From IMG/VR virus record IMGVR_UViG_3300038360_000413: a stretch of 64,000 nucleotides of DNA; one strand, written 5' to 3'. Position numbers and translations under genes: made by a program. Shown piece by piece: positions 1-64,000 of this stretch; positions within the stretch are counted from its first letter, which is position 1, and the number at the start of each line of letters is the position of its first letter. The notes below the pieces were generated by a model, which saw only the letters and a list, made by a program, of their open reading frames with translations, was not told where the DNA came from and did no database searches. The DNA is from a virus. Its lineage: Duplodnaviria; Heunggongvirae; Uroviricota; Caudoviricetes.

Positions 1-7
1 AACTAAA

Positions 8-364
8 ATGAGCAACACAGAACAGATTCCAAAAACAATGACAGACTTTAACAGGTTGGAAGTAATCAATCACTGTACTGGCGATCCGCCTGGCAGAGAG
101 TATGTTCTTTGGACAAAGAAGAAGTTTGTAATAACTACAGACATTCAAGATGACGGCCGCACCTTAAAACTGTTTATTACGGGACCTGAACCCGAACATA
201 CTAAAAATACTGAAGAAAACAGAGAGCGTTTAGCACAAAAGGCTTATGATCATATGGACGAGGGTAGTATCCGTGGTGAAGTAGTGGATCGTATTGAGAA
301 GGATTACAAAGAAAATGATGATATATTTGAAAGCGATTGGGCTGACTTAATAGGAGACGAATAG
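8..364 (+). CDS. hypothetical protein (acidic)
   Basis: 118-aa ORF ending in TAG; next ORF starts at the adjacent ATG in the same frame. Confidence 0.45.
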   Translation: MSNTEQIPKTMTDFNRLEVINHCTGDPPGREYVLWTKKKFVITTDIQDDGRTLKLFITGPEPEHTKNTEENRERLAQKAYDHMDEGSIRGEVVDRIEKDYKENDDIFESDWADLIGDE

Positions 365-628
365 ATGGCACAATCAGAATTAACAGGGTTTGAGTTGATC
401 GACAGTTTAGCTCCTGGAACGGCTTTTAAAATCGAAACACCAGGAGATCGAAGAGAGTCTTTTCTATACTGCAAAGCAGGAAAGAATACAGTATACGATT
501 TGACTCATACTCTTAGGGGGATTCCAGAGTCTTGGTATGACCTCACAGATGGAAGCTTAACAGTGAAAGCATACTTCGGAAAAGTAACTACAGAAACTCT
601 TAAAATCATAACCAACTTACCACTATGA
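365..628 (+). CDS. hypothetical protein
   Basis: 87-aa ORF, TGA stop overlapping next start (ATGA). Confidence 0.4.
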   Translation: MAQSELTGFELIDSLAPGTAFKIETPGDRRESFLYCKAGKNTVYDLTHTLRGIPESWYDLTDGSLTVKAYFGKVTTETLKIITNLPL

Positions 629-864
629 CAAAAATGGTTCGATACGAGGGACGCGATAAGTACAAAACTTGGGACATTATGTTAGATATAGATCTTATGT
701 ATAGCCCAAGCGCAGCTTTTATGTACAGACAAATAGAGTCTCAACTTGAACGACAGTTTGGTATGAAACCAAATTATGAGACAGTTATGAATTCTAAAAA
801 AATGCCCTTCTTTTTCATAACTGAAGCACAAGTAAAAGAGGGCGTAAAAAAAGGAAAACTTTAA
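625..864 (+). CDS. hypothetical protein
   Basis: 79-aa ORF, tight packing with neighbours. Confidence 0.4.
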   Translation: MTKMVRYEGRDKYKTWDIMLDIDLMYSPSAAFMYRQIESQLERQFGMKPNYETVMNSKKMPFFFITEAQVKEGVKKGKL

Positions 865-876
865 GAAAGGAGCACT

Positions 877-1095
877 ATGCACGGCTTTTTCATATTTTTA
901 ATCATAGTAGGAATCATGTTTTTATTAGCATATTATATCATTATTTTAGCTAAAACATTTACAAATGATTCGTATTCAGATTCTCTTAACGACATTGTAA
1001 ACACAAAAGAAGAATTTGTTAAATGCTACTTATACCCAGGATACTTTTGGTACCTGTGTTTTAAGAGAACATATGATGATGACTACGAAGATTAA
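877..1095 (+). CDS. small membrane protein (one hydrophobic helix)
   Basis: 72-aa ORF with N-terminal hydrophobic segment. Confidence 0.35.
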   Translation: MHGFFIFLIIVGIMFLLAYYIIILAKTFTNDSYSDSLNDIVNTKEEFVKCYLYPGYFWYLCFKRTYDDDYED

Positions 1096-2143
1096 TGTAG
1101 TATTATTGTTGGACATGGTACATAAGAAATATATAAATGTACAAAAACATCCAACAGCGGATTTGTGGCTATATAATTATAGTAAATCAGCACAGTATGA
1201 AGGTATCTGGAATGAATGTACTAGAATAGCCAGAGGATTGATATTAGATAAAGATTATAATACCGTATCTAGACCTTTCCCTAAATTTTTTAATATGGAA
1301 GAGCATACGGCAGAAGAAATACCGAATTTGTCCTACACCATATTAGAAAAGTTAGATGGCTCTCTAGGCATCATGTACTGGATCGGAAATACCCCATTTA
1401 TAGCCACAAGGGGTAGTTTTAATTCTGAACAAGCTATGCATGCAACTAGACTTCTACATACAAGACACCGACATCTATGGAAAACCTTCAACAGAGAAAC
1501 AACATATCTTTTTGAAATAATTTATCCAGAAAATAGAATTGTCATAACGTACGAAGGTAAAGACGATATAGTGTTGTTAGCTAAGGTACACAACGAAACT
1601 GGGGACTTTAAAAGTATTTGGGGACAAGGATTTGACCACGCTAAAGAGTATAAATATACAGACTTCCAAACTTTAAAGAATCAAAACTTTAGTAACAAAG
1701 AAGGATATGTTATACGATTTTCTAACAACTTCATGATGAAGATCAAATTTGAGGAATATGTTAGATTGCACAGAATATTAACTGGAGTTACTAGTAGGCT
1801 CATTTGGGAATATTTACGAGATGGCACTGAGTTCAATGAAATCCTAAATAACGTACCAGATGAATTCTATGATTGGGTTAAACTTACTAAAAAAGGCCTT
1901 ACCGATAGGTTTAAAGAAATTAAAGGAAAGGTATATGAAATATTTGATGAGGCTCCAATATATGCCACTAGAAAAGAAATTGCAGAGTGGGCCAAGACTA
2001 AGAAAGGATATACATTTTATTTATTTAAACTGTTGGATTTAGAAAGTCTAGATCCTTTAATATGGAAAAACTTAAAACCAAAACACGAAACACCATTCAT
2101 GGAGGAACATGAAATTAACAATACTACAGGGACTTCCGGCTAG
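1067..2143 (+). CDS. rnlA: RNA ligase 1 (T4 RnlA-like, tRNA repair)
   Basis: Motif I KLDGSL nucleotidyltransferase lysine; YNYSKS...ECRG-like N-terminus collinear with T4 Rnl1; probable start at ATGATGATG about 1067. Confidence 0.8.
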   Translation, partial: EHMMMTTKINVVLLLDMVHKKYINVQKHPTADLWLYNYSKSAQYEGIWNECTRIARGLILDKDYNTVSRPFPKFFNMEEHTAEEIPNLSYTILEKLDGSLGIMYWIGNTPFIATRGSFNSEQAMHATRLLHTRHRHLWKTFNRETTYLFEIIYPENRIVITYEGKDDIVLLAKVHNETGDFKSIWGQGFDHAKEYKYTDFQTLKNQNFSNKEGYVIRFSNNFMMKIKFEEYVRLHRILTGVTSRLIWEYLRDGTEFNEILNNVPDEFYDWVKLTKKGLTDRFKEIKGKVYEIFDEAPIYATRKEIAEWAKTKKGYTFYLFKLLDLESLDPLIWKNLKPKHETPFMEEHEINNTTGTSG

Positions 2144-2972
2144 TGGTAAATCTACTTGGGCAGAGGAGTTCTGTAAGAAAAACAAAAACTACATTCGCGT
2201 AAGCAGGGATGCACTTAGAAATATGCGAGGAGTATATTGGATACCTAAACAAGAAGATCTTATTACTGAATGGGAAAATACTTGTGTACTTAGCGCTTTC
2301 TCACAAGGATTCAGTGTTATACTTGATGCAACTAATTTAGATGTTAATGTAAACAAAGCAAAAATAGCTCTTTATAGAGAAGCTTTAATCGCTAAAGGTA
2401 TTACAGAAGAACTTAAAGTTAGTTATAAAAAATTCCTTGATATATCTCCAGAAGAATGTGTTAGACGCGATCTTCTTCGGAAAAACTCTGCAGGAGAAAA
2501 AGTAATATGGAGTTTCTATAACAGATACTTAGCACCTCTACCTGTAATATATGACGAGGACCCATCATTACCCCATTGTGTGATATTTGACGTAGACGGA
2601 ACATTAGCCCTTAGAGGCGACAGAGGTTCTTTTGATTTCTCGAAAGTCAAAGACGATCTTCCAAATAAACCAGTCATACAAATAGCACAAGCACTGACAG
2701 TGCCAATCATAATATTTACAGGCAGAGATGATATTTGTGAAATAGATACAAAAGATTGGTTACATGGACAAAAAGTGCCGTTCATAGACATGTTTATACG
2801 TGAAACGGTAAACAACGAAAAAGATTCCATAGTTAAGAAACGTATGTTTGAAGAAAACATTCGTGGTAAATACTATGTGGACTTTGTAGTAGATGACCGA
2901 CAACAAGTTGTAGACATGTGGCGCAAAGAACTAGGCCTTACATGTATACAAGTAAATTATGGAGACTTTTAA
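2109..2972 (+). CDS. pseT: polynucleotide 5'-kinase/3'-phosphatase (T4 PseT-like)
   Basis: P-loop GLPASGKSTWA at N-terminus; HAD phosphatase motif VIFDVDGTLA; C-terminal VVDDRQQVVDMW...GDF collinear with T4 Pnk. Confidence 0.9.
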   Translation: MKLTILQGLPASGKSTWAEEFCKKNKNYIRVSRDALRNMRGVYWIPKQEDLITEWENTCVLSAFSQGFSVILDATNLDVNVNKAKIALYREALIAKGITEELKVSYKKFLDISPEECVRRDLLRKNSAGEKVIWSFYNRYLAPLPVIYDEDPSLPHCVIFDVDGTLALRGDRGSFDFSKVKDDLPNKPVIQIAQALTVPIIIFTGRDDICEIDTKDWLHGQKVPFIDMFIRETVNNEKDSIVKKRMFEENIRGKYYVDFVVDDRQQVVDMWRKELGLTCIQVNYGDF

Positions 2973-3753
2973 AGAAAGGAATCAAATGATAAAAAAGAAT
3001 GAACGAAACAAAATAATAAGGTTCATCGAAGAGACTGTAAAAAATGCAGGTAAAACTGGAGTTGTGCTTGGACTGTCAGGCGGAATAGATTCTGCTTTGG
3101 TAGCTTGTTTAAGTGCAGAAGCCTTAGGAACGAATAACGTATTTGCAATATCTATGCCTATGGGTAGGTATCAAACACATGAACTTGCTATAAAACAAGC
3201 TAACCTTTTAGAAATGCATATTTGGAACGCAGAGCTTGATGAGGCATTAAATGTATTATGTGAAACTTTCAATAATTCACAGGACAATCTTCGTGTGGGA
3301 AATATAAAAGCGCGTTTAAGAATGATTACTTTGTATGATTATGCCGCACACGGCAATTGTTTAGTAATCGGTACAGAAAACTTGACAGAACACCTATTAG
3401 GTTATTGCACCAAATGGGGAGATCAGGCTTCTGATTTTGAACCAGTCATTAATTTCTTAAAAACAGAAATTTATCAATTGGCTCAACATTATCTTGATAG
3501 TGGTCAACTTTTAGATGAAATCTACCGCAGAGCTCCTTCAGCAGATCTTTGGGAAGGACAAACAGATGAAACCGAACTTGGACTTACTTATGAGGAAATT
3601 GATGCTTATCTACGACACAAACAGCTACTACTCGACGTGCCGGAATTGGCTGGGCAGGTGTACAACCATCCAGATGTAAAACGAAAAGTCGAAGCGCAAA
3701 TTGCGAGTACTCAGCATAAACACAATACTCCGTCTTTTATTAGGACGGACTAA
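2959..3753 (+). CDS. nadE: NH3-dependent NAD+ synthetase
   Basis: PP-loop SGGIDS motif (VVLGLSGGIDSALVA), about 264 aa typical NadE length. Confidence 0.8.
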   Translation: METFKERNQMIKKNERNKIIRFIEETVKNAGKTGVVLGLSGGIDSALVACLSAEALGTNNVFAISMPMGRYQTHELAIKQANLLEMHIWNAELDEALNVLCETFNNSQDNLRVGNIKARLRMITLYDYAAHGNCLVIGTENLTEHLLGYCTKWGDQASDFEPVINFLKTEIYQLAQHYLDSGQLLDEIYRRAPSADLWEGQTDETELGLTYEEIDAYLRHKQLLLDVPELAGQVYNHPDVKRKVEAQIASTQHKHNTPSFIRTD

Positions 3754-3770
3754 TAACCAAAAACAACAGA

Positions 3771-4508
3771 ATGAGACAAAAGAACGAACATTGGACATTG
3801 GCGGATATCGGGGAAGACAACGACTCAGACCTTGGGAACGATCTAACCCGGTGTCCGCATTGTACAACAAACACATTAGTAGATACAGTAGAAGCGGAGG
3901 AAACTGCAGGACACTTTCAGGTTGAATGTTCTAAATGTAAAATGAGAGGACCAATAGCAGCTAACAAAAGACTTGCATTATCCTTTTGGAAACATTTCAT
4001 TCCATCCTGGCAACCTCTGAAGTATTATGAAAATAATGCCAAAGAATATGGACTTTTTTTAGTTAAAACTCCGACAAGTATGCCAGAATGTCAGTATGTC
4101 CTTGATATTTGGACTTGGACGCAAGCTAGAGAATGGATTTCATTAACAAGTGTTATGTTGGGGTTTATTAATGAATCCCACTTTCCAATACTACCGGGAA
4201 TATATGTAGACCCCCAGCTCACGAGGTTATTACCTATTAAAAATATCAGTGATGAACTTTTGGGCAGATTGCCTTTTAATTTAAATGAATTAGGAGATCG
4301 TAGACGACAAGCGGTTATGTCATCAAATAGGCAAAGAGATGCGTCTGCGGCGGAACAGTATATATACAAAACCGAAAGATTAGGTATTATGTTCGCTACC
4401 GACTATTACCAACTACGTGAGATAATGAAAGCCGCACAAGAAACACGATATAGAGAGCAGAGAGGCTCACTAGGTCATAAATTTAAAGGAGGAACATGGC
4501 AACTATAA
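3771..4508 (+). CDS. protein with N-terminal Lar-like zinc ribbon (CPHC...CSKC)
   Basis: CxxC...CxxC ribbon resembling the Lar/restriction-alleviation family; remainder unknown. Confidence 0.4.
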   Translation: MRQKNEHWTLADIGEDNDSDLGNDLTRCPHCTTNTLVDTVEAEETAGHFQVECSKCKMRGPIAANKRLALSFWKHFIPSWQPLKYYENNAKEYGLFLVKTPTSMPECQYVLDIWTWTQAREWISLTSVMLGFINESHFPILPGIYVDPQLTRLLPIKNISDELLGRLPFNLNELGDRRRQAVMSSNRQRDASAAEQYIYKTERLGIMFATDYYQLREIMKAAQETRYREQRGSLGHKFKGGTWQL

Positions 4509-5080
4509 AACAGAAACCCATGGAACACATAATGATAGACTTGGAGACACTAGGAATTTTACCTACCGCTCCAATCTTACAAATAGCAGCATGCTACTTT
4601 GATCCTGAAACAGGAAAAATAGGAAAATGCTTCGATCATGTACTTGATTGGCAAACAAATGGCTATGGAACAATAGAACGTGAAACAATTGCCTGGTGGC
4701 TTATTCAAAATAAGAGTGCTGGTGCCCCCCTAGTAAATAGAATTACAACACCTATTAAATGGATAGGTGCAGAATTAAATGAATTTGTAAAAATAGAAGG
4801 TTCGGCAAAATACATATGGTGTACAGCACCTTTGACCGATTTAGGTTGTATTAAAAACCTATACAATGCATACGACTGGAAACTACCTTGGAACCATCGA
4901 ATGTATAGAGACGCTAGAACTATGATTGATCTAGCACGACGCCTTGATTGTCCTAAGCCAAAAGTAAATGGAATCAAGCATACAGGAATGTATGATTGCA
5001 AATGGGCCGTTGCGGGAGTATCAGCTGCTTGGCAAAGAATATTTCCAGAAGGCACAGAGTACTTGGGGGAAACAACATAA
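4496..5080 (+). CDS. DEDDh 3'-5' exonuclease (DexA/DnaQ-like)
   Basis: N-terminal MIDLETLG Exo I motif; length about 190 aa. Confidence 0.6.
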   Translation: MATIKQKPMEHIMIDLETLGILPTAPILQIAACYFDPETGKIGKCFDHVLDWQTNGYGTIERETIAWWLIQNKSAGAPLVNRITTPIKWIGAELNEFVKIEGSAKYIWCTAPLTDLGCIKNLYNAYDWKLPWNHRMYRDARTMIDLARRLDCPKPKVNGIKHTGMYDCKWAVAGVSAAWQRIFPEGTEYLGETT

Positions 5081-5604
5081 TGTATATCTCAGTTGACGTA
5101 GAAGCGGATGGAAAATATGTAGGTGATTACTCCATGGTATGTTTTGGTGCTGTTGTGATACAACCGAAAGAAAAAAAGAAAACTTTCTTTGGACGAACAG
5201 CTCCAATTACAGACAACTTTATACCAGAAGCTCTGGCCATAAGCGGATATTCAAGAGAAGAACATTTGGCATTTCCAGAGCCGGAAAAAACTATGAAAAG
5301 TTTTGCAGATTGGGTGGCCAAGGTCTCACCAAAAAGAAGACCAACTTTTATAACAGATAATCCCGCCTTTGATTGGCAGTGGATTAATTATTATTTACAT
5401 AAATATACAGGAAGTAATATATTTGGATTCTCAGCGAGGAGAATAGGAGATTTATATTGTGGATTAGTACAGGATGCGCACGCACCTTGGAAACATCTAA
5501 GAGACACCCATCACACACATCATCCAGTTGATGACGCGATGGGCAACGCAGAGGTAGTGATTAAACTACAAGATATGGGATTGAATATCAACTTCAAAAA
5601 CTAA
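5080..5604 (+). CDS. DEDDh 3'-5' exonuclease paralog
   Basis: MYISVDVEADG Exo I motif and C-terminal H...D motif (HPVDDAM); start overlaps previous stop (TAATG). Confidence 0.6.
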   Translation: MYISVDVEADGKYVGDYSMVCFGAVVIQPKEKKKTFFGRTAPITDNFIPEALAISGYSREEHLAFPEPEKTMKSFADWVAKVSPKRRPTFITDNPAFDWQWINYYLHKYTGSNIFGFSARRIGDLYCGLVQDAHAPWKHLRDTHHTHHPVDDAMGNAEVVIKLQDMGLNINFKN

Positions 5605-5617
5605 GAAAGTACTAATT

Positions 5618-6118
5618 ATGAAACATTTATGTGAAGAATGCACAGATATAGCATTTACAACAAAAAAAGAAACCTTCTTTTCGACTTGTGACGTTTGTAA
5701 AGAAACGACTATGTGCCAAAGATTTAAACATATGCCTGAACTTCCCATTGTAAAAAAAGATATTCAGGTACCCGACACGAAGGAACTTATAAAAGACTAC
5801 GCACAGGCAGTAGAATCCCTGGCACTAGTTTTAAAAGAAGATAGAGTGGCACAAGGATTTTTGCTGGACATCTTAAGACTGCCTACACAGCTTTTACAAA
5901 GTTATAATGAACTATGGCTTCTGTTGGCAAATACATATGCTTTATTAAACAGTCCCAGGGATTTCGCACGTTCTGTAGGTCTTTGTACTGAAATACAAAC
6001 TAGATTTTTCCTAATGTTAAAAGACAAAGGACTTATTAATAAAGACGGCACAGTTAATGATGTGGCTTTATTAAAACTAATAACACCAGATAAACCAGAT
6101 ATGGACGATGACGAATAA
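5618..6118 (+). CDS. zinc-finger protein, unknown function
   Basis: N-terminal CxxC...CxxC cluster; 166 aa. Confidence 0.4.
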   Translation: MKHLCEECTDIAFTTKKETFFSTCDVCKETTMCQRFKHMPELPIVKKDIQVPDTKELIKDYAQAVESLALVLKEDRVAQGFLLDILRLPTQLLQSYNELWLLLANTYALLNSPRDFARSVGLCTEIQTRFFLMLKDKGLINKDGTVNDVALLKLITPDKPDMDDDE

Positions 6119-6320
6119 TGAAGAATTACGACAATATACAGTACTGGAATTAGCGGAACTTATGGCCTCCGCAAAAGTAGAAAAGGTACATGTTAATGAG
6201 TATGAAGATGAACTCTTTTTAGATACTCAAATTCACAGTATACAAAAAGAATTGCGTCGCAGAGCAACTGTTCCGCAAGTTAAGCTTAACCAACCAGATA
6301 TATGCAACAAGTTACAATAA
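6108..6320 (+). CDS. hypothetical protein
   Basis: 70-aa ORF. Confidence 0.35.
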   Translation: MTNNEELRQYTVLELAELMASAKVEKVHVNEYEDELFLDTQIHSIQKELRRRATVPQVKLNQPDICNKLQ

Positions 6321-6712
6321 AAAAGACAGCCCTTTTAGAAAAGTTAAAAGAGAATAGAAAAGAACATAAAAGCGATTATACTATTTCTTTAAAAGGTTAT
6401 AAAATAGAAGCAAAAAAGAAGTATGAAAAAGCATTAAGAAAGTTAGAGAAAAAGGGAAAAGTTACAGAACGTTTTAATTTAAACTGTCCTCAAGCATACT
6501 TAGCACAATATGACACAGCAATTGAAATGTTGGAAATGAGTGAAGAAACTGAATTTGAACTTACACGCAGTGAATTCAAACAATATGTGCAAAATAAATG
6601 GGCTTGGTCCGATCAATTTAATATGAGCAATAATGCTTATTATATGGCAGCAAACGGCAATGTTGGAATCGGTTCTGCAAGTCCAAAACATTCTTTATTA
6701 GTATCTAGTTAA
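6302..6712 (+). CDS. hypothetical protein with C-terminal GNVGIGSASP motif
   Basis: Motif shared with ORFs at 9797 and 60568. Confidence 0.4.
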   Translation: MQQVTIKKTALLEKLKENRKEHKSDYTISLKGYKIEAKKKYEKALRKLEKKGKVTERFNLNCPQAYLAQYDTAIEMLEMSEETEFELTRSEFKQYVQNKWAWSDQFNMSNNAYYMAANGNVGIGSASPKHSLLVSS

Positions 6713-6715
6713 TTA

Positions 6716-7222
6716 ATGAAGAATAAGAAACCTATTAGTTGGGAAGAACAAGTTGAGCTGAACGCAGACATTATAATTAAATGGCTCGACTCACATCCAG
6801 GCGGAACGTTTTATACGAACAGAGGTATTGGGAAATCTCGTGCATTGAGGAAAATCTTTGCACGAGGACCCTGGAACGAGATTTTTATAGTGTGTTTAAA
6901 CAGTGACATGACGGCGGTCCAACAAAGACTAATACACAGCGAATATTCATCAATTCCTCAAAACGTACTAAAATCTAATATTATAGCTTATACAGAATCA
7001 GAGTCAAGGTATAGAGGAGTAGAAAACCTTGCTATATATTTTTCTGATATAAAACCCAGCAGATTTTTGGAACAAAACTTGAGAAACAATATAGCAGGGT
7101 GTATATTAACAGATAATTGCTATGTAACTGTAAAGCAACTACAATCCCCGCATTCTCCGGAACAACAACTACGCCACGCAATGGCTACACAGCATCCGTG
7201 GGAACACGATGTAGAACTTTAA
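6716..7222 (+). CDS. hypothetical protein
   Basis: 168-aa ORF. Confidence 0.4.
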   Translation: MKNKKPISWEEQVELNADIIIKWLDSHPGGTFYTNRGIGKSRALRKIFARGPWNEIFIVCLNSDMTAVQQRLIHSEYSSIPQNVLKSNIIAYTESESRYRGVENLAIYFSDIKPSRFLEQNLRNNIAGCILTDNCYVTVKQLQSPHSPEQQLRHAMATQHPWEHDVEL

Positions 7223-7226
7223 AATT

Positions 7227-7239
7227 TTGGTATAAGAAT
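7227..7239 (+). promoter_or_regulatory. conserved promoter-like motif TTGGTATAAGAAT (extended -10 like)
   Basis: Identical 13-mer also at 55975 and 62557, each in an intergenic region. Confidence 0.4.
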
Positions 7240-7298
7240 AGAGAGATTAAAGAACAATCTCTAAATGAATAAACAAGGCAAAAAAAGAGAGGCTCAAT

Positions 7299-7496
7299 AT
7301 GATTAAGACGGAAAACGTATCTCAGATAGTAAAAGCTTGCGGACCTACTTGCAAGGCTGTACTAAAAGATATGCAAAATAAAAAATTCAACGAAGCTGAA
7401 GAGTTAGTAGGGGATGTAACATTGCCAAATGGACAAAAAGCTAGTGTTTATATAAATATAAGCATTACAGAAACAGGAAAAGGAGTCAAAACATAA
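7299..7496 (+). CDS. hypothetical protein
   Basis: 65-aa ORF. Confidence 0.35.
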   Translation: MIKTENVSQIVKACGPTCKAVLKDMQNKKFNEAEELVGDVTLPNGQKASVYINISITETGKGVKT

Positions 7497-7709
7497 ATGG
7501 GAATATGGTTTATAAGAATATTAGGTATTCTTATTTTCCTATTTTGTGCATGGTTAGTACTAAAACCAAAACGCACCAAAGAGGAAAAAGAAGCACGAAA
7601 ACTTGAAAAAGAACTTCGTACGGCTAGACGAAAGAAATTTAGCCTGGAAGTTATTTCAGAACTAGAAAGTAAACTAGAGTCAATCAAGAAAACAACAATA
7701 AAAAGATAA
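7497..7709 (+). CDS. small membrane protein
   Basis: N-terminal TM helix then charged coiled segment. Confidence 0.4.
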   Translation: MGIWFIRILGILIFLFCAWLVLKPKRTKEEKEARKLEKELRTARRKKFSLEVISELESKLESIKKTTIKR

Positions 7710-7719
7710 AGGATGCTAA

Positions 7720-8679
7720 ATGTATAGCAATCAACCAGAAACACCGTTACAGTTTTTAATACAGTATAAGAAGACAATTCTAATTGTTATATTCGCATTA
7801 TTTGCACTAACGGTAGTGTTAGATGGTACGTATACTGTCGATACGCAAGAACAAGCCGTAGTTACCAGATTTGGTAAGTATCTCACTACTACCGACCCAG
7901 GGCTGCATTTCAAAATACCGTTTGTAGATGATACATATCTGATAAAGGTAGAAAAGCAGTACACACAAGAGTTTGGATTTCGTAAAAACAATCTCCGACG
8001 CAGTGAAGGTCCTAAAAACAATATTCCAAAAGAATCATGGATGCTTACAGGTGATTTAAGTATAGCTGAAGTAAGATGGGTTATTCAATACCGAATCACT
8101 GATCCAGCTGCCTATTTGTTTAATTTTAGGCGACCAGAAGAGTTTATGCGGGATCTTTCAGAAATGGATATGAGAACTTTGGTGGGAGATAGATCCTTCC
8201 ACGAGGCAACTCAGAGAGATCGAGCTGCAATGAGTGTTGAAGCTACTAACAACATGTATAAGTACATGACTAAGTACAATATGGGATTGGAAGTAAACAA
8301 TGTACAAATACATGAATCCTTACCTCCTCAACCTGTTATGGCCTCCTACAATGATGTAAATGTTGCCAAACAAGAGCAAGAGACACTTATCAACGAAGCC
8401 AGACAGCAGTATAATAAAATTATCCTAGAAGTAAAGGGACAAGCAAAGGCTAAGATAAATGATGCAAAAGGTTATGCTGCTCAAAGGGTAAACAATGCAA
8501 AGGGTGACGTAGCTGCATTTATGAAACTAGAAGCGGAGTATTTAAAAGCTCCAGAAATAACAAAGCAACGACTATACTTAGAGGCCATGGATAATATACT
8601 CGCTGGCGCTGTAATAAAGGTTGTTGATGAAGATCTTCAAAGTATTTTACCACACCTAAGTTTAGATGGAGGAAGATAA
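7720..8679 (+). CDS. hflK: SPFH/band-7 protein, HflK-like
   Basis: N-terminal TM, then TQEQAVVTRFGKY...GLHFKIPF band-7 core and C-terminal coiled coil. Confidence 0.7.
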   Translation: MYSNQPETPLQFLIQYKKTILIVIFALFALTVVLDGTYTVDTQEQAVVTRFGKYLTTTDPGLHFKIPFVDDTYLIKVEKQYTQEFGFRKNNLRRSEGPKNNIPKESWMLTGDLSIAEVRWVIQYRITDPAAYLFNFRRPEEFMRDLSEMDMRTLVGDRSFHEATQRDRAAMSVEATNNMYKYMTKYNMGLEVNNVQIHESLPPQPVMASYNDVNVAKQEQETLINEARQQYNKIILEVKGQAKAKINDAKGYAAQRVNNAKGDVAAFMKLEAEYLKAPEITKQRLYLEAMDNILAGAVIKVVDEDLQSILPHLSLDGGR

Positions 8680-9616
8680 AATGTTAAAGAAAATCATTAT
8701 TACAATTATCGGATTTCTTGCCCTTACTGTCGCGTATACCGGAGCATTCACAGTGCTGGAAACGGAACAAGGTGTTATATTACAGTTTGGTAAGGTTATC
8801 AGACAAGTAGATACTGCAGGATTTCATTGGAAATTGCCTTTCATACAAAGCTTTGAAGTAATGGAAAAAAGAAAGCTTGAGTGGGACGGACCACCAACAC
8901 AAATCCCAACTGCAGACAATAAAGTGATATTAGTAGATACCTTTGCAAGATATAAGATCACAAATCCAAAAAGATACTACAAAGCACTTAGAACCGAGCA
9001 ACGAACATTGGCAAAACTAAGTGAAGTTATCAAAGGAGCGAATATTAATGTGGTATCTTCCAGATCATTGGGAGAAGTGGTGAGAAACTCCGACAGACAG
9101 ATGCTGTTGAATTCAGAGGAAACCGAAGACGCAACTATGATGGATTCCAAAGGAACGGTTCAAGCTAAAGGAGCACGTGGTGTAATTCGTGACGAGATAT
9201 TTGAAAAAGTCAACACGATGTTAACAACTCTTGATCTTGGTATAGAACTTGTCAATCTGGAAATTAAAAGAACCTCGTATGTAGCGTCACTGCAGCCTAG
9301 TGTTTTCAAAAGGATGATTTCTGAACAGAATCGAATTGCTGAGAAATATCGTGCTGAAGGCCAGGGACAAAATACCGCTATTCGAAGTCTTATTGACAGA
9401 GATGAGAAAGAAATATTGTCTGAAGCATACAAAAACGCAAAAGACATCACAGGAGCGGCAAACGCAAGTGCAACAAAAATCTATGCCGAATCCTACGAAC
9501 AAAATCCAGATTTTTATGCTTTCTTAAAGTCATTAGAGCTTTATGAAAACACGCTTTCTGGACAGGAATTTATTTTATCAACGAAACATTCGTTTCTGCG
9601 ATATTTAGATAACTAA
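8666..9616 (+). CDS. hflC: SPFH/band-7 protein, HflC-like
   Basis: TM then ETEQGVILQFGKV...GFHWKLPFIQ core; paired with the upstream HflK-like gene. Confidence 0.7.
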   Translation: MEEDKMLKKIIITIIGFLALTVAYTGAFTVLETEQGVILQFGKVIRQVDTAGFHWKLPFIQSFEVMEKRKLEWDGPPTQIPTADNKVILVDTFARYKITNPKRYYKALRTEQRTLAKLSEVIKGANINVVSSRSLGEVVRNSDRQMLLNSEETEDATMMDSKGTVQAKGARGVIRDEIFEKVNTMLTTLDLGIELVNLEIKRTSYVASLQPSVFKRMISEQNRIAEKYRAEGQGQNTAIRSLIDRDEKEILSEAYKNAKDITGAANASATKIYAESYEQNPDFYAFLKSLELYENTLSGQEFILSTKHSFLRYLDN

Positions 9617-9636
9617 CGAAAAGTACGAAAGAATTA

Positions 9637-9661
9637 TAGGTACCTTGCATTGCGCAAGGTG
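9637..9661 (+). terminator. rho-independent terminator-like hairpin
   Basis: GGTACCTTGC-ATTGC-GCAAGGTGCC stem-loop followed by T-rich run; a TTGACT-17-TATATT promoter-like element follows. Confidence 0.5.
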
Positions 9662-9796
9662 CCTATTGACTTTTGATACATATATTTATATATTAAAAAT
9701 AAGCTCATTGTCATGCTAAGTGTTAAAGAACATTTGAGTACGTGTCTGTTAAGGCATACGAATTAGTAAGGCAATAATAACAAACGGAGTTTAATC

Positions 9797-10651
9797 ATGA
9801 TTGCAAAAATCACACACGCCAAACAAGAACTACCTATTTACAAACAAAACAACACAGACCGAGTCTTTTTAGATGATGGCTCAAATTTTGAAATTTTCCT
9901 AAAAAACAATTCCAAAAGAAAAATGGCTGCTACAGTATCCTTAAATGGAGAAAAGATTGGGTATGGTACAAAACTATTATTTCGTCCAGGTGAAAAACTC
10001 TTTTTAGAGTCTTTCTATGGCAACGACCCTCAATCGGGAAAACTATTTGTATTCGATACTTATCGAGTAGATGGAGATATACATACACAGAGAGCTATCC
10101 AAGAAAACGGAAACATTAAAATTACAGTGTATGAACCAGAATCTTCTACAGTTCAATTAATAAAAGATATACCATGGAATTTCACAGGTAGTATGCACAA
10201 TCGAGATATGAATCTTAGATCTTTCACACCACCGAAACCATCCTATGGTGATATGATGTGTTATACTTCTAACTGCTCATATGATGGTGATAATATATCT
10301 ATAAACAGCGCGGGTAATGTAGGACTCGGTACAACAAGTCCTGAGGCTCACTTAAATGTTGAAGGAGATATTGAATATACTAACGACGCAATGGAAGACT
10401 TACAAGACTTATCAGTTAAAACAGGCAGAATAGAAGCCGGAGGCAACTCCGATCAACGATTCCAAAGTGTAAACGATAATACTAACTGGATCATTTATCA
10501 AACATTCAACTTTAAAATACTTCCAAAAAGTGAAATTCATAAGTATGTTAAAAACCCACCACAGAACTGCACAGGATGTGGAACAAGAAAGAAAGTGGCC
10601 ACATGGAAACATTGTCCTACTTGTGGAACTAGATATATAAATACTTATTAA
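9797..10651 (+). CDS. hypothetical protein with GNVGLGTTSP motif and C-terminal zinc ribbon
   Basis: Motif NSAGNVGLGTTSPEAHLNV; C-terminal CTGCG...CPTCG. Confidence 0.45.
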   Translation: MIAKITHAKQELPIYKQNNTDRVFLDDGSNFEIFLKNNSKRKMAATVSLNGEKIGYGTKLLFRPGEKLFLESFYGNDPQSGKLFVFDTYRVDGDIHTQRAIQENGNIKITVYEPESSTVQLIKDIPWNFTGSMHNRDMNLRSFTPPKPSYGDMMCYTSNCSYDGDNISINSAGNVGLGTTSPEAHLNVEGDIEYTNDAMEDLQDLSVKTGRIEAGGNSDQRFQSVNDNTNWIIYQTFNFKILPKSEIHKYVKNPPQNCTGCGTRKKVATWKHCPTCGTRYINTY

Positions 10652-10735
10652 GCTACAAAAATAGAATAAATAGGCAAAAAGGCACTCCGTGAAAAGAGTG
10701 CCTTTTTCTTTTCAATAAACAAATCAGGAGTATTA

Positions 10736-11248
10736 ATGCGATTATTAATAATAGCTATATTATTTGCTAACCTAACAGCTGGAACATATGAGTCTTTAAT
10801 TAAAGAATATCGAAGTTTTACAGACGAACAAAAAGAATCATTGCGAGCTTCGTATGAATTTGGATATCCCGCTGATTTGGGGTATACCTTGGCAGCAATC
10901 GAATGGCAAGAATCTGTAGCAGGTAAGTATAAAATCAACTTACAGGATCCCTCAGCTGGAGCGCATGGTATAAGCATTATGACTTATATGAGCAGACACA
11001 AGGATGAAATAACTAATACTCCTTTCAATAGAAACCGGGTGGCTCAGATGCTGATAGATAGCCACACCTTAAGCTGTAGAGAAGCGTTAGACGAATTGTT
11101 AGATTGGCAACGAGTGCATAACAATAATTGGTCAAAGATCGTTAGATCATACAATGCGGGATACAGTTGGAACGGCCCACAAGCACAGAAATACTTAACA
11201 GCTATTAGAGCTAAAATCAAGGTACTAAAAATTTATGTTCAACTTTAA
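10736..11248 (+). CDS. putative lytic transglycosylase (SLT-like), secreted
   Basis: Signal-like N-terminus; AIEWQES motif resembling the SLT catalytic E-S motif. Confidence 0.45.
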   Translation: MRLLIIAILFANLTAGTYESLIKEYRSFTDEQKESLRASYEFGYPADLGYTLAAIEWQESVAGKYKINLQDPSAGAHGISIMTYMSRHKDEITNTPFNRNRVAQMLIDSHTLSCREALDELLDWQRVHNNNWSKIVRSYNAGYSWNGPQAQKYLTAIRAKIKVLKIYVQL

Positions 11249-11792
11249 AGCTATAATAGACTGGGTGCAAAAACCCAAGCCCTATATTACAATAACACCC
11301 CCAAATGAATTCTTACACACATATCCAGAGATATGGCCCCAATGGAAAAGAAATCATAAACTTCCTATAGCAATCATCTGCGATTTGGATGGAACCTTAT
11401 TTCACCCAGGTAATAGGGATCCATTTGACCCGTCAGAATGTGATTTGGATTTACCAAATATACAACTAATGGTACTATTATCTCTTTGGAAACAGGCAGG
11501 TAAAGATATTATTTACATGACTATGCGTGGATGTGAGTTCTATGAACTTACACAAGATTATATAGATAAATATAATTTATGGACTGGAAATTTAATTATG
11601 CGAGCAACTAATGATCACAGAAGTAGTGCTGTAATTAAAAAAGAATTATATGAACAACATGTAAAAGGAAAATATGATGCCTTTTTAGTATATGAAGATG
11701 ACAATGAGGTTGTCGACATGTGGAGAAACGAAGTAGGCATTCAAGTACATCAACCCAATCCGGGTGACTTAAGAAAACAAGAAAAGGAATAA
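11235..11792 (+). CDS. HAD-family phosphatase related to the Pnk phosphatase domain
   Basis: DLDGTLFHPG motif and EDDNEVVDMWRNEVG matching the PseT C-terminal region. Confidence 0.55.
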   Translation: MFNFKAIIDWVQKPKPYITITPPNEFLHTYPEIWPQWKRNHKLPIAIICDLDGTLFHPGNRDPFDPSECDLDLPNIQLMVLLSLWKQAGKDIIYMTMRGCEFYELTQDYIDKYNLWTGNLIMRATNDHRSSAVIKKELYEQHVKGKYDAFLVYEDDNEVVDMWRNEVGIQVHQPNPGDLRKQEKE

Positions 11793-11793
11793 A

Positions 11794-12624
11794 ATGAACA
11801 AACAGATAACAAATAAAAACATCCACTATCTTATGATAGATCCACAACAAGATTTTATGGATTTACCAGACTCAGCCTTGCCTGTGCCTGGAGCCACAAA
11901 AGACATGGATACGGTGGCCTCTATAGTACAAAAATGGGGACACGAGTTTGAGGATATTCACGTAACAATGGATACACACCAAAGATTGGCTATTTTTCAT
12001 CCAATGTTTATAAGAGATAAAAAAGGTAACATGCCTCCGGTATTTACTGCAATTTCACATGACGAGGTTATGAATGGAACTTGGAAAGCGTTTCATCCAG
12101 TACATCAAGATTGGTTAGAAGAGTATACACAAAAACTGGAAGAGCAAGGAAAATTCAGTTTATTTATATGGCCTTACCATTGTCTATTCGGATCATGGGG
12201 TCACAATGTGTATAAACCACTTTGGGATACTCTTCAAGAGTGGGAAGTCAAAAACAATGCACGTGTCAATTACGTACAGAAAGGTCACAATCCTTTCACA
12301 GAGCATTATTCCGCTGTAAAAGCTGAAGTTATTCGAGATGATGACGAAACGACTAATCTTAATAACAAATTCCTGGACATGCTCTCTAATCCTGAGGTAG
12401 ATATAATTCTTTCATCAGGTGAGGCGTTAAGTCATTGCTGGGCGTTTACTCTTGGAGATGTAGCCGACTACTTCTCTAAAGAGGACATCAAGAAACTGTA
12501 CTTGGTTGAGGGAACTTCCTCTCCAGTAGGCGGCTTTGAAGATGCAGGTGTCGAAGCTATCAAAAACATGAAAGCTAAGGGTATGCAAGTCATTCCCGCT
12601 GCAAACATTCCCGATTTATTTTAG
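11794..12624 (+). CDS. isochorismatase-fold hydrolase (possible nicotinamidase)
   Basis: HYLMIDPQQDF start resembling LIDxQNDF; possible catalytic Cys in SHCW. Confidence 0.4.
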   Translation: MNKQITNKNIHYLMIDPQQDFMDLPDSALPVPGATKDMDTVASIVQKWGHEFEDIHVTMDTHQRLAIFHPMFIRDKKGNMPPVFTAISHDEVMNGTWKAFHPVHQDWLEEYTQKLEEQGKFSLFIWPYHCLFGSWGHNVYKPLWDTLQEWEVKNNARVNYVQKGHNPFTEHYSAVKAEVIRDDDETTNLNNKFLDMLSNPEVDIILSSGEALSHCWAFTLGDVADYFSKEDIKKLYLVEGTSSPVGGFEDAGVEAIKNMKAKGMQVIPAANIPDLF

Positions 12625-12636
12625 AAAGGATATAAT

Positions 12637-13401
12637 ATGCCACGTTACACACCACACAACAACAAGAGCTTTAAAATACCAGGACCTGGAAACCTTAAGT
12701 TTTCACACGTGGAATTGGAAAAGCTGACAGGAACGGATCAGTATACTATTGTGGAAATAGTAAAAGACATTTCCGGATCTGTATATGGATATGCTACTGA
12801 GCTTCAACGAATACAACAGGAAGTTATAAAAGCTCTGAAAAAGTCTCCAAGAGTCGATAATCTATTAATTCGAAATACATCTTTCAACAGCAATGGTATT
12901 GTCGAAGACCATGGATATGACTTATTGGCAGATATTGATGAAAGCCAGTATCCAGTTCCACGCTGCGGCGGAGGAACTCCTCTTTATGATGCTACATTTC
13001 AATCTGTTAAATCAATGCATGCTTTCGGTTCTAAATTATGGAAAAAAGAATTTACCGTCAACGGGCTTATTTTTGTAATAACAGATGGATCTGAAAACTA
13101 TTCCCACATCATTCGAAATGCCTCAGAAGTAAAGGACGCAGTAAATGCGTTAATGGCAGATGAGGAAGCTTTGGAAGAAATTAATGTAGTTCTAATTGGA
13201 GTTAACATTAATGCCTATCGCAAAGCACTAGAAGACTTTCAAAAAGAAAGTGGAATCGTTCAATTTATCGACATTGAAACTGCCGACGAATCGAGCATTG
13301 CCAAAATAATTGGGTTTATTTCCAGAAGTGTTAGTTCCTCTAGTCAGGCACTACTCACAGGTGGAAAATCTCAACAAGTAAGTATCTCCTTAGAGATATA
13401 A
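12637..13401 (+). CDS. vWA-domain protein (TerY-like)
   Basis: MIDAS motif DISGSV and downstream ITDGSEN. Confidence 0.55.
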   Translation: MPRYTPHNNKSFKIPGPGNLKFSHVELEKLTGTDQYTIVEIVKDISGSVYGYATELQRIQQEVIKALKKSPRVDNLLIRNTSFNSNGIVEDHGYDLLADIDESQYPVPRCGGGTPLYDATFQSVKSMHAFGSKLWKKEFTVNGLIFVITDGSENYSHIIRNASEVKDAVNALMADEEALEEINVVLIGVNINAYRKALEDFQKESGIVQFIDIETADESSIAKIIGFISRSVSSSSQALLTGGKSQQVSISLEI

Positions 13402-13534
13402 GAAAGGATTAAGGAAGAAGGTATTAGAATGGTGGCGAAAGATAGCCGCAAATAGTAGAGCAAATATCCATGGCAGCTGACGTCGTGGTTCGATGATAGC
13501 ATTGAAATAATATGTACAGCTCGAAAAAATCATC

Positions 13535-14425
13535 GTGCAGGTATCGAATCCTGTCCATTCTAATACCTTTTTTCCAAAACACATTATGAAGCAAACAAAT
13601 ATAGATAAATTTAGTACGAAAGGAAGCACCCATAAGATCAATCAAGATTACGCATACGTAGAATCTTTAGAAGATGCCAAACTACTTGTTGTCTCAGATG
13701 GATGCTCCAGTGGAAGACTAGTTAGTATCGGATCTAGAATGATGTGTATGCTAGCAACTACGTACTTAAAAACCGCACAATATATAGACGAATTTATTAG
13801 ATTTCCTCGAACATTTGAAATGGCACTAACGGACGGATTGACCGAATTGTTAGATAACGAGGCGCTTGGACTACAAAAGGAAGATCTATTAGCTACAATT
13901 CTAGCCATATATTATGATAATAAAACATCCAGCTACGCATTAAAATATATAGGTGATGGATACATTCTGATAGAATATACATCAGGAGCCGTTATACTGG
14001 AAGAGTTGACATATGATGAAAATAAACCTATGTATCCCATATACTTAACTTCGAAATACGAACTCTCCTCTCCTTGTACTTTAAATCAAAAGTGGTACAT
14101 GAAAGAAAACGGCATATGGATAACATTGGGAACAGGAACAGGGTACAAACGCGCAATTGATACAATTTTCAGTACTTCCGAATCTGTAAAAAGAATGCAC
14201 CTTATTACTGATGGAATGTCGAGTTTTGTAAACAAAGCTACTTTAGAAAAAATTGATGTTACAAAGATAGCTGACGAAATACTCGCATTAAAATCAGATG
14301 ACGGACCATTCATGCAAAGACGTATGAAACGAATGCTTACTCTTTTTGAGAAAAAGAACATCTTTCCTGAAGATGATTTTACAATTGTAAGCCTTAATAT
14401 AAAGGAGATCAAAAGCGATGCATAA
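13535..14425 (+). CDS. PP2C-like protein phosphatase
   Basis: LVVSDGCSSG and LITDGMSSF motifs resembling PP2C metal-binding Asp motifs. Confidence 0.45.
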   Translation: MQVSNPVHSNTFFPKHIMKQTNIDKFSTKGSTHKINQDYAYVESLEDAKLLVVSDGCSSGRLVSIGSRMMCMLATTYLKTAQYIDEFIRFPRTFEMALTDGLTELLDNEALGLQKEDLLATILAIYYDNKTSSYALKYIGDGYILIEYTSGAVILEELTYDENKPMYPIYLTSKYELSSPCTLNQKWYMKENGIWITLGTGTGYKRAIDTIFSTSESVKRMHLITDGMSSFVNKATLEKIDVTKIADEILALKSDDGPFMQRRMKRMLTLFEKKNIFPEDDFTIVSLNIKEIKSDA

Positions 14426-14750
14426 TTCAAAAGAATTTAAACAAATTATTAAAGAAGTAGCAGAACAAAATAAATTAATCAATGCTATAGAGTCTATAAC
14501 ATGGAGTATAAAAACTATCGACAGACGTATGGACTCAGATGAATGTGCTATTTGTGGATTAGAAGCTTTAACAAGAGATAAAGATGGACCCGAGTTGAGC
14601 TCAATTAGTCTCGATTTAATAGATGTAGACACAAGAATTGAATTAGTCGCTAAACAGAAAAGACTATTAATAGAAGAGCGTAGTAAGGCAGAAAATGATT
14701 TACTAATCTTAAGAGAAAGATTTAAAAAAGATGCCAACAGTAATAAATAA
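14418..14750 (+). CDS. hypothetical protein
   Basis: 110-aa ORF. Confidence 0.35.
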   Translation: MHNSKEFKQIIKEVAEQNKLINAIESITWSIKTIDRRMDSDECAICGLEALTRDKDGPELSSISLDLIDVDTRIELVAKQKRLLIEERSKAENDLLILRERFKKDANSNK

Positions 14751-16467
14751 ACGGACTGGAAAATCGACTCAACTAAATGAAAGCAGTGATTTATTAGGTG
14801 AAGGCGGCGAAGGCAGAGTATTTGGTAAAGGCAACGAAGTATTCAAAATTTATATTAATCCCTCCGATGTAATTTCATTAGAAAAGATCAGAGAGTTACA
14901 GAAAATAAAATACAAAAATGTATTTATTCCAAAAGATATGTTAGTAGATCGACATGGTAAGCCTATAGGGTTCACAACAAATAGGGTGAAGAATTTCACG
15001 TATTTGACTCGATTATTTATTACAAGTTTTTGGGATAAGAATAATATCACAGTTGACAACATTGTAGCTTTAACAAAAGAAATGCAACACACGATCAAGC
15101 ATATACATGCACAACAAGTATTAATGGTTGACGGCAACGAGATGAATTATCTTGTAGATAGTAAAACTTATCAGATACCATACTTTATTGATGTAAACGC
15201 TTGGCAGACTCCAAGTTATCCTGCAACAGTAATTATGCCCAACATAAGAGATCATCATTCTTCTAAGTTTTCTGAATTTACAGATTGGTTCTCTTTTGGA
15301 ATAGTATCCTGTCAACTTTTTACAGGATTACACCCATACAAGGGCAGACATCCTCAGTATGCTGGAAGAAAGCAACTAGAAGCTCGTATGAAAGCGAACG
15401 TATCCATTTTCAACAAAGACACTAAAATACCAGGAGCGGTAAGAGATTTAGCTATTATTCCTCCCAACCTCAAAGAATGGTATATTAGAATGTTTGAAAA
15501 GGGAGAAAGATTAGAACCTCCAATGATCGGCAAACACACATTTACGTTTGAAGACAAACCGGTGGTTATTACTAACGAAAACTTCTATGTTCAAATGCTA
15601 GTATCCCTACCACATACTATTACACATCACTACGGAACAAGTGAAAATGATTATCTACAAACAAAAGAAAAAGTATATCAATATGATTTTATCACAAAAG
15701 CTTTAAAAGAATATGATTTAGTAAATAAGAACTCTAGAATATTAATTGACCCGATCCAAGATCAAAAAGCTTATGAAGTGTTTATTGAAAACACACATTT
15801 GCATATAAGAACCTTAGGTCAGTCAACAATTTCTGATACTAAATATAAAGCTGACGAAATTATGATTATAGATAATCGATTATACATAAAAACAGATGAT
15901 AAATTCCAACTAATGCGACTTTTCAAAGGTAGAACAGGACCAATGGTTGCGTCGGCTACAACTTTAAACGTAGCGGCCCAAGCCACACAACTGTTTGATG
16001 GAATGTTGTACTCACTTATAGGACAAAAACATTATCTGTATTTTCCCCAAAAAAATAACATAATTAAAACATTCATATCGGAACATTTGACGGATAGACG
16101 AGTATTAGATGCTAAGTACGAAAATGGTATTTGTATGCTCCGAACAATGAATAAGAAGACCGGTATTGAAGAATATGTATTATATATGAATGTAAATGAT
16201 GCCACGGACGTACAAATTAAACCTACGACGGTATCAATACTAAACTTTGTGTCTCTGCAAAAAAAGAGCTCACCTTTTGTATATCTCCATGAAGACGGCA
16301 AACTAACCCTTCTTCCAAAAGATGGCAGTACAGCAGGAAAAGTTGTAGAGCATAGAAACTTAACGACGAATTTGAAGTTGACGAGATCGGGTGATAGAGT
16401 AGGGTTGCTAACAAGGCACAAGTTCTATCGGGTCTCAACAAAAAAGTCAACAAGAAAAAATAACTAG
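14731..16467 (+). CDS. protein kinase-like protein
   Basis: Gly-rich loop LGEGGEGRVFGKG followed by VFKIY lysine; 578 aa; ends in TAG. Confidence 0.45.
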   Translation: MPTVINKRTGKSTQLNESSDLLGEGGEGRVFGKGNEVFKIYINPSDVISLEKIRELQKIKYKNVFIPKDMLVDRHGKPIGFTTNRVKNFTYLTRLFITSFWDKNNITVDNIVALTKEMQHTIKHIHAQQVLMVDGNEMNYLVDSKTYQIPYFIDVNAWQTPSYPATVIMPNIRDHHSSKFSEFTDWFSFGIVSCQLFTGLHPYKGRHPQYAGRKQLEARMKANVSIFNKDTKIPGAVRDLAIIPPNLKEWYIRMFEKGERLEPPMIGKHTFTFEDKPVVITNENFYVQMLVSLPHTITHHYGTSENDYLQTKEKVYQYDFITKALKEYDLVNKNSRILIDPIQDQKAYEVFIENTHLHIRTLGQSTISDTKYKADEIMIIDNRLYIKTDDKFQLMRLFKGRTGPMVASATTLNVAAQATQLFDGMLYSLIGQKHYLYFPQKNNIIKTFISEHLTDRRVLDAKYENGICMLRTMNKKTGIEEYVLYMNVNDATDVQIKPTTVSILNFVSLQKKSSPFVYLHEDGKLTLLPKDGSTAGKVVEHRNLTTNLKLTRSGDRVGLLTRHKFYRVSTKKSTRKNN

Positions 16468-16484
16468 GAAACCAACATAATATT

Positions 16485-16814
16485 ATGAACAGAATCGAAG
16501 CAAAAAACTTGGTAATAGCAGAAGATAAAGAAACTACTTACGAATTGTATTTACCAGAGTTTGTAAAAAGTGAAGTAAGCATTAAGATGTCGCCTACCCA
16601 TTTAATCGTAAAAACAGCAGATATGACAGGATTACGTGACGTGATACAGCAAGGATTTGAAAACAAATTCCGCTTGTACTCATCAGACGCAACTCCTAAG
16701 AAAAATGATAGATTTCTTACGAAGAATATCAAAGCTGAAATGAACGGATTTTATCTTTTAATTACTATTCCAATCGCTGAAAAATATCACTCAACTGAAA
16801 TTGAAATAGCGTAG
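16485..16814 (+). CDS. hypothetical protein
   Basis: 109-aa ORF; ends in TAG. Confidence 0.35.
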   Translation: MNRIEAKNLVIAEDKETTYELYLPEFVKSEVSIKMSPTHLIVKTADMTGLRDVIQQGFENKFRLYSSDATPKKNDRFLTKNIKAEMNGFYLLITIPIAEKYHSTEIEIA

Positions 16815-16840
16815 TTGGGAAAAAAGACTTGACAACGCTC

Positions 16841-16875
16841 ATATAAGGGTGTATTATAAAATATGTATAATATTA
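16841..16875 (+). promoter_or_regulatory. sigma70-like promoter (TTGACA-17-TATTAT)
   Basis: CTTGACAACGCTCATATAAGGGTGTATTATAAA. Confidence 0.4.
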
Positions 16876-16999
16876 TAGTAAGATTATCGGATTATCAAAG
16901 CCTCTGTATTACCCAGGCCAATGGGCATGGTGTACCTGCAGAACGTTTTAAAAATACGGGCTTTATGCTATAAATAATTTAATATTTTATAAGTTTTTT

Positions 17000-17037
17000 A
17001 AAGCCCGGCAAAGAGAGATCTAACCGGGCTTTTTTTA
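17000..17037 (+). terminator. rho-independent terminator
   Basis: AAAGCCCGG...CCGGGCTTTTTTT hairpin plus T-tract. Confidence 0.6.
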
Positions 17038-17098
17038 TATAATTATAGTTTTTTGACATTGTGAGTTTTTTAAATAGGGCGGCTTTGACCGCCCACAT

Positions 17099-17170
17099 GC
17101 GACTGTGGTCCAATGGCTAAGATTTCTGGCTTCCACCCAGACGATGAGGGTTCGATTCCCTCTAGTTGCT
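17099..17170 (+). tRNA. tRNA-Gly (anticodon TCC)
   Basis: Acceptor GCGACTG/TAGTTGC, anticodon stem TCTGG/CCAGA, loop CTTCCAC, T-arm GAGGG-TTCGATT-CCCTC. Confidence 0.55.
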
Positions 17171-17177
17171 CAATAAT

Positions 17178-17252
17178 GCGAATATAGCTCAGCTGGTCAG
17201 AGCGTAACTTTGCCAAAGTTAAGGTTCGTGGATTCGACTTCCACTATTCGCT
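17178..17252 (+). tRNA. tRNA-Gly (anticodon GCC)
   Basis: Acceptor GCGAATA/TATTCGC, D-stem GCTC/GAGC, loop TTGCCAA, T-arm GTGGA-TTCGACT-TCCAC. Confidence 0.55.
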
Positions 17253-17283
17253 CAAACAATAACTTATTAACAAGGAGTGCATA

Positions 17284-17529
17284 ATGGCACAAAAAGCAAA
17301 ATCCAGTAAAAAAGGAAGAGACAAAGTAAAATGCAAACGTTATTCAGATCGCGAAAGACGAGAGTTTAACAAAGCAGGAAGAGTTGTAAGATACATATTA
17401 GGTAAACCAGGACACGCCGGCAAAGAGATGAAAATTGCTCTACATATAATCGGCGAAGATAAAAATAAAAATCCTGGAGCATTAAAAAAATTTGTTCTTC
17501 GTAAATTAGCTCAACACAATATTTCGTAA
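17284..17529 (+). CDS. small basic protein
   Basis: 81-aa K/R-rich ORF between tRNA genes. Confidence 0.35.
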   Translation: MAQKAKSSKKGRDKVKCKRYSDRERREFNKAGRVVRYILGKPGHAGKEMKIALHIIGEDKNKNPGALKKFVLRKLAQHNIS

Positions 17530-17535
17530 AATAAT

Positions 17536-17632
17536 AGTTAGGTCGTCCAATAGACTAGGATATGTGAAAACGGGTGGTGCAAACCATTGGCGATTAGTAG
17601 CAAATGTAGGTTCAAGTCCTACCCTAACTGCC
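17536..17632 (+). ncRNA. tRNA-like element, 97 nt with encoded CCA, internal fold unresolved
   Basis: Perfect 7-bp acceptor AGTTAGG/CCTAACT, T-arm GTAGG-TTCAAGT-CCTAC, G discriminator and CCA; D-stem GTCC/GGAT; no canonical anticodon arm found. Confidence 0.35.
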
Positions 17633-17990
17633 ATAACGTTTGCTCCTCTGACGTCAACTGTGTGATTATAGCGCACGGGAAGGGGAGCGACCAATTAGAG
17701 GGGGAGTTCTCCGGAGGTCTGCCTTCCAAAGCAGATTGCGCAGGTTCAAGATCCTGTACTCCTCCGCCAATTAACGCAGGTTCGTTTAAATCTAGGACCC
17801 CTCCATTGAGGAGGGAAATGTGGTGTAGTAACCCACACCTGCGGCCAAATTATAAGTAGGAAGTTGGATTAGCGGTACCCATCTTTTAAAGAGTGGGGAG
17901 AGAACTAAAGTTCGAGGATCAGAGTTTATAAACTGAGTGACAGGTGAAAGAAACTGCATCCCTTTGGTGTAATAACACACTACTTATATT
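17633..17990 (+). ncRNA. GC-rich structured non-coding region (unidentified RNA)
   Basis: Local GC far above genome average; only short overlapping ORFs on both strands; a second tRNA-like element (GGGGGAG...CTCCTCC-G-CCA, 17699-17768) and several GC hairpins. Confidence 0.3.
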
Positions 17991-18003
17991 TTTAAAAATG
18001 AAA

Positions 18004-18504
18004 TTATAATTTAGTAGTTGAATGGTCTAAAAGCCAATGGCAATTGGGACACAAATACTTCAAATTAGTCGGTGCATTAACTTCGGCAATTTTGGTAGTT
18101 AAAGGAAAAGTAGAAATTGGTTGAATATGCGCTATTTCCACGTGCGACTCCCAACCACAGTCTTCACAAATTTTAGGACGGTTTTCAAGTTCTAACACAG
18201 ATTTTGCACGACGCCGTATAGGATTATATTTCCAAGGACCTTTTTTATGATATAATTTTTCTTGAATTGTAGCATCATTAAAAGAAGATAAAGCTTTTTT
18301 TCTTCTACAAACATGACAATGTGCATTTTGACGGCTTATTTTATACCCACAAACTATGCAAAGACATATTGCTACTCGTTTTGGATGTTTTCGATTATTA
18401 TAAATTGCTGCACAACTATGTGTACAAAAATTATTTTTAGTCCTTTTAATTTGACTAGGTCTTTTATCAAATTCTTTGGTGCATTGTTTACATTTTACTT
18501 TCAT
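18004..18504 (-). CDS. HNH homing endonuclease
   Basis: CEDCGW...HVEIAH...NLKYLCPNCHWL HNH motif plus N-terminal zinc-finger cysteines; sits on the opposite strand inside the tRNA island. Confidence 0.65.
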   Translation of the reverse strand: MKVKCKQCTKEFDKRPSQIKRTKNNFCTHSCAAIYNNRKHPKRVAICLCIVCGYKISRQNAHCHVCRRKKALSSFNDATIQEKLYHKKGPWKYNPIRRRAKSVLELENRPKICEDCGWESHVEIAHIQPISTFPLTTKIAEVNAPTNLKYLCPNCHWLLDHSTTKL

Positions 18505-18575
18505 GGTTTAATATATAAAACAGAGAGTCGAAAGTCAACACTTATGTTACTTAAGCAACATTTTTAGGATTCAAT

Positions 18576-18650
18576 AGTGCGCGAGTCTGCTAGGTGTAGA
18601 CGTCACTCTGTCACAGTGAATATAGACGGGTTCGAATCCCGTGCGTACTG
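18576..18650 (+). tRNA. tRNA-Asp (anticodon GTC)
   Basis: Acceptor AGTGCGC/GCGTACT, D-stem GTCT/AGAC, anticodon stem TCACT/AGTGA, loop CTGTCAC, T-arm ACGGG-TTCGAAT-CCCGT. Confidence 0.65.
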
Positions 18651-18682
18651 CAAACAAGAAAAATAAAAAGAAAGGAAATAAT

Positions 18683-18922
18683 ATGTTTATAGGTATTCTC
18701 GCAATTCCAATAATTGTATTAACTATAGCAGGGTTTGGTTTTTTAGTATTATCACTAAAAACTAGCTACAAAGGCAAAAGAGCAAAACACTACGGTACCA
18801 TATGTTTAACTTGGGCTGCAGTTATTTGGATCCTTTACATATATGCGCTAGGCGCCACGTATGACGCGTCACCAACAGAAAAAGAACAAGAACAAACGCC
18901 GACAACAGAACAAACAATATAA
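18683..18922 (+). CDS. small membrane protein
   Basis: Two predicted TM helices; RBS AAAGGAAATAAT upstream of ATG. Confidence 0.4.
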   Translation: MFIGILAIPIIVLTIAGFGFLVLSLKTSYKGKRAKHYGTICLTWAAVIWILYIYALGATYDASPTEKEQEQTPTTEQTI

Positions 18923-19033
18923 ACTTACGGGGGTTGGGACTGCAATGGGGTGGTCATTTCTTTTGCACGGAAAAAAACAGACGGAATCGTTCTCCGTAGC
19001 CTCCACTAACACACTAATAATAAAGGACTTGAC

Positions 19034-19306
19034 ATGGATGAACATCCACTAAAATTAAAAGCAGCTGAATATAACGAAGACATGCTATTTGCCGACGGGT
19101 TCGACGAAGCCTTAATAGGAACAGTATCTAGATGTGGTATGAATACAGTGGCTTTATACAATACTTTTAAGTGCATCGAGATACTTATGGTACGCGACGG
19201 TATGACAGAAGAGGAAGCACAAGAATTTTTCGAGTTTAATACCTTAGGTTCTTATGTGGGGGAAAATACTCCATGTTTCACAGAACTATTTTTAGAAGAC
19301 ATCTAA
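19034..19306 (+). CDS. hypothetical acidic protein
   Basis: 90-aa ORF. Confidence 0.35.
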   Translation: MDEHPLKLKAAEYNEDMLFADGFDEALIGTVSRCGMNTVALYNTFKCIEILMVRDGMTEEEAQEFFEFNTLGSYVGENTPCFTELFLEDI

Positions 19307-19311
19307 TTAAT

Positions 19312-19386
19312 GGCGCATTCGTCTAATGGCTAGGACACCAGGTTTTCAGTCTGGGTACAGGAGTTCGACTCTCCTATGCGCTACCA
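19312..19386 (+). tRNA. tRNA-Glu (anticodon TTC)
   Basis: Acceptor GGCGCAT/ATGCGCT, anticodon stem CCAGG/TCTGG, loop TTTTCAG, T-arm AGGAG-TTCGACT-CTCCT, CCA encoded. Confidence 0.6.
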
Positions 19387-19402
19387 TTTACAGGAATCAA
19401 AT

Positions 19403-20059
19403 ATGAAAACAACAAGAAAACGTATTAATAAGCAAATTATTTTGCCCTTTTATATTGACCTTAACACTACGTTTGAAGGTCTTACTAGTGAAATTAAAAC
19501 TAACTTAGATAGAATTGAGAAAGAAGTAGCAGATCAAGGCTACGAAACAGCTAGTATTTGTTTAAAAACTGACTATGACGGTGGTTATGACGTAAATATA
19601 CACGGTATACGCTGGGAAACTGATGAAGAATTAGAAAAGCGTACCAAAACAAATGAAAAGAAAAGCATAGCGGCAAAAAAAGCTGCCAAGGTTAAAGCTA
19701 AAAAGAAAGAAGAAGCTGAACTTGAACTTTATAAAAAGCTACATAAAAAATTTGCAGGCGATCCAAATAACCCAAAAATAATAGTAGGGATAGCTCCCGA
19801 CAAAAATACTGCGAAGTACATGATACAAAAACAATACCCAACCATAACAAATTCATGGACACATCTTTTTAAACATATAACGGATGCTCGCCAATTTCGC
19901 GCAATAACGCACGCTTGGGAACTTCGCGGGTTTAGGGTTGACACATTAATATCTGAGGAAAGTGACAACGCACAAGTAAATGGGGACATAGACCTAATTT
20001 TAAACGAAATGATGGCTAAGGGCGGTACTCACATGATAATTCCAAAAGGAGATATATAA
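19403..20059 (+). CDS. hypothetical lysine-rich protein
   Basis: Start moved to first ATG after the tRNA. Confidence 0.4.
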   Translation: MKTTRKRINKQIILPFYIDLNTTFEGLTSEIKTNLDRIEKEVADQGYETASICLKTDYDGGYDVNIHGIRWETDEELEKRTKTNEKKSIAAKKAAKVKAKKKEEAELELYKKLHKKFAGDPNNPKIIVGIAPDKNTAKYMIQKQYPTITNSWTHLFKHITDARQFRAITHAWELRGFRVDTLISEESDNAQVNGDIDLILNEMMAKGGTHMIIPKGDI

Positions 20060-20259
20060 TGGCAGATTACTGCTGGCAATGCACTATAGATATGTTTGGT
20101 GTAAAAGGCTACAGAAACGATTTAACAAACCTATCTACAAAGGATGACACTGAAAACAAAAAATACGCCCTCACAATTTGTGAAGGATGCGGACCAATTC
20201 AAGTAGACCACACAGGCACTTGTATATCAAAAGATTGCTTGAAAAAGCATAATAAATAA
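20059..20259 (+). CDS. small Cys-rich protein
   Basis: 66-aa ORF with CxxC pairs. Confidence 0.35.
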   Translation: MADYCWQCTIDMFGVKGYRNDLTNLSTKDDTENKKYALTICEGCGPIQVDHTGTCISKDCLKKHNK

Positions 20260-20269
20260 AAGGAAAATA

Positions 20270-20434
20270 ATGGAAAACAATATTTTAACAGTTGCTCGAC
20301 TATGTTTTAATGCAATAGTCGGCACATGTGTATTGTTGTACGGATTAGAAATACAAGCCACATTATTAATTATAGTAGGCGCAAGTTCTCTAGCAGGACA
20401 CTTACTTGGATTTGTACAACAATTTGAAAAATAA
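20270..20434 (+). CDS. small hydrophobic protein (54 aa), not in ORF track
   Basis: ATG after AAAGGAAAATA; two hydrophobic helices; TAA stop at 20432. Confidence 0.3.
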   Translation: MENNILTVARLCFNAIVGTCVLLYGLEIQATLLIIVGASSLAGHLLGFVQQFEK

Positions 20435-20437
20435 ATT

Positions 20438-20456
20438 CCGGGCGGAATTCCGCCCA
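20438..20456 (+). terminator. GC hairpin (CCGGGCGGAATTCCGCCC), possible terminator
   Basis: Perfect palindrome immediately after the small ORF. Confidence 0.35.
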
Positions 20457-20460
20457 TTCT

Positions 20461-20533
20461 AGTGTGATGACCGGGGGCTAGGCATCTGGGTTTTGGAAAC
20501 CTGGATAGATGGGTTCGACGCCCATTCACGCTA
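20461..20533 (+). tRNA. tRNA-Pro (anticodon TGG), D-arm imperfect
   Basis: Acceptor AGTGTGA/TCACGCT, anticodon stem TGGGT/ACCTG, loop TTTGGAA, T-arm ATGGG-TTCGACG-CCCAT. Confidence 0.45.
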
Positions 20534-20557
20534 CAAATAAAATCAGAAAGGCATAAC

Positions 20558-20872
20558 ATGAGAAAAACAATAGATCTATACAGATTTAGAAAAGACGGTT
20601 CGCGAGTATTTAGTGGACGAGATCTCGGTGCATTTGCACGCAAAGCTTGTTACCTTCCAGCTATCGAATTTTTCTTCAAAGAAATAGTAATTGAACTACC
20701 TACAGATACAATAGCAATTAATCCTTCATTCTTTATAGCAATGTTTGGCCCTTCCGTAAAAAGGCTTGGCGAAGCTAAGTTTAAAAAGAAATATAACTTT
20801 GTTTGCTATAAAAGCATTGAACAGGATATTGAGGAAGGTATCAAAGACTGTTTAATGAGAAATAAAATATAA
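20558..20872 (+). CDS. hypothetical protein
   Basis: 104-aa ORF. Confidence 0.4.
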   Translation: MRKTIDLYRFRKDGSRVFSGRDLGAFARKACYLPAIEFFFKEIVIELPTDTIAINPSFFIAMFGPSVKRLGEAKFKKKYNFVCYKSIEQDIEEGIKDCLMRNKI

Positions 20873-21660
20873 TGAAACCTAGAACATTAGTCATGGGCGA
20901 TTTACATGGAGCTCTCAAAGCATTTAAACAATGCATGGAGCGCTGTGAATTCGACTATGAAAACGATACTCTTATATTTATAGGAGACGCGGCCGATGGC
21001 TGGTCCGATGTAGCAGAGGGCATAAATGAACTTCTAAAAATTAAAAACTTAGTATTCATTATGGGTAATCACGACGCATGGCTGCTCGGTTGGCTACAAT
21101 ATGGACAAGCTCCAGAGCTATGGCTAGAACAAGGCGGAGATGAAACAATAGCCAGCTATGTAATGGCTCCAGTCAAGTGGAGAGACAAACATAGATACTT
21201 TCTTGAGAATAAAACTAAACTATACCACATAGACGAACTTAATAATGTTTATGTGCACGGCGGTTTTCATCATAAATACCCCATATCCAAAGAATCAACA
21301 TATAATTTAATGTGGGATAGAACTCTTCTCAATGTTGCTCGTATATACGAAAAACAAGGACATAAGTTTGAAAACTACAGAATTATTTTTGTTGGACACA
21401 CAGCAACTACAGGAATAACAGGCGGCGACGAACCAACATTCTTTTCAAACCTGGTTATGACTGATACAGGCGCTGGATGGTTCGGAAAATTAACCGTTAT
21501 GGATGTTGAAACTTTCGAGTTTTGGCAATCAGACAAGGTCGAAGAACTCTATCCTGAAGAACATGTTGTACGAGTTGCAAAACGCAAAAAAAGAATGAAA
21601 GAAGAAGAGATGAAAGAAAATCTAAGATTCTTTTATGAAAATGAAATAAAGAAAAAGTAG
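20872..21660 (+). CDS. calcineurin-like metallophosphatase (Ser/Thr phosphatase or ApaH-like)
   Basis: GDLHG, GDAADGW, GNHD motifs in canonical order. Confidence 0.7.
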   Translation: MKPRTLVMGDLHGALKAFKQCMERCEFDYENDTLIFIGDAADGWSDVAEGINELLKIKNLVFIMGNHDAWLLGWLQYGQAPELWLEQGGDETIASYVMAPVKWRDKHRYFLENKTKLYHIDELNNVYVHGGFHHKYPISKESTYNLMWDRTLLNVARIYEKQGHKFENYRIIFVGHTATTGITGGDEPTFFSNLVMTDTGAGWFGKLTVMDVETFEFWQSDKVEELYPEEHVVRVAKRKKRMKEEEMKENLRFFYENEIKKK

Positions 21661-21661
21661 T

Positions 21662-21745
21662 GCTGATATTTCCTGAGAGGTCAAAAGGTTCTGATTTGTA
21701 ATCAGATGACGAAAGTCTTCGCAGGTTCGAATCCTGCTATCAGCC
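21662..21745 (+). tRNA. type-II-like tRNA (long variable arm) with anticodon read as TGT
   Basis: Acceptor GCTGATA/TATCAGC, 3-bp D-stem with large loop, anticodon stem TCTGA/TCAGA, loop TTTGTAA, 14-nt variable hairpin GAC-GAAA-GTC, T-arm GCAGG-TTCGAAT-CCTGC. Confidence 0.5.
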
Positions 21746-21766
21746 CAACAAATAAAAGGAACAAAA

Positions 21767-22222
21767 ATGAAAACATTAAACAAAATAATCTTCAACGCAA
21801 AAAAGCCCTCGGGTTATGATGAATACTTTTCTAATTTCGCAGATTCTCCTATTACAATTGATGATATTAAATACCCAACAGTAGAACATGCATTTCAGGC
21901 ACACAAAACCATCAGCCCAACATTGCGTGTTGAAATGGCACAAATGCCAACACCAGGAAAAGCTAAACGTGCGGGTCGCAGAGTAAGCCTTCGCCCAGAT
22001 TGGGAAGAAGTAAAATATGACGTAATGGTCGTTTGCCTAAGAGAAAAGTTCAAGATAGAACTTTACAAAAAAATATTACTCTGTACACAAGATGTTGAAA
22101 TCATAGAAGACGCTGCCCAGTGGAATGACACTGAGTGGGGAATTGGAAAAGACGGAAAAGGCAAAAACCTTTTAGGAAAAGCATTAATGCAAGTAAGAAA
22201 GGAACTAAATGAAAACAAGTAA
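21767..22222 (+). CDS. NADAR-domain protein (YbiA/DUF1768 family)
   Basis: YFSNF...YPTVEHAFQAHK motif typical of NADAR. Confidence 0.55.
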   Translation: MKTLNKIIFNAKKPSGYDEYFSNFADSPITIDDIKYPTVEHAFQAHKTISPTLRVEMAQMPTPGKAKRAGRRVSLRPDWEEVKYDVMVVCLREKFKIELYKKILLCTQDVEIIEDAAQWNDTEWGIGKDGKGKNLLGKALMQVRKELNENK

Positions 22223-22571
22223 AGCGTTTACAGTAATTGAATTAATACTCGTAATAACAATAGTAGGTATTATGGTTACAGTTGGATACCAAAAATTCTC
22301 AAAAGATAAACACAATCAAGAATCATCGACATATACAGAGTATATAGAGGATGAGTATCCTACCGAAGTATCTTCCACACTGCAGTCAGAATTTACTGTC
22401 GTTATTTATGATGAGCAATGGAACGAAACACATAGAGAAACGTTCATTGCTGGACATGCGTTAGTAGAGAAACATAAACTAACTCTTTCTGACAAAAGAA
22501 AAGGAAATATAATTCAGATAATGTATATCAAAGATGAAAATTGGAAACTAATAGAAAACAAAAAATATTAA
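22209..22571 (+). CDS. type IV pilin-like (prepilin N-terminus) protein
   Basis: N-terminus KAFTVIELILVITIVGIM resembles the class III signal/N-methyl-Phe pilin motif. Confidence 0.45.
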   Translation: MKTSKAFTVIELILVITIVGIMVTVGYQKFSKDKHNQESSTYTEYIEDEYPTEVSSTLQSEFTVVIYDEQWNETHRETFIAGHALVEKHKLTLSDKRKGNIIQIMYIKDENWKLIENKKY

Positions 22572-22578
22572 TTTAAAT

Positions 22579-22666
22579 GGATCTGTAAAGTATTAAGGCA
22601 GGTACCCCAGTCTGTAAAACTGGTCCCTTAGGGGTCGAGTGGGTTCAATTCCCTCCAGATTCACCA
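22579..22666 (+). tRNA. tRNA-Tyr (anticodon GTA), type II
   Basis: Acceptor GGATCTG/CAGATTC, anticodon stem CCAGT/ACTGG, loop CTGTAAA, long variable arm, CCA encoded. Confidence 0.65.
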
Positions 22667-22670
22667 TTTC

Positions 22671-22746
22671 GCTCTGGTAGCTCCAATGTTAGAGCAATCG
22701 GCTGATAACCGATAGGTTGGTAGTTCAAGTCTACCTCAGAGCACCA
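22671..22746 (+). tRNA. tRNA-Ile (anticodon GAT)
   Basis: Acceptor GCTCTGG/TCAGAGC, D-stem GCTC/GAGC, anticodon stem ATCGG/CCGAT, loop CTGATAA, T-arm GGTAG-TTCAAGT-CTACC, CCA encoded. Confidence 0.75.
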
Positions 22747-22762
22747 ATAACCAAAAACAAAC

Positions 22763-23119
22763 ATGAAAATTGATTTTAATCAAGTAATAACTAATGCTTT
22801 ATCAGCGTTAGTAACCCTAGTTCTTATAAGCGCTTTCGGAATGATGTGGCGCGGATATTCAACCATAGACACTTCTATAAGCCTAGCAACTGACGAAATA
22901 AAAAAGGCTGTAGAGGAGTTAACCAGTAATACCACATATACAGTCGAAGCAGTTGAACTAATAGAAGAAGAGCTAGCAAACCTTCATAATAGAATTGATA
23001 ATATTCCCACAGAAATATCGGAGGCAGAAGCTGAATCAGAAGTATTTTTCGAGGAAAGCTTCCAGGAACGTCCAAAGGAATATATACAACGTCAATTACC
23101 AAACCTAAAAAAGAAATAA
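22763..23119 (+). CDS. hypothetical protein (N-terminal TM, acidic C-terminus)
   Basis: 118-aa ORF. Confidence 0.4.
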   Translation: MKIDFNQVITNALSALVTLVLISAFGMMWRGYSTIDTSISLATDEIKKAVEELTSNTTYTVEAVELIEEELANLHNRIDNIPTEISEAEAESEVFFEESFQERPKEYIQRQLPNLKKK

Positions 23120-23132
23120 TATAGGATACAAA

Positions 23133-23402
23133 ATGCCTTATTTAAGTAGAACATTATGTTCGGTTCTCGATGAAATGAGGGCCTGCCATAAAACTAGAAA
23201 TTTTACATATTTACCAGGGCTTATCGAAGAGGCACAATCAATGGGAAACCGCATGGAAGCCGCTATCGAGGATAAGAATGATTTGGATACTTACCGAAGA
23301 CAAGGTAAGGCAGTAGAAAAGGAAAACAAAAAGCTTAGAAAAGAGCAAAAGGCTCTTCAAGAAGAAATCGAAAAGCTAAAGAAAAAGAAAGAAAAACCTT
23401 AA
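23133..23402 (+). CDS. hypothetical coiled-coil protein
   Basis: 89-aa ORF, K/E-rich C-terminus. Confidence 0.35.
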   Translation: MPYLSRTLCSVLDEMRACHKTRNFTYLPGLIEEAQSMGNRMEAAIEDKNDLDTYRRQGKAVEKENKKLRKEQKALQEEIEKLKKKKEKP

Positions 23403-23426
23403 CATAAACTTTTAGAAAGGAATTAC

Positions 23427-24590
23427 ATGTTTAAAACAATACCTAGCATCTTATGGAATGATTTTTATCAGTTCACAATGCAGAATGCTGTATTTCAACT
23501 ATTTCCTAACGTAATAAGCAGAGATCGACTCATCACTCGTGGTCATAAAATTAAATATGATGAGTTAATGGTAGGCGAATTAAAAAGGCACATTAGAAAC
23601 ATGTCAGAATTACGCTTACGTGCGCATGAATGTGTGTTTATGCATGCGCAAGGTATTTTTCCACATACTTACTTAGAATACTTAAATGGATATCAATACG
23701 ATCCAACTGAATTGGTAATTCAAAATATAGACGGCTACTTAGATATCTATTCAGAAGGATATACTTATAGCACTATGCTTTGGGAGACACCTATTTTGGC
23801 ACTAATCACTTGGTTAGGCTTAAAATATGATGAAACACAGCAAATGCCTTCCCAAGAAATAATTCGAAAAGAATCGCAGGAAAAAGCGAGTCGAATTAAA
23901 ATGGAAGGGTTGAAAGTTGCTGATTTTGGAGCACGCAGAGCGTTATCTCCAGAAATACATGCCAACGTGGTTGAAACTATGAAAAAATCTTTAGTTGGTA
24001 CCAGCAATGCTTACTTAGCCATGAAAAATGGAATCAAACCTATTGGCACGCAAGCACATAAATGGTATATGCTTAACGCAGCAATATACGGCTACAATAT
24101 GGCAAATCATTTCGGACTTGAAAATTGGGTAAAAGTATATGATGGCAATCTAGGAATAGCTTTACCTGACACATTTACCACACCGGTTTTTCTAGAACAA
24201 ATGACTACCAAACAAACAAAGTTATTTGATGGAATGCGCCAAGATAGTGCCAGTCCGACAAAAATTGGAGAGTCATATATTCGACACTATAAAGATCACC
24301 AGGTCGACCCTCTAACTAAAACTGCTATATTTTCTAATGCTCTTAATTTAGTAAAAGCCGTAGGACTAAGAGATTGGTTTGATGGTAAAATACAAACAGC
24401 ATTTGGAATGGGTGGGTTTCTTACAAACCATCTTGCAGGTATCAAAGTACCAAGCACAGTCTGGAAACTTTCAGAAGTAATGGTGCACGACAAATGGATA
24501 CCTGTGGTCAAACTATCAGATGATCCAGGAAAATATTCCGGAACAGTAGAAGAAATGCAGAGATGCAGAACAACATTGCGGTTAGATTAA
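23427..24590 (+). CDS. pncB: nicotinate phosphoribosyltransferase-like (NAPRTase family)
   Basis: N-terminus LWNDFYQFTMQNAVF matches the NAPRTase N-terminal signature (D-x-Y-K/Q-x-T-M); about 387 aa. Confidence 0.65.
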   Translation: MFKTIPSILWNDFYQFTMQNAVFQLFPNVISRDRLITRGHKIKYDELMVGELKRHIRNMSELRLRAHECVFMHAQGIFPHTYLEYLNGYQYDPTELVIQNIDGYLDIYSEGYTYSTMLWETPILALITWLGLKYDETQQMPSQEIIRKESQEKASRIKMEGLKVADFGARRALSPEIHANVVETMKKSLVGTSNAYLAMKNGIKPIGTQAHKWYMLNAAIYGYNMANHFGLENWVKVYDGNLGIALPDTFTTPVFLEQMTTKQTKLFDGMRQDSASPTKIGESYIRHYKDHQVDPLTKTAIFSNALNLVKAVGLRDWFDGKIQTAFGMGGFLTNHLAGIKVPSTVWKLSEVMVHDKWIPVVKLSDDPGKYSGTVEEMQRCRTTLRLD

Positions 24591-24604
24591 AATCGCACAA
24601 TTAT

Positions 24605-24707
24605 GCACGGTTGGCGCAATCCAAACGCAGCGGCCCGTAAAGCCGTCCCCTTTTAAATAGCTAGCTTACTTAAAGGGTTGGGGGTTAGAGTCCCTCGCCG
24701 TGCTCCA
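24605..24707 (+). tRNA. 103-nt type II tRNA-like gene (anticodon loop CCGTAAA, GTA) with about 30-nt variable arm
   Basis: Acceptor GCACGGT/GCCGTGC, anticodon stem GCGGC/GCCGT, T-arm GGGGG-TTAGAGT-CCCTC (non-canonical T-loop), variable hairpin CCCTTTTAA...TTAAAGGG, CCA encoded. Confidence 0.35.
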
Positions 24708-24711
24708 TTTT

Positions 24712-24803
24712 ACTCCTGTAGTTATAATTGGTAAAACGGCTGATTTATAATCAGTATAGCGTCAGATGAACGTGAGTTCCAGGTTCGAGTCCTGGTGGGA
24801 GTA
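24712..24803 (+). tRNA. type-II-like tRNA (23-nt variable arm) with anticodon read as TAT
   Basis: Acceptor ACTCCTG/TGGGAGT, anticodon stem GCTGA/TCAGT, loop TTTATAA, variable hairpin CGT-CAGATGA-ACG, T-arm CCAGG-TTCGAGT-CCTGG. Confidence 0.45.
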
Positions 24804-24824
24804 CAAACAAAGAAAGGAAACAAA

Positions 24825-24989
24825 ATGATTAAAGCACTGTTCAATGAACTGTATTTAATGACAACACCGATGCTAATGTTTATACATGAATTTTGTGGAG
24901 CATTTGCATTTGGGACATATGAGCAACGTATGCAAACATATGTATTGTGTATAGGCATATTTATGTTTAACATAGCAAAATCTAAATAA
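24825..24989 (+). CDS. small hydrophobic protein
   Basis: RBS AAAGGAAACAAA before ATG; 54 aa. Confidence 0.3.
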   Translation: MIKALFNELYLMTTPMLMFIHEFCGAFAFGTYEQRMQTYVLCIGIFMFNIAKSK

Positions 24990-24995
24990 AAAATT

Positions 24996-25083
24996 GGAGG
25001 CGTAAGCATAATTGGTACTGCACCGGTCTTGAAAACCGTTCAGGGTAACACCTGTGTGAGTTCAAGTCTCTCCGCCTCCGCCA
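24996..25083 (+). tRNA. tRNA-Ser (anticodon TGA), type II
   Basis: Acceptor GGAGGCG/CGCCTCC, loop CTTGAAA, long variable arm, T-loop TTCAAGT, CCA encoded. Confidence 0.65.
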
Positions 25084-25104
25084 ATTAACAAGAAAGGAAA
25101 CATA

Positions 25105-25413
25105 TTGAATACTTCAAAACTTCGCCGCACAATAATAGCAGTTTCGATTGTATTACTTATAATTAATAGTTTAATAATATTTACAAGAAATGAACCTATA
25201 GAGGATGAGTACTACGCACCAATACCTGAAGCTTATGAAATGCAGGTTGAAAATGCAGAAATTGAGCCTGTAAATATAACAGCAAATACAGACGAACCGG
25301 CGTCAACAGAATCAAGCGAAGATGATAACGAGGGATTTTTCTTCGGATTTAGCTTTTTTCAAATAATTATAGCCTGGTGGGCCATTAAAGCCGTTCTTAA
25401 ATTATCTAACTAA
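25105..25413 (+). CDS. membrane protein with acidic linker
   Basis: N- and C-terminal hydrophobic segments. Confidence 0.4.
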   Translation: MNTSKLRRTIIAVSIVLLIINSLIIFTRNEPIEDEYYAPIPEAYEMQVENAEIEPVNITANTDEPASTESSEDDNEGFFFGFSFFQIIIAWWAIKAVLKLSN

Positions 25414-25482
25414 ATCTAACGCACGAATTGGATACAATCCGGAAGGCACTCATGAGTGCTGACGTCTCCAACGTGCGACCAC

Positions 25483-25556
25483 GCACCTGTGGCGCAGCGG
25501 TCTAACGCAGCGGATTCTTACTCCGAAGATCGAAGGTTCAAATCCTTCCAGGTGCA
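25483..25556 (+). tRNA. tRNA-Lys (anticodon CTT)
   Basis: Acceptor GCACCTG/CAGGTGC, loop TTCTTAC, T-arm GAAGG-TTCAAAT-CCTTC. Confidence 0.5.
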
Positions 25557-25559
25557 CAT

Positions 25560-25701
25560 GGCTGAGTAGCGAAATTGGTACACGTTATGACCGGGTCAAC
25601 GTATGAGCATGCAAGCGCCCCGAGAACAACCTGTTGTTTAAAATATGTTTAGCGGCATATGGGACAATAGGAAGTTGAAGGTTCGAATCCTTCCTCGGCC
25701 A
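25560..25701 (+). ncRNA. 142-nt tRNA-like gene with an internal insertion of about 65 nt (or degenerate tRNA)
   Basis: Acceptor GGCTGAG pairs with CTCGGCC 142 nt downstream next to a perfect T-arm GAAGG-TTCGAAT-CCTTC; interior does not fold as a standard cloverleaf. Confidence 0.3.
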
Positions 25702-25726
25702 CACAAATAAATTAACCAACAACAGA

Positions 25727-26185
25727 ATGTACGATTCAGCACCAGATACAATAAAACATATAGCAAGAGTGAAGCACTTCATAGGTGCCATAGCACATGA
25801 GCTAACAAAAAGAGGAGTTCAACATGACGCCTCTAAATTACAATCTCCAGAAAAAGAAACGTTTGACGAACTAACTCCTAAACTAAAAGAATTAAAATAT
25901 GATTCTCCAGAATACCGAGAATCGTTAAAAGAATTAGGAACAGCTTTAGAACATCATTACAACGCCAATTCCCACCATCCAGAACATTACGAAAATGGAA
26001 TAGATGATATGAACTTATTAGATATAGTAGAAATGTTTTGCGATTGGGCAGCGGCAACGGAGAGAACAAAAGACGGAAACTTAGAAGTTTCCATTGAAAA
26101 AAATAAAATTAGATTTGGAATGTCTGATCAGTTAGTAAATATATTTAGAAATTCCATAGAGTTATTAAAAGACAATAATAAATAA
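25727..26185 (+). CDS. HD-domain phosphohydrolase
   Basis: H...HD...D motif (AIAHEL...VQHDASK). Confidence 0.5.
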   Translation: MYDSAPDTIKHIARVKHFIGAIAHELTKRGVQHDASKLQSPEKETFDELTPKLKELKYDSPEYRESLKELGTALEHHYNANSHHPEHYENGIDDMNLLDIVEMFCDWAAATERTKDGNLEVSIEKNKIRFGMSDQLVNIFRNSIELLKDNNK

Positions 26186-26192
26186 CAAAAAT

Positions 26193-26264
26193 AGTGCCGT
26201 AGCTGAGGGGTTTTAGCAATGGTCTTTTAAATCATCGACGTGGGTTCGATTCCCACCGGCGCTA
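26193..26264 (+). tRNA. tRNA-Lys (anticodon TTT)
   Basis: Acceptor AGTGCCG/CGGCGCT, anticodon stem ATGGT/ATCAT, loop CTTTTAA, T-arm GTGGG-TTCGATT-CCCAC. Confidence 0.65.
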
Positions 26265-26313
26265 CAAGTAGTATATTACTACTTCAAGAATAAATAACAA
26301 ATAAAGGAACAAT

Positions 26314-27078
26314 ATGAAAAAGATACTTTTGATTTGTGCAATACTGTTTGCATTTGTATCAGCTCAAACCACTACATTTAGCTTTCCAGCTATAGATACT
26401 TCAATATCTCGCGATATCGCAGTTACTGGTGACTTTGAGACATTTATAGATGTTACTAACAGTGATGCCCTTACCAATGATCTGGGCTATTTAGGCTTCC
26501 AACTTGAAGGAACTAATTGGAACCTCGGCCTCAATATTGAAAATCAGTTAGTTAACGTAGAAGAAGCCAATATCAGCCTTGGAATGTTTACAATGGGACT
26601 ACAGCCACTTCCTTACGGAAATGCTTGGGCCTTACATAGACCTTCTCAAAGCGATTTCTATTCAACTCCTAGAATGCACGACGTACAAACGGGAATTTTA
26701 GTAGGGGATAGGGACTTTGGAATCTTCTATCAGGACAACGACAATTATTGTTGGAGAATTGCTCCAAGTTTCAATGATTTTTTCTGGGTAGATACTATAC
26801 AGTTAGGATATTCCGATAGTGGCACAGAAGGTGTAGAAGCTATTTGGGATTTTAATACTGAAGCTACTCTTTTCAATATGACTGAAAAAGTTCAATTCGA
26901 ATATCTCGATGACGATTTTCTTTGGTACACAACTTCTGTACAACGTGGAAACATGGTAGGTATGTTCGGCGAAATGAACGACGAATCCCTCTGGGGACTT
27001 GGTTATCATTTTGGCGATGTATATCTTGTGTATGAAGATGGTGAATCTCAGATATTATCATTATCAGTAAGCTTCTAA
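26314..27078 (+). CDS. secreted protein (signal peptide)
   Basis: MKKILLICAILFAFVSAQ signal-like N-terminus. Confidence 0.45.
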   Translation: MKKILLICAILFAFVSAQTTTFSFPAIDTSISRDIAVTGDFETFIDVTNSDALTNDLGYLGFQLEGTNWNLGLNIENQLVNVEEANISLGMFTMGLQPLPYGNAWALHRPSQSDFYSTPRMHDVQTGILVGDRDFGIFYQDNDNYCWRIAPSFNDFFWVDTIQLGYSDSGTEGVEAIWDFNTEATLFNMTEKVQFEYLDDDFLWYTTSVQRGNMVGMFGEMNDESLWGLGYHFGDVYLVYEDGESQILSLSVSF

Positions 27079-27116
27079 AAGTTTTATAGCAGATACTTGA
27101 CAGAAGTCAGTCGCTA

Positions 27117-27150
27117 ATCCCGGTAGGTTCTGCCTATCGGGATTGCTTTA
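27117..27150 (+). terminator. rho-independent terminator (11-bp stem)
   Basis: ATCCCGGTAGG-TTCT-GCCTATCGGGAT then TTGCTTTA. Confidence 0.55.
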
Positions 27151-27151
27151 C

Positions 27152-27235
27152 GGTTCTGTGGCGTAATTGGCAGGCGCGCTGTGCTCAAAATGCAGTGTCC
27201 GAAAGGACGTGTGAGTTCAAGTCTCACCAGAATCA
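27152..27235 (+). tRNA. tRNA-Leu (anticodon CAA), type II
   Basis: Acceptor GGTTCTG/CAGAATC, loop CTCAAAA, variable hairpin GTCC-GAAA-GGAC, T-arm GTGAG-TTCAAGT-CTCAC. Confidence 0.65.
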
Positions 27236-27310
27236 CTAATTAATCAGAAAATAAATAACATGAAAAAGGAATATATCGCACTTTAACACCCTTAAATAGG
27301 AGAAGTTAAA

Positions 27311-27508
27311 GTGAAAAACAAAATGTACGAAGAGTTTGCATGGACTACTATTAATAGGCTATACAAAATACTCTATAAAAGAAAAGAATTCAGCCGCAGA
27401 AATATTAATTGTGATAGATGCCCATACCATGGCGGTTGGGAAAATGGCTCATTTATTCGTGATAGAAATTGGAAACGATTTAGAAAAACCAAACACCAGT
27501 ATAAATAA
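27311..27508 (+). CDS. small basic protein
   Basis: 65-aa ORF. Confidence 0.3.
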   Translation: MKNKMYEEFAWTTINRLYKILYKRKEFSRRNINCDRCPYHGGWENGSFIRDRNWKRFRKTKHQYK

Positions 27509-27509
27509 C

Positions 27510-27595
27510 GGCCGGGTGGTGAAACTGGTAGACGCACCGGACTTAAAATCCGACGGGCCTTTGTGCCCATACGAGTTCGAAGCTCGTCTCGGCCA
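27510..27595 (+). tRNA. tRNA-Leu (anticodon TAA), type II
   Basis: Acceptor GGCCGGG/CTCGGCC, loop CTTAAAA, long variable arm, T-arm ACGAG-TTCGAAG-CTCGT. Confidence 0.65.
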
Positions 27596-27874
27596 CTTTG
27601 AAAAGACCTATCCCATGACTTAGGTGTCGGAGGATACGCGATCTGTACTACAGACATGCTAAGCCCCACTAAATATCTGGTATCTCCAGAGGCCGCGAAC
27701 CTGTAGGCACCACTGAGCAACTAGCTGAAATGTATTAAGCCGTATAGTGTAGTGAGAGTGGGAATAATTGGCCCATAACATATAGTTGATAACGCGGGAT
27801 ACAACCTGTTATCTGTAAAATTCGCTATATGAATGATCAAGCGTAAAAAAGCCTTCATAGGTCTTTTCAACTAA

Positions 27875-27945
27875 TGCCCCGTGGTATAATGGTAGAACAC
27901 AAGGTTTTGGTCCTTGGGACAGCGGTTCGATTCCGCTCGGGGTTG
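27875..27945 (+). tRNA. tRNA-Gln (anticodon TTG)
   Basis: Anticodon stem CAAGG/CCTTG, loop TTTTGGT, T-arm AGCGG-TTCGATT-CCGCT; position 1:72 unpaired as in many Gln tRNAs. Confidence 0.6.
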
Positions 27946-27969
27946 CAAATAACATAATCAATAAACTAA

Positions 27970-28179
27970 GTGAAACATATTACAATAATAAATTTTAAAG
28001 AATTTTCTTCAGAACAATTAAAATTATTAAAAGCAACGACGAGAGAAGATGATTTTATTATAGAAATGAATGATTTTTTTAAACTATTGGAAACATTGAC
28101 AACTGAAAAAAGGAAAGAATTAGAATGGAAACTCAAACACATAAAATTAAATGTGAAACAATGGGTCGGAAACGATTAG
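27970..28179 (+). CDS. hypothetical protein (overlaps next ORF by 55 nt in another frame)
   Basis: 69-aa ORF ending in TAG. Confidence 0.3.
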   Translation: MKHITIINFKEFSSEQLKLLKATTREDDFIIEMNDFFKLLETLTTEKRKELEWKLKHIKLNVKQWVGND

Positions 28180-28925
28180 TTACAACAGGCACTACTGATG
28201 CAAGTTCACAACGTTGGGATAGAGTAGCTCATCCTGAAAAAGGATTAGTAGTAAAAAATCAATGGGAAGATTTAAAGCCTTTTTGTGACATTACTCTTTT
28301 ACGAGAAATGGCCCTCATAGGTCCAAATTTAGAAACACACTTATCAGAAAGTAATAGTGAAATTATAATACCGATTGAATTTGATTATAGCACTGCAGAA
28401 ATTCTTACTAAAAAAGCCAACGAGTTACCTCTTATAAATAGAAACCGTATACCCATAGTGTTGAGAGGGGAATTTTTCGATATATTAATAAATACAAAAA
28501 CATTTGAAAAATATGAATTCACGTATTTAGATTTTGACGGCATGTGTGGGTACGATACAGCAGAGCACAGAACAACGATAGCTAAAAGTCTTAAACACGT
28601 ACTAGATGTGTATACTCCAAAGCAATTAATTATTAGATTTACTTTTATACAAAGTCTTCGATGTGCACATACTAATGGTATTGATATAATAAGAGATATG
28701 AGCAAACTTGGGTTTTTTTTAATACCAGCAAAGTTTTCTATAAAAAACAATTTAGAATCTTCAGGTTTCATAAATAACCATGATCAATTTGATTATGTGA
28801 GCTTAATTAATCGTGAAAAAAACATAATTGAAAAAATGAATGCTCCAAAAGAATCTTGTTACTATTATAGAAATCAAGGACGCATGGCACACATGTTGAC
28901 AAATCAATTTATATATGTAGCATAA
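28125..28925 (+). CDS. hypothetical protein
   Basis: 266-aa ORF. Confidence 0.45.
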   Translation: METQTHKIKCETMGRKRLVTTGTTDASSQRWDRVAHPEKGLVVKNQWEDLKPFCDITLLREMALIGPNLETHLSESNSEIIIPIEFDYSTAEILTKKANELPLINRNRIPIVLRGEFFDILINTKTFEKYEFTYLDFDGMCGYDTAEHRTTIAKSLKHVLDVYTPKQLIIRFTFIQSLRCAHTNGIDIIRDMSKLGFFLIPAKFSIKNNLESSGFINNHDQFDYVSLINREKNIIEKMNAPKESCYYYRNQGRMAHMLTNQFIYVA

Positions 28926-28931
28926 AACTTA

Positions 28932-29021
28932 TGCCAGGGTGGGGAAATTTTGGTAGACCCGATACGTTTAGGCCGTATTGATCTTTATGGTCGTGCAGGT
29001 TCGATGCCTGTCCCTGGTACC
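28932..29021 (+). tRNA. tRNA-Leu (anticodon TAG), type II
   Basis: Acceptor GCCAGGG/CCCTGGT, D-stem GGG/CCC, anticodon stem ATACG/CGTAT, loop TTTAGGC, CCA encoded. Confidence 0.6.
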
Positions 29022-29046
29022 AACTTAATAATAAAGGAACAGTAAA

Positions 29047-29421
29047 ATGTTTATAACAAAAGAGTATCTTTCTAATAATCCTGACCACATATTCGTCTTT
29101 GGAGACAATGTTCTGCGATACGGATATGGTGGAGCAGCATCATTACGAGATATGAAAAATACATATGGTTTTATTACTAAACGAAAGCCTAATAATGAAA
29201 AATCTTCGTTCTACAAACCAGACAATTATAAAACTATGTTTGCGGCGGAACTTTTAGATTTGGAAACTGTAATACAGGCACATCCAGAACGAACATATTT
29301 GATTTCTAAACTCGGAGACGGATTAGCTAACAAATACAAGATCTGGGAAGAAGTAATAAAAGATGGTATAAGAATATTAGAGAAATATCCTAACGTAAAA
29401 TTTCTCTTTAAATTCAAATAA
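29047..29421 (+). CDS. hypothetical protein (IFVFGDN...GYGGAA motif)
   Basis: 124-aa ORF; motif hints at a Rossmann-like nucleotide-processing fold, unverified. Confidence 0.4.
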   Translation: MFITKEYLSNNPDHIFVFGDNVLRYGYGGAASLRDMKNTYGFITKRKPNNEKSSFYKPDNYKTMFAAELLDLETVIQAHPERTYLISKLGDGLANKYKIWEEVIKDGIRILEKYPNVKFLFKFK

Positions 29422-29426
29422 ACTAT

Positions 29427-29502
29427 TCTAGGGTAGCTCAATTGGTAGAGCGCCTGATTGTTAATCAGGTGGTTGAGAGTTCAAGTCTCTCCCCTAGAGC
29501 CA
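29427..29502 (+). tRNA. tRNA-Asn (anticodon GTT)
   Basis: Acceptor TCTAGGG/CCCTAGA, D-stem GCTC/GAGC, anticodon stem CCTGA/TCAGG, loop TTGTTAA, T-arm GAGAG-TTCAAGT-CTCTC, CCA encoded. Confidence 0.8.
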
Positions 29503-29504
29503 TG

Positions 29505-29557
29505 CTCCCCCTTTGCGCAAGCCCCGACCTCATGAGTTGACGGCGGGGGAGCTACCA
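29505..29557 (+). ncRNA. 53-nt GC-clamped hairpin/minihelix ending ...GGGGGAGC-T-ACCA
   Basis: GCTCCCCC pairs with GGGGGAGC around a 37-nt interior; no T- or anticodon arm. Confidence 0.25.
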
Positions 29558-29573
29558 ATTAATTAAAATTCCG

Positions 29574-29646
29574 ACGCGGGATAACAGTCAATGCAGATTT
29601 TTGGGCTCATACCCCGGAGCGTGTAGGTTCAAGTCCTACTCCCGCT
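29574..29646 (+). tRNA. tRNA-Met (CAT), initiator-like
   Basis: Loop CTCATAC; three G:C pairs at the base of the anticodon stem (GGG/CCC); position 1:72 C-U unpaired. Confidence 0.55.
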
Positions 29647-29669
29647 ACTAATAACAACATAAAATTCTG

Positions 29670-29747
29670 ACGCAGGGTGATAGCAGTCCGGTAGCTTGCG
29701 AGGCTCATAACCTTGAGGTCGGGGGTTCGAATCCCTCCCCTGCAACC
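29670..29747 (+). tRNA. tRNA with CAT anticodon (elongator Met or Ile2)
   Basis: Acceptor CGCAGGG/CCCTGCA (C1-A72 mismatch), loop CTCATAA, T-arm GGGGG-TTCGAAT-CCCTC, CCA encoded. Confidence 0.6.
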
Positions 29748-29766
29748 ATTTAAAAAAAGGAAACAC

Positions 29767-30255
29767 ATGATAACAATTGGATTATTCGGAACTTGTGGCA
29801 ACAGTAAATGGAGAGATCCATTTATAAGAGTCTACACTGATGAAAAAATTAATTTTTTTAATCCTCAGGTTGAAGATTGGAAACCAGAAGATGCAGCAAT
29901 TGAAGCGGAACATCTGGCATCTGATCAAATAATACTATTTCCCATCACTAGCGAAACCTATGCAATAGGTTCATTAGCAGAAACAGGATTTAGTATTTTA
30001 AATGCTATTAAATTAGATGACCGTAGAGATTTCATAATCTTTATTGATCCTAACTTGGATGAAGTATTAGATAATGAAGTAGCTAGAAAAGAGAGTCTTA
30101 GAGCTCGCGCCTTAGTTCTACAGCATCTTAAAAAGCTGCGTTTGGGTAATTTGTATGTAGTAAATTCATTAGAAGTAATGCTTATTACTAGTATTAGATT
30201 AAATGAAATTGCTCTTATTAAAGAACCCTTGAAGCAGTTTAATCCACATAAATAA
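29767..30255 (+). CDS. hypothetical protein
   Basis: Start moved to ATG after the tRNA (MITIGLFGTCGNSKW...). Confidence 0.45.
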   Translation: MITIGLFGTCGNSKWRDPFIRVYTDEKINFFNPQVEDWKPEDAAIEAEHLASDQIILFPITSETYAIGSLAETGFSILNAIKLDDRRDFIIFIDPNLDEVLDNEVARKESLRARALVLQHLKKLRLGNLYVVNSLEVMLITSIRLNEIALIKEPLKQFNPHK

Positions 30256-30262
30256 ATATCTT

Positions 30263-30336
30263 CTCGATGTAGCCAAGGCTGGTAAGGCGGCACTTTCATA
30301 AGGTGTGTATCGGAGGTTCAAATCCTCCTATCGGGA
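30263..30336 (+). tRNA. tRNA with CAT anticodon (third copy; Met or Ile2)
   Basis: Acceptor CTCGATG/TATCGGG (two G-U pairs), D-stem GCC/GGC, loop TTCATAA, T-arm GGAGG-TTCAAAT-CCTCC. Confidence 0.5.
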
Positions 30337-30338
30337 CT

Positions 30339-30424
30339 GTGTAGGTGGTAGATTTGGGAATACACTCGGCTGTGACCCGAGTTGGAGACAGCTCCTCATG
30401 CGGGTTCGAACCCCGTCCTACACC
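30339..30424 (+). tRNA. type-II tRNA (long variable arm) with anticodon GTG
   Basis: Perfect acceptor GTGTAGG/CCTACAC, 3-bp D-stem GTA/TAC, perfect anticodon stem CTCGG/CCGAG, loop CTGTGAC, variable hairpin GGAG-ACAG-CTCC, T-arm GCGGG-TTCGAAC-CCCGT. Confidence 0.55.
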
Positions 30425-30461
30425 CAAATAAGAAAACATTCCAACAAAATAAGGAAAGGAA

Positions 30462-31451
30462 ATGCAAACGAAAAACAGAAAATATAGCCCTCCCACAGAG
30501 GTATCCGATCAACCTGGTATTCCCGAAACAGCCTTCGATGTGACAGAACAAGATTCAAATACGATATTAGTATTCCAAAACTATTATACACAGTATCAAG
30601 TTAGTGCTGGAAAAGATTACACTCCCTGCCCAGAAACGGTTTCCAGCATACCAAGTGGTTGCTATAAAACCGGATGGAACGGCAATCTAAGCATTCCAGT
30701 TTTTGAAAAACAACCATTTAATATATCTGAACTAATCAGATTTGAAGATAGTATTTTTGAAGAAATTATCGATGAAATTGCAGTTTTTTGGACTATGAAG
30801 CAGAAATACTTAGAACATGGTGAATCACATAAACGAGGATTTTTATTATACGGACCTCCGGGCGGTGGAAAAACATCTTTAGTTAAGCTATTAGTAGATG
30901 ATTTTATTAAAAATGAAGGAATTGTATTTTATTTTACATACCACATAGACGATGGCATCAAAAGATTTAGAGAAATTGAACCCGATGTTCCAGTAATGAT
31001 TATATTAGAGGATATAGACTCTCTCATACAAGATGGTGATTCGGAAAATAAAATACTAGGCTTATTAGATGGAGAAATTCAGTTAGAAAATACTATAATT
31101 TTAGCAACTACAAACTATCCAGAACGTTTGCCTGACAGAATTAAGAATAGACCTTCACGATTTGATAGAATCGAGGCAGTAGGGTTGCCGTCAGCTAAAG
31201 ACAGGACAGTTTATTTGAAAGCAAAAAACACAACTTTGACTTCTGTTCAAATTAAAAAATGGACAAAAGACACTAAAGGGTTTACACTTGCACATATAAA
31301 AGAATTACTACTATCGGTAGAAGTTTTTAATTTAAAGTACGAAGACACTTTAACACGATTAAATATCATGAGAGAAAGATTAGCTACATCTAAAGATTTT
31401 GAAAAGGATATGAACATTAAAAAAACTGGACACGACATAGGTTTTAATTAA
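30462..31451 (+). CDS. AAA+ ATPase
   Basis: Walker A GPPGGGKT, Walker B IILEDID, arginine-finger region; about 330 aa. Confidence 0.7.
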   Translation: MQTKNRKYSPPTEVSDQPGIPETAFDVTEQDSNTILVFQNYYTQYQVSAGKDYTPCPETVSSIPSGCYKTGWNGNLSIPVFEKQPFNISELIRFEDSIFEEIIDEIAVFWTMKQKYLEHGESHKRGFLLYGPPGGGKTSLVKLLVDDFIKNEGIVFYFTYHIDDGIKRFREIEPDVPVMIILEDIDSLIQDGDSENKILGLLDGEIQLENTIILATTNYPERLPDRIKNRPSRFDRIEAVGLPSAKDRTVYLKAKNTTLTSVQIKKWTKDTKGFTLAHIKELLLSVEVFNLKYEDTLTRLNIMRERLATSKDFEKDMNIKKTGHDIGFN

Positions 31452-31466
31452 TCAATTAACAAACTA

Positions 31467-31550
31467 GGGGCGATGCTAGAGCGGTCGAATAGGGTGGTTT
31501 GCAAAACCATCGAGTATATCTCCACATCAGTTCGAATCTGATTCGTCCCT
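31467..31550 (+). tRNA. tRNA with Cys anticodon (GCA) but a 15-nt variable region
   Basis: Acceptor GGGGCGA/TCGTCCC, anticodon stem GTGGT/ACCAT, loop TTGCAAA, T-arm ATCAG-TTCGAAT-CTGAT. Confidence 0.45.
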
Positions 31551-31569
31551 CAAATAACCAAGAAAGATT

Positions 31570-31968
31570 ATGACAACAATAACAACATTATTCATAATAA
31601 TGTGGATTCTTGGAGCGCATACGGCATCGGATTATTTTCTGCAGCCAAAAGATGCTGCTAAAAAGAAATCCATAGACTTAAAAGTCTTTTTACAACACAT
31701 ACTTATATATACAGTAGCCATGAGTATTTTAGTAGGCACTCCTTTAATAATAATTTTAGGATGGACTGAAGCGTCTGTAATGGCGGTGTTACTTTGGCTA
31801 CTTATAACAGGATGCGCGCACTTGTTAGTCGATATATTTACAAAGCATGTTTACATGCATTATTTTTTATTAAGACAAAACAAGAATTTGATTAACGCAA
31901 TTGGTGTCGATCAATATGCACATCAGGTATTTTTAATACTTGCATTTATGTTTGTATTTTTACTATAA
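31570..31968 (+). CDS. integral membrane protein (4 TM)
   Basis: Hydrophobicity pattern. Confidence 0.45.
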   Translation: MTTITTLFIIMWILGAHTASDYFLQPKDAAKKKSIDLKVFLQHILIYTVAMSILVGTPLIIILGWTEASVMAVLLWLLITGCAHLLVDIFTKHVYMHYFLLRQNKNLINAIGVDQYAHQVFLILAFMFVFLL

Positions 31969-31974
31969 TTAATT

Positions 31975-32054
31975 GAGGGTATGGTGAAGTCCGGTCAAAC
32001 ACGTACGGCTTACATCCGTATATTCCCTAGGTTCGAATCCTAGTATCCTCACAA
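31975..32054 (+). tRNA. tRNA-Val (anticodon TAC)
   Basis: Acceptor GAGGGTA/TATCCTC, anticodon stem TACGG/CCGTA, loop CTTACAT, T-arm CTAGG-TTCGAAT-CCTAG. Confidence 0.65.
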
Positions 32055-32171
32055 ACAACTTAACAACAGGAGAGCATCATGCTATAGAAAGCATTATATA
32101 ATAAATCACCTCCTTAAGTACTGTATTTTCCTATAAACAGTAACTTAAAACAATTAACAAGGTAATTTATT

Positions 32172-32483
32172 ATGAACCAAGAAATCTTAAAAATAAAAGA
32201 AGAACAAAAAGCGTTAGGCAAACACATCCGTGAACTTAAAAAGAAAAGAAAAGGAAACGGATCAGATTGGAGACTTCAATGTGAGATAGAAGAAAAATCA
32301 CGTGAGTTCAGACACAAACATATCGCTAGATGTGAATTAAGGGGTCGCACAAGAGAACAAATTGAAGCAAAAGTTAGAGACGGCAACGAGCCTAATGAGT
32401 CTCAAATATCAGTATACAAATCCAAATATTTAAAAAGAATCGAATCGGCTATGGAGCCTGTCTTAGAAAAGGTGGCTTCATAA
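32172..32483 (+). CDS. hypothetical basic protein
   Basis: 103-aa ORF. Confidence 0.4.
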   Translation: MNQEILKIKEEQKALGKHIRELKKKRKGNGSDWRLQCEIEEKSREFRHKHIARCELRGRTREQIEAKVRDGNEPNESQISVYKSKYLKRIESAMEPVLEKVAS

Positions 32484-32779
32484 TGGAGCCGTATTTATAT
32501 ATTATTTGTCGAAGAGATCTGGACCCGGTGTATGCTGCGGTCCAGGGAGGACATGCTTTAGCAGACTTTTTGTTACGTAAAAAACAAAATGACTGGAACA
32601 ATAATTATCTCATATACTTAACAGTTCGAGATGAAAAAGCATTACAGAAATTACGAGACAAACTAATATACAAAGATATAGAAATCGGAAGTTTTAAAGA
32701 ACCAGATTTAAAAGACGAATTAACAGCGCTTGCTATAGAGAATAATCAATCTCTGTTTAAACGCCTGCAAGTACTATAA
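32483..32779 (+). CDS. PTH2-like (aminoacyl/peptidyl-tRNA hydrolase family) candidate
   Basis: AAVQGGHALA segment resembles the PTH2 active-site region. Confidence 0.35.
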   Translation: MEPYLYIICRRDLDPVYAAVQGGHALADFLLRKKQNDWNNNYLIYLTVRDEKALQKLRDKLIYKDIEIGSFKEPDLKDELTALAIENNQSLFKRLQVL

Positions 32780-32785
32780 GCAAAT

Positions 32786-32859
32786 GCGCGAGTAGTTCTA
32801 GCGGCTAGAACAGGAGATTCTAAATCTCTGTGTCGCGGGTTCAAGTCCCGCCTCGCGCA
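32786..32859 (+). tRNA. suppressor tRNA, anticodon CTA (reads UAG amber)
   Basis: Canonical 75-nt cloverleaf: acceptor GCGCGAG/CTCGCGC, D-stem GTTC/GAAC, anticodon stem GGAGA/TCTCT, loop TTCTAAA, T-arm GCGGG-TTCAAGT-CCCGC. Confidence 0.7.
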
Positions 32860-32870
32860 CATAAAATTAA

Positions 32871-32943
32871 CGGCTCCTACGTAGACCAGGTGGATATGCG
32901 GGACTGAAAATCCTGAGAGTGCGGTTCGATACCGCAAGGGGCC
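32871..32943 (+). tRNA. tRNA-Phe (anticodon GAA)
   Basis: Acceptor GGCTCCT/AGGGGCC, anticodon stem CGGGA/TCCTG, loop CTGAAAA, T-arm TGCGG-TTCGATA-CCGCA. Confidence 0.55.
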
Positions 32944-32964
32944 ACAACAATAGGAACAAAAAAA

Positions 32965-33513
32965 ATGAGAACACGTACACTTGTTATTAATAAAAGTTAT
33001 ATGGCTTTACACGTAGTAGATTGGCAAAGAGCAATGACTTTAGTATGTAAAGGTATAGCGGAAAGAGTTGAAACCCATACGGAGGGACACTTACGAACGA
33101 CAAGTGGAGGCGTTAGTAAAGAATGGGGAATGCCAGCAGTCATACGACTTGTAGATTTCAACTTTCCACCAAAAGGCGGACAACAATACCAACGTCTTAA
33201 TAAGCATAATTTATGGATGAGAGACGGAGGTAAATGTGTATATTGCGATATAGACTTAAGCACACACAATATGACTGCAGATCATGTTATTCCTAAAAGT
33301 AAAGGTGGCAAAAAATCTTGGGATAATCTAGTATGTTCTTGTAAGAAGTGTAATGGCAAAAAAGGAGATAAAACTCCAGTACAAGCTAATATGCCTTTGA
33401 AAAAGAAACCATATGCACCAACTCTGAATGCATCTTTATCTATTAAGATAAGGAAAGAAATCAGTCTTTATAAAATAGTCCCTCAAACTTGGAAACCCTA
33501 CATTTTTTGGTAA
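32965..33513 (+). CDS. HNH endonuclease
   Basis: CVYCD...ADHVIPKSKGG...CSCKKCNGKKGDK HNH-N motif. Confidence 0.65.
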   Translation: MRTRTLVINKSYMALHVVDWQRAMTLVCKGIAERVETHTEGHLRTTSGGVSKEWGMPAVIRLVDFNFPPKGGQQYQRLNKHNLWMRDGGKCVYCDIDLSTHNMTADHVIPKSKGGKKSWDNLVCSCKKCNGKKGDKTPVQANMPLKKKPYAPTLNASLSIKIRKEISLYKIVPQTWKPYIFW

Positions 33514-33522
33514 AAGACTTTT

Positions 33523-33598
33523 GCGCCTGTATGCCGCTCGGTTACGAACCGAGAGAAAGCTAATTGGACACATACAGGTTCGACTCCTGTCAGGCGTA
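33523..33598 (+). ncRNA. atypical 76-nt tRNA-like gene: anticodon-arm hairpin (loop TTACGAA, ACG) 7 nt after the acceptor; D-loop-like AGCTAATTGGA after it
   Basis: Acceptor GCGCCTG/CAGGCGT and T-arm ACAGG-TTCGACT-CCTGT are perfect, but arm order is non-canonical. Confidence 0.35.
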
Positions 33599-33656
33599 CA
33601 AATAAAACAGAGAAAATAATAAATAACAAATAATAGGTTTTACCGGGAGGACTTAC

Positions 33657-34340
33657 GTGAAAGTACAGTTGGAATCAAAAGAAAGACTGAAAACCTGTAC
33701 AAAATGTAAGACCAAAAAACCTACAACCGAATTTCATAAAAAAACATCCGCAAAAAGCGGATTGTGTTCACATTGCAAATCTTGTGTAAAAAAATATAAT
33801 GCTGAACATAAAACTGAGATAGCCGAACGCGGTCGAAAATATCGTGTGAAACATAAAGTTGAAATATGTAAAAGAAAACAAAAATATCATGCTGAGCATA
33901 AAACTGAAATAGATAAAAAAAATAAAACATATTATATAAATCACAAAGTTGAAATAGCTGAGCGTAAGCGCAAATATAGAATTAAACATGCAGTAGAAAT
34001 AATCGAAAATCGACGAAAGTATTGTATTAAACATAGTGATAAAATTATAGAACAGACTCGAAAATGGCGAAAGAATAATCGAGATAAACATGCAGCAATA
34101 CAAGCAAAAAGAAGAGCAAATAAAATAGCTCAGACTCCAGTTAATGCCGACATGAAGAAGATCGGTGAGTTTTATACTGAAGCACGTCGGCTAACCGAAG
34201 AAATCGGAATTCCCCACGAAGTTGATCATATTATACCGATAAGTAAAGGAGGACTTCATCACGAAGATAACTTACAGATCCTAACGAAGTCGGAAAATTG
34301 TCGGAAAAGCGATAAACTTCCCGAAGAATTAGAAAAATAA
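33657..34340 (+). CDS. HNH endonuclease with N-terminal K/R-rich repeats
   Basis: C-terminal HEVDHIIPISKGG...NLQ HNH motif; repeated KYRVKHKVEI units. Confidence 0.55.
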   Translation: MKVQLESKERLKTCTKCKTKKPTTEFHKKTSAKSGLCSHCKSCVKKYNAEHKTEIAERGRKYRVKHKVEICKRKQKYHAEHKTEIDKKNKTYYINHKVEIAERKRKYRIKHAVEIIENRRKYCIKHSDKIIEQTRKWRKNNRDKHAAIQAKRRANKIAQTPVNADMKKIGEFYTEARRLTEEIGIPHEVDHIIPISKGGLHHEDNLQILTKSENCRKSDKLPEELEK

Positions 34341-34365
34341 ACAAACAAAATAAAGGTAATAAACA

Positions 34366-36486
34366 ATGAATATTAATTCGATCTTTTTAAGACGAAAGAG
34401 CAAAATATGTCTTCCTGAAATAACAGAAGGCAATAAAGCAATCCCGGTTACTTACTTAGCAGCTATGTTAAGAAATTTCGCAGGGCTTGGATTTATATTT
34501 ACAACAAATGTAATAGAACGTCTAAAATATCTTCCAGTATCTGTACTTGAAGATTTCTATCTAAAGACTATGATTACTCTTAAACAACTAAAAGGTGTTA
34601 AAACCTACGAACCGATGTATCCTAATTTCCCTAAACAGGTAATGGAGGCATCCTCAGCCGAGCTCTTTATGAATGCTATAGTGCAGTATTGGTTTGGCGC
34701 ATATCCAGCATATGAAAAAGAAGAAAGACTTCCTCTTTTTGAAGAAACTGAAATAACTGTAATAGATTTAGGAACTCCAAAAGAATTTGGAAAAATCTTT
34801 CATGACATGATGTCTTCAAATGCCTCTATATCAGAATTAGATAAAAAAGAACTAGACTGGTTCTTTGCAAATCTTACTGATTTGGCATGTCGAATGGTTC
34901 CAGCTGCAATGCCACAAAAAGAAATTTTGGCATATACAGTAGGACTTATTTCTAAATATGTTACTGGGAACATTGAACTTATTATGCCTCTCTTTACAAC
35001 TGCAACAGATGTATTGAGATTGGCTGTGGCTTTGTCTGACGGCGACGTTAGTTTAGCTAAGAAAACTAAGTTCAGAAACTTTACTCGACCAGAACGTAGA
35101 TTGTTCTTAGCAGTTATAAATTCTCTAAATTACTACAATCTTAGAGAAAATATGCAGCAATACAGAGAACCGTGGTTACGTATCGCTCATCAACTACATC
35201 CAGGTGAAGTTCAATTCAAATATCCAACTGCCTTTAAAGCATTTCATGCCCTTCGAAACGAAAACAAAGTGAGAACTTTTGATGGTAAGGTGGAAATAGC
35301 ATTTAAGAACAAAAACTGCGTCGATCTGTGCACGCTTTTGGTCAAAAGACCGGGTGTTTTTGCACGTACATTGGACAGAATTCTTAGAAGTTTTCCAAAC
35401 GAACACGCCCAGATTTTGAGTGAATTTGCAACAGTTGCAGCTGAGGCATCTACTCCTGTACTAATACAAACATTAGCACATATTCGTAAACGTTCGAATA
35501 CTCCTCAATTGCGTTCTTATGTTCCTAAGGGAAACATTGGTAAAGTACAAATTCATGACAATACTTTTACAGACTTACCTTCTGACACTGTTAAAAGTGC
35601 AGAAGCTGTGTGTGAAAAATCTCTTGAAACTAAGTTTAGTGACTTAGATGAAATGCAAACAGTATTCTTAGATGATAACATGGTAGACTATGTAATACCT
35701 TTCGGACAACGTTCAGCTTCTGAAGCTCTACGCATAATTCCAAGAGGATCTCATATGCCATTAGCTGATAAAAGCACCCTACGTCTTTTCACTTGGTGGA
35801 AAAATAACACTGGAAGAGTGGACGTGGATTTATCAGTGCTACTATTTCGTGAGGATTGGAGCACATATGGACGTTTATCATACACAAATCTAAGAGATGA
35901 TAACATACGATCTTATCATAGCGGAGATATCACAAGTCCAGCACCTGCAGGTGCTTGCGAGTTTGTTGATATCAACAAGCAGTCAGCACTACGCAAAGGA
36001 GCCCGATTTGTATTAATGAATCTTCTTTCCTACACACGTCAGCCATTCAAAGATTTCGAGTGTATAGCTGGTTGGATGGACAGAGACGGTATACAATCTG
36101 GTGAAATTTTCGAACCAACTACGGTTACACAGAGATATGATGTAAACAGTGATGTTAGAGTACATATCCCAGTGTTATTTGACCTAAAAGAGAACAAAGC
36201 AATTTGGATCGATTTGGCAATCACTGATAAAATTAACCGAGGCGGAAATAACGTTGAATCTAATGCTGTGACTTTAAACAGGTTAGCGCAAGTAATAACC
36301 GAAAGAGGTTACTACAATTTGCATGAACTGTTCAAATTACACACAAGAGCTCGTAAGGGTAAGTTTGTAGAAACACCCGAAGAAGCGGACGTAGTTTTCA
36401 CTGCTTCCGACTATAAATCTGAAAATAAGCAAACGGTGGTAACGCCGTATGACACTGAAGTAATCGCTGCAGAGTTTCTTCAGTAA
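34366..36486 (+). CDS. large hypothetical protein (706 aa) immediately upstream of the tRNA-like array
   Basis: Long uninterrupted ORF followed by hairpin terminator at 36521-36540. Confidence 0.55.
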   Translation: MNINSIFLRRKSKICLPEITEGNKAIPVTYLAAMLRNFAGLGFIFTTNVIERLKYLPVSVLEDFYLKTMITLKQLKGVKTYEPMYPNFPKQVMEASSAELFMNAIVQYWFGAYPAYEKEERLPLFEETEITVIDLGTPKEFGKIFHDMMSSNASISELDKKELDWFFANLTDLACRMVPAAMPQKEILAYTVGLISKYVTGNIELIMPLFTTATDVLRLAVALSDGDVSLAKKTKFRNFTRPERRLFLAVINSLNYYNLRENMQQYREPWLRIAHQLHPGEVQFKYPTAFKAFHALRNENKVRTFDGKVEIAFKNKNCVDLCTLLVKRPGVFARTLDRILRSFPNEHAQILSEFATVAAEASTPVLIQTLAHIRKRSNTPQLRSYVPKGNIGKVQIHDNTFTDLPSDTVKSAEAVCEKSLETKFSDLDEMQTVFLDDNMVDYVIPFGQRSASEALRIIPRGSHMPLADKSTLRLFTWWKNNTGRVDVDLSVLLFREDWSTYGRLSYTNLRDDNIRSYHSGDITSPAPAGACEFVDINKQSALRKGARFVLMNLLSYTRQPFKDFECIAGWMDRDGIQSGEIFEPTTVTQRYDVNSDVRVHIPVLFDLKENKAIWIDLAITDKINRGGNNVESNAVTLNRLAQVITERGYYNLHELFKLHTRARKGKFVETPEEADVVFTASDYKSENKQTVVTPYDTEVIAAEFLQ

Positions 36487-36520
36487 CTAGACTCATCCAC
36501 CATGTGTGGAAAGAGATGAG

Positions 36521-36545
36521 CCTCCCTTTAACCGGGGAGGCTGTA
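36521..36545 (+). terminator. hairpin terminator (CCTCCC-TTTAACCG-GGGAGG)
   Basis: Perfect 6-bp GC stem after the 706-aa ORF. Confidence 0.45.
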
Positions 36546-36547
36546 AT

Positions 36548-36618
36548 ACGGAGGTAGCTCAACAGAAGAGCGATGGGTCGCTCCCTGCGTGCTGGTTCAA
36601 ATCCAGCCCTCCGTGCCA
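36548..36618 (+). ncRNA. tRNA-like gene with truncated anticodon arm, CCA encoded
   Basis: Acceptor ACGGAGG/CCTCCGT, D-stem GCTC/GAGC, T-arm GCTGG-TTCAAAT-CCAGC, G-CCA; only 18 nt where anticodon arm plus variable should be. Confidence 0.35.
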
Positions 36619-36758
36619 AATTCGCTGGCTATTTTATTGCTTCCTTCTAAACGCCCAGTGGGCACTTGAATAAGGATCAAACAAAAAACAGTAATAAAGA
36701 TTTCCAGCAAACAATTCGTTTGGCTATATGATAGTTTCCTTCCATAATTTGCCTTAAA

Positions 36759-36830
36759 AGCAAGCGGTTGCGGGTTCGAGTCCCGTCACCATCTTCGGGT
36801 GGTGTAGCTCAATTGGTAGAGCTCTTAATC
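36759..36830 (+). ncRNA. permuted tRNA-like module U1
   Basis: T-arm GCGGG-TTCGAGT-CCCGT, CACCATC-TTCG-GGTGGTG closed acceptor, D-arm GCTC-AATTGGTA-GAGC. Confidence 0.45.
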
Positions 36831-37138
36831 CAACTGTCGTGATTTCCAAACACCCTTTTACTAGATCGTTTAATAAGTACGCTTCGTACTTAGAGATACT
36901 TGCAAAAGATCTTCAACGTAAAGAACTTCTCTTCGATGTCCTGACGGGACATCAGAGAAATTCACAAAGACCTCGTACAAACCCCGGCAACCAGGACTTT
37001 TCCTTCCAGATTCATGAACTCTCTACGAGTGTCCATCAAATCGTTACAGGAAACTACCTGGTGCCAGCTTTGTACATAGCCTTTTAGTAGTAAACAAATT
37101 TCGTTTGGCTATTTATAAACTTCCTTCTATAAACGCAA

Positions 37139-37209
37139 TCCGGGGGTCACAGGTTCGAATCCTGTCAGGCTGCTTCGGCGGTCTGTAGCTCAGTTGGCAG
37201 AGCACCGGA
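37139..37209 (+). ncRNA. permuted tRNA-like module U2 (best preserved)
   Basis: TCCGG (anticodon 3' strand), GGGTC variable, ACAGG-TTCGAAT-CCTGT T-arm, CAGGCTGC-TTCG-GCGGTCTG closed acceptor, D-arm GCTC-AGTTGGCA-GAGC, CCGGA (anticodon 5' strand). Unit closed by GTTTGG (37103) pairing with CCAAAC (37238). Confidence 0.55.
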
Positions 37210-37289
37210 CTTTAAAGTAACCCAGTTTATAAGATTTCCAAACACCCTTTTTATATTTGTTGGCCATATAATATGCTTCCTTCTATTAT

Positions 37290-37362
37290 AATCAATGATG
37301 ATGTAGGTTCGATTCCTACCTTCCCCACACCGAGGGGAAGTGGCGCAATTGGTGACGCACAT
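37290..37362 (+). ncRNA. permuted tRNA-like module U3
   Basis: GTAGG-TTCGATT-CCTAC, CTTCCCC-ACACCGA-GGGGAAG closed acceptor, D-arm GCG-CAATTGGTGA-CGC. Confidence 0.45.
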
Positions 37363-37430
37363 GACATGTAGCAATTATGATTTCCAACTATTTTTTTTGT
37401 TTGGCTATGAAAAAGCTTCCTTCTATTATT

Positions 37431-37480
37431 ACAGGTTCAAATCCTGTATTGCTCATTGAGCGATGATTGGTTAAACTAGC
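37431..37480 (+). ncRNA. permuted tRNA-like module U4 (truncated 5' half)
   Basis: ACAGG-TTCAAAT-CCTGT, ATTGCTC-ATT-GAGCGAT. Confidence 0.35.
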
Positions 37481-37820
37481 TTTTTCGATTTCCAAACATT
37501 CTTTTACTAGACCGTTTAATAGGTACGCTACGTACTTAAAGGTAAGCAAAATTACCTTAAACAAAGAACTCTCCCAATATCCACGAGCGGGACCTAAGAG
37601 GTCCAAGATGGATATTGACAGAATTCACAAGAAATACAGAAACCTACTGGCCGGTCAATCCAGGCCTAGGCGACGAGTCAGCCCTGAGCGAACAGTGCCG
37701 ACGTCTTGCCCGGGCCACGGACCACCGGCAACTATGTTTCCGAATCTCTTTTAGTAGTAACACGACAAATTTTAACTTGTTTGGCTATAAAGAAACTTCC
37801 TTCTAAAATGGTTAATAAAT

Positions 37821-37880
37821 CGGTAGCATTGCTATCGGTTTTGTAGGTTCAAACCCTACTCCGCGCTTCGGCGCAGTAAA
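37821..37880 (+). ncRNA. permuted tRNA-like module U5 (anticodon-like hairpin, T-arm, closed acceptor)
   Basis: CGGTAGC-ATT-GCTATCGG hairpin, GTAGG-TTCAAAC-CCTAC, CCGCGC-TTCG-GCGCAG. Confidence 0.35.
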
Positions 37881-38014
37881 ATCAGTTTCTTTGATTTCCA
37901 AACACCCCTTTCGAAAGGCTATTTAATGACTTCCTTCTACTTCTGTTGCCGCCTAACGGCGGTATACTTTCTATGTATAATGAAACCAGTTATTAAGATT
38001 TCCTTTCACCTTTT

Positions 38015-38095
38015 GCTCCCATAGTCACAACGATCTTCTAAGTCGTTATAGTGTAATTGGATCTGTAAATGTAGGTTCAAGTCCTACTGGGAGTG
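38015..38095 (+). ncRNA. atypical tRNA-like gene: anticodon arm (loop CTTCTAA, TCT) 8 nt after the acceptor; D-loop-like TAGTGTAATTGGA after it
   Basis: Acceptor GCTCCCA/TGGGAGT and T-arm GTAGG-TTCAAGT-CCTAC; same non-canonical arm order as the gene at 33523. Confidence 0.35.
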
Positions 38096-38231
38096 CAACG
38101 TCTGGCTATTTTATTGCTTCCTTCTATTTTAGCTCTTAAATGAGCACTTGAATGCTAACCAAAAAAATAGTAATAAAGATTTCTAGACGACTTTTTAAAT
38201 AAAAAAAACAAACAACTACACGGAGGAAACA

Positions 38232-38420
38232 ATGAAGTGTATTAAAAACGTACAAACTGATGAACTAAATCGCGTTACGGATCGAGAGGCAGAGCTATTA
38301 ATAGACTCTAAGGAGTATGTATACGTCAATAAACAACAATGGAAAGACGCCAAAAGACCGACAAAATCGGTAACTGGTACTATAAATACGCTAATTCAGC
38401 AAAGGGGCGTTGTAGCTTAA
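38232..38420 (+). CDS. hypothetical protein
   Basis: 62-aa ORF with RBS GGAGGAAACA. Confidence 0.35.
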   Translation: MKCIKNVQTDELNRVTDREAELLIDSKEYVYVNKQQWKDAKRPTKSVTGTINTLIQQRGVVA

Positions 38421-38446
38421 AAAATATCACCTAGAAAGGGTATAAA

Positions 38447-38842
38447 ATGAACTTATCTATAAAATTAGACACATTTAAAGTAGTTAACGGATATCACGCA
38501 GTTCTTAGCTGGTGTTGGGCTTTTTTTCTTATAGGTCTCATTACAACATCTATAGAAATGGTAATAAGCAATCTCATATTTGCCGCGATAGGTCTTGTCA
38601 TGACATATCAATATCACAAAGTTGCCATTGAACACACAATACTTCTAAGCGTAGTCTCCATGGTCCTAAAAATAGCGGCCGCAGTAGGATTAATATTATT
38701 GGCAAAACATACAGCAGCTGTAAGTGTAGTTGGTATGGCTTTTCTAGTACCTACCTTTGCATTTTTCTATCACGTAATAGAAGCAGGGTATGTACAACAC
38801 TTAGTTCAGCAAAGCGTGCAGAAGGTATTAACAGAAAAATAA
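38447..38842 (+). CDS. membrane protein
   Basis: Multiple hydrophobic helices. Confidence 0.45.
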   Translation: MNLSIKLDTFKVVNGYHAVLSWCWAFFLIGLITTSIEMVISNLIFAAIGLVMTYQYHKVAIEHTILLSVVSMVLKIAAAVGLILLAKHTAAVSVVGMAFLVPTFAFFYHVIEAGYVQHLVQQSVQKVLTEK

Positions 38843-38853
38843 CAATAAATTAT

Positions 38854-38928
38854 ACGAGTGTCGATTTAACTGGCTAAGTCTGCGGATTCCAAACCCGTTA
38901 ATTCAAGGTTCGAATCCTTGCACTCGTG
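38854..38928 (+). tRNA. tRNA-Trp (anticodon CCA)
   Basis: Acceptor ACGAGTG/CACTCGT, D-stem GATT/AGTC, loop TTCCAAA, T-arm CAAGG-TTCGAAT-CCTTG. Confidence 0.55.
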
Positions 38929-38945
38929 CTAACAAAGGAAGAATT

Positions 38946-39482
38946 ATGAAAACAATTGGAATATACGGAGGGTCCTTTGATCCTCCGCATCTAGGCCATC
39001 GAGCCTTTGTAACCTACTTAGACAAACACAATAAAGAACTCAACTCCGGAATCAACCATGACTTATTATTAATTTGTCCATGTATCAATCCATTAAAAGA
39101 CATTACAATGAATGAGAGTTCATACTTTGATAAAGCTATGATGTGTACTGAAGCCTTTCCAGGACATTTTGTTCTACGTCATTACTACGAATATATGGTT
39201 GATCTTATAGATCACTTACGTGCAACATTTTTAAAAACACAAATCACCATTTATATAGGAAACGATGATTCAGCTAAAAGAATAAAGCTTTGGAATGACA
39301 TTGAGTATATTAAATCGCGCACAACTATAACTGTAATTGACTTAGACAAAGTAGTATACGATTCCAAAACAAGCAGCTCTATAATTAGAAAACAAATTTC
39401 AAATAAAGAATACATAGCAGCTGGCCGTGACTTACATAGCGATGTATTGAGCCGCATACTGCAAAATAAACTATATCAATAA
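38946..39482 (+). CDS. nadD: nicotinate/nicotinamide mononucleotide adenylyltransferase
   Basis: IGIYGGSFDPPHLGH = (H/T)xGH nucleotidyltransferase motif of NadD/NMNAT. Confidence 0.7.
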   Translation: MKTIGIYGGSFDPPHLGHRAFVTYLDKHNKELNSGINHDLLLICPCINPLKDITMNESSYFDKAMMCTEAFPGHFVLRHYYEYMVDLIDHLRATFLKTQITIYIGNDDSAKRIKLWNDIEYIKSRTTITVIDLDKVVYDSKTSSSIIRKQISNKEYIAAGRDLHSDVLSRILQNKLYQ

Positions 39483-39498
39483 ATAATCAAAAATAAAT

Positions 39499-39867
39499 AT
39501 GAAAGTAAAAATAGTTTGTAAAACGTGTGAGGGTAAGGGTAAATATGACGCTAAAGGTTTAGTATCATGGCCAATTCCTTGCCCTACCTGTGAAAGAAAA
39601 GGATATGAATTAGCTACCATTTGGGAAGCGGAAAATTCTACTCAACATTGTACGAGTTGTACACATTTAAGCAATACGTATCAGTACACATTAAATGGTC
39701 AGGGAGTATGCTATTTTCGATATTGCAATAAAATAACAACTGCTCCAAAATTAGGAGAAGGCAATTGCTTTACACAAATTGGCGACATATTAAGTCCAGC
39801 ATGGTGTCCAGGAAAAGCCTTAACTCCTAAAGAAACAAAAATAACTATAACAATCAAAAGCAAATAA
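39499..39867 (+). CDS. Cys-rich hypothetical protein
   Basis: Several CxxC pairs. Confidence 0.4.
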   Translation: MKVKIVCKTCEGKGKYDAKGLVSWPIPCPTCERKGYELATIWEAENSTQHCTSCTHLSNTYQYTLNGQGVCYFRYCNKITTAPKLGEGNCFTQIGDILSPAWCPGKALTPKETKITITIKSK

Positions 39868-40260
39868 ATGAGAACACAGCCCGATAAGAGACCATCAGTA
39901 CTGCAAATAATAGTTCCAACAAAGACTTTAATAAGGCCAACTACGTATTATCGAATAGTAGAACGATACTCAAAAGGTGTTCGTACTTTATTTCATGGCA
40001 CTAACCATTCAAGACATTTAGAACCGGGAGTTTGGTTAAAATCCAAAGAACAATTTGTTCAAGATGGAACGGGTGGTCGCATATACACATCAGGGTGGCA
40101 CATTTTAAAAACAAAAGAAGAAGCACAGGCTTTCAAAGACAAACAATTCAGAACACGCCTAGACAAACTTGAGATCATACCTGTACTAATAAAAGGCAAG
40201 ATCTGGAAAAAATCACATTCCAGATCAGAAGTTTGGCTAGCCGAGTGGATGAAAATTTAA
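39868..40260 (+). CDS. hypothetical protein
   Basis: 130-aa ORF. Confidence 0.4.
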   Translation: MRTQPDKRPSVLQIIVPTKTLIRPTTYYRIVERYSKGVRTLFHGTNHSRHLEPGVWLKSKEQFVQDGTGGRIYTSGWHILKTKEEAQAFKDKQFRTRLDKLEIIPVLIKGKIWKKSHSRSEVWLAEWMKI

Positions 40261-40273
40261 AACAAGGAAAGGA

Positions 40274-40825
40274 ATGCAGAACAAAAGAATAAGAGGAACT
40301 TCTCCAGCAGTAATGCTGACAAATCCAAAATTTCCACACAACGTCGGTGCCACAGTGCGCGCCGCATCATGTTGGGGAGTTGAACAAGTTTATTGGACAG
40401 GCCGCAGAGTTCCTCACCCAGAAAATTGGCCTAAAGAACATCGACTTCCAAGAGAAGAGCGTATGAAAGGTTATAGAGATGTAACAATGCTTAAAGCAGA
40501 AACTTTAAAAGATACATTGAAAAACTTTGATAAAGATGTAGTACCTGTTGCAATTGAATTGCGACCTAACTCAGAAATCTTATTTGATTTCATACATCCG
40601 GAAAACGCCATATACATATTTGGACCTGAAGACGGAAGTCTTGATTGGAAAGTACTCCAACATTGCCACAGATTTGTGGTATTACCAACTGCCCATTGTA
40701 CCAATCTTGCAGCAGCAGTAAATGTAGTACTTGCACACAGAAAAGAACAAATGTACAAACGAGGATTAATTCCCAACATCTACGACTTCTTAGAAGAAGA
40801 TAGAGGCTTTATCGCAAACTGTTAG
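40274..40825 (+). CDS. SpoU/TrmH-family RNA 2'-O-methyltransferase
   Basis: NVGATVRAASCWGV (motif 1-like), IFGPEDGSL, TNLAAAVNVVLA (SPOUT motif 3-like); ends in TAG. Confidence 0.55.
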   Translation: MQNKRIRGTSPAVMLTNPKFPHNVGATVRAASCWGVEQVYWTGRRVPHPENWPKEHRLPREERMKGYRDVTMLKAETLKDTLKNFDKDVVPVAIELRPNSEILFDFIHPENAIYIFGPEDGSLDWKVLQHCHRFVVLPTAHCTNLAAAVNVVLAHRKEQMYKRGLIPNIYDFLEEDRGFIANC

Positions 40826-40880
40826 TAAATACCAACAGTACGTACAATATTAACTATTAGTGTTGGTAAATACCAACACA
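40826..40880 (+). repeat. direct repeat GTAAATACCAACA x2 with inverted repeat TACCAACA/TGTTGGTA
   Basis: Seen in the intergenic sequence. Confidence 0.3.
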
Positions 40881-40904
40881 AAGAAACATAAAGGAAACAA
40901 TACA

Positions 40905-41201
40905 ATGTTATTGAAATTCAAATCAAAAATGATAGAAGTAACTCCAAAATTCGACGAACCCTTTACTACAAGGGAAACGACCGTCAATATATTTGCAGGT
41001 GAAAACAAAGAAGAAGAACCCTTAGCTACGGCGATTGTACAACTTCACAGCGGAGATGTAGACGACATAGCAATTGGGCAAAAATATGCTTTTAAAAGAC
41101 TTATGAAATTAAATGCCTTTAATAGGACACAACGAATAGAGCTCTTTAATTCTTTTTGGAATTATTCAAAGAGAACAATGGCTTTAAGACATACGTGGTA
41201 A
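40905..41201 (+). CDS. hypothetical protein
   Basis: Start moved to ATG after RBS AAAGGAAACAATACA. Confidence 0.4.
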   Translation: MLLKFKSKMIEVTPKFDEPFTTRETTVNIFAGENKEEEPLATAIVQLHSGDVDDIAIGQKYAFKRLMKLNAFNRTQRIELFNSFWNYSKRTMALRHTW

Positions 41202-41206
41202 AATTC

Positions 41207-41292
41207 GGAGGGATGGCAGAGCGGTAATGCAGCGGATTGCTAATCCGTGGACGTCGAACGGCGTTCCGTGAGTTCGAATCTCACTCTCTCCG
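41207..41292 (+). tRNA. tRNA-Ser (anticodon GCT), type II
   Basis: Acceptor GGAGGGA/TCTCTCC, 3-bp D-stem, loop TTGCTAA, 19-nt variable arm, T-arm GTGAG-TTCGAAT-CTCAC. Confidence 0.65.
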
Positions 41293-41423
41293 CTTGGGCG
41301 GGGGCGTGGTAGCCTGATGTGTAAGAGCTGGATAGCGAGGGTTCGATTCCCTGAAACATCACAGACCAACTGGTCGCCCTAACAATTTAAAAAACAAACA
41401 AATAATCGAAAGGAGTACAGCTT

Positions 41424-41633
41424 ATGGCTGTAATAACTGGCGCCGCAATTCCTGTTTATCGTATGGTTACTTTACTTAAAGGAAGTGAACTTGAAGCATT
41501 AGGAATGCGAAGAAGTGGCCCGTCTTGCTTATCTATAATAAAAAAAGAGTTTAATCTCAAAGGAAGCAGGAAAAAAGTGCACATAGAATTTGAAAAACTC
41601 ATCAAAATTGAAAAACATAAAATAGGGGTATAA
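41424..41633 (+). CDS. hypothetical protein
   Basis: 69-aa ORF. Confidence 0.35.
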   Translation: MAVITGAAIPVYRMVTLLKGSELEALGMRRSGPSCLSIIKKEFNLKGSRKKVHIEFEKLIKIEKHKIGV

Positions 41634-41638
41634 GAATA

Positions 41639-42028
41639 ATGATAGGAACACTTGTAGTTACAAAACTTTCAATGTTAGGAAATCCTGCAGGATCTGTAGG
41701 AATATGTTACGACACATATAACCTTGGAACAAAATCAGATGGTAATTGTTTTATCTTTGAGAACGGCAATTATGATGGCTTCTCAAATGAAGAAAAAGAA
41801 GTCATGCTAACTAAAGTGGGACAGGCTCCTGATTTTTCATATACATTTGAGCATGTCATGACATTATCAAGAGATTTTGACAATGACAAGTTTAAAGCAG
41901 CTTTCGCAGTTGCAAGAACAAAAGCAAAACATTTAAAATACTTGAAATCAGAGGCCGGAGCCAGTAACAATGATGGGTACGTTCAGCAAGGTTGTAAAGA
42001 AAAAATCAAAGAAATAACTACATGGTAA
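41639..42028 (+). CDS. hypothetical protein
   Basis: 129-aa ORF. Confidence 0.4.
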   Translation: MIGTLVVTKLSMLGNPAGSVGICYDTYNLGTKSDGNCFIFENGNYDGFSNEEKEVMLTKVGQAPDFSYTFEHVMTLSRDFDNDKFKAAFAVARTKAKHLKYLKSEAGASNNDGYVQQGCKEKIKEITTW

Positions 42029-42627
42029 TGAACTTGAGACTTAATGTCCAAAACATCGACACTGACATAGCAGCCTGCACTAAATGTGAGCTCAGAGACG
42101 GATGCGAACGAGTAAATGTTGGAGAGGGTAGTATACCTGCAAATATTTTATTTGTAGGAGACGCACCTGGTCAAGATGTTATAGAAGAAGACGAACCACG
42201 AACTCTAAAAGGACGTTCTGGAAAGTTATTCAGAGAAATCTTAGAAGAAATTAATTTTTCTCATACATACTATATGACCACAATTGTTAAATGTGCTACT
42301 CCAAATAACACAGCGCCATTTCCTTGGGACATAGAAACATGCATACCACATTTGATACGTCAAGTTAAGCACTTAATCAAACCGTTAATAATCGTAGGAT
42401 TAGGGGACATTACAACCCGAAGACTAATAGATTATCCAAAATTATCTTATAACTTCTTTGATGGGCATGGTAAAATAATAGACCTGCCAGGAGGATATAA
42501 GTTTATGGGTATATATCACCCAGCTTCAGCTTTAAGAAGTAAGATTCGAAAAGCTACTCTAATAGAAGACTTACATAAATTAAGTACTGCGTGTGACGCA
42601 ATACTCAACAATAAAAACAAAGGATAA
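42022..42627 (+). CDS. uracil-DNA glycosylase superfamily (family 4/5-like)
   Basis: N-terminal Cys cluster, LFVGDAPGQDV...GRSGKLF and YHPASALR motifs. Confidence 0.6.
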   Translation: MVMNLRLNVQNIDTDIAACTKCELRDGCERVNVGEGSIPANILFVGDAPGQDVIEEDEPRTLKGRSGKLFREILEEINFSHTYYMTTIVKCATPNNTAPFPWDIETCIPHLIRQVKHLIKPLIIVGLGDITTRRLIDYPKLSYNFFDGHGKIIDLPGGYKFMGIYHPASALRSKIRKATLIEDLHKLSTACDAILNNKNKG

Positions 42628-42629
42628 AT

Positions 42630-42938
42630 ATGAATCCGTTTAGCTCAATAACACCTGTAGAAGCGAAAGACTTAACAGGAAAAAAAGCACAAGAAGGACT
42701 AAAGTCATACGAAGAGGGTATGGATCTTTTTACAACCGCTTTAAAACACGTAACTGCCGGTGAAACAAAGTTTGCTGCTCAAAAAAAAGCAAATGACGCT
42801 GAAATAGTTAGAATGCAGACTGAAATAGATGCAGTACTTGCCAAAATAAATACAACAAAAGCACAGAATTTGGGAATTACCAAACAAGTTGCACGTTGTA
42901 AAAAAGCAAAGAAAAAAATACAAACATTCATAGTATAA
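42630..42938 (+). CDS. hypothetical coiled-coil protein
   Basis: 102-aa ORF. Confidence 0.4.
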   Translation: MNPFSSITPVEAKDLTGKKAQEGLKSYEEGMDLFTTALKHVTAGETKFAAQKKANDAEIVRMQTEIDAVLAKINTTKAQNLGITKQVARCKKAKKKIQTFIV

Positions 42939-43002
42939 TAACTATAAATGAAAACTCTAGGACTCTTCTTCGCGGGAGAGTCCTATTTACTAAAGGAATA
43001 TT

Positions 43003-43362
43003 ATGTTTCACGACTCACAAGAATTTAATACGATAGTTAAAATACTATTTCCAGAAGAAAGTGTCTTAGGAGTAAGCACCCCAGAAGTTTTAACAATGTT
43101 CTACGTATCTACAGAAGACATTGAAAAGCAAACAAAAATGCTTGCAATTCTACAAGCCTTAACTAAAGAATATAAAGCTGTATTGCACGCATTTGATCAA
43201 GAAACAGTACCTACAGATGAATTTGCATATTTGCAAAGTAGAATACCGTTTCAGAATTTACCACAGTTGTTTATTTTCTCTCCAAAAAAGAAATTTGCAT
43301 CTATAAATGGCACCCGAACAAAAGAAGAGCTTGTAGTAGCTATAACAAATTTACTAAATTAA
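43003..43362 (+). CDS. hypothetical protein
   Basis: 119-aa ORF. Confidence 0.4.
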   Translation: MFHDSQEFNTIVKILFPEESVLGVSTPEVLTMFYVSTEDIEKQTKMLAILQALTKEYKAVLHAFDQETVPTDEFAYLQSRIPFQNLPQLFIFSPKKKFASINGTRTKEELVVAITNLLN

Positions 43363-43369
43363 ATTCAGT

Positions 43370-43750
43370 GGGGGCGCCCGGTATCGATTATTATACGACG
43401 CGAGAATGGCTCAAGCAGAGTTATTGGCTTAACCAATTAAAACAAACAACTGGCAAAACGCAGTTCGCATTAGCGGCGTAAAGTAACATTTACGGTTATC
43501 GCTCACGTTCTTCTTCTTGACTCCGATAGTTCTGAAGAGCGTCATTTATCGGATCTGTCCAACTGTTTGGGGACGAATAAATAAAGGCACAGCGTTCCAA
43601 AGGTAAAGGGAAGTACGATAACTAATAATAGAGCTCCCGAGATCATTTGTTCTTTTGATTACCTCGTAAACATTGCAAAAGAAATAAGCTTGTAAACAAC
43701 CACCTTGATACTATAATAAGACGGGAGTTCGACTCTCCCCGCCTCCACCA
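43370..43750 (+). ncRNA. ssrA: tmRNA (SsrA)
   Basis: 5' GGGGGCG pairs with CGCCTCC 375 nt downstream, followed by A-CCA. T-arm GGGAG-TTCGACT-CTCCC. Internal tag reading frame GGC AAA ACG CAG TTC GCA TTA GCG GCG TAA (..KTQFALAA*) at 43452-43481. Confidence 0.8.
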
Positions 43751-43771
43751 ATTTTAACCATAAGGACTTAA

Positions 43772-44083
43772 ATGAACGATAAAAACAAAGACGATAACAC
43801 AAAGATTATCAAAATGGGTAACCGAACACCCGCTAATACCACAGAAACAAAACCTGCGGAAACATCAGAAAAAATATCCGCACTACCGCCAGGAATTTCA
43901 CAGCATGCATGTAAAAAATGTAATTCACCACACTTTACACAAGTATTTCAATTGTTTATAGTTTCTAAACTTAATCCAAAAAATTCTACAGGAAAAGATC
44001 AACTAATGCCTACACCAGGCTTTTTGTGTGTAAACAACTGTGAGGAATCTTTCACACCAATAGAGACACGACCTAACCAATAA
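43772..44083 (+). CDS. hypothetical protein with C4 zinc motif
   Basis: 103-aa ORF. Confidence 0.35.
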   Translation: MNDKNKDDNTKIIKMGNRTPANTTETKPAETSEKISALPPGISQHACKKCNSPHFTQVFQLFIVSKLNPKNSTGKDQLMPTPGFLCVNNCEESFTPIETRPNQ

Positions 44084-44089
44084 TAGAAT

Positions 44090-44905
44090 ATGCAAGCATA
44101 CTTAGATATGTTAAAACATGTAATAGACAAGGGAGAATATAGAGATAATCGTACTGGAATAGGTACGTTTGCTGTATTCGGATATCATTATAAAATTGAT
44201 TTGGCGAAAGGCTTTCCCCTATTGACTACGAAAAAGATGTATTATAAATCAGCTATAAGAGAACTTCTCTGGTATTTATCTGGAGAGACTCATATTAGAA
44301 ATCTTCGTAAACACACTAAAATTTGGGATGGCTGGACATCAGAAGAAGATAATTGGAATGTTGGAAAAATGTATGGATATCAGTGGGTTAATTGGGAAAA
44401 ACATACACACGACATTACGGGAAGATGTAAAGTAGAGCATATCAATCAAATACAAAATGTAATCGATATGCTAAAAACAAACCCAAATGATCGCAGAATG
44501 ATAGTAACAGCATGGAATCCCTCAGTACTCGGTGAAATAGCACTTCCTAGTTGCCACATGTTTTTCATGTTCAGCACTATGGGAGGCAAATTAAATTGCC
44601 ATATGACACAACGTTCTGCGGATTTACCACTCGGCGTACCCTTTAACATTACTTGCTATGCAGCACTTACCCAAATGATCGCACAAGAAGTTGGTTTAGA
44701 GGTAGGAGAATTTTCCCATTATTTAAATGACTTACACATATATGAAAATCAAATAGAAGGAGCTTTGAAACAATTAAAACGAGAACCAAGAAGCTTACCA
44801 ACATTAAAAATTAATAAAAAGCCTTTTTGGGACATCAGTTTTGAAGATTTTACATTGGAAGATTATAACCCACATCCTCCAATAAAATTTCCCGTGGCAA
44901 TATAA
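44090..44905 (+). CDS. thyA: thymidylate synthase (ThyA type)
   Basis: RTGIGT, LTTKK, PSCHMFFMF (catalytic Cys), DLPLGVPFNI motifs; 271 aa. Confidence 0.9.
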   Translation: MQAYLDMLKHVIDKGEYRDNRTGIGTFAVFGYHYKIDLAKGFPLLTTKKMYYKSAIRELLWYLSGETHIRNLRKHTKIWDGWTSEEDNWNVGKMYGYQWVNWEKHTHDITGRCKVEHINQIQNVIDMLKTNPNDRRMIVTAWNPSVLGEIALPSCHMFFMFSTMGGKLNCHMTQRSADLPLGVPFNITCYAALTQMIAQEVGLEVGEFSHYLNDLHIYENQIEGALKQLKREPRSLPTLKINKKPFWDISFEDFTLEDYNPHPPIKFPVAI

Positions 44906-44924
44906 ATACAAATAAAAGGAACCT

Positions 44925-45536
44925 ATGAATAACCCTATGAACCCTGAAACACTAGAGCTTATGAGAATTCAATTCGAGATACTGAGCAGACAATTAGAAG
45001 TAGGAATTGATGTAGATAGAAGAATTATTACAGTAGACGGTCTGATTGATATTACGACCCCAGGCTTGCTGAAAAGCAAAATAGACTTAATTACTGGTCT
45101 AACTAACAGTTTTGACCCAATTACTTGGGAAATAACAAGTTACGGCGGATCAGTAGAAGGTATGTTTGGTTGTCTAGATGTTATGAATGAATCAAAAGCA
45201 ATAATAAATGCACATGGTATTGGAATTGCCGCGTCAGCTGCCGCTTGGATATTGATAGCCGCTCCAGGAGAAAGAAGTATGAGTAAAAATGCTTCCTTAA
45301 TGCTACATGAAATGAAAGCCGATCTCGGAGGCGGTGTAGCAGAACTAACAGCGAGCGCAAGTTATCTTGAAGAACGCTTTAGTCAAGCACTCACTGTCTT
45401 AGCAAAAAATTCCAATAAATCGAAAGCATACTGGGCAGGTTTAGTACAAAACACTTTGTACATGTCTGCATCCACTTGTTTAGAATATGGATTAATAGAT
45501 AAGGTAAGAACACATGCAAAACGGAAAAGAAGATAA
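44925..45536 (+). CDS. ClpP-family (S14) serine peptidase-like protein
   Basis: GIGIAASAAAWIL around the putative active Ser, MLHEM helix; about 200 aa. Confidence 0.55.
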   Translation: MNNPMNPETLELMRIQFEILSRQLEVGIDVDRRIITVDGLIDITTPGLLKSKIDLITGLTNSFDPITWEITSYGGSVEGMFGCLDVMNESKAIINAHGIGIAASAAAWILIAAPGERSMSKNASLMLHEMKADLGGGVAELTASASYLEERFSQALTVLAKNSNKSKAYWAGLVQNTLYMSASTCLEYGLIDKVRTHAKRKRR

Positions 45537-45774
45537 TTTTACTGGTATTTCCGATTACAAAGTACCGGATAAATACAAACCATTTGGACCATTCATGAAA
45601 GAATATTGGGACCATGCCATTCCGTTTTTTAGAAAAAATCCCCAAATGGATACTAGAGAACTGAACGAAACTTTTGAACAAATATTAGAAGAGTCTCACA
45701 CAGAGCAAATGAAAGCAGACTTTCGTAACCAAATGATACAAGAAAAAATAATATACGGAGAAAACGATGACTAG
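45514..45774 (+). CDS. hypothetical protein
   Basis: 86-aa ORF ending in TAG. Confidence 0.4.
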   Translation: MQNGKEDNFTGISDYKVPDKYKPFGPFMKEYWDHAIPFFRKNPQMDTRELNETFEQILEESHTEQMKADFRNQMIQEKIIYGENDD

Positions 45775-46405
45775 AATTAGACGTACAAAAGAACAGATGG
45801 AAGCTGGTATGTCAGTAGAGGATGTACGCAGTGGCATAACATTGGACGAATTTAATAAAAATAAAAATGACGAACCCGAATATTCAGTTGTCGCTATTAA
45901 GCCTAATCCAAACACAACTATAAGAACTCGACGCAATAAAGTAGAAATTGCGGCAGGAATGTCAGTTGCTGATTTAAAAAGCGGCATGACCTTAGATCAA
46001 TTTATTGCAAGAAAAAGTAAAAAACAAGAAACAGCAAAGAAGAATCAAAGCAAAGAACTAGCTACTATTGTTAAGCAAGAAACATCTGACGAAGTTAAAA
46101 TGAAACCCACTTGGTTAGGTGGAACTACTGTTACGGAAAAAACTAAAGTTGTAGTAGTTGTTAAAATGATAACTGACAAAGATGAAAAAGGACGAACAGC
46201 TCAACAAATTATTAACGAAGAGTTTGCACTTTGCAATTGGGATTATAAAGTAGTTGAATTTGCATCTAGAAAGAAAAAAGAACAGCCACGTTATTTAATG
46301 AATGATGGCTGGAGATTTATGTTTCTTAACGACCCGAAAGATAGAGATCCAGGCTCCAAGAAACCTGTTACACTACACTTTCAAAAAGCAATTTTGAGAA
46401 AGTAA
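45767..46405 (+). CDS. hypothetical protein with internal repeat (EQMEAGMSVEDVRSGITLDEF / EIAAGMSVADLKSGMTLDQF)
   Basis: 212-aa ORF. Confidence 0.45.
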   Translation: MTRIRRTKEQMEAGMSVEDVRSGITLDEFNKNKNDEPEYSVVAIKPNPNTTIRTRRNKVEIAAGMSVADLKSGMTLDQFIARKSKKQETAKKNQSKELATIVKQETSDEVKMKPTWLGGTTVTEKTKVVVVVKMITDKDEKGRTAQQIINEEFALCNWDYKVVEFASRKKKEQPRYLMNDGWRFMFLNDPKDRDPGSKKPVTLHFQKAILRK

Positions 46406-46410
46406 CTGAC

Positions 46411-46617
46411 ATGAATAAAAAGAAGCAAAAAGCACTCAATAATCTCAGAACACAAATGGGGTTTCCAAATTCCGACATTCTTGGCGGAAAAAAGAGATTA
46501 GAGAATCAAGTGCGCACAATGCTTGAACGCTCTTTTGAAAAAGAAAGCGAACCTTCTAAAGTTATTGATCAATTTATGGAAACCTTCAAAAAAGAAGTAA
46601 TTGACTTTTGGGCTTAA
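46411..46617 (+). CDS. hypothetical protein
   Basis: 68-aa ORF. Confidence 0.35.
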   Translation: MNKKKQKALNNLRTQMGFPNSDILGGKKRLENQVRTMLERSFEKESEPSKVIDQFMETFKKEVIDFWA

Positions 46618-47321
46618 CCCTCATAGGCTTTTAATATTTTTGCGATTAAACCATGTCGTACAATATCTTCTCTAGTAAATTCCAAAGTACCTATTTCATT
46701 TAAAGCACTAAGACGTTCTATAGCGTTGCGTAATCCGTTATCGTATCCTATATCTGATTGTCTAATATCCCCGGCTACAATCATTTTTGAATCCTGCCCT
46801 ATACGGGTTAGAAACGCTTTCATACTAGACTGGGAGGAGTTTTGTGCTTCGTCATATACAATGACAGCGTTATCCCAAGTAAGTCCTCTAAAAAAAGTTA
46901 ATGGAACTTGTTTAATTACACCTGAAGCTCTTAATGTTTCAGCACGATCGTTTCCAATTAACTTTTCTAAATTTTGAAAAAACGGAAGCATAAAAGGTCC
47001 AATTTTATCATCCAAGTTTCCTTTTAAAAATCCAACTCTTTCATCATCTACCGGAACAAGCGGACGACATAATACAATTTGCTCAATGTTGTTGTCTTTA
47101 CTTGATAACGCTTGTAAGGCATATCACATAGTAATAAACGTTTTGCCAGTTCCTGCGGGACCTGTGCAAAATGTTATGTCATGGGTATCGATTGTGTCAA
47201 ATAATAACTTTTGGTTATCAGTTTTGAACTCTAATGATAGTCCATGGTCAGAACCATTTTTGGGATAAAATAATCTTCTCACCTGTTCGAGGGCTTGTCG
47301 TTTGTTTTTACATTCTTGCAT
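46614..47321 (-). CDS. phoH: PhoH-like ATPase interrupted by a single in-frame TGA (47124-47126)
   Basis: N-terminal fragment ends GPAGTGKTFITM-TGA; the same frame continues YALQALSS...LDDKIGPFM into the C-terminal ORF (VIVYDEAQN, IVAGDIRQSD). Confidence 0.6.
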
Positions 47322-47332
47322 AGCTTCTCCAT

Positions 47333-47923
47333 TTAACGATTATTGGGTTTTTTATATGTATAAATGGGCACCTCTCTGTTACTTACAAGATTAGGTGACC
47401 TTGCTGGTCGTGGAACACTTGGAGTTGTGTTAATAGTTGGTGGTGGTGGTGGCGGCGGTTGTAAATGCGGCTGCAGTATTACCGACGGCTGTATCTGAAC
47501 ACTCGAATTAATTACATTGGGTTTTATTTTTATAGGTTTTTCGGGAGCAGGAGTAGGCTCTTTAGCTGTTTTTACTGTCTCTGCAAGAAACTTATGACAA
47601 TCTAAATATTTTTGGTAGGAGTCAACTAAGACTAATCCATAATATAATTCCGGATCATTTCCCTTGTATGGTCCAAGATGTTGAACTTCATCCCATCCGG
47701 AAAGAGCATCTATAGTTTTTATGATGCCAGTATTGTATCCTCAACTTTTGTTGGGATGATGGGTAATAATGTGGCATTTAGCGTCATTTGGTAGAAGAGT
47801 CATTTTGCCATCTAACACTTCAGCATTAATCTCATAACGACGCCAAACAATTTCGTATGTGTCAATTTTTTCAAATAATGGCATATAACATAATATACAG
47901 ATTCCTTCTGTCAATTCAAACAA
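47333..47923 (-). CDS. hypothetical protein with in-frame TGA (47741-47743)
   Basis: 60-aa ORF ...HHPNKS-TGA continues in frame for 136 more codons ([19 protein letters not shown]...PPPPPP...) to TAA at 47333. Confidence 0.45.
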
Positions 47924-47943
47924 CTTTAATAAGAAAGGTCAAT

Positions 47944-48819
47944 ATGCCAGATCCATATCAAGTACTGGGGCTCGACAGCACAGCTACTAAAGAAGAAGCA
48001 CAAAAAGCATTTAGAAATCTTGCTAAAAAATACCATCCTGACAAATCAGCCACTCTTAGTGAAGAAGCCCAACAGGAAGCAGAAGCTAAATTCAAAGAAA
48101 TTAACGAAGCCAACGAGCAAATTCAAAATCCTGAACCAAATCATGATATCCTTAATAACTCTTTTTGGAAACCACCGATTCAGCCTATACAGGAAGTACA
48201 TTTTGTAAATGTATCTCTTAAAGACGCTTATCATGAAAAAACCATAGCCTATCAGTATTATCAATACAACAAAGATCAGGTAAAAAGATGTGATACTTGT
48301 GGAGGAACTGGAACAATAGAAACACGAGAACAACATGGCCAAATGATAGCGATCAGCCAGAAACCTTGTAGCGGGTGTAATGGGAGAAAGATAAAAAAAA
48401 CAGGTACTCCTAAAAAAGTTGATTTAGAAATTCATTTGCAAAACAACTTACCAGCTCATTTAAACTTAGGACTAATTGGCAGCTACGATCCCAACTTTGA
48501 TAGACCGGCTCAGCTCATAATACAGTTTCAATATTCTCATGATGAAGAAAAATATCCTTATGAAATTCGTAATGGCAACATTATAACAAGTAAAGATATT
48601 AAGGTTAGTGAGTGGTTAGAGGGTGCTTCTCATACAGTAAGTATCTTTGATAAACAATTCGAAGTTAAATTAAAGGCTAGAAAGGACTTACAAAAACTTA
48701 GTAAGCTTCAGGGGCAAGGATTTGCAGGTAGAGATGTTTTAATACAATTTAAAATAATGGCTAATGACAAATTAGCATCTGATGCACTACTCAAAATGTT
48801 AAAAGAAGAAGGACTTTAA
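47944..48819 (+). CDS. DnaJ-like protein (J-domain plus Cys-rich zinc finger)
   Basis: DPYQVLGL...KKYHPDK J-domain with HPD; CDTCGGTG...CSGCNG. Confidence 0.6.
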
Positions 48820-48823
48820 AAGA

Positions 48824-48856
48824 GAAGAGGGCAAACCACCCTCTTCTTTTTTTTAT
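48824..48856. terminator. bidirectional rho-independent terminator
   Basis: GAAGAGGG-CAAACCA-CCCTCTTC hairpin flanked by A/T tracts between convergent genes. Confidence 0.6.
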
Positions 48857-48864
48857 ATTAAAAT

Positions 48865-51800
48865 TTAATAAAATTCACCCTTTTCATATTTAGTATTTCT
48901 TCCAAAGTTATCTCCATAGATATAAGCAGGTATCGGATCCTTACCTTTAAGGTTAGCATATAACCCTTTAGCTGCTCCAACAGTTAGCCCAGCTTTAACT
49001 CTGTTCGTACTGATTCTAGTTAACCAATCGTCAACATCTGTATTAAGAGTTTCTATAGATTTGAAGTAAGGAACATATTCAACTCTTTCTAATCCCTCTG
49101 CTTTACGTTTTTTATTAACAAATTTTATATTACTTACAGTCGTCTTATCACCACGTAGAAATCCGCTTTTTTCAGGAGCTTTAGTTACTTCCGCATTATC
49201 TGAAATTCCACGAATTACTGTTTCAAAAGTCTTTTTAAAGAAGTTGCCTCCATAAACCTTATGTGCTTCATCTACTAAATAACGTTGAGCAACTAAATGT
49301 CCTTTTAACTCTCCAAGTTCTTGTGGTTTGATAATGCCGTCACTTAGTACATCACCTTTGTCAATTTGATCATTTACTTTAATTAAAGGCAATCTACCAG
49401 AAGGAATTGTAAAGTCCTTATCATTCGCAGTACCATATCCCTCTATTCGTACATTATATCCGCCAGTCAGGTTCTTATCTATTTTCTTCACCTTTCCTCG
49501 TACAGTAGAAAGAGTAGCTTTTCCTGGTAATTTAACAGGAACTTTTAATAACTGCTCAAGACGAGGAAATCCAGCTTGAATTCCGCCTCCAGCAAGTGCT
49601 GATCCTCCGCTATGGAAGGATTGCATAACTAACTGTGTAGATCTTTCTGTAACGGATTGACTTTCTAAAACTCCAACATTGGTTCCCACAGAAGCAGGTT
49701 GTCCGTTTGGCATTAATCCATAACAGGATTGACATATACCTTCGACAGCCTCACAAGTCAAAGGACTGCGAACATATAATTGTACGCGATTTCTTTTTTT
49801 CGCTTTTCCAACAAGCGTAGAATCTACGATATCGTTTCGTTTACCAATTCCTGTTATTGTTTTTGCCAAATATCTATCTAGTACATCTGGAGAGTCTGTT
49901 TGTATATAAATTCCCTTTTTAGTATCACAATCTTCAACAGTAATTAGTAAACGACGAGTAACATTAAGAAGTGCCTTGTTGAGTGCTCCAGAATCCTGAG
50001 TATTTACAGCTCTATCTACAGTACCTTTACGCACAGCGTATAGCGTTGAATAATAAGAAGCTGTATCCAATCCTTCTCCATATGATTTTAATACAGGATA
50101 TGGAATTGGTTTGCCATGGACATCTGTCAGCACACCTGGCATAGAAATAATTTGTCGAACCGAATCCGGTTTACTAAACGATCCAGAACGTAACATAGTG
50201 AAAATATTGTTTTTTGATTTACTAAACTTCTTATTTTGAGCATCCTGAATTTTCAATGTCATTGCGTTTAGTTTCTTAATTCTATTTTCACCCTTAAATC
50301 TATTTATAGCAGGAAGTTCTTTTTCAATAATAGCATTTCTGTAAGAACGATCTACATCAAAATCTTTTATGGAAATAGTATTTGTATTTCTGTAAGCATA
50401 CATCGCGCCTAGATCCTTCCAAGATTCAATCACATCAGAGAAGTATTTATTATAACTCTTTGCAAGAGTTGTAAGTAATTTGCTAATAGTTTTTTTGTCC
50501 ATAGCACGATCATACTCTTTTAACTTGTCTGGAAGTTCGTGATTAATAAGATATTGACCGATAGTCATTTCTTTTCCATTTAAGAAAAACTGTTCAGTCC
50601 AGGAAATTTTAGCCTTCTTAGCAGCTTGAATGGTTTTATATTTTGCATCAGTTTTTTTAGTAATTAAACTTAACTGGTATAATCCATAAATATATTCTTG
50701 ACCCAATCCAGGCACTACAGAGTTATCTCCATGTTTAAATAAGATTTTACTAGGATACATATGACGAGCTTCAGCAATAGCTTCAGGGCCAACGGGTGTC
50801 ATAATCGACATTGTATCGCCATCATGATCTAAATTTAATCCTGCGTGAATTAACGAATTAACAGCAATAGCTTTTCCTTTTATTAAAACAGGTTTGAATG
50901 CTTGTATACTATGTTTATGTAAAGACGGAGCTCTATTTAATATAACAGGGCGTTTTCTAACAGCTTCTTTTAAAGCATTCCAAGCTAACGGTGATTCCTC
51001 TTCGTAGTTCTTTAAAGCTGCAACTGCTTTTAATCCAGATTGCTTTAATTCCTGTATAACAAAAGGTCTAAACATTTTATAAGCTAGCTTTCTTGGAATT
51101 CCAACTTCATCCAACCCTAAACTAGGTTCTACGGTTATAGTACTTCTAGCACTTACATCTTGTCGCTTAGACCATGTCTTGCCCTGTATTAGCCCAACTT
51201 TTGGCTTACCAATTTCTTTTAATATACCTTTATACTGCTCACCACCATAAGTAGTAGGCTCAATGAACCCCTGCATAGCTTTAACCGTGTTATATAGCGA
51301 GTATTCTGCTAAATCAACATCTTCCTTCGTTAAGTCCTTTTTAGCTCTTAACAAGCTTGTATTGATAATTCCAATATCTCTATAATGTTTATTAATATCA
51401 CTTACAGCTAAATCACCAGAAGGTAATGGCACTGTAGGTCGATATACTGGAGGAAGTACTGGAACATATTTCATTGTATAAGCTTCTTCTGGTCTTAGTT
51501 TAAGATCCTTTAAAGCTCTTAAATATTTTGCCAAAGTGTTTAACTTGTTTACATTGGTAGGAGGTGCGCTTACTAATTCATCAGTTACTGACAATAATTT
51601 AGAGTCTACTTTAATTGCACTTAATGCTGCAATAATTGCTTCCATTCCAGTTAGTTCATTTAGCTTTTCTTTACCTTCAAGAATATCTTCAAAACGTTGT
51701 TGTGTTAAACCAAGTATTTTCATGATCGCATCAGCATACATAGGATTAGAAATTCTAGAAGCCAGCTCAATGTGTGACCAATGTGTTCCTCTTACACCGC

Positions 51801-53526
51801 CAGTTATTTCACGATCGTATAGTCCGCCTTTTCGTGCAGTTAAATTCTTACCAATTAACAAAGCACCAGGATCAAGTAGCTTACCGTTTGATTTCTTTAA
51901 AACATCCTCATCAGTAAGTGGAGAGATGCGAAGTTGATTTCCTTTCTTAGTTATGTTTACACCAAGTCCTTCAATGTAATTTAACATTTTATCAAAAACA
52001 AAATTTCTTGCCGGCTTTGGAGGAACTAATCCAAATTGAATACTTCTCCAGTATTCCTCATTAGCTCTACCTTTTATTTCTCCAATTTCTTGTAAGTTCT
52101 TTTTTGCCCCATGAGCTAAGTATCCATATGTTTCCATCGTACCAACAGTTTGAGCACCTTTGCCGACCGGCTGCTCGTCAATATCGTAAGTACCTAAGTT
52201 TCTTACACCTTGTTTTTTCTTAACTATGTGACGCAATTTCATGAAGTACTGCTTACCAACAAAAATTGGCTTAGCGAAAGCTTTGCCGGATTTACCGTCT
52301 GTTAATATTTCGTCTGGCTCAATTCCATGCTTTTTTAAATCATTTATTACAGTCTGAGTCACATCCTCATCTGGATCTCTAAAGTTATCTACAATATAAG
52401 GCTTTCCAGTTTTAGCAGCTATTTTGCCAGCCGCTGTTTCTAAAATTTGCCCAATATTCATTCGAGAAGGTACACCGTGTGCGTTTAGCATTATGTCAAT
52501 AGGAGTACCATCCTCTCTATGTGGAGCTTCAGAATCGCCAATAATTTTAGTTACAATATATTTATTTCCATATCGTCCGGAATTTCCAGTCCAACTTGTT
52601 TTACCATTACGTCTTATATACACAACACCATTTTCTGTAGTAGGACAACCAACTTTTCCTGAATATTGTATAATTTCTTCAATTTGACCGTTTTGTTGGT
52701 GTACATGGCCATGGTTTACTTGGGGATAGTTTTTAGTACGAATTTGTCTTACATTCCATATATCATAATTTACTGCATTTCCCATCATGGTATCGCCCGC
52801 ATTAGCAACTTTTTGATAGGTAGCACTTTCTCCGACCTTTAAAAATAACTCCATAAGATCATCACGCATCTTAACACTACTAGTAGTAATAACAGCTTGA
52901 TTAGTTTTGTTAATATGACCGTCCCCTTTGATATAAGCATCTAAAAAATATTGTATTATTCTTGGGGAAGCATTTTTTATATTCTGAGGAACAAATTTTT
53001 CATGAGCATGACCAAAAGGTTTTAAATATAAATGAATAGCTTTACCATTAAAACGTATTCTATCTTTACAATAAATAGGAGTGAACCCACAATCTCTTAC
53101 CAAGACTGCAATCTCATCATAATATTCTTTATGTATAATGGGACTTTGGCAAATATCAGTTACATATCCGTTTGAAGTTTTGCAACTAGAACCTTCAGAT
53201 AAGTACCACCCCATTAGAGAGGCATATTCGAAAGTATCCATTTGTTTATCAAATTCTTTTGGAACTACTTTTTTCTTACTTTTCCAAGTTCCATTTTTAA
53301 CATAACGTACTCTTTTTCCTTTAATTTGATCAGGTTTTAAAAATTCATATTTTTTACTATAACGTTTTTTTACATACATTTTATGATCAAGAGTTACAAG
53401 TTGATCAATTAAAGTATTTGCAATGTGATACATAGGTCCTTCATGTTCATATAAATTAATAATAGAAGGTTCTTGATATTCAATTTTATGTGTTTTAGGA
53501 TTTAACGTACAAAATTCATCTTTCAT
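48865..53526 (-). CDS. rpoC: RNA polymerase: intein C-part, beta-subunit C-terminal region, fused to full beta' subunit
   Basis: Beta' catalytic motif NLDHDGD, trigger-loop and clamp regions; N-terminal 315 aa are intein sequence followed by SGRYGNKYIV...VPSRMNIGQILE (RpoB C-terminal region). Confidence 0.8.
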   Translation of the reverse strand: MKDEFCTLNPKTHKIEYQEPSIINLYEHEGPMYHIANTLIDQLVTLDHKMYVKKRYSKKYEFLKPDQIKGKRVRYVKNGTWKSKKKVVPKEFDKQMDTFEYASLMGWYLSEGSSCKTSNGYVTDICQSPIIHKEYYDEIAVLVRDCGFTPIYCKDRIRFNGKAIHLYLKPFGHAHEKFVPQNIKNASPRIIQYFLDAYIKGDGHINKTNQAVITTSSVKMRDDLMELFLKVGESATYQKVANAGDTMMGNAVNYDIWNVRQIRTKNYPQVNHGHVHQQNGQIEEIIQYSGKVGCPTTENGVVYIRRNGKTSWTGNSGRYGNKYIVTKIIGDSEAPHREDGTPIDIMLNAHGVPSRMNIGQILETAAGKIAAKTGKPYIVDNFRDPDEDVTQTVINDLKKHGIEPDEILTDGKSGKAFAKPIFVGKQYFMKLRHIVKKKQGVRNLGTYDIDEQPVGKGAQTVGTMETYGYLAHGAKKNLQEIGEIKGRANEEYWRSIQFGLVPPKPARNFVFDKMLNYIEGLGVNITKKGNQLRISPLTDEDVLKKSNGKLLDPGALLIGKNLTARKGGLYDREITGGVRGTHWSHIELASRISNPMYADAIMKILGLTQQRFEDILEGKEKLNELTGMEAIIAALSAIKVDSKLLSVTDELVSAPPTNVNKLNTLAKYLRALKDLKLRPEEAYTMKYVPVLPPVYRPTVPLPSGDLAVSDINKHYRDIGIINTSLLRAKKDLTKEDVDLAEYSLYNTVKAMQGFIEPTTYGGEQYKGILKEIGKPKVGLIQGKTWSKRQDVSARSTITVEPSLGLDEVGIPRKLAYKMFRPFVIQELKQSGLKAVAALKNYEEESPLAWNALKEAVRKRPVILNRAPSLHKHSIQAFKPVLIKGKAIAVNSLIHAGLNLDHDGDTMSIMTPVGPEAIAEARHMYPSKILFKHGDNSVVPGLGQEYIYGLYQLSLITKKTDAKYKTIQAAKKAKISWTEQFFLNGKEMTIGQYLINHELPDKLKEYDRAMDKKTISKLLTTLAKSYNKYFSDVIESWKDLGAMYAYRNTNTISIKDFDVDRSYRNAIIEKELPAINRFKGENRIKKLNAMTLKIQDAQNKKFSKSKNNIFTMLRSGSFSKPDSVRQIISMPGVLTDVHGKPIPYPVLKSYGEGLDTASYYSTLYAVRKGTVDRAVNTQDSGALNKALLNVTRRLLITVEDCDTKKGIYIQTDSPDVLDRYLAKTITGIGKRNDIVDSTLVGKAKKRNRVQLYVRSPLTCEAVEGICQSCYGLMPNGQPASVGTNVGVLESQSVTERSTQLVMQSFHSGGSALAGGGIQAGFPRLEQLLKVPVKLPGKATLSTVRGKVKKIDKNLTGGYNVRIEGYGTANDKDFTIPSGRLPLIKVNDQIDKGDVLSDGIIKPQELGELKGHLVAQRYLVDEAHKVYGGNFFKKTFETVIRGISDNAEVTKAPEKSGFLRGDKTTVSNIKFVNKKRKAEGLERVEYVPYFKSIETLNTDVDDWLTRISTNRVKAGLTVGAAKGLYANLKGKDPIPAYIYGDNFGRNTKYEKGEFY

Positions 53527-53589
53527 ACTTATTTCTTCTAAAAACTTTCAACCATCGTATGTTAAAAATTCAGTATCTGCACTAACACA
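52582..53589 (-). mobile_element. intein with LAGLIDADG homing endonuclease inserted in rpoB (contains in-frame TGA at 53548-53550)
   Basis: N-terminus CVSADTEF directly after extein GDKL; LAGLIDADG blocks LMGWYLSEGS and FLDAYIKGDGHI; C-terminus ...WTGN followed by +1 Ser. Host site corresponds to E. coli RpoB GDKMAGRHGNKG. Confidence 0.6.
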
Positions 53590-55929
53590 AAGTTTATCAC
53601 CCTCCTTGAAAGGGTGTTTTGATTTTATATAAATATCAATATTTCTACCGTTTATAGCCACATCAGTTACCACGCCTACATCATCCTCATCCCACTCAAT
53701 GACTCTTTTTTTATATTGATTATAAATAAATTTGTTTAATCTTTTTAAAGCACGTTCATTATCATCCAAATCTTTGGTTTCTAAAAGTGCAATAATAGTG
53801 TCACCAGGGTTCACAGTTTGCCCTACTTTAATAACTCCATTTTCTCCTAACTTTTTTTGATTGTCAGGAGTTAAAGTGCCAGGATACCAAGCAACAAATT
53901 TCTTTAAATCAAAAATCGTAAGCTTAGGAGAAAAGAAATGATTTATTTTATGTAGCATACTGTGACTTAATTTTTTAGCAGCGCTTTCAGTTATAACAGT
54001 TCCATCCTCAAAGTTATAACCCTTGTATGCCATATATGCTGTTGTTAAATTTTTACCCAAGGATAAAACACGTCCAGATGAATAATTATTTTCAGCTAAA
54101 GGAGTATCAGACTTAACCTCATCTCCCACTTTGACCGCTGGAGTAGAGTTTAAATATCCATCTTGATTAAGTGGAAAGTTATTATATAATCCTCTCTTTA
54201 TTTCTTCTCCATTTACATCAATATGAACATAATTTTTAGTAATTTTAGTAACAGTTCCTTTTTGCTTTTTACCAGCTTTGTTTGTGCCCAGCACGGGATT
54301 TAAATAGTTACCTAAGAGACTTTCATAAGTTGAAGAGTCATCTCTGCGTACTTGTACTAAAGGCGCCTCTTTCTCGTCGAGGGCCATGGCTTGTGTAACC
54401 ATTCGTGCAGCGGTAGCAGCACGGTTGCCCTGTACATTTTGTATGAAAGGTACTAAATTAGTAGCAAAAGAAAACATAGCCTTAGGAGAACGCATCCAGT
54501 AAGTTACTCGATCTGGAGTAATTTGCTCAAGCTTTCCTTTATACATAACTTTAACCGCTTGTTTTCTAGCTTTTGGTTTTGCCTTTACCAGTTCAAATTG
54601 ATCAGGATAGGCAACATAATTATTATAATATGTCAATGGATTAATATGAATTAGTTTACCTTCATTAGTATAGACAGGAGTTTTAAGATCAGTACCGTGT
54701 TTCTCAACTTCTGACGGCAATCCAATCGTTAATCCAACTTTTCCTGACTCCGGCGTCGATAAAACATCCAAGAATCCTAAGTGAGTTGGTTGTACTGAGC
54801 GCGCATCCATAGTCACAGCATGTCGACTTTTAATACCGCCCGTACCCATTGGAGTGGTTTTACGACGCTCACTTACAATTGTGACAGGGTTGGTTTGAGG
54901 AGGAGTAGAGGTCATATCTCCTGTAGTAAAGAACTCTTTAATCGCTTTGGTAAAAATACCAGCACTAATAATCTCCCTCACGTTGTCCTTTAATCGCATA
55001 CTACGTGCAACTTTCTTTTTTAAAGGCTCCTGACGAGTTTTAAAGTGCTCAACTAATAAATCATCGACACCTAATATTTTTTTAAAGATTAAACTATCTC
55101 TTTCGTCCGGCTTATCTTCGCTGCGCTGAATTTTTAATAACTTTAAAGATGCTGCTAACAATGTAGCCGCGTTAACCTTTTCATAAGATTTGCCTAAAGT
55201 TATTTTTGTTGTTTCAGGATCTACTTCTGTGTATTCATTAAAATACTTTTGTAAGCCTACAATAACTTCTCTAAAATCTTTAGGCTTGTTTTTAAATAGT
55301 TTTGTATAGATAGAGGTCATCTCTGATGCCTCAGTGTTTAAAGCGCCTGCAATGTTTTTGGCCAACAATTCCTCTCCCCAAGCCTTGGAAATGGAGTCTC
55401 GTGAAGCTCCCAATAGATTGAGTAAAGTCCATAAACGATATTTTCGATTAGATAAGATTAAGAAAAACTTTTCACTATGCGGATCTAATTGCATTTTAAA
55501 ATTAAAGCCTTGTGATAAATTAAATTCGCTTTCTAACTCTCCGTTTTGTTTTACTCTGGAATAAATGCCGGATTTACGACGTAGCTGGTTTACAGTAATA
55601 TATTCATTGCCGTCTATAATAGTGGTAAATCTGTTTGTAAGCTTTGGAACTGATCCAATTTTTGCTTTTGTTTTTTTACTAATAGTTTTTCCAGTTTTAA
55701 TATCAATTAAAGAAATATCAGCGTACATAGGCATCTGCCAGCTCTTTCTATTTAGTTTGGTTTTCTTTTGTAGCGGAAAATCGGCGGTAGGTAAAGTATC
55801 GTCTATCAATACATTAGAAATTTCTAAACGACGACCATTGGCTTCTATTGGAAAGTCGGTTTCTATTGCTTTTTTGATGGCTCTTTTTATTTGAGTATTT
55901 TGAGTATCATGTCTTAATGAATTGTCCAT
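53548..55929 (-). CDS. rpoB: RNA polymerase beta subunit, N-terminal about 780 aa, ending 13 aa into the intein at a TGA
   Basis: RpoB-like sequence through ...HPFKEGDKL then CVSADTEFLTYDG-TGA; same frame as the downstream ORF. Confidence 0.75.
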   Translation of the reverse strand: MDNSLRHDTQNTQIKRAIKKAIETDFPIEANGRRLEISNVLIDDTLPTADFPLQKKTKLNRKSWQMPMYADISLIDIKTGKTISKKTKAKIGSVPKLTNRFTTIIDGNEYITVNQLRRKSGIYSRVKQNGELESEFNLSQGFNFKMQLDPHSEKFFLILSNRKYRLWTLLNLLGASRDSISKAWGEELLAKNIAGALNTEASEMTSIYTKLFKNKPKDFREVIVGLQKYFNEYTEVDPETTKITLGKSYEKVNAATLLAASLKLLKIQRSEDKPDERDSLIFKKILGVDDLLVEHFKTRQEPLKKKVARSMRLKDNVREIISAGIFTKAIKEFFTTGDMTSTPPQTNPVTIVSERRKTTPMGTGGIKSRHAVTMDARSVQPTHLGFLDVLSTPESGKVGLTIGLPSEVEKHGTDLKTPVYTNEGKLIHINPLTYYNNYVAYPDQFELVKAKPKARKQAVKVMYKGKLEQITPDRVTYWMRSPKAMFSFATNLVPFIQNVQGNRAATAARMVTQAMALDEKEAPLVQVRRDDSSTYESLLGNYLNPVLGTNKAGKKQKGTVTKITKNYVHIDVNGEEIKRGLYNNFPLNQDGYLNSTPAVKVGDEVKSDTPLAENNYSSGRVLSLGKNLTTAYMAYKGYNFEDGTVITESAAKKLSHSMLHKINHFFSPKLTIFDLKKFVAWYPGTLTPDNQKKLGENGVIKVGQTVNPGDTIIALLETKDLDDNERALKRLNKFIYNQYKKRVIEWDEDDVGVVTDVAINGRNIDIYIKSKHPFKEGDKLCVSADTEFLTYDG

Positions 55930-55974
55930 TAGTTTACCTTATTAAAATTTCTTAATTTCTTAATTCTTAATTTC

Positions 55975-55987
55975 TTGGTATAAGAAT
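55975..55987 (+). promoter_or_regulatory. promoter-like motif TTGGTATAAGAAT preceded by TTCTTAATT x3 repeats
   Basis: Second of three copies of the motif. Confidence 0.4.
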
Positions 55988-56347
55988 AATGTTGAAGGGC
56001 ACTTGTATTTTTTAACCCTGACTTTAATATACTAAGTTTTGGGTTTTCAGTCAACGAAAAACAAGGGGGTAAAAGATGTGATTTTAAAAAGACAAATTAC
56101 ACCAGAAATTGAAGAAGACGAAGAAGGCGTTAACGAGGAGATTTACGTACATCCTAAAGAACGCTAACAATCGAAAAAATTATTATGTGAAAAGGTGTGC
56201 TATACAGGTACACCTTTTCTTTACCTTAATCAGAGAATGAGATGAAAGACTCACAAATAAGACAACATGTAACTAATTTAGTAGATGCAGTTAAAGATCT
56301 ATTTTTAGATATATTTTACCCTGGAAACCAAGAGGAAAAAGAAGAAA

Positions 56348-56701
56348 ATGACGATGACAACGACGCAAATAACAGCAAGGATTCAAGAGATAGTTAAAGC
56401 TCCAATAGAAAAACTTGTAAGACAATTAGAAGATTTACGCTCATTCAGAGCGATTTTCATAGAAGCTAAAATAAGAAAAAATGGAATGGGACTAATAACT
56501 TATATAGATATTGTTGTGCATAGCGATCCAATTACAAGCACAGAAACATACATTCTTCCCTCTGATTTTACTTCACAAAGGGATTTAGAGCTCACATTAA
56601 AATTTAAATTGCGAGAACTTAAAAAAGCGCTAAAAGAAGAAATACGAGTTATAGAGTGGAATGAAAGACAATACGGACTAGAACTTAAACTTGAAAATTA
56701 G
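56348..56701 (+). CDS. hypothetical protein
   Basis: 117-aa ORF. Confidence 0.4.
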   Translation: MTMTTTQITARIQEIVKAPIEKLVRQLEDLRSFRAIFIEAKIRKNGMGLITYIDIVVHSDPITSTETYILPSDFTSQRDLELTLKFKLRELKKALKEEIRVIEWNERQYGLELKLEN

Positions 56702-56709
56702 GAAAGGAA

Positions 56710-57861
56710 ATGACAACTCAATTAGACAAATTTAAAAACGTAGAAAAACAACTAAACTCCTATTTCGTAGAAAGATTAGACGAAATTAGAGGATTGACAT
56801 TAGCACTATTGTCACAAAATAATGTGCTATATTTGGGACCTCCGGGAATATCTAAATCTTATTTAGTTAAAGCATGGTCTATGTGTATACAAGGTGCGAA
56901 CTACTTCGAACATTTGCTTACAAAATTTACAGTACCAGATGAACTTGCAGGACCTTTTTCACTAAGTGGATTAGAGAATGACAAGTTTATTAGAAATACT
57001 ACAAACATGCTCCCGGAGGCTCACATTGCTTTTCTAGACGAAATCTGGAAAGGAAATAGTGGGGTTCTAAACTTCTTATTAAAATTAGCAAACGAACGCA
57101 CCTTCTTTAATAATGGTGAAGAATGTGAAACTCCAATCTTAACAATAGTAGGAGCTTCAAACGAAATACCAGAGGACGATGACAACTTAGAAGCTTTACA
57201 GGATCGATTTATTATAAAGTTTATGGTAAAAGCAATCCAGGAACAGGAAAATTTTATTAAGATGGTATCAAGTGATGATTTTGTCGCAGAGACCTTCTTA
57301 ACTTTAAATGACATAGAAGAAGCACATACGCAAATTGCAAAAGTAAAAATGCCAAAAGAAATGTCAGAATTATTGTATGAAATTAAAGTAGAATTGAAAA
57401 ACGACGAGATAGTAGTTACCGACAGAACTCTAAAAAAAGCAGTTAACATTTTAAAATCCGAAGCTTGGCTAGACGGCTCTAAAGAGGTCAACGAAGATCA
57501 CTTTGATTGTTTGCAACATGTTCTTTGGACTGATCCAGATCACTCTCAAAAAACTGCAACAAAGTTATTTGGATTAGTAGATCCAGCACGCAGCAAGATG
57601 CTTGCAATAATGGATGATTGCAAAGATTTGTTCGCCGATTTAAGTAAAAAGAAAAAAGCGGAAACCAAAGAAGATTTACAAGAAATCATGGAAGGAATAG
57701 TTAAACTAAAAGCTGCTAAAGTAAGACTTACTGAGTTGTACAAAGAAGCAGTAAAAGCAAAAAACAGAAAGAAACAGCAAAAGACGGCTGAGCAAATGAT
57801 TAAACAAGTAAATGTTATGGTTGGAAAACTTGCTTCGTATGTTGGGTTTGATGATGTATGA
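56710..57861 (+). CDS. MoxR-like AAA+ ATPase
   Basis: Walker A LGPPGISKS, Walker B AFLDEIWK, MoxR-like length. Confidence 0.65.
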   Translation: MTTQLDKFKNVEKQLNSYFVERLDEIRGLTLALLSQNNVLYLGPPGISKSYLVKAWSMCIQGANYFEHLLTKFTVPDELAGPFSLSGLENDKFIRNTTNMLPEAHIAFLDEIWKGNSGVLNFLLKLANERTFFNNGEECETPILTIVGASNEIPEDDDNLEALQDRFIIKFMVKAIQEQENFIKMVSSDDFVAETFLTLNDIEEAHTQIAKVKMPKEMSELLYEIKVELKNDEIVVTDRTLKKAVNILKSEAWLDGSKEVNEDHFDCLQHVLWTDPDHSQKTATKLFGLVDPARSKMLAIMDDCKDLFADLSKKKKAETKEDLQEIMEGIVKLKAAKVRLTELYKEAVKAKNRKKQQKTAEQMIKQVNVMVGKLASYVGFDDV

Positions 57862-59366
57862 GACGTATAGATCATAAATTTTATTTAAAAAGAATTAAGA
57901 ATTCTAAATACACAATCAAGCACGATAATTTTGATTTGATAAATTTTCAACAATTGATAAGTGTTAATCCTGAGATGACTAAAGAATTTCTGCTTATGAA
58001 AGATGAATACCCACAGATGCAGGAATTACAACAGGATATTTTTAATTCATTATATAAATACAACCCAACAAAGTTAAAAGACCATGAAATCAATTACGAT
58101 TATTGGCTCAATGCTAACGTAATGGATGCTATTATGAAAAGTAAGCAGTACAAAGAGCTTAGAAGCTTAACCAGATTGGATAAGTTAAATTCCGCAACGG
58201 GAACAAAAATATTATCCACAGAAGCCAAAGATATAATAGAAAATATTCAAGAACGAAGTAAAAAAGCAATGGAAGCTGCGCAACAAGCATATCTTACTGC
58301 TAAGCAACTTGGCGGCAGTGGTAAAAGCACTAAAGCCCAAGGTGGAGAACAACTAACACTTACAGAAGCTATCGAGCGATTACGAGAAGCTGAAAAAGAA
58401 CTTAAAAGTAAGTTAATGACTCCAAAAGAACAGAGGGTAATGGCTCGTGCACTTACTACAGTGGTAAGCAAAACAAAAGAGTCTTCGGATTTAATAACAG
58501 ATTGGGGTTTACAACAATCAGACTCATTTACACGTGTAGGATATCAAGAACAGCTACAGCTAATAAAAGAGTTACAAGAAAATCCAAAACTACGAGCAAT
58601 TGCAGCTCTTATGGGTAGATATAAAAGAATGATTTTAGCTCAAAAACATACTAAAATCAAAAGAGGTTCTGATAGCCTATATGACATTACCTTAGGCAAT
58701 GACCTGGGAAAAGTTATACCTTCAGAAGCTATGAAATTGAAAAACCCCATAACTCGGAAAGTGTTTATTAAGCAATACTATGAAAAGAGTTTACTGCAAC
58801 ACGAATATGAAGGAAAAGTAAAGAAGCATAAAGGAGCTATAGCTATAGCTATCGATGAATCAGGCTCTATGGACGGAGATAAAGAAATTTGGGCAAAAGC
58901 GTTAGCACTTGGTTTAATGGAAATTGCCAGAATGCAAAAAAGAAATCTATTTATAGTACATTTTAATGCAAACGATAAAGAAGTACTACGAGTAGATACA
59001 TTTCTAAAAACCGATCCCTATGACATAAACAAAGTTATCGATTGTGCCACTTATTTTGCTTCAGGAAGCACTAGATTCAGTCCAGCATTAGATTTGTGCC
59101 GAGATCGAATAAACCTGGAAACAGAGTTTTCTACAGCAGATATAATTTTAATCACAGATGGCTCATCCGCAGTTCTTCCAGAATGGGCGACTGCCTTTAA
59201 CACATGGAAAAAAGAAAAAAAAGTTAATACTTATGGAGTAATAATTGATTTCGGATATAGCACAAAAACTGCTATAAAAGATTTTATAGATGACATAACA
59301 CGTATGTCTTCTTTTACTTCAAAAGAAAAAGATCAATTTATGTTCAAAATGATGAACAATTTGTAA
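57858..59366 (+). CDS. vWA-domain protein (MoxR partner type)
   Basis: MIDAS motif AIDESGSMDG in the C-terminal third; gene overlaps the AAA+ stop. Confidence 0.6.
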   Translation: MRRIDHKFYLKRIKNSKYTIKHDNFDLINFQQLISVNPEMTKEFLLMKDEYPQMQELQQDIFNSLYKYNPTKLKDHEINYDYWLNANVMDAIMKSKQYKELRSLTRLDKLNSATGTKILSTEAKDIIENIQERSKKAMEAAQQAYLTAKQLGGSGKSTKAQGGEQLTLTEAIERLREAEKELKSKLMTPKEQRVMARALTTVVSKTKESSDLITDWGLQQSDSFTRVGYQEQLQLIKELQENPKLRAIAALMGRYKRMILAQKHTKIKRGSDSLYDITLGNDLGKVIPSEAMKLKNPITRKVFIKQYYEKSLLQHEYEGKVKKHKGAIAIAIDESGSMDGDKEIWAKALALGLMEIARMQKRNLFIVHFNANDKEVLRVDTFLKTDPYDINKVIDCATYFASGSTRFSPALDLCRDRINLETEFSTADIILITDGSSAVLPEWATAFNTWKKEKKVNTYGVIIDFGYSTKTAIKDFIDDITRMSSFTSKEKDQFMFKMMNNL

Positions 59367-59376
59367 GAAAACGTCA

Positions 59377-59551
59377 CAGTTATAGTAATAGCAACGTATG
59401 CGCAAGTATATTAAACAAGTGCGAATCGTACTTGACAGCTAAAGTAATAAATCAACAAAGCAGGACTGATCCTGAAGCAAGCTTCAGGCCGTCTAAAGAC
59501 GGCGGAACGGGCTATGGAGCCTATCCGACGTCACATGTATAACTGCATTAA
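59377..59551 (+). ncRNA. candidate retron msr/msd ncRNA region
   Basis: Inverted repeats CAGTTATA (59377) and TATAACTG (59538) flank perfect hairpins CCTGAAGC-AA-GCTTCAGG and GCCGTC-TAAA-GACGGC, immediately upstream of the RT gene. Confidence 0.45.
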
Positions 59552-59563
59552 TCACAGAAAAAA

Positions 59564-60484
59564 ATGAACTTATATGAACTATTGGAAACGACTAAAGAGC
59601 AATTAGAAACAATACTTGCTAACAAACATGAACATTATAAATCGTTTCCTATCGCCAAATCAAGTGGCAAATTAAGATGGTTAGATGCTCCTAGCGAGGA
59701 GTTGAAAGCCATACAATCTCAGTTACTAAGAAAAGTGTTTTACAACTTTGCCCCGCATTCAGCCGCTGTAGGTTTTAGAGTGGGCATAGGAGTGCGAGAT
59801 GGCGCCGAAAGACACTTAGGAAACAAAACGTTACTATGTATGGATTTGAAAGACTTTTTCAATTCTATTACATATAATAACGTCATCAAATTACTTTATT
59901 TTCTGACAGATAAACTAAAGAAACACATACCAGAATGGACATACACAGCAGATGACATTGAAACAATGGCAAAGCTGGTTACATACCACAAAGCACTACC
60001 ACAAGGAGCGCCGACAAGTCCAGCTTTGGCTAATTTAGTTTGTTGGAAACTAGATCAAGAGCTAGAAAGACTAGCAAAAGAAAATTCCCTAATATATACT
60101 AGATATGCAGATGATCTGGCATTCAGTCACAAGGACAGTAAATATGACATTCATCCCTTAATTGAAACAATTACAAAACTTATAGAGGGTGATGAGGTAA
60201 CTAATCTACTAGTTAATACCAAGAAAACACGCATTACTAGACCACATCGACGTATGACAGTCACAGGTGTAGTAATAAATGATAAGCTTAGTTTAGCTAA
60301 AAGCTTTAGAAAAAACTTAAGAGCTAGAATTCATAATATTAAAAAATCAGGTATTACAATATCTGAAAAAGAATCAGAAGTAATTAGAGGTCATGTAGAG
60401 TGGATATACTCAATAAATCCCCAAGAGGGACAAAAATTCCGTCAGGCCTTCTCCGGCATTTCAAAGGAGTCCCAGACGACTTAA
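59564..60484 (+). CDS. reverse transcriptase, retron-type
   Basis: RT motifs LPQGAPTSPALANL (QGxxxSP), YTRYADDLAFS (YADD), and retron-typical VTG (RMTVTGVVIND); 306 aa. Confidence 0.75.
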   Translation: MNLYELLETTKEQLETILANKHEHYKSFPIAKSSGKLRWLDAPSEELKAIQSQLLRKVFYNFAPHSAAVGFRVGIGVRDGAERHLGNKTLLCMDLKDFFNSITYNNVIKLLYFLTDKLKKHIPEWTYTADDIETMAKLVTYHKALPQGAPTSPALANLVCWKLDQELERLAKENSLIYTRYADDLAFSHKDSKYDIHPLIETITKLIEGDEVTNLLVNTKKTRITRPHRRMTVTGVVINDKLSLAKSFRKNLRARIHNIKKSGITISEKESEVIRGHVEWIYSINPQEGQKFRQAFSGISKESQTT

Positions 60485-60567
60485 TAATTGAACCAGCACT
60501 TCTGACACAATATTTAAATGAAATTACATATTTAGATAAAATAACTACTACTACCAACTATGGATGT

Positions 60568-61044
60568 ATGATTCCGAGAGCTCCTATGTTTGCCTACTTT
60601 GGAAAAAAGAATGGTGACAAGATGAGAAAATGGATAACACAATATACCCCTATTATACAAAAACTTCAAAAAGAGGAATTAAGAATTTACTCTGCAGGAT
60701 GTATAGGAATAGGAACGACAACACCTTCACCTTCACTTGCTTTACATGTTTATAATCCAAATACTGGTAATTATTCTTTAATGTACCCAGTAGTTTGGTA
60801 TCCGGTATATTTCGAAGCTTTTAAGTATAAAAAGAGAAACTGCACAGCTGTAAGTATTGCGTTTCCTATAAAAATGCTAAAGCAGAAAATTTCATACACT
60901 CCCGGATATTACTATTTAAAAAAGCCGAAAGAGATAAGGATAAGTCGATTAGTAGTTACAAATAAAACAGAAGTGGTTCGTAAACAAATAATACAACTAT
61001 TGAAAGAAGCTAACAGTTTCTTTCTAACAAATAGCCAAAATTAA
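60568..61044 (+). CDS. hypothetical protein with GCIGIGTTTPSPSLALHV motif (possible retron accessory/effector)
   Basis: First ATG after the RT stop within the 60400 ORF frame; motif shared with 6302 and 9797 ORFs. Confidence 0.35.
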   Translation: MIPRAPMFAYFGKKNGDKMRKWITQYTPIIQKLQKEELRIYSAGCIGIGTTTPSPSLALHVYNPNTGNYSLMYPVVWYPVYFEAFKYKKRNCTAVSIAFPIKMLKQKISYTPGYYYLKKPKEIRISRLVVTNKTEVVRKQIIQLLKEANSFFLTNSQN

Positions 61045-61148
61045 CTCATAACTAAGGAGGCATAGTATGAATCGAATACTAAAAGTATTCGGTCTATCTA
61101 TAGCTTACATAACGGTAAAAGTACTGGAAAAAATGATACGACAAAGTT

Positions 61149-61418
61149 TTGAGAAAATGGCAACAGATAAAAAACAGGAACAAAAACAGAATGGCGGAAC
61201 ACTTTAAGATCACTTTGATTACAGGAAAAAAGCAAAGTGAAAATCGCATTCTATATGTAAAAGCAGGACAAGATGATTCGCACGACGGGATCATTCATGC
61301 TTTAAATATAGGACGAAAGATAAGAGGTACTGTTAAAATGATAGTACCTATAGATTACAAAGAATATATGTTAGGAGTAAGTAGAAAGCACTCACCGGAG
61401 TATCCTTTCATATACTAA
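61149..61418 (+). CDS. hypothetical protein
   Basis: 89-aa ORF. Confidence 0.35.
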   Translation: MRKWQQIKNRNKNRMAEHFKITLITGKKQSENRILYVKAGQDDSHDGIIHALNIGRKIRGTVKMIVPIDYKEYMLGVSRKHSPEYPFIY

Positions 61419-61431
61419 TCATTACTAAAAA

Positions 61432-62166
61432 ATGCCTAATGCGTTTACTCGAAATCAAAAAACTATATTATCAATAGATTTCGCACGTAAAAACACATGT
61501 ATGCAAACATGTGAGTATTGCTATGTTGATAATATGGAGCGCATATATCCAGCCTACTTAGGAAAAGTAGAAAGGAATAACGCAATGGCAACTGAAAACC
61601 CGAGTAAATTTGCAAAACAGATAAACGAAGAATACCATAAGGCAAGAAGAAGTAATAGTAAACAACTATTACCACTAAACAAACTACCCATAAGAATATA
61701 CGGTTCAGGAGATTACATTTCCCAACATTTTGAATTTTTAAAACTACTAAAGTTTAAATTCTTTATTATCTCTAAAAACTTGACAAGACTCGATATGATT
61801 AGTCATATTAAACCTTTATTAGAACTAAATAATCTTACTAGTTTATTACTTAGTTTGGATAGTGTAAACAAGAAAAATTTTGAAAACATAAAGTCCCACT
61901 TAGGGCAAGACAAAGTAAAGTTATGTTTTACTGGATTACCAGCTGACTTCCTAGTATTGGAAGAAAACATAAAAGCGAAAGTTGATCCCTTTTTCAATAT
62001 AGGAAAGAGGAGAAAAGCTGATAAAGAGCTGGGACAGACGATCAAAGTCTCATGTCCAGCTGACAACGGAAAAATTCAATTGCAGGAAGCTTGTACAAAA
62101 TGTTCAAGATGTTGGAAATCTTCGGCAACGAAACCACCAAACTGGAATAAATTATGGCAAAGATAA
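61432..62166 (+). CDS. radical SAM protein
   Basis: CMQTCEYC = CxxxCxxC cluster near N-terminus. Confidence 0.55.
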   Translation: MPNAFTRNQKTILSIDFARKNTCMQTCEYCYVDNMERIYPAYLGKVERNNAMATENPSKFAKQINEEYHKARRSNSKQLLPLNKLPIRIYGSGDYISQHFEFLKLLKFKFFIISKNLTRLDMISHIKPLLELNNLTSLLLSLDSVNKKNFENIKSHLGQDKVKLCFTGLPADFLVLEENIKAKVDPFFNIGKRRKADKELGQTIKVSCPADNGKIQLQEACTKCSRCWKSSATKPPNWNKLWQR

Positions 62167-62366
62167 TTACAGAAATAACTGGAAATACCGTTATTACAGC
62201 AAAAGAAATAGATCGAATTTCGGCAGAGTTTCTTCAGATACATAATAGATGGTTGTTAAGACGCTTTAAACGTGACGGAACTTTGGCTAGGAAACTAGCA
62301 AAGAACTTGAAAAACTTAACAATACGTTATATTAAACAATCTTTAGACGAAAGAACAATGTCGTAA
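62154..62366 (+). CDS. hypothetical protein
   Basis: 70-aa ORF. Confidence 0.3.
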   Translation: MAKIITEITGNTVITAKEIDRISAEFLQIHNRWLLRRFKRDGTLARKLAKNLKNLTIRYIKQSLDERTMS

Positions 62367-62556
62367 AAAGAACTGATTTAGATATACGGTAGTGTTTCTT
62401 TATTAATTTAGAGAAACAAACAAATTCGTTTCGAATTTGAAATACCTATAAACATCAAACTGACCCTACGGGTTACTACCAACTGATGTTAGTAAATCAC
62501 AAATAGCGGGGACACTGTGTCCTCGCTATCTACACCCTTAACAAATTTAAAAAAAC

Positions 62557-62569
62557 TTGGTATAAGAAT
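62557..62569 (+). promoter_or_regulatory. promoter-like motif TTGGTATAAGAAT
   Basis: Third copy, at the start of a 1.2-kb ORF-free region. Confidence 0.4.
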
Positions 62570-62599
62570 CTTGTTCTTTAGACGCTTCCTAATTTTTAG

Positions 62600-63600
62600 G
62601 ATAGAAGTATGATTCGTATTTCAAGGTATGATAAATAATACCAAAAACAACAGAATATGCTAGTCTCTCCACTGGTGAGGTCGCGGCCTGTCCCGAACAG
62701 TTACACCATGGTTTACCTCGACGTGACACAAATGTTACAATAATTATTTTATAATTATTCGCAAAATATGAATCACTCCAAGAAACCAGGTTTCACTCTT
62801 CGACAATGTCAGGACTACACAGATCCTGCACCAGTTACGCACTAGATATTGCTGACTATAGTAAAGAACATAAAAAATCTTAGGTAAACGACTTGCAGTT
62901 TACTAGTCTTTTACAAGACAAACAATTACGATACGTATTTGTATAAATACAACCAAACATTCCACTGGTCTAACCCTGACGCGCGAACACCCCTTCAAAA
63001 ATTCGAATGGGTGTCCCCGTCTTACAGGAGTAAGACCCCAGGGAATGTTTTTCCTCGCCCCCCTCAAAATTTGAGGAGGCCTCGATCGGAGGTGACGTGC
63101 ACGCTCATCTAGAGGTACCCGGGTTTTCGCACTGCAGCTCACGGCGCGCCGGCAACGTTGATAGGTATCGATGGGATACCGACTGGAAAACCGTCTGCCG
63201 AAAATTCCTAACTAAGGCTGAAGAATAAGTTCCCCCTGGAACTCGCATGCTAGTAACGAAGCGAGCCCTCCCAGAAGGAGACCCACAAATTCTAGACGGC
63301 GCCAGCTGAAAACTAGACGACGCCGAGCTGACCTGGGAGACGGAGATGACGCCGTCGGAGTCCCGAGCGCTTAAGTGAGACGTAAGTTGCCTTCGAAGAG
63401 ACGGCACTTCCAGTGCGCAAGGATCCATGGTCCCTTGGCCGGGAAAAACCACGCACTCTTTTCTCCAGCTAGAATTCCGAACAAACCAGCAGGAAGAACT
63501 GAGGCCTAAGGGTTCCTGGTTAATGCGCAGTCCGCGGGTCCGGCAGCTAGCTGCGGGAGTCACGGGAACGCAGAAAATAAATTTTGTGCAAGTTGAATAT
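62600..63600 (+). ncRNA. large ORF-free region, strongly GC-rich in its 3' 600 nt: candidate large structured ncRNA
   Basis: No credible ORF; GC sharply above genome average from about 62980; many GC helices (e.g. GGGTCCGGCAGCTAGCTGCGGGAGTC); overlapping both-strand ORFs with biased composition look spurious. Confidence 0.35.
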
Positions 63601-63726
63601 TACCGATTTTAGAAGGAGACACCCGTTTCCTTTTTTTTATCTTAAAAATTATAGGAACATTGACTTATGTTATGGATATAATGTATATTAAAGTATAGAC
63701 TATTTTTAATAAACCAGAAAATTTAA

Positions 63727-64000
63727 TGAACAAACCTAAACTTTTTGTTTGGTGTGACTTTTTATGTCCTACAGGCTTCGGAAATGTTGCCATGAACTTA
63801 CTCGAAGATATGTACAAAGACTATGATGTGTCTATTCTAGGGATCAACTATGACGGAACAAAACGATACGATACAAGTAAATATTTTGTTTACCCAATAA
63901 CCAGAGCAGATCCTTTCGGATTTGAAAGACTTCCCCTTCTAATAAAAAAAGAACAGCCAGACAAAATACTTCTATTTCAAGATATTTTTAATATTGCAGG
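63727..64000 (+). CDS. hypothetical protein, 5' partial (runs off window)
   Basis: ATG at 63727 after a TTGACT...TATATT promoter-like element; open to window end. Confidence 0.35.

Follow-up and report, generated by a model that had tools for sequence, protein, structure and literature searches.

The CUA tRNA and its immediate neighbors

The window, by which we mean the whole stretch of 64,000 nucleotides that was analyzed (one strand of IMG/VR virus record IMGVR_UViG_3300038360_000413, Caudoviricetes), has a G+C content of 36% and carries on its plus strand, at 32786-32860, a 75-nt tRNA gene to which ARAGORN assigns the anticodon cta. Rfam RF00005 aligns with its full model to positions 32786-32859 and scores 60.8 bits (gathering score 29), the Rfam alignment has no non-canonical pair in the stems, and the cloverleaf is also the minimum free energy fold of the sequence alone (-34.4 kcal/mol, z = -5.0), with none of 200 shuffles doing as well. 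An earlier, sequence-only reading of this DNA had folded the same cloverleaf by hand, with all stems intact and an anticodon loop TTCTAAA (CTA), and on both counts the hand fold agrees with these programs. The 7-nt anticodon loop, UUCUAAA, has U33, A36-A37-A38 and a purine at position 37; U33 and A36-A37-A38 are also found in the loops of the classical E. coli amber suppressors. In an alternative register (UCU), the sequence read directly yields pairs at three positions only. The acceptor stem, GCGCGAG/CTCGCGC with the discriminator A73, is separated from the D stem by two bases, and the gene departs from the usual in having U14 where A is nearly universal and in lacking an encoded CCA. Since all stems pair perfectly and the T loop has the canonical form, decay is not indicated. 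Nine contigs that were assembled separately (ENA, JGI and Logan) contain the identical 75 nt, which excludes an assembly error; because these contigs are at least 99.88% identical overall, they are uninformative on the conservation of the tRNA, and for the same reason the contigs of this phage offer no polymorphisms by which tolerance of TAG could be gauged. The CUA tRNA is thus confirmed as real, well formed and of the amber-suppressor type.

The label "Pyl" that ARAGORN attaches to the gene derives only from its cta anticodon, which is likewise the sole feature in favor of a pyrrolysine tRNA. A tRNA-Pyl has a compact D loop without G18-G19, a 6-bp anticodon stem, a 3-nt variable loop and PylRS as its partner, whereas the CUA tRNA has G18-G19 within a D loop of 9 nt, an anticodon stem of 5 bp, a variable loop of 5 nt and the T loop TTCAAGT, and the families of Pyl synthetase and pyl biosynthesis are absent from the Pfam lists for the region. 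This ordinary tRNA anatomy rules out a tRNA-Pyl identity, to which we give practically no credence.

On its 5' side the gene follows a plus-strand ORF of 98 aa (32483-32779) whose TAA stop lies 6 nt away, and we infer that the two are co-transcribed; scans for promoters and terminators near the tRNA, including the gap to this ORF, gave nothing above shuffled controls. A tRNA-Phe(GAA) found by ARAGORN at 32872-32945 (+) lies 11 nt to the 3' side and is probably part of the same transcript as the CUA tRNA; the two are identical at 44 of 75 positions, which rules out a recent duplication. Directly 3' of the pair is an HNH homing endonuclease gene (32965-33513, +; Pfam HNH, HNH_4 and HNH_5), followed by a second endonuclease gene of the endonuclease VII or HNH-like type (33657-34340, +; PHROG phrog_1035, E 2.2e-24). 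Next to these, 34366-36486 encodes a 706-aa TerD-family-like protein that is 41-44% identical to proteins of Paenibacillus and Brevibacillus and 55% identical to one metagenomic match; belonging to a bacterial TerD-like family, it was of no help as a handle on related phages.

The CUA tRNA is one of 26 tRNAs that ARAGORN and Rfam place among the genes of a plus-strand array spanning 17099-41293. The array is followed by a tmRNA at 43370-43750 (+; ARAGORN and Rfam), with the tag GKTQFALAA ending at TAA, and by a ClpP protease gene (44925-45536) 1.2 kb from it. The only tRNA within the window that decodes Trp codons is a tRNA-Trp(CCA) with G73 at 38854-38929 (+), and ARAGORN, at relaxed settings too, found no tRNA(UCA) in the window. 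There is no confident tRNA-Arg or tRNA-Ala in the array, in a region where the commonest Arg codon is AGA (476 of 988); additional Arg and Ala tRNAs proposed by ARAGORN at a relaxed threshold (17536-17633, 17845-17930 and 18929-19006) are unsupported by Rfam.

Several unusual tRNA-like sequences were seen in and around the array. One, at 17700-17769 (+), combines an acceptor stem of 8 bp with a reduced D arm and an anticodon loop of 8 nt, CUUCCAAA; it has G73, and its CCA is encoded. ARAGORN reports it only at a relaxed threshold and its Rfam score of 25.3 bits is under the cut-off. Long extra arms, which in bacteria are normally confined to Leu, Ser and Tyr tRNAs, occur here in tRNAs of 85-93 nt for Thr-UGU (21662-21746), Ile-UAU (24712-24804), His-GUG (30339-30425) and Cys-GCA (31467-31551). 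The gene-free 2 kb at 36487-38446 has sub-threshold Y RNA-like (YrlA) matches at 37126-37236 (43 bits) and 36762-36829, as well as several tRNA-like modules, such as 36548-36615 with a shortened anticodon arm and 38015-38095 with an Arg-UCU-type anticodon arm and no normal D arm; when introns are allowed, ARAGORN proposes a candidate tRNA-Arg at 36797-37867 with a 978-nt intron.

The phage and its relatives

The genome to which the window belongs is at least 210 kb long. For the analysis of recoding, the window was joined to flanks from other contigs of the phage to give 83.4 kb, so that over half of the genome lies outside the sequence considered. A megablast search with the region among 50,697 phage records returned no close relatives, IMG/VR scans with the exact CUA tRNA and with the RNA polymerase protein gave no matches, and a scan of the same database with the end of the known sequence recovered the same contig only. 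Among the genes of the window are those for an RNA polymerase (beta/beta') of bacterial type, for a pair of tRNA-repair proteins and for enzymes of NAD salvage, together with genes for DnaJ, ClpP and a reverse transcriptase. The portal protein, whose gene lies shortly beyond the window, shares 27-30% identity with the portals of Salmonella phage Arash and Vibrio phage D181 and 45-60% with those of a large clade of uncultivated phages, which includes contigs of up to ~200 kb. The phage is not crAss-like, and its relatives come from environmental metagenomes.

A few other features of the region and of the clade may be recorded here. The reverse transcriptase gene (RVT_1, 59564-60484, +) adjoins a gene of the GP88 family and could be part of a diversity-generating retroelement or of another retroelement, and 56710-59366 encodes a bacterial-type MoxR AAA ATPase with a vWA partner. 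Six portals of relatives (P0261, P0267, P0285, P0286, P0298 and P0299) are ~1,000 aa long, compared with ~630 aa, and have LAGLIDADG or intein domains; inteins seem to be common in the portal clade.

UGA as a tryptophan codon and the tRNA that would read it

The sequence-only reading had pointed to in-frame TGAs elsewhere in the window, and these are real. The PhoH-like gene at 46614-47321 (-) is interrupted by a TGA at 47124-47126; with this codon read as Trp, residues 31-234 align with positions 3-205 of the 205 in the Pfam PhoH profile (E 2.3e-61), whereas the downstream ORF alone covers profile positions 73-205 only. A single reading frame of 2,355 codons at 48865-55929 (-) encodes RNA polymerase beta, an intein and beta', and its sole interruption is a TGA at 53548-53550 in the first block of the intein (…GDKL/CVSADTEFLTYDG-TGA-KFLEEI … SWTGN/SGRYGNKYIV…, with slashes at the borders). 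The intein is inserted in the beta motif GDK[LM][AS]GRHGNKG, which is universal and is restored when the intein is removed. LAGLIDADG_3 is the only Pfam domain that passes in the intein, the splicing domain being unrecognised by Pfam; PDB matches were weak, and all seven were to inteins or intein-containing entries. Splicing of an intein requires that it be translated in frame with both of its flanks.

Two more examples are found beyond the right end of the window. The endolysin gene (19956-20500, -, in the contig L016) has one in-frame TGA at an invariant Trp, which is present in 19 of 19 homologues (LPWHxxRxW there, LPAHPTRT-TGA-SKRSL here). A conserved late gene of ~240 aa (~13616-14314, -, in the same contig, equivalent to 65047-65745 of the window) has three in-frame TGAs, one of which is aligned to Trp in six homologues; under the standard code this gene appears as an empty gap, yet its translation matches relatives with E = 6e-50. 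Standard-code gene calling reduces both of these genes to fragments or gaps. The TGAs inside the conserved late-gene alignments from 80 loci of relatives are likewise mostly aligned to Trp. On the strength of these alignments we take the recoded codon of this phage to be UGA, which is read as Trp in at least some genes.

A CUA anticodon is unable to read UGA, and the in-frame TGAs go with a separate tRNA. A tRNA(UCA) lies beside the endolysin gene, ~8 kb past the right end of the window and ~39 kb from the CUA tRNA, and is present in two independent assemblies (20536-20634, -, in L016; 3470-3568, +, in L261; equivalent to 71967-72065, -, of the window). ARAGORN at default settings missed it because of an unusual T loop (GGCGGTA), and the Rfam match is partial (30.5 bits). 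It has A1-U72, G73, an encoded CCA and the anticodon loop CUUCAAA, all of which are features of bacterial tRNA-Trp. Other tRNAs with the anticodon UCA account for 14 of the 20 tRNAs in the late-gene loci of relatives, where they are 93-100 nt long with an extra arm and also lie beside the endolysin gene, and compensatory changes are seen in 11 of the 17 pairs of the family. The terminal loop of the extra arm keeps TCCAA in nine of nine aligned homologues and is similar to a Trp anticodon loop as well as to a T loop. We take this Trp-like tRNA(UCA) beside the endolysin gene to be the decoder of UGA.

UAG as a terminator

Among the 85 genes called in the window, 71 end in TAA, 10 in TAG and four in TGA. 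One of the TAG-ended ORFs, at 27336-27623, overlaps a tRNA-Leu and is probably spurious, which leaves nine, the number given in the sequence-only reading. These are a SpoU-type RNA methylase gene (40274-40825, +), in which the domain is complete and TAA follows immediately after the TAG, and the genes at 8-364, 1016-2143, 11794-12624, 14731-16467, 16485-16814, 20872-21660, 45514-45774 and 56348-56701; a TAG-ended RNA ligase also has a complete domain. A codon-usage gene call over the first 80 kb gave 112 genes, with 88 (79%) ending in TAA, 13 (~12%) in TAG and 11 in TGA, and did not show the fragmentation that is typical of TAG recoding. Reading TAG as sense produced a smaller gain in ORF coverage than reading TGA as sense.

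In a further scan, the ORFs of relatives were translated against the 83 kb and stops inside conserved alignments were counted, with filtered queries and a support threshold used against artefacts from antisense ORFs. No TAG was found in frame at a conserved position on the sense strand anywhere in the 83 kb. In 80 late-gene loci of the portal clade, where events were counted in conserved alignments supported by at least eight loci, there were 53 in-frame TGAs, three TAAs and one TAG, this last being weak; 80 early-gene loci had no in-frame stops in conserved alignments. The endolysin gene, which has an in-frame TGA of its own, terminates at a TAG located exactly at the conserved C-terminus of its homologues. 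Within the 83 kb that could be read, UAG still functions as a normal stop. The suggestion that this phage has non-standard termination holds for TGA, and no recoding or readthrough tied to the CUA tRNA is visible; the link proposed between this tRNA and stop-codon recoding finds no in-frame TAG to rest on in the 83 kb, and a single TAG against 53 TGAs in the relatives.

UAG might nonetheless be a sense codon in genes beyond the 83 kb, where it would be decoded by the CUA tRNA as in the code 15 phages, giving a doubly recoded genome. Surveys tie Sup-CTA tRNAs strongly to TAG recoding, recoding is typically limited to blocks of late genes, and the 83 kb amount to less than half of the genome. 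Against this, the late block that could be analyzed (portal, endolysin and neighbors, ~12 kb) contains four in-frame TGAs, no in-frame TAG and TAG as a terminator, and the scarcity of in-frame TAG in the late loci of the portal clade and the ~12% of genes that end in TAG run the same way. We consider double recoding unlikely on balance.

Adjacent genes in the same frame

Two of the TAG-ended genes had been singled out in the sequence-only reading as being followed by the next gene in the same frame. The pairs, 8-364 with 365-628 and 11794-12624 with 12637-13401, are indeed in frame without an intervening stop, and it is conceivable that the CUA tRNA serves to make fusion proteins from them by programmed readthrough. 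Same-frame arrangement in two of nine cases is under the one-in-three expectation for adjacent genes on one strand, and is thus no excess over chance. Each downstream gene starts with ATG and has its own Shine-Dalgarno sequence (AGGAG before 365 and AAGGA before 12637), and no Pfam domain spans either junction. A hypothetical 535-aa fusion of the larger pair was searched against 1.8 billion representative proteins: each half has hundreds of homologues that are separate proteins, with ends coinciding with the TAG and the ATG, and a homologue fused in that order is absent from the best 150 matches. The single long match to the fusion proved to be a tandem copy of the first half. The pairs thus look like ordinary neighbors, with the homologues of the larger pair standing alone, and programmed readthrough is a very improbable explanation for the tRNA.

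Origin, identity and recurrence of the CUA tRNA

The CUA tRNA is identical to the other tRNAs of the phage at no more than 54 of 75 positions. Its acceptor stem together with A73 is found in cellular genomes mostly in tRNA-Arg (116 of 137 matches); among full-length sequences in metagenomes tRNA-Arg(CCU) comes closest, with 61 of 74 positions identical, and scans with the acceptor and D stems return Arg, Ile and Gly types. Yet A20 and C35, the determinants for ArgRS, are missing. Comparison of identity elements, which the sequence-only reading had proposed as a way to predict the inserted amino acid, points to neither Gln nor Trp: a weak 1-72 pair with G73 would be expected for Gln and G73 for Trp, and the CUA tRNA has neither combination. 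Among 74 collected tRNAs, the nearest are the TTA tRNA of Sinorhizobium phage phiM12 (59/75) and the CUA tRNA of the locus L029 (55/75), both of them stop-reading tRNAs, and they lead the others by a small margin.

CUA tRNAs are also found in large, distantly related phages that have an AAA ATPase in common, where they make up six of 47 tRNAs in 80 loci. In four of these loci (L019, L029, L050 and L051) the 20 kb around the AAA ATPase gene contain no tRNA other than the CUA tRNA. The cloverleaf is kept in all of the recurring tRNAs, and their loci also fit the standard code. When the seven CUA-carrying loci are compared with 74 others, the distance from a terminal TAG to the next in-frame stop has a median of six codons as against 12 (p ~0.02), and 39% of TAG-ended genes stop again within three codons as against 19.5%, in comparisons that involve a small sample and several tests; TAA- and TGA-ended genes have no such difference. 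Within the CUA-carrying loci, TAG and TAA do not differ significantly in next-stop distance (p = 0.17), and in the phage studied here a second stop follows within 13 codons in 10 of 12 TAG-ended genes (p ~0.1 within this phage alone). The shorter distances to a back-up stop are suggestive and would fit an active suppressor with buffered terminators.

These observations bear on whether the CUA tRNA is a working decoder at all. It could have arisen recently from a sense tRNA by a change of anticodon, or have come in as a passenger with the neighboring homing endonucleases, and be poorly charged, unused or engaged in some non-translational role. An acceptor stem and overall sequence of Arg type in a molecule without A20 and C35, the unusual U14, the two adjoining endonuclease genes and the lack of a target codon in the 83 kb would all be in keeping with such an origin. 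The perfect stems and canonical T loop speak against it, as do the recurrence of CUA tRNAs in several large phages that are divergent, in some cases with no other tRNA in 20 kb, and the back-up-stop trend, which suggests that suppression is felt. We hold this explanation to be rather doubtful.

A second suppressor in an opal-recoded phage

With UAG remaining a stop in the 83 kb and UGA having a tRNA of its own, the CUA tRNA is left as an orphan second suppressor. The explanation that we prefer is accordingly that the CUA tRNA is a second suppressor without a visible target in an opal-recoded phage, and as a whole it has, in our estimate, a probability of about one half. The tRNA itself, the lack of in-frame TAG in the 83 kb and the recoding of TGA with a dedicated tRNA are the established parts of this explanation. 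Expression is less direct: the CUA tRNA would most likely be transcribed along with the surrounding tRNA array, and its CCA end would be added by a CCA-adding enzyme. Charging would presumably be carried out by a host synthetase, and an active CUA tRNA would then compete with release factor 1 at UAG terminators. Genes of the phage would lose little in this competition because 79% of them end in TAA and most of the TAG-ended ones stop again within a few codons; the cost of suppression would fall mainly on host genes, or else the CUA tRNA may just be tolerated, any benefit to the phage being conjectural. What runs counter to the preferred explanation is that TAG is not rare, ending ~12% of genes, and that two of the TAG-ended genes would, under suppression, run into the next gene. 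The unusual U14, the weakness of the back-up-stop signal and the coverage of less than half of the genome by the 83 kb also count against it.

Suppressor tRNAs are well documented in recoded phages. The combination of UCA and CUA suppressors is already reported from other phages, to which the present phage adds a case from an unrelated lineage. Phage Lera encodes 26 tRNAs that include SUP-TCA and SUP-CTA, with TGA read as Trp in lysis and structural genes and no amber suppression; TAG there serves solely for termination, with a further stop close by, and the authors of that study discuss whether recoding is at an early stage or the host is affected (PMC12386605). The Zeta crAss-like phages Lera and ct1yV3 resemble the present phage in having ~26 tRNAs, both suppressor tRNAs, TGA as Trp and no sign of amber suppression, and in encoding a reverse transcriptase and genes of tRNA metabolism (PMC12386605). 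They differ from it in lineage, the present phage having a bacterial-type beta/beta' RNA polymerase, an Arash/D181-like portal (27-30%) and relatives from environmental metagenomes; moreover, in-frame TGA occurs here also in PhoH and RNA polymerase, and TAG, which is rare in Lera, terminates ~12% of genes here, where TAA does not always come directly after it. In the Mgcod survey, two of three code 4 phages with Sup-TCA also carry Sup-CTA (10.1101/2022.06.29.495998), and these phages of codes 4 and 11 resemble the present one, by reported count alone, in the joint presence of the two suppressors (10.1101/2022.06.29.495998).

Other suppressor tRNAs offer partial parallels. Phages of code 15, in which TAG is recoded to Gln and which include Lak and crAss-like phages, have in-frame TAG in late genes; they share with the present phage a phage-encoded Sup-CTA, low GC and a strong preference for TAA (10.1101/2021.08.26.457843; PMC11210395), whereas the 83 kb considered here have no in-frame TAG and use TAG as a terminator. 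The best match to the CUA tRNA in the phage collection is the "tRNA-TERM" of Sinorhizobium phage phiM12 (NC_027204), with 78% identity over 97% of the length; it too is a stop-reading tRNA from a large phage, but it has the ochre-type anticodon TTA and an encoded CCA and belongs to another phage and host. An identity of 78% does not establish common descent of the two tRNAs. The E. coli suppressors supD, supE, supF and Su7 have a YUCUAAA-like loop with A37-A38 on a normal tRNA body, as does the CUA tRNA; they are laboratory mutants of sense tRNAs with a known amino acid, whereas the CUA tRNA is a wild-type phage gene.

We have also considered, as a quite unlikely extension, that the UCA and CUA tRNAs, the phage tmRNA and the phage ClpP form one module for takeover of the host. 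If this were true, then with both tRNAs made TAA would be the sole dependable stop and the phage genes would be largely spared, while host genes ending in TGA or TAG would be read through, with products that stall or are extended, after which they would receive the tag of the phage tmRNA and undergo degradation. In that case the host, and not the decoding of phage genes, would be the target of the amber suppressor.

For annotation, it follows from the in-frame TGAs that translation tables 11 and 15 are both wrong for this phage, TGA being a sense codon in at least some genes. The standard code splits PhoH, RNA polymerase beta, the endolysin and another late gene, and the CUA tRNA, taken alone, would steer an annotator to the wrong alternative code. 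More broadly, this is an independent case, outside the crAss-like phages, of an opal-recoded phage that keeps an amber suppressor without a visible target, and such recurrence suggests that the second suppressor may be kept for a reason. It may be aimed at the host, or it may be held as a step toward a second recoding, and the question of the second suppressor can now be tested in another group of phages.

What the first reader, a model, noticed from the sequence alone, without database searches (positions are those of the whole stretch)
36611..38195. Tandem array of circularly permuted tRNA-like modules with closed (UUCG-capped) acceptor stems
Across 1.6 kb there are at least six units in which a perfect tRNA T-arm and acceptor 3' strand are joined by a tetraloop (TTCG in three units) directly to the acceptor 5' strand, D-arm and anticodon-stem 5' strand. 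This is a tRNA opened at the anticodon loop instead of at the acceptor end. In unit U2 (37139-37209) every element is canonical, including 5-bp anticodon-stem pairing TCCGG/CCGGA. The unit ends pair (GTTTGG at 37103 with CCAAAC at 37238; TTATAAAC with GTTTATAA). All units share single-stranded boxes GATTTCCAAACACCC and GGCTAT-N7-CTTCCTTCTA, and 85-nt direct repeats bracket the array. This architecture is what bacterial Y-RNA-like (YrlA) tRNA mimics have, but a tandem array of them in a phage tRNA island has not, to my knowledge, been described. The units could be Rsr/Ro-type protein ligands, decoys for tRNA-targeting host defences, or substrates of the phage's own RnlA/Pnk repair enzymes.
Basis: partly seen in the sequence, partly recalled or inferred. 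Interest (0 to 1): 0.9.

Follow-up and report, generated by a model that had tools for sequence, protein, structure and literature searches.

The report
Phage RNA array partnered with Ro-like protein
The repeats are eight small structured RNAs, three carrying a rearranged tRNA look-alike, built on a handle that is conserved in many phages and bacteria and almost always sits beside one 700-residue, Ro60-like protein gene, which points to an undescribed RNA-protein machine.

Summary
The repeats are real, but the array is better described differently. Window 36624-38189 (+) holds eight units. Each has the same handle: helix P1, internal loop CUAU/GAUUU, a 7+2 bp helix P2, then CUUCCUUCUA ... cargo ... 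YAG. The cargo varies. Units B, C and D carry a circularly permuted tRNA-like domain that matches Rfam YrlA at 24-43 bits (gathering score 69). Units E and F carry only a T arm plus a closed acceptor-like hairpin. Units A, G and H carry plain hairpins.

The handle is the larger finding. Its exact 5' box occurs in more than 119 viral contigs. Both helices covary, and Rfam 15 has no match. It is linked to homologs of the adjacent 706-aa ORF (34366-36486): 86 of 119 viral loci found through the RNA encode the protein, and 78 of 80 bacterial loci found through the protein carry the RNA, almost always just upstream on the same strand.

Best reading: a Ro60/Y-RNA-like ribonucleoprotein with a new handle and exchangeable cargo. 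Binding and function are inferred, not shown.

The parts
34366..36486 (+). Gene for the 706-aa partner protein: an N-terminal alpha-solenoid that resembles Ro60/TROVE in fold, plus a C-terminal TerD-like beta domain
36548..36615 (+). Aberrant tRNA-like gene directly before unit A, with a shortened anticodon loop and an encoded CCA
   Evidence: Rfam tRNA 43 bits. Not called by ARAGORN.
36624..36708 (+). Unit A: handle with a plain hairpin cargo (GCCC-AGU-GGGC)
   Evidence: Model R1, built only from other phages, scores 37.7 bits, E 6.4e-8. MFE shows P1+P2, z -3.3. Paralog of unit H.
36718..36851 (+). Unit B: the cargo is a complete permuted tRNA look-alike in the order anticodon-like hairpin, T arm, acceptor 3' strand, UUCG, acceptor 5' strand, D arm
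   Evidence: Rfam YrlA 42.3 bits, E 1.7e-7, at 36762-36829. MFE z -3.65. P2 is ATGATAG/CTGTCGT with two G-U pairs.
36856..37099 (+). Long structured spacer 1 (about 245 nt), outside the handles; a paralog of spacer 2
   Evidence: MFE -71.8 kcal/mol, z -6.9. Shares its first 70 nt and the terminal CTTTTAGTAGTAA with spacer 2. No Rfam match.
37103..37243 (+). Unit C: the cargo is a permuted tRNA look-alike opened at the anticodon loop, with the acceptor closed by C(UUCG)G
   Evidence: Rfam YrlA full-length match, 43.2 bits, E 9.8e-8, at 37126-37236. MFE shows T arm, closed acceptor, D arm and CCGG/CCGG stem, z -3.3.
37259..37388 (+). Unit D: permuted tRNA-like cargo; the handle reads GGCCAU and P2 has one bulged A
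   Evidence: Rfam YrlA 24.1 bits, E 0.03. MFE shows T arm, CUUCCCC/GGGGAAG stem and a D-like arm, z -1.4.
37399..37497 (+). Unit E: the cargo is a T arm plus a closed acceptor-like hairpin, with no D arm
   Evidence: R1 24.8 bits, E 2.5e-4. MFE z -4.9.
37502..37775 (+). Long structured spacer 2 (about 275 nt)
   Evidence: MFE -89.5 kcal/mol, z -6.4, with the same architecture as spacer 1. The overlapping ORFs start inside the 3' box, and their similarity is confined to the stretch where the DNA itself is conserved.
37779..37903 (+). Unit F: the cargo is a long hairpin, a T arm and a UUCG-capped acceptor-like hairpin, with no D arm
   Evidence: MFE z -5.4. P2 is AAAGAAA/TTTCTTT.
37913..38007 (+). 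Unit G: plain hairpin cargo; P1 has compensatory changes (AAAGG/CCTTT)
   Evidence: R1 25.5 bits, E 1.6e-4. MFE z -4.5.
38015..38095 (+). Aberrant tRNA-like gene before unit H: truncated D arm, long variable region, anticodon loop CUUCUAA
   Evidence: Rfam tRNA 39.8 bits. Not called by ARAGORN.
38099..38189 (+). Unit H: plain hairpin cargo; paralog of unit A
   Evidence: R1 33.4 bits, E 1e-6. MFE z -3.8.

Best explanation
The array encodes eight small non-coding RNAs of an unclassified family. I propose that they are the RNA subunits of a ribonucleoprotein formed with the 706-aa protein encoded just upstream, and that the pair works like Ro60 with its Y RNAs.

Each RNA has an invariant handle and an exchangeable apical cargo. 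The handle is P1, the internal loop CUAU/RNUUU, P2, and the single-stranded CUUCCUUCUA ... YAG. I take the handle to be the protein-binding part.

In bacteria the cargo is minimal, and one to three copies sit just upstream of the gene. Phages have multiplied the unit into arrays inside tRNA islands and loaded it with pieces of tRNA: anticodon-arm-like hairpins, T-arm/acceptor minihelices, and whole permuted tRNAs of the YrlA type. The tRNA-like cargo would bring tRNA-recognising factors to the protein or hold them away from it. Those factors could be processing or repair enzymes, or host anticodon nucleases.

Shown here: the family exists, its secondary structure, its covariation, the two-way gene linkage, and fold-level resemblance of the protein to Ro60 plus a TerD domain.

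Inferred: physical binding of the handle to the protein, processing of the array into discrete RNAs, and any role in tRNA surveillance or anti-defence.
For: - The exact 5' box is present in more than 119 viral contigs. Of 173 copies, 107 have the complete 3' half; shuffled controls gave 0.
- Covariation in 65 phage units: 88.8% of cells paired against 58% shuffled; score 0.78 against 0.18; none of 500 shuffles reached the observed value.
- Covariation in 127 bacterial units: 95.5% against 66%; 12 pairs with changes on both sides.
- About 22 nucleotides are invariant across bacterial phyla.
- A covariance model built without the window finds units A, H, G and E at E 6e-8 to 2.5e-4.
- Linkage: 62 of 146 flanking ORFs are homologs of the 706-aa protein. 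86 of 119 loci fetched by the RNA encode it. 78 of 80 bacterial loci fetched by the protein alone carry the RNA, with 126 of 127 hits on the gene's strand.
- No other protein neighbour is conserved in those bacterial loci.
- Diverged proteins come with diverged handles next to the gene: CUUACUUCUA in LpeD and Weasels2, GGCCAC in XacN1.
- YrlA-like cargo recurs in units of other phages. I also found such modules beside the gene in Weasels2 and in one bacterial MAG.
- Hairpins with a tRNA-style 7-nt loop occur in 25 of 84 distinct cargos, against 8.3 +/- 2.5 in shuffles.
- Where a tRNA lies in the locus, the nearest one is on the same strand in 39 of 39 units.
Against: - There is no binding or expression data of any kind.
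- In bacteria the RNA lies in the 5' leader of the gene, often 0-20 nt from the start codon. That position fits a purely cis-regulatory element equally well.
- In the window the array lies downstream of the gene, with a tRNA between them.
- The model scores the four long-cargo units poorly. Their membership rests on reading the sequence and on the MFE folds.
Confidence: 0.6

Rival explanations
1. The handle is a cis-regulatory leader of the 700-aa gene: a riboswitch, or a site for autogenous repression. Under this view the phage copies are regulatory elements or sponges, not subunits of a stable particle.
For: In 78 of 80 bacterial loci the copies lie directly upstream on the gene's strand, usually in tandem. 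In about 29 of 74 loci the last unit ends within 20 nt of the start codon, often with no Shine-Dalgarno sequence between them. Invariant unpaired nucleotides with freely covarying stems are typical of aptamers.
Against: In phages, copies also lie downstream of the gene and in arrays of up to about eight with no ORF following them. Some bacterial copies are downstream too (L140, L133, L200). The apical loop tolerates cargos from 13 to more than 100 nt, including whole tRNA-like domains. No consistent terminator or anti-terminator is seen. Autogenous binding would be compatible with the best explanation rather than opposed to it.
Confidence: 0.2
2. The units are ordinary YrlA-type Y RNAs that serve a canonical Ro60/Rsr protein, either the host's or one encoded elsewhere in the phage genome.
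For: Rfam YrlA is the best-scoring family for units B and C (about 43 bits, E 1e-7). Phage Ro60 orthologs and phage YrlA RNAs are known (PMC4201824; PMC12135203).
Against: All scores are below the 69-bit gathering score. Only the tRNA-like core and generic stems match. The GNCGAAN0-1G motif is absent. No TROVE domain appeared in 25 window ORFs scanned against Pfam. Five of the eight units lack the YrlA-like domain but keep the handle. The handle tracks a different protein family across phyla.
Confidence: 0.05
3. The tRNA-like units act on their own as decoys or competitive inhibitors for host tRNA-targeting nucleases, and the neighbouring protein is irrelevant.
For: The phage invests heavily in tRNA supply and repair: 26 tRNAs and a tmRNA, an Rnl1-type ligase and a T4-type Pnk, and a SpoU methylase. 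Anticodon-arm-like and T-arm-like hairpins are enriched in phage cargos.
Against: This does not explain the invariant handle, its presence with minimal cargo in bacteria, or the near-universal linkage to the protein. In units C and D the anticodon loop, the usual nuclease target, is absent.
Confidence: 0.1
4. The array is non-functional debris: decayed or rearranged tRNA genes and a repeated mobile element spread by the nearby HNH homing endonucleases.
For: Two HNH genes lie just upstream. The flanking tRNAs are aberrant. Units A and H are recent duplicates.
Against: Compensatory changes keep both handle helices and the closed acceptor helix intact while the sequences diverge. The loops are invariant from Bacillota to Planctomycetota. 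Strand and position relative to the gene are fixed.
Confidence: 0.05

Closest known systems
Bacterial and phage Y RNAs of the YrlA type with Ro60/Rsr (Rfam RF02553; Chen et al. 2014, PMC4201824)
   Same: A small RNA encoded beside, and on the strand of, a protein whose N-terminal half resembles the Ro60 ring. A long terminal stem with an internal loop closes a domain made of a T arm, a loop-closed acceptor stem and a D arm. Several RNAs of differing apical parts serve one protein.
   Different: The handle sequence and its internal loops are unrelated to the Y RNA stem, and GNCGAAN0-1G is absent. Scores are 24-43 bits against a threshold of 69. The protein has no detectable TROVE sequence and carries TerD where Ro60 has vWA. 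Most family members carry no tRNA-like part. Copies are usually tandem and, in bacteria, sit in the gene's leader.
Circularly permuted tRNA genes of Cyanidioschyzon merolae and other algae (from my own knowledge: Soma et al. 2007)
   Same: The 3' half of the tRNA (T arm, acceptor 3' strand) precedes the 5' half (acceptor 5' strand, D arm) in the gene.
   Different: There the linker is removed after circularisation and a normal tRNA with free ends results. Here the acceptor helix is extended and sealed by a stable C(UUCG)G loop, and the opened end runs into a conserved handle. No aminoacylatable tRNA can be produced without cutting that loop.
Phage T4 stable RNAs rnaC and rnaD (species 1 and 2) in the T4 tRNA cluster
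   Same: Small stable RNAs of unknown function, co-located and co-oriented with phage tRNA genes. rnaC ends in a T-arm-like hairpin.
   Different: They lack the GGCUAU/CUUCCUUCUA handle. The 8 kb around them holds no gene annotated as a relative of the 700-aa protein, and T4 was not among the tblastn matches in the phage collection.
Abundant unannotated transcripts next to a Ro-like gene in Listeria phage CKA15 (PMC12282133)
   Same: A phage, a tRNA region, highly expressed putative ncRNAs, and a downstream protein whose best HHpred match is D. radiodurans Rsr. The authors suggest Y RNAs.
   Different: CKA15_055 is 57 kDa. No Listeria phage was matched when I searched the phage collection with this family's proteins, so it is probably a separate, more canonical Ro lineage. 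I did not examine its RNAs.

Membership tests
YrlA / bacterial Y RNA (Rfam RF02553) | Score at or above the Rfam gathering threshold (69 bits) | tested here: not met
   Units C, B and D score 43.2, 42.3 and 24.1 bits. Equivalent units elsewhere score 38-40 bits.
YrlA / bacterial Y RNA (Rfam RF02553) | tRNA-like domain in the order T arm, loop-closed acceptor-like stem, D arm, enclosed by a stem formed from the RNA's two ends | tested here: met
   Met for units B, C and D only. In 15 such modules from this family, all 7 acceptor pairs show changes on both sides. Those modules were selected for pairing, so the percentage paired is circular.
YrlA / bacterial Y RNA (Rfam RF02553) | GNCGAAN0-1G motif near the 5' end, proposed to be the Rsr recognition site (PMC4201824) | tested here: not met
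   No + strand match anywhere in 36500-38250.
YrlA / bacterial Y RNA (Rfam RF02553) | Encoded within about 4 kb of a TROVE-domain Ro60 ortholog, on the same strand | tested here: inconclusive
   The adjacent same-strand protein has no TROVE match by Pfam or hhalign, but it resembles Ro60 in fold.
YrlA / bacterial Y RNA (Rfam RF02553) | Binds Rsr, carries tRNA-type modifications, and is a substrate of RNase P and the CCA-adding enzyme | not testable with these tools
   Requires biochemistry.
GGCUAU/CUUCCUUCUA handle RNA (family defined here) | P1 ending in GG/CC, internal loop CUAU/RNUUU, 7-bp P2 extended by C-G and U-A pairs, then UCCUUCUA ... YAG | tested here: met
   All eight units show it on reading and in their MFE folds. 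Four are detected by an independent model at E <= 2.5e-4. B and D have small deviations (UUUCCUUCCA; GGCCAU plus a bulge).
GGCUAU/CUUCCUUCUA handle RNA (family defined here) | Lies beside, and on the strand of, a homolog of the roughly 700-aa solenoid-TerD protein | tested here: met
   The gene ends at 36486 and unit A starts at 36624, both on the + strand. The same holds in 86/119 viral and 78/80 bacterial loci.
Canonical tRNA (RF00005) | Contiguous cloverleaf with free acceptor ends and a 7-nt anticodon loop | tested here: not met
   ARAGORN calls nothing in 36624-38189. Rfam tRNA gives only sub-threshold matches of 23-26 bits there, two of which span neighbouring units and one lies within unit B without a D arm. 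The acceptor ends are joined by a loop.
Circularly permuted tRNA genes (algal type) | A removable linker between acceptor 3' and 5' ends, and processing signals that yield a normal tRNA | tested here: not met
   The linker is a stable tetraloop on an extended helix (C-UUCG-G in unit C). The opened end continues into the conserved handle. I did not search systematically for a bulge-helix-bulge motif.
Ro60/TROVE proteins (applied to the 706-aa ORF) | TROVE domain (PF05731) and Ro60 vWA domain (PF25045) detectable by sequence | tested here: not met
   No Pfam hit in the ORF or in 58 relatives. hhalign against a 33-sequence TROVE profile gives probability 0.2%. The positive control, Bxz1 gp220, hits both domains. 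The C-terminal domain is TerD.
Ro60/TROVE proteins (applied to the 706-aa ORF) | Closed ring of HEAT-like helical repeats | tested here: inconclusive
Riboswitch / cis-regulatory leader | Sits in the 5' UTR of the regulated gene and has an expression platform | tested here: inconclusive
   The position criterion is met in bacteria but not in the window. No consistent terminator or sequestering helix was found.

The most novel reading that the evidence does not exclude
A widespread RNA-protein particle of bacteria and phages has gone unnoticed. It pairs a protein combining a Ro60-like ring with a TerD domain and its own family of cargo-display RNAs. Large phages have turned the RNA into arrays that present parts of tRNA (anticodon arms, T-arm minihelices, whole permuted tRNAs) on a common protein-binding handle, as part of the contest over tRNA cleavage and repair.
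Probability: 0.45. Interest if true: 0.9.

Novelty: new variant of a known kind. Interest (0 to 1): 0.85.

Why it matters
Ro60 and its Y RNAs are the only established example of a ring protein whose activity is set by a modular small RNA. In bacteria the purpose of the tRNA-like module is still unknown.

A second system, unrelated in sequence and built on the same logic, would give an independent way to ask what tRNA mimicry on such RNAs is for. This one is present across many bacterial phyla and in large phages. The protein family has 1,432 cluster representatives at 50% identity with E <= 1e-30.

It would assign a partner and a testable role to a protein family of unknown function. It would add a structured RNA class with about 22 invariant nucleotides to the catalogue. 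It would also explain many unannotated gaps in phage tRNA islands.

Tractable hosts and phages carry it: Priestia megaterium, Brevibacillus, Paenibacillus, and phages XacN1, LpeD and Weasels2.

Tried and rejected
- **Known RNA family.** Rfam 15 at E <= 10 gave only YrlA and tRNA on the cargo and nothing on the handle. I searched the window region, seven phage loci and a Paenibacillus copy.
- **Promoter reading of the 5' box.** TTGGCT-17-TATTAT-like matches coincide with four units. The -35-like bases are simply the variable P1 strand, and the total count of promoter-like sites is no higher than in shuffles. Rejected.
- **Protein-coding reading.** Only 8 of 90 units in other phages lie inside any ORF of 80 aa or more, on either strand. 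ORFs over the two long spacers start inside the 3' box, and their similarity is confined to the stretch where the DNA itself is conserved.
- **T4 rnaC/rnaD as relatives.** They have no handle.
- **Sequence homology of the protein to Ro60.** Negative by phmmer and by a family profile against PDB sequences, and by hhalign against one TROVE sequence and a TROVE profile.
- **A conserved third gene in bacterial loci.** None found.
- **Close relatives of the phage.** No megablast match in GenBank phages.
- **Listeria phage CKA15-type Ro-like protein as a family member.** No Listeria phage was matched.
- **Literature.** Searches for the motif strings, for SCO0854/MXAN_6230, and for TerD together with riboswitch-candidate terms found no description.
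- **Not available.** The AFDB fold libraries could not be searched.
Full report
**Observation.** The + strand between 36624 and 38189 holds eight units, A to H. Each starts with a short strand ending in GG, followed by CTAT, a 7-nt variable block, and CTTCCTTCTA. Each ends with YAG, the complement of the variable block, GATTT, CC, and the complement of the first strand.

GGCTAT-N7-CTTCCTTCTA occurs 7 times with at most 2 mismatches, against 0.56 expected for the whole window. It occurs nowhere else in the window at that stringency. Unit D is a slightly deviant eighth copy. The full 15-nt 3' box GATTTCCAAACACCC occurs in four units; the other four keep only its GATTTCC/GATTTCT core.

By eye the variable blocks are complementary in every unit: GAAAAAG/CTTTTTC in E, AAAGAAA/TTTCTTT in F. 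The outer strands change together: TTTGG/CCAAA in most units, AAAGG/CCTTT in G, CTGG/CCAG in A. All eight minimum-energy folds contain both helices, with z-scores from -1.4 to -5.4.

Units A and H are 76% identical over 88 nt. What does not hold is 'at least six' full permuted tRNAs:
- B, C and D have a T arm, a closed acceptor stem and a D arm.
- E and F have only a T arm and a closed hairpin.
- A, G and H carry plain hairpins.
- Unit B keeps an intact anticodon-like hairpin and is opened between the D arm and the anticodon stem. Unit C is opened in the anticodon loop.

**The handle is a widespread RNA family.** Of 173 copies, 107 have a full 3' half with AG, CC and P1 pairing. None did when the downstream sequence was shuffled.

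I made an ungapped alignment of 65 distinct units with the cargo trimmed. In it, 88.8% of cells pair against 58% after shuffling. Thirteen of 17 pairs show changes on both sides. The covariation score is 0.78, against 0.18 shuffled and 0.13-0.22 when the partners are slid. P2 pairing was partly a selection criterion, but P1 was only weakly so.

A covariance model built from these sequences alone recovers window units A, H, G and E at E 6e-8 to 2.5e-4. The four units with cargos of about 80 nt or more are penalised by the insertion and are assigned by reading and folding.

The same model finds 237 hits in 100 viral loci, commonly as arrays of three to eight. Rfam 15 has no family for the handle in phage or bacterial copies.

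**Gene linkage.** I clustered the ORFs that flank the units in the viral loci. This gave one dominant family: 62 of 146 neighbours are full-length homologs (35-41% identity) of the window's 706-aa ORF at 34366-36486. Units lie both just upstream of it and 5-8 nt after its stop codon. By tblastn, 86 of the 119 RNA-fetched loci encode it.

The reciprocal test was cleaner. I fetched 80 bacterial loci by protein similarity alone. They come from Bacillota, Bacteroidota, Acidobacteriota, Chloroflexota, Armatimonadota, Verrucomicrobiota, Planctomycetota, Cyanobacteria and Myxococcota. They contain 127 model hits at E <= 1e-3 in 78 loci. Of these hits, 126 are on the gene's strand and nearly all lie within about 250 nt upstream of the start, as one to three tandem copies (first seen).

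One of the two exceptions has no upstream sequence. The other (L185) has a unit with tRNA-like cargo just after the gene.

In this independently ascertained set, 95.5% of cells pair against 66% shuffled. GGCUAU, CUUCCUUCU, AG and U..UCC are essentially invariant. No other protein is conserved in these neighbourhoods.

More distant proteins in cultured phages have diverged handles beside them: CUUACUUCUA in LpeD and Weasels2, GGCCAC in XacN1. That pattern is what co-evolving partners would show. The individual E-values there are weak (0.003-0.13), except for one XacN1 copy at 1.4e-6.

**The protein.**
- It matches no Pfam family, a PHROG of unknown function, and no PDB sequence.
- NCBIfam relates it to the MXAN_6230/SCO0854 family, but below that model's cut-off.
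- It has 1,432 cluster representatives with E <= 1e-30 in 1.84 billion.
- The AlphaFold2 model is confident: pLDDT 87, pTM 0.85. It has an all-alpha N-terminal part of about 430 residues and a beta-rich C-terminal domain.
- Foldseek against viral models finds a TROVE-domain protein at E 7.5e-5. Against PDB its 50 best listed matches include TerD domains but no Ro60.
- hhalign between the family profile and a 33-sequence TROVE profile finds nothing, probability 0.2%.

I therefore call the protein Ro60-like in fold, with TerD where Ro60 has vWA. I do not claim homology.

**The cargo.**
- Most relatives carry 13-50 nt.
- Hairpins with a 7-nt loop with U at position 2 and a purine at position 6, as in tRNA anticodon and T loops, occur in 25 of 84 distinct cargos against 8.3 +/- 2.5 in shuffles. 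The loops include CUUGAAA, CUGCAAA, CUGUAAA and CUUUUAA, as well as T loops.
- Full permuted tRNA-like domains recur. Rfam YrlA scores 38-40 bits inside units of four other contigs.
- A pattern search found 18 distinct modules: two in the window, the rest in viral loci, phage Weasels2 and one bacterial MAG.
- In 15 of them aligned, every acceptor pair shows changes on both sides. Pairing was a search criterion there, so only the diversity of the sequences is informative.

**How it most likely works.** The nearest analogy is Ro60 with its Y RNAs. In that system a ring protein has its RNA genes beside it on the same strand. A conserved stem with an internal loop serves as the protein's handle, and a variable apical module tethers other factors. 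In YrlA that module mimics tRNA (PMC4201824).

Here the handle is different, the protein is at most a distant structural relative, and the cargo is far more variable. I propose that the handle binds the protein. I also propose that phages use arrays of handles to present tRNA parts to tRNA-recognising proteins.

The window's phage is clearly under pressure on its tRNAs:
- 26 tRNAs and a tmRNA;
- an Rnl1-type RNA ligase next to a T4-type polynucleotide kinase-phosphatase;
- a SpoU methylase and a nucleotidyltransferase in the island.

Binding, processing and biological role are all inferences.

**Rivals.** The main rival is a cis-regulatory leader. In bacteria the units sit in the 5' leader, often abutting the start codon without a Shine-Dalgarno sequence. 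That reading does not explain downstream copies, long arrays without ORFs, or the tolerance for large cargos. Autogenous binding would merge the two views.

Canonical YrlA membership fails three of its four testable criteria. A protein-independent decoy role and decay or mobile-repeat debris are each disfavoured by the invariant handle, the covariation and the gene linkage.

**Novelty.** I found no description of the handle or of this RNA-protein pairing in Rfam, Pfam, PHROGs, NCBIfam names or the searchable literature. Phage Ro60 orthologs and phage YrlA RNAs are known (PMC4201824, PMC7824862, PMC12135203). A Listeria phage study suggested that abundant transcripts near a Ro-like gene are Y RNAs (PMC12282133), but that protein appears to belong to a different family.

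I rate this a new variant of a known kind, the ring protein with a modular ncRNA. The possibility remains that it is a distinct particle in its own right.

Noticed in passing
window 36856-37099 and 37502-37775 (+): Two paralogous structured RNAs of about 245 and 275 nt sit between units B/C and E/F, outside the handles. They share a closing stem (UUACUAGA / UUUUAGUAGUAA), two small hairpins and a long hairpin with compensatory changes. Their z-scores are -6.9 and -6.4. They have no Rfam match and no relative in the 119 viral loci.
   Followed up: partly
window 36548-36615 and 38015-38095 (+): The two 'tRNAs' that precede units A and H are aberrant. The first has a shortened anticodon loop and an encoded CCA. 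The second has a truncated D arm, a long variable region and the anticodon loop CUUCUAA. Rfam scores them at 43 and 40 bits, and ARAGORN calls neither.
   Followed up: partly
window 32786-32860 (+): A tRNA with anticodon CTA, which ARAGORN labels Pyl. It is an amber-suppressor-type tRNA, so the phage may read TAG as a sense codon in some genes.
   Followed up: no
window 21662-21746, 24712-24804, 30339-30425, 31467-31551 (+): Several tRNAs are unusually long for their type: Thr 85 nt, Ile-TAT 93 nt, His 87 nt, Cys 85 nt. They may have insertions, introns or long variable arms.
   Followed up: no
bacterial loci, e.g. L171, L172, L174, L180, L203 (just before position 2501): In many Paenibacillus genomes the last RNA unit ends 1-12 nt before the ATG of the 700-aa gene, with no Shine-Dalgarno sequence between them. 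This raises the question of how the gene is translated. Possibilities are a leaderless mRNA after processing, or a role of the pyrimidine-rich loop.
   Followed up: partly
alignment A4, columns 22 and 153 (bacterial units): The second-to-last variable pair of P2 is a U-G wobble in 76 of 122 distinct bacterial units. This could be a recognition feature.
   Followed up: no
window 1016-2143 and 2109-2972 (+): An Rnl1-type RNA ligase and a T4-type polynucleotide kinase-phosphatase are adjacent. This is the classic tRNA heal-and-seal pair.
   Followed up: partly
window 56710-60484 (+): A MoxR-type AAA ATPase, a vWA protein and a reverse transcriptase (RVT_1, 59564-60484) lie in a row. Two SPFH/Band-7 genes (7720-9616), a PP2C phosphatase (13535-14425) and a kinase-like ORF (14731-16467) lie earlier in the window.
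   Followed up: no
window 36720-36748, 37260-37289, 37401-37429, 37781-37809 (+): The 5' boxes of units B, D, E and F coincide with sigma-70-like matches (TTGGCT, 17-18 nt, TATTAT/CATAAT/TAAAAT). I judged this incidental, because the -35-like bases are the variable P1 strand in other genomes.
   Followed up: yes
L204 (Rhodococcus phage Weasels2) 4614-4680 and L185 (Lujinxingiaceae MAG) 4682-4750: Permuted tRNA-like modules lie just downstream of the homologous protein gene in a cultured actinophage and in a bacterial genome. The tRNA-mimic cargo is therefore not confined to the window's phage lineage.
   Followed up: partly

Follow-up and report, generated by a model that had tools for sequence, protein, structure and literature searches.

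Phages in which TGA is recoded to tryptophan, with the recoding concentrated in structural and lysis genes, have been described previously (Borges et al., bioRxiv 10.1101/2021.08.26.457843). The phage considered here (IMGVR_UViG_3300038360_000413) is represented by a stretch of 64,000 nt, hereafter the window. When it is compared by its features with the 'Agate' and 'Jade' code-4 phages of that study, in-frame TGA codons at Trp positions, recoding biased to structural and lysis genes, other modules readable in the standard code, and close relatives using the standard code are found in both. The low-GC genome, the scarcity of TGA stops, and a tRNA(UCA) beside the lysis genes are also shared. 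However, the phages of Borges et al. are from the gut, whereas the lineage of the window seems to be environmental. The present phage further differs in its size (at least 210 kb), in its fused beta-beta' RNA polymerase, in the recoding of the polymerase gene and its intein, and in a suppressor tRNA with a long variable arm; neither TrpRS nor RF1 was seen in 86 kb.

Three other systems are similar in part. The phage tRNAs described in PMC12636597 share the phage-encoded UCA anticodon, G73, and the reading of UGA as Trp. Neither a long variable arm nor a loop bearing CCA is mentioned in that study, which assigns low confidence to tRNAs of more than 100 nt; another difference is that the 86 kb examined here yielded no cognate phage TrpRS. 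The selC and tRNA-Sec-like allo-tRNAs (Mukai et al., PMC5389517) have the same UCA anticodon, long variable arm, D stem of 6 bp with a 4-nt loop, and G73. However, the tRNA of the present phage has a 7-bp acceptor stem, is accompanied by no SECIS element and apparently serves Trp codons, and its relatives score below the RF01852 threshold. In Mycoplasma and Spiroplasma (code 4), UGA is also read as Trp via tRNA(UCA), but in these bacteria the host encodes the reassignment, which spans the whole genome and goes along with loss of RF2, whereas here it involves one phage module and TGA still terminates early genes. TGA-to-Trp stop-codon recoding of phages is an already known phenomenon, and the three TGA codons described below belong to it.

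In-frame TGA codons in three minus-strand genes

The original prediction placed single in-frame TGA codons in three consecutive genes of the minus strand. All three were confirmed by translation.

46614..47321, minus strand: PhoH-like ATPase gene, 235 codons, intact across its TGA; tblastn and phmmer homologs span residues 1-235
47124..47126, minus strand: in-frame TGA of the PhoH-like gene, codon 66, read as Trp (translation and homolog column)
47333..47884, minus strand: hypothetical gene between PhoH and DnaJ, 183 codons, with a proline-rich C-terminal half
47741..47743, minus strand: in-frame TGA of the hypothetical gene, codon 48, read as Trp (TGG in the ortholog from the related contig L013)
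48865..55929, minus strand: fused RNA polymerase beta-beta' gene, one ORF of 2354 codons if TGA is sense
52582..53589, minus strand: LAGLIDADG intein, 336 codons, in the GDKL/SGRYGNK motif of the beta subunit
53548..53550, minus strand: in-frame TGA of the intein, codon 14 of the intein and codon 794 of the RNA polymerase ORF, read as Trp

The same TGA bases are present in contigs from at least four independently assembled samples (ERZ4231641, ERZ4231637, ERZ4231634, ERZ27250158), and thus base miscalls, initially considered possible, are excluded. The four assemblies are 99.8-100% identical to each other and are uninformative on evolutionary conservation. Protein homology is continuous across each of the three TGAs, in agreement with the earlier impression that the genes are otherwise intact and that the downstream sequences continue the same proteins. 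No GenBank phage matched the region in a megablast search.

Directly after the Walker A motif, the PhoH translation reads GPAGTGKTFITM-TGA-YALQALSS. At the corresponding column, Tyr, His and Phe prevail among the closest 47 PhoH homologs; the nearest relative carries TAC there. Gly, Ser and Cys are unsuitable at this position. Standard-code gene callers split the gene into PF02562 pieces of 65 and 125 aa. Just one relative, at 39%, was found when IMG/VR was searched with PhoH.

The hypothetical gene reads HHPNKS-TGA-GYNTGII, followed by about 135 further open codons. It matched no Pfam or PHROG family, and is 60% identical over 158 aa to its ortholog in L013 (L013:5495-5968). The ortholog has TGG at the TGA site of the window (HPNKKWGYN), and conversely its codons 14 and 64 are TGA where TGG stands in the window. 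Overall, the comparison with L013 yields four reciprocal TGA/TGG sites, one TGA/TAC site and no non-aromatic sites. The neighbouring plus-strand ORF at 47857-48819 is a DnaJ-like gene starting at 47944, and therefore does not overlap the hypothetical gene.

The polymerase ORF reads CVSADTEFLTYDG-TGA-KFLEEISM across the intein TGA. In public gene calls, the polymerase is a single protein of 2354 aa in one assembly and two proteins of 793 and 1553 aa in others; in intein-free relatives it is a single product of 2022 aa. The intein matches PF14528 (LAGLIDADG_3), and its extein junctions were read from the translation. It has more than 6000 homologs, many of which also occupy the GDK(L)/C site in RNA polymerases; a sequence search of PDB gave no match. 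The TGA occupies the conserved Trp of block A (motif DGWK), a column which in 150 homologous inteins is Trp in 129 cases, Phe in 16, Tyr in 3 and Gly in none. As Gly is also seen in just 1 of 120 PhoH homologs, genetic code 25 (TGA as Gly) was rejected.

The TGAs might be true stops, caused by sequencing errors or fresh pseudogenisation, or marking a polymerase split at an atypical split intein with an N-fragment of 13 residues. Indeed, standard-code gene callers produce separate ORFs, and there is an ATG 7 codons past the intein TGA. However, these 7 codons continue the conserved block A (GWKxLxxI) without interruption from the TGA to the ATG, and the naturally split intein, or fractured gene, was rejected on these grounds. 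The identity of the bases in at least four independent assemblies is also against true stops, and the reciprocal exchange of TGA and TGG with the relative at Trp sites excludes pseudogenisation, which the original prediction had left open. Finally, a single gene module contains at least 23 such TGAs, some of them in essential genes. True stops are thus extremely improbable.

All seven informative TGA sites fall in Trp or aromatic columns, and none in Ser or Cys columns. Judging from these alignments, the three TGAs of the window are genuine tryptophan codons and must be decoded.

Two uses of TGA in one genome

The gene census covered 81 kb of the phage genome of at least 210 kb and comprised 112 genes, 98 plus-strand early genes and 14 genes on the minus strand. 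The early module contains a tRNA cluster and genes for nucleotide and NAD metabolism and RNA repair. Its 98 genes have 240 TGG codons, no internal TGA, and about six TGA stops, which bears out the original argument against a global code 4. In contrast, internal TGA codons are present in 8 of the 14 minus-strand genes (hypergeometric p ~6e-9). One of the early stops serves as an example.

57859..57861, plus strand: TGA as the ordinary stop of an early-module MoxR-like gene, in an ATGA overlap with the next gene

Thus TGA has two meanings in this genome. Five further early genes ending in TGA are located just upstream of the window, mostly with ATGA overlaps. TAA or TAG follows within 1-21 codons after each of the approximately six TGA stops. 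The more distant relatives L015, L017 and L061 lack in-frame TGA altogether; in them, 12-16% of genes stop at TGA.

The statement that the genome otherwise uses TGG for Trp holds inside the window, but not just past its end, where TGA is common in the minus-strand late genes. The recoded minus-strand genes beyond the window include a portal-region gene block, the endolysin, and the tail fibre. The tail-fibre ORF has 13 TGA codons versus 4 TGG. In the endolysin, TGA occupies a near-invariant Trp in HPTRTW-SKR, which is encoded by TGA in six related phages and by TGG in others. The lysis cassette also includes a holin and an amidase. With at least 23 in-frame TGAs in the approximately 86 kb examined, the rare programmed readthrough proposed at first understates what is in fact module-wide recoding of TGA to Trp. 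The three TGAs of the window represent the sparse edge of the recoded minus-strand module.

Another explanation of these counts is that the host natively uses code 4 of the Mycoplasma type, with UGA as Trp and no release factor 2, and that the phage simply follows its host with no switch of its own. TGA stops are indeed rare (about 6 of the 112 genes), and the gene calls of one public assembly treat TGA as sense. However, a native code 4 gives no reason for the partition between early genes, with none of 240 Trp codons being TGA, and TGA-rich late genes. It also does not fit the TGA stops at the ATGA overlaps of about six early genes, the use of TGA stops in 12-16% of genes of the relatives, and the fact that both the phage and its relatives encode a tRNA(UCA) of their own. 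Moreover, the nearest cellular homologs of the endolysin come from standard-code Bacteroidota, including Ekhidna sp. We therefore consider a native code 4 highly unlikely. The endolysin homologs and the early genes ending in TGA hint at a host using the standard code. A search for the host via NAPRTase in 185,000 genomes gave no match. One relative of the phage derives from a cold seep, and the lineage is probably environmental, aquatic or marine.

We also considered TAG as a second recoded codon. It was rejected, as TAG separates neighbouring ORFs in the same frame in just two places, both of which resemble ordinary gene junctions. Pfam scans of approximately 40 proteins from 86 kb of the genome of at least 210 kb revealed neither RF1 nor TrpRS, and a GC-rich island at 63.0-63.6 kb had no match in Rfam. 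Beyond the approximately 86 kb seen, the genome could also encode a release factor, a phage TrpRS or a second suppressor.

A candidate suppressor tRNA upstream of the endolysin gene

The search for a tRNA with the UCA anticodon recommended in the original prediction was worthwhile. No tRNA(UCA) turned up inside the window; in the tRNA cluster, lower ARAGORN thresholds and permissive Rfam scans added only tRNA-like elements, none of which has a UCA anticodon. A tRNA-like element at 17700-17769 has an 8-nt anticodon loop, CUUCCAAA; it was dropped as a UGA reader since all IMG/VR hits to the exact 16-mer of its anticodon arm were non-tRNA matches expected by chance, and the real tRNA(UCA) later emerged at another place. 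This element remains an unexplained curiosity.

L064:5173-5271 = L002:20536-20634, minus strand: tRNA(UCA), 99 nt, approximately 8 kb beyond the end of the window and immediately upstream of the endolysin gene

The anticodon arm of this tRNA, with the loop CUUCAAA, was located by a custom scan. The tRNA has the anticodon UCA, A1-U72, G73, an encoded CCA, a 7-bp acceptor stem and a long variable arm. It is missed by ARAGORN even when the thresholds are lowered; the Rfam tRNA model gives 30.5 bits versus the gathering threshold of 29 bits. Its minimum-free-energy fold is a five-arm cloverleaf (-36.9 kcal/mol versus -26.4 +/- 3.5 for shuffled sequences). The T loop is non-canonical (GGCGGUA versus UUCRAnU), and the D stem has 6 bp with a 4-nt loop; given this odd T loop and D arm, the tRNA could be impaired.

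A tRNA(UCA) is found upstream of the orthologous endolysin also in L065/L066, and in the same position in 12 of 40 IMG/VR relatives. Long ORFs are interrupted by mid-ORF TGA in 31% of cases at tRNA(UCA) loci, as opposed to 5% at matched loci without the tRNA; GC-matched loci were used as the control, as random IMG/VR loci gave 28% through spurious GC-rich frames. All 12 tabulated tRNAs(UCA) have G73, and most have A1-U72 with G2 and G3. The identity of bacterial tRNA-Trp is formed by G73, A1-U72, the G2/G3 pairs and the anticodon C34 C35 A36 (PMC9976931); the anticodon UCA departs from this set. When phage tRNAs(UCA) were tested in E. coli extract, Trp was inserted by 13 of 13 (PMC12636597).

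The features of the tRNA also allow for a different decoding, with charging by SerRS or descent from tRNA-Sec, TGA being Ser or Sec. The D arm is Sec-like, with its 6-bp stem and 4-nt loop, ARAGORN labels the tRNAs of the relatives 'SeC', and the Rfam tRNA-Sec model gives these 37-40 bits. A long variable arm together with G73 is also the recognition set of SerRS, and for this reason the case for Trp charging is built on codon positions. These argue against both Ser and Sec, as all seven informative sites are Trp or aromatic columns, with no Ser or Cys. Selenocysteine, which had been among the initial suggestions, also fits poorly with the tRNA-Sec scores of the relatives, under the RF01852 gathering threshold of 47, and with an acceptor stem of 7 rather than 8 bp. 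Nor did the SECIS-like hairpins sought downstream of the TGAs appear: no hairpin is shared by the three TGAs, and the folding z-scores are -0.32, -0.21 and -1.72. No sel genes were found among the annotated genes of 86 kb of this incomplete genome. Finally, A1-U72, G2, G3 and G73 fit bacterial Trp identity (PMC9976931), and all 13 tested phage tRNAs(UCA) inserted Trp (PMC12636597). Decoding as Ser or Sec is thus very unlikely.

The TGAs could also be read with no dedicated suppressor at all, by low-efficiency near-cognate decoding with tRNA-Trp(CCA), either as leaky UGA or in a Hirsh-type manner. The phage has its own copy of this tRNA.

38854..38929, plus strand: phage tRNA-Trp(CCA), anticodon loop UUCCAAA; judged by its anticodon, not a UGA reader

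It has an unusual D arm and an A31-C39 mismatch; the D stem is atypical both in the phage and in L013, and the window contains no tRNA(UCA). However, the tRNA(UCA) gene is only 8 kb away, in a position conserved among recoded relatives, and a tail-fibre gene with 13 TGAs could not be made at a readthrough of a few percent per site. We regard near-cognate decoding as highly improbable.

The reading we prefer is that TGA is used in two ways in one phage, as a stop in the early module and as Trp in the polymerase, structural and lysis genes, with the phage-encoded tRNA(UCA) as the most likely decoder; this is very probably correct. We infer that the tRNA(UCA) is expressed and carries Trp, and that it is what decodes TGA. 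It would compete with the host release factor 2, and the recoded proteins would be full-length only once the tRNA is present. Such an arrangement may gate or time the expression of the RNA polymerase and of the late and lysis genes. As the phage's own RNA polymerase needs suppression, the code switch could control the whole middle and late programme, and not lysis alone.

Variable arm of the tRNA and annotation of the lineage

Members of the tRNA(UCA) family occur in two gut-bacterial bins and at least 30 IMG/VR contigs. Since the full-length MAFFT alignment was too poorly registered at the 5' side for a covariance model, a fixed-register alignment was used for the variable arm. This arm consists of a freely covarying stem of 4-7 bp and a loop of mostly 7 nt, in which U-C-C-A is invariant and the next A is usually conserved. 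UCCA(A) is the anticodon-loop sequence of tRNA-Trp; the loop UUCCAAA of the phage tRNA-Trp(CCA) matches the sequence present in the variable arm of the suppressor. None of the six Sec-like tRNAs from the same IMG/VR scan has UCCA(A) in the variable loop. We found no earlier report of a tRNA(UCA) with a UCCA(A)-capped variable arm.

C34 is a major identity element of tRNA-Trp. One possibility, which we put forward tentatively and with more doubt than confidence, is that the variable arm duplicates the anticodon arm of tRNA-Trp. The decoy CCA, together with A1-U72 and G73, would let the host TrpRS accept a tRNA that lacks C34, and would exclude the tRNA-Ser and tRNA-Gln identities. If so, a tRNA identity element would here have been relocated naturally to a different arm, freeing the anticodon for recoding. 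This would then be a new natural answer to the problem of suppressor tRNAs whose synthetase reads the anticodon, and could provide a design principle for orthogonal UGA suppressors.

These observations extend module-specific recoding of TGA to Trp to a lineage of approximately 200-kb environmental phages. The standard code miscalls genes of this phage and its relatives, and in public data the genes for RNA polymerase, PhoH, endolysin and tail fibre are broken up or cut short. The suppressor tRNA is hidden beneath a spurious ORF in the annotation. It is placed in the late lysis cassette, yet the RNA polymerase gene would need it too.

Three in-frame TGA codons and their reality

The window belongs to a large phage and has 36% GC. 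It encodes 26 tRNAs, a tmRNA and roughly 100 closely spaced genes, most of them on the plus strand. Its sequence was found within a 140-kb ENA contig, and one of the phage proteins on a 210,263-nt JGI contig. No close match was observed among GenBank phages. Flanking contigs gave a composite of 81 kb (L007 at the head, the window, L002 at the tail) plus about 5 kb (L064), which is less than half of the genome. Translation of the minus strand recovered all three in-frame TGA codons of the original prediction at the following positions.

46614-47321 (-), PhoH-like gene, translated
47124-47126 (-), its in-frame TGA, translation GPAGTGKTFITM*YALQALSS
47333-47884 (-), hypothetical gene, translated
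47741-47743 (-), its in-frame TGA, translation HHPNKS*GYNTGII
48865-55929 (-), fused RNA polymerase beta-beta' gene, one 2354-codon ORF if TGA is read through
52582-53589 (-), LAGLIDADG intein of 336 codons
53548-53550 (-), in-frame TGA at codon 14 of the intein, translation CVSADTEFLTYDG*KFLEEISM

The intein is inserted at the GDKL/SGRYGNK motif of the fused gene. The plus-strand DnaJ-like ORF between the hypothetical and polymerase genes has its true start at 47944 and overlaps neither. A base miscall was ruled out, since all three codons are identical, base for base, in independent assemblies of at least four samples. These assemblies are 99.8-100% identical and thus evolutionarily uninformative.

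The amino acid read at TGA and its distribution

Four kinds of comparison agree on tryptophan. The intein was compared with 1.8 billion representative proteins, and among the best 150 homologs the position of the TGA is occupied by Trp in 129 sequences, by Phe in 16, by Tyr in three, and by Leu and Ser in one each; this column belongs to the conserved DGWK of intein block A. The closest relative found, L013 (a GenBank metagenome contig of 16 kb), shares the gene order, and its PhoH is 67% identical to that of the window. L013 has TGG at the TGA site of the hypothetical gene and, conversely, TGA where the window has TGG at three Trp codons, two in the same gene and one in beta', making four reciprocal sites. 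At the fifth comparable site, in PhoH, TGA corresponds to TAC; in the 47 closest homologs this column is mostly Tyr, His or Phe, and Gly occurs in one of 120 aligned homologs. Finally, in the endolysin gene (Amidase_2) beyond the window the near-invariant Trp of HPTRTW-SKR is encoded by TGA; six related phages likewise have TGA at this codon, and others have TGG.

None of the informative sites aligns with Cys, Ser or Gly, and the sequence after each of the three TGAs forms no conspicuous hairpin (z = -0.3, -0.2, -1.7). Selenocysteine, code 25, pseudogenes and a split intein were therefore rejected. Of the two possibilities considered earlier, sequencing error is excluded by the independent assemblies and pseudogenisation by the reciprocal TGA/TGG sites.

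In the 81-kb composite, 111 genes were called with TGA allowed as a sense codon. In the 98 plus-strand genes TGG occurs 240 times, and none has an internal TGA. Approximately six of these genes stop at TGA (five just upstream of the window, one at 57859-57861), mostly in ATGA overlaps with TAA or TAG 1-21 codons further on. On the minus strand, eight of 14 genes have internal TGA and none stops at TGA; by our own hypergeometric estimate, the probability that all eight fall on this strand by chance is about 6e-9. A collagen-like tail-fibre ORF in L064, on the same strand as the other TGA-bearing genes, has 13 TGA and four TGG, and on the same contig holin, amidase and small genes make up a lysis cassette. 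Summed gene by gene, in-frame TGAs number at least 23. TGA is a tryptophan sense codon in the minus-strand module. The more distant relatives L015, L017 and L061, which have the same fused polymerase, contain no in-frame TGA and use TGA as the stop in 12-16% of genes. Given this and the strand restriction, the three TGAs of the window are the sparse margin of a recoding that is particular to one lineage and one gene module.

This distribution is that of known TGA-to-Trp phages, where recoding is found mostly in structural and lysis genes and close relatives use the standard code (Borges et al., bioRxiv 10.1101/2021.08.26.457843). The original prediction was right that the TGAs are real, decoded and not part of a uniform code 4, while its programmed readthrough, selenocysteine or partial decoding by the host give way to the already known stop-codon recoding of phages. 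What is added is a lineage of environmental phages of about 200 kb in which recoding extends to the phage RNA polymerase gene and its intein, corrected public gene calls, and a family of suppressor tRNAs whose variable arm resembles the Trp anticodon.

The probable suppressor tRNA(UCA) and its variable arm

No tRNA(UCA) was found in the window by ARAGORN at default or lowered thresholds or by permissive Rfam scans; these detected no more than tRNA-Trp(CCA), a tRNA(CUA) of amber type and some odd tRNA-like elements. A UCA-anticodon tRNA, for which a search of the rest of the genome had been suggested, does exist past the window end. A purpose-made search for YUUCARN loops closed by 5-bp stems identified the perfect arm CAGGA-CUUCAAA-UCCUG directly upstream of the endolysin gene, and the Rfam tRNA model scored its core at 30.5 bits (threshold 29 bits).

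L064:5173-5271 (+), the same as L002:20536-20634 (-), tRNA(UCA) of 99 nt, about 8 kb past the window end
L066:162-257, L068:2978-3074, L072, L073, L078, L081, L082 and others, tRNA(UCA) of relatives

The gene reads: acceptor AGGCGUG, UAUA, D arm GCCAUG-AAGC-UAUGGC, A, the above arm, AU, variable arm GCGGUGA-UUCCAAC-UCAUCGC, UAU, GAGGG-GGCGGUA-CCUUC, CAUGCCU and G-CCA. The five-arm cloverleaf is the minimum-free-energy fold (-36.9 kcal/mol versus -26.4 +/- 3.5 in shuffles). The T loop is non-canonical, and the acceptor stem was recognised only with relatives as a template. L065/L066 (endolysin 73% identical) have a clean 96-nt tRNA(UCA) with a long variable arm at the orthologous spot, as do 12 of 40 IMG/VR loci encoding a homologous endolysin. 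Members of the family are about 95-100 nt long and occupy a conserved position directly upstream of the endolysin gene. ARAGORN called the relatives' tRNAs "tRNA-SeC" and missed the copy of the window phage. Two of three "in-frame TGAs" in the apparent N-terminal extension of the endolysin actually lie within the tRNA gene. Mid-ORF TGAs occur in 31% of long ORFs in IMG/VR loci with the family tRNA, versus 5% in GC-matched endolysin loci that lack it; an unmatched random-locus control was unusable because of its GC content.

Probably this tRNA decodes UGA and carries Trp. In support of this, A1-U72, G2, G3 and G73 agree with the identity elements of bacterial tRNA-Trp (PMC9976931). All 13 phage tRNA(UCA) assayed in E. 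coli extract insert Trp (PMC12636597). We infer a host with the standard code, as the early genes avoid sense TGA and sometimes stop at it, the phage brings its own tRNA(UCA), and the closest endolysin homologs of cellular origin belong to Bacteroidota. Full-length versions of the polymerase, PhoH and the structural and lysis proteins would then be possible only after the suppressor appears, and recoding may gate or time expression, as in the published model from which this idea is borrowed. However, a tRNA in the lysis cassette is not obviously placed ahead of polymerase expression.

We compared the variable arms of 12 family tRNAs (the window phage, seven from endolysin loci and four from an IMG/VR pattern scan). 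The helix has 5-7 bp and almost wholly different sequences between members, and the loop is usually 7 nt, (G/U)UCCAA(A/C/G), with UCCAU in one of the 12. On a fixed-register alignment the helix is 88% paired versus 51% in shuffles, with compensatory changes at all seven pairs and a covariation score of 1.04 versus 0.25 (reached by none of 500 shuffles; slid controls at most 0.22). In the loop, U-C-C-A is invariant and the following A is present in 10 of 11. The anticodon loop of tRNA-Trp has U33 C34 C35 A36 A37, and that of the phage's own tRNA-Trp is UUCCAAA; at the sequence level, the variable-arm loop is the tRNA-Trp anticodon loop.

In an unbiased IMG/VR scan the motif was present in all seven long tRNA(UCA) that are not Sec-like (UCCAA in six, UCCAU in one) and in none of six Sec-like ones. 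A dedicated scan gave 30 IMG/VR stretches with 16 distinct tRNAs, all with a CCA-loop variable arm, and two further such tRNAs were found in gut-bacterial bins. As a caution, a genome scan requiring TCCAA also caught genuine tRNA-Sec genes, most with TCCAA outside a stem-closed loop and a few with it inside one. A literature search retrieved no paper describing such an arm. We tentatively favour a relocated Trp identity element, by which TrpRS would still recognise the tRNA once its anticodon had gone from CCA to UCA. Alternatively, the arm may be inherited from a Sec-like ancestor, bind another factor or play a structural role.

Other RNA and gene features

32786-32860 (+), well-formed tRNA(CUA) of amber-suppressor type, "Pyl" in ARAGORN, Rfam tRNA 60.8 bits
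36548-36615, 36730-36829, 37126-37236, 37334-37455, 38015-38096 (+), tRNA-like/Y RNA-like cluster
17700-17769 (+), GC-rich tRNA-like element, Rfam tRNA 25.3 bits, sub-threshold
29576-29646, 18929-19006, 17536-17633 (+), weak tRNA candidates missed at default thresholds
43370-43750 (+), tmRNA, 88.8 bits, tag peptide GKTQFALAA
59564-60484 (+), reverse transcriptase gene (RVT_1), counterparts L015:1-502 and L061:8544-9104
62950-63650, GC island of about 600 nt, 54-57% GC (genome 36%), with ORF 63105-63563 (-)
L002:17595-18644 (-), actin-like gene (Pfam Volactin / MreB_Mbl), beyond the window end

The tRNA(CUA) belongs to the early tRNA cluster. No convincing in-frame TAG was found in the approximately 86 kb, and TAG stops tend to have a second stop 0-5 codons further on (six of eight in one count). 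Just upstream of the 36548-38096 cluster is a 706-aa ORF (34366-36486) that has no Pfam match. The cluster contains two sub-threshold matches to YrlA, a bacterial Y RNA-like family (42-43 bits; gathering score 69), and a tRNA-like element with a truncated anticodon arm. The 17700-17769 element has an 8-bp acceptor stem, an encoded CCA end, a minimal D arm and an anticodon loop of 8 nt, CUUCCAAA; no relatives turned up in IMG/VR when an exact 16-mer was used as query. The weak candidates are a third tRNA(CAU) (28.7 bits), tRNA-Ala(UGC) and a 98-nt tRNA-Arg(ACG)-like element. The called tRNAs for Thr, His, Cys and Ile-UAU are unusually long (85-93 nt). L015 also encodes a tmRNA, with a far longer tag.

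The GC island, 2.5 kb downstream of the reverse transcriptase gene, is possibly a structured RNA; it has no Rfam family, and its ORF, Arg/Ser/Pro-rich in translation, has no Pfam match. The reverse transcriptase gene beside the fused polymerase gene is conserved in the window phage and in distant relatives.

The fused polymerase gene is an intein hot spot in the lineage (window 48865-55929 (-); L013:1-3795; L017; L061): there may be no intein (2022 aa), one in beta (the window phage) or others in beta' (relatives with 2525+ and 2710 aa). In L013, a LAGLIDADG-containing insertion breaks the catalytic NADFDGD motif, and its ends (NADFDG/NSVN...LLTVQ/DTMSIM) do not resemble those of canonical inteins. 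The actin-like gene lies among portal and other late genes and is conserved in L061.
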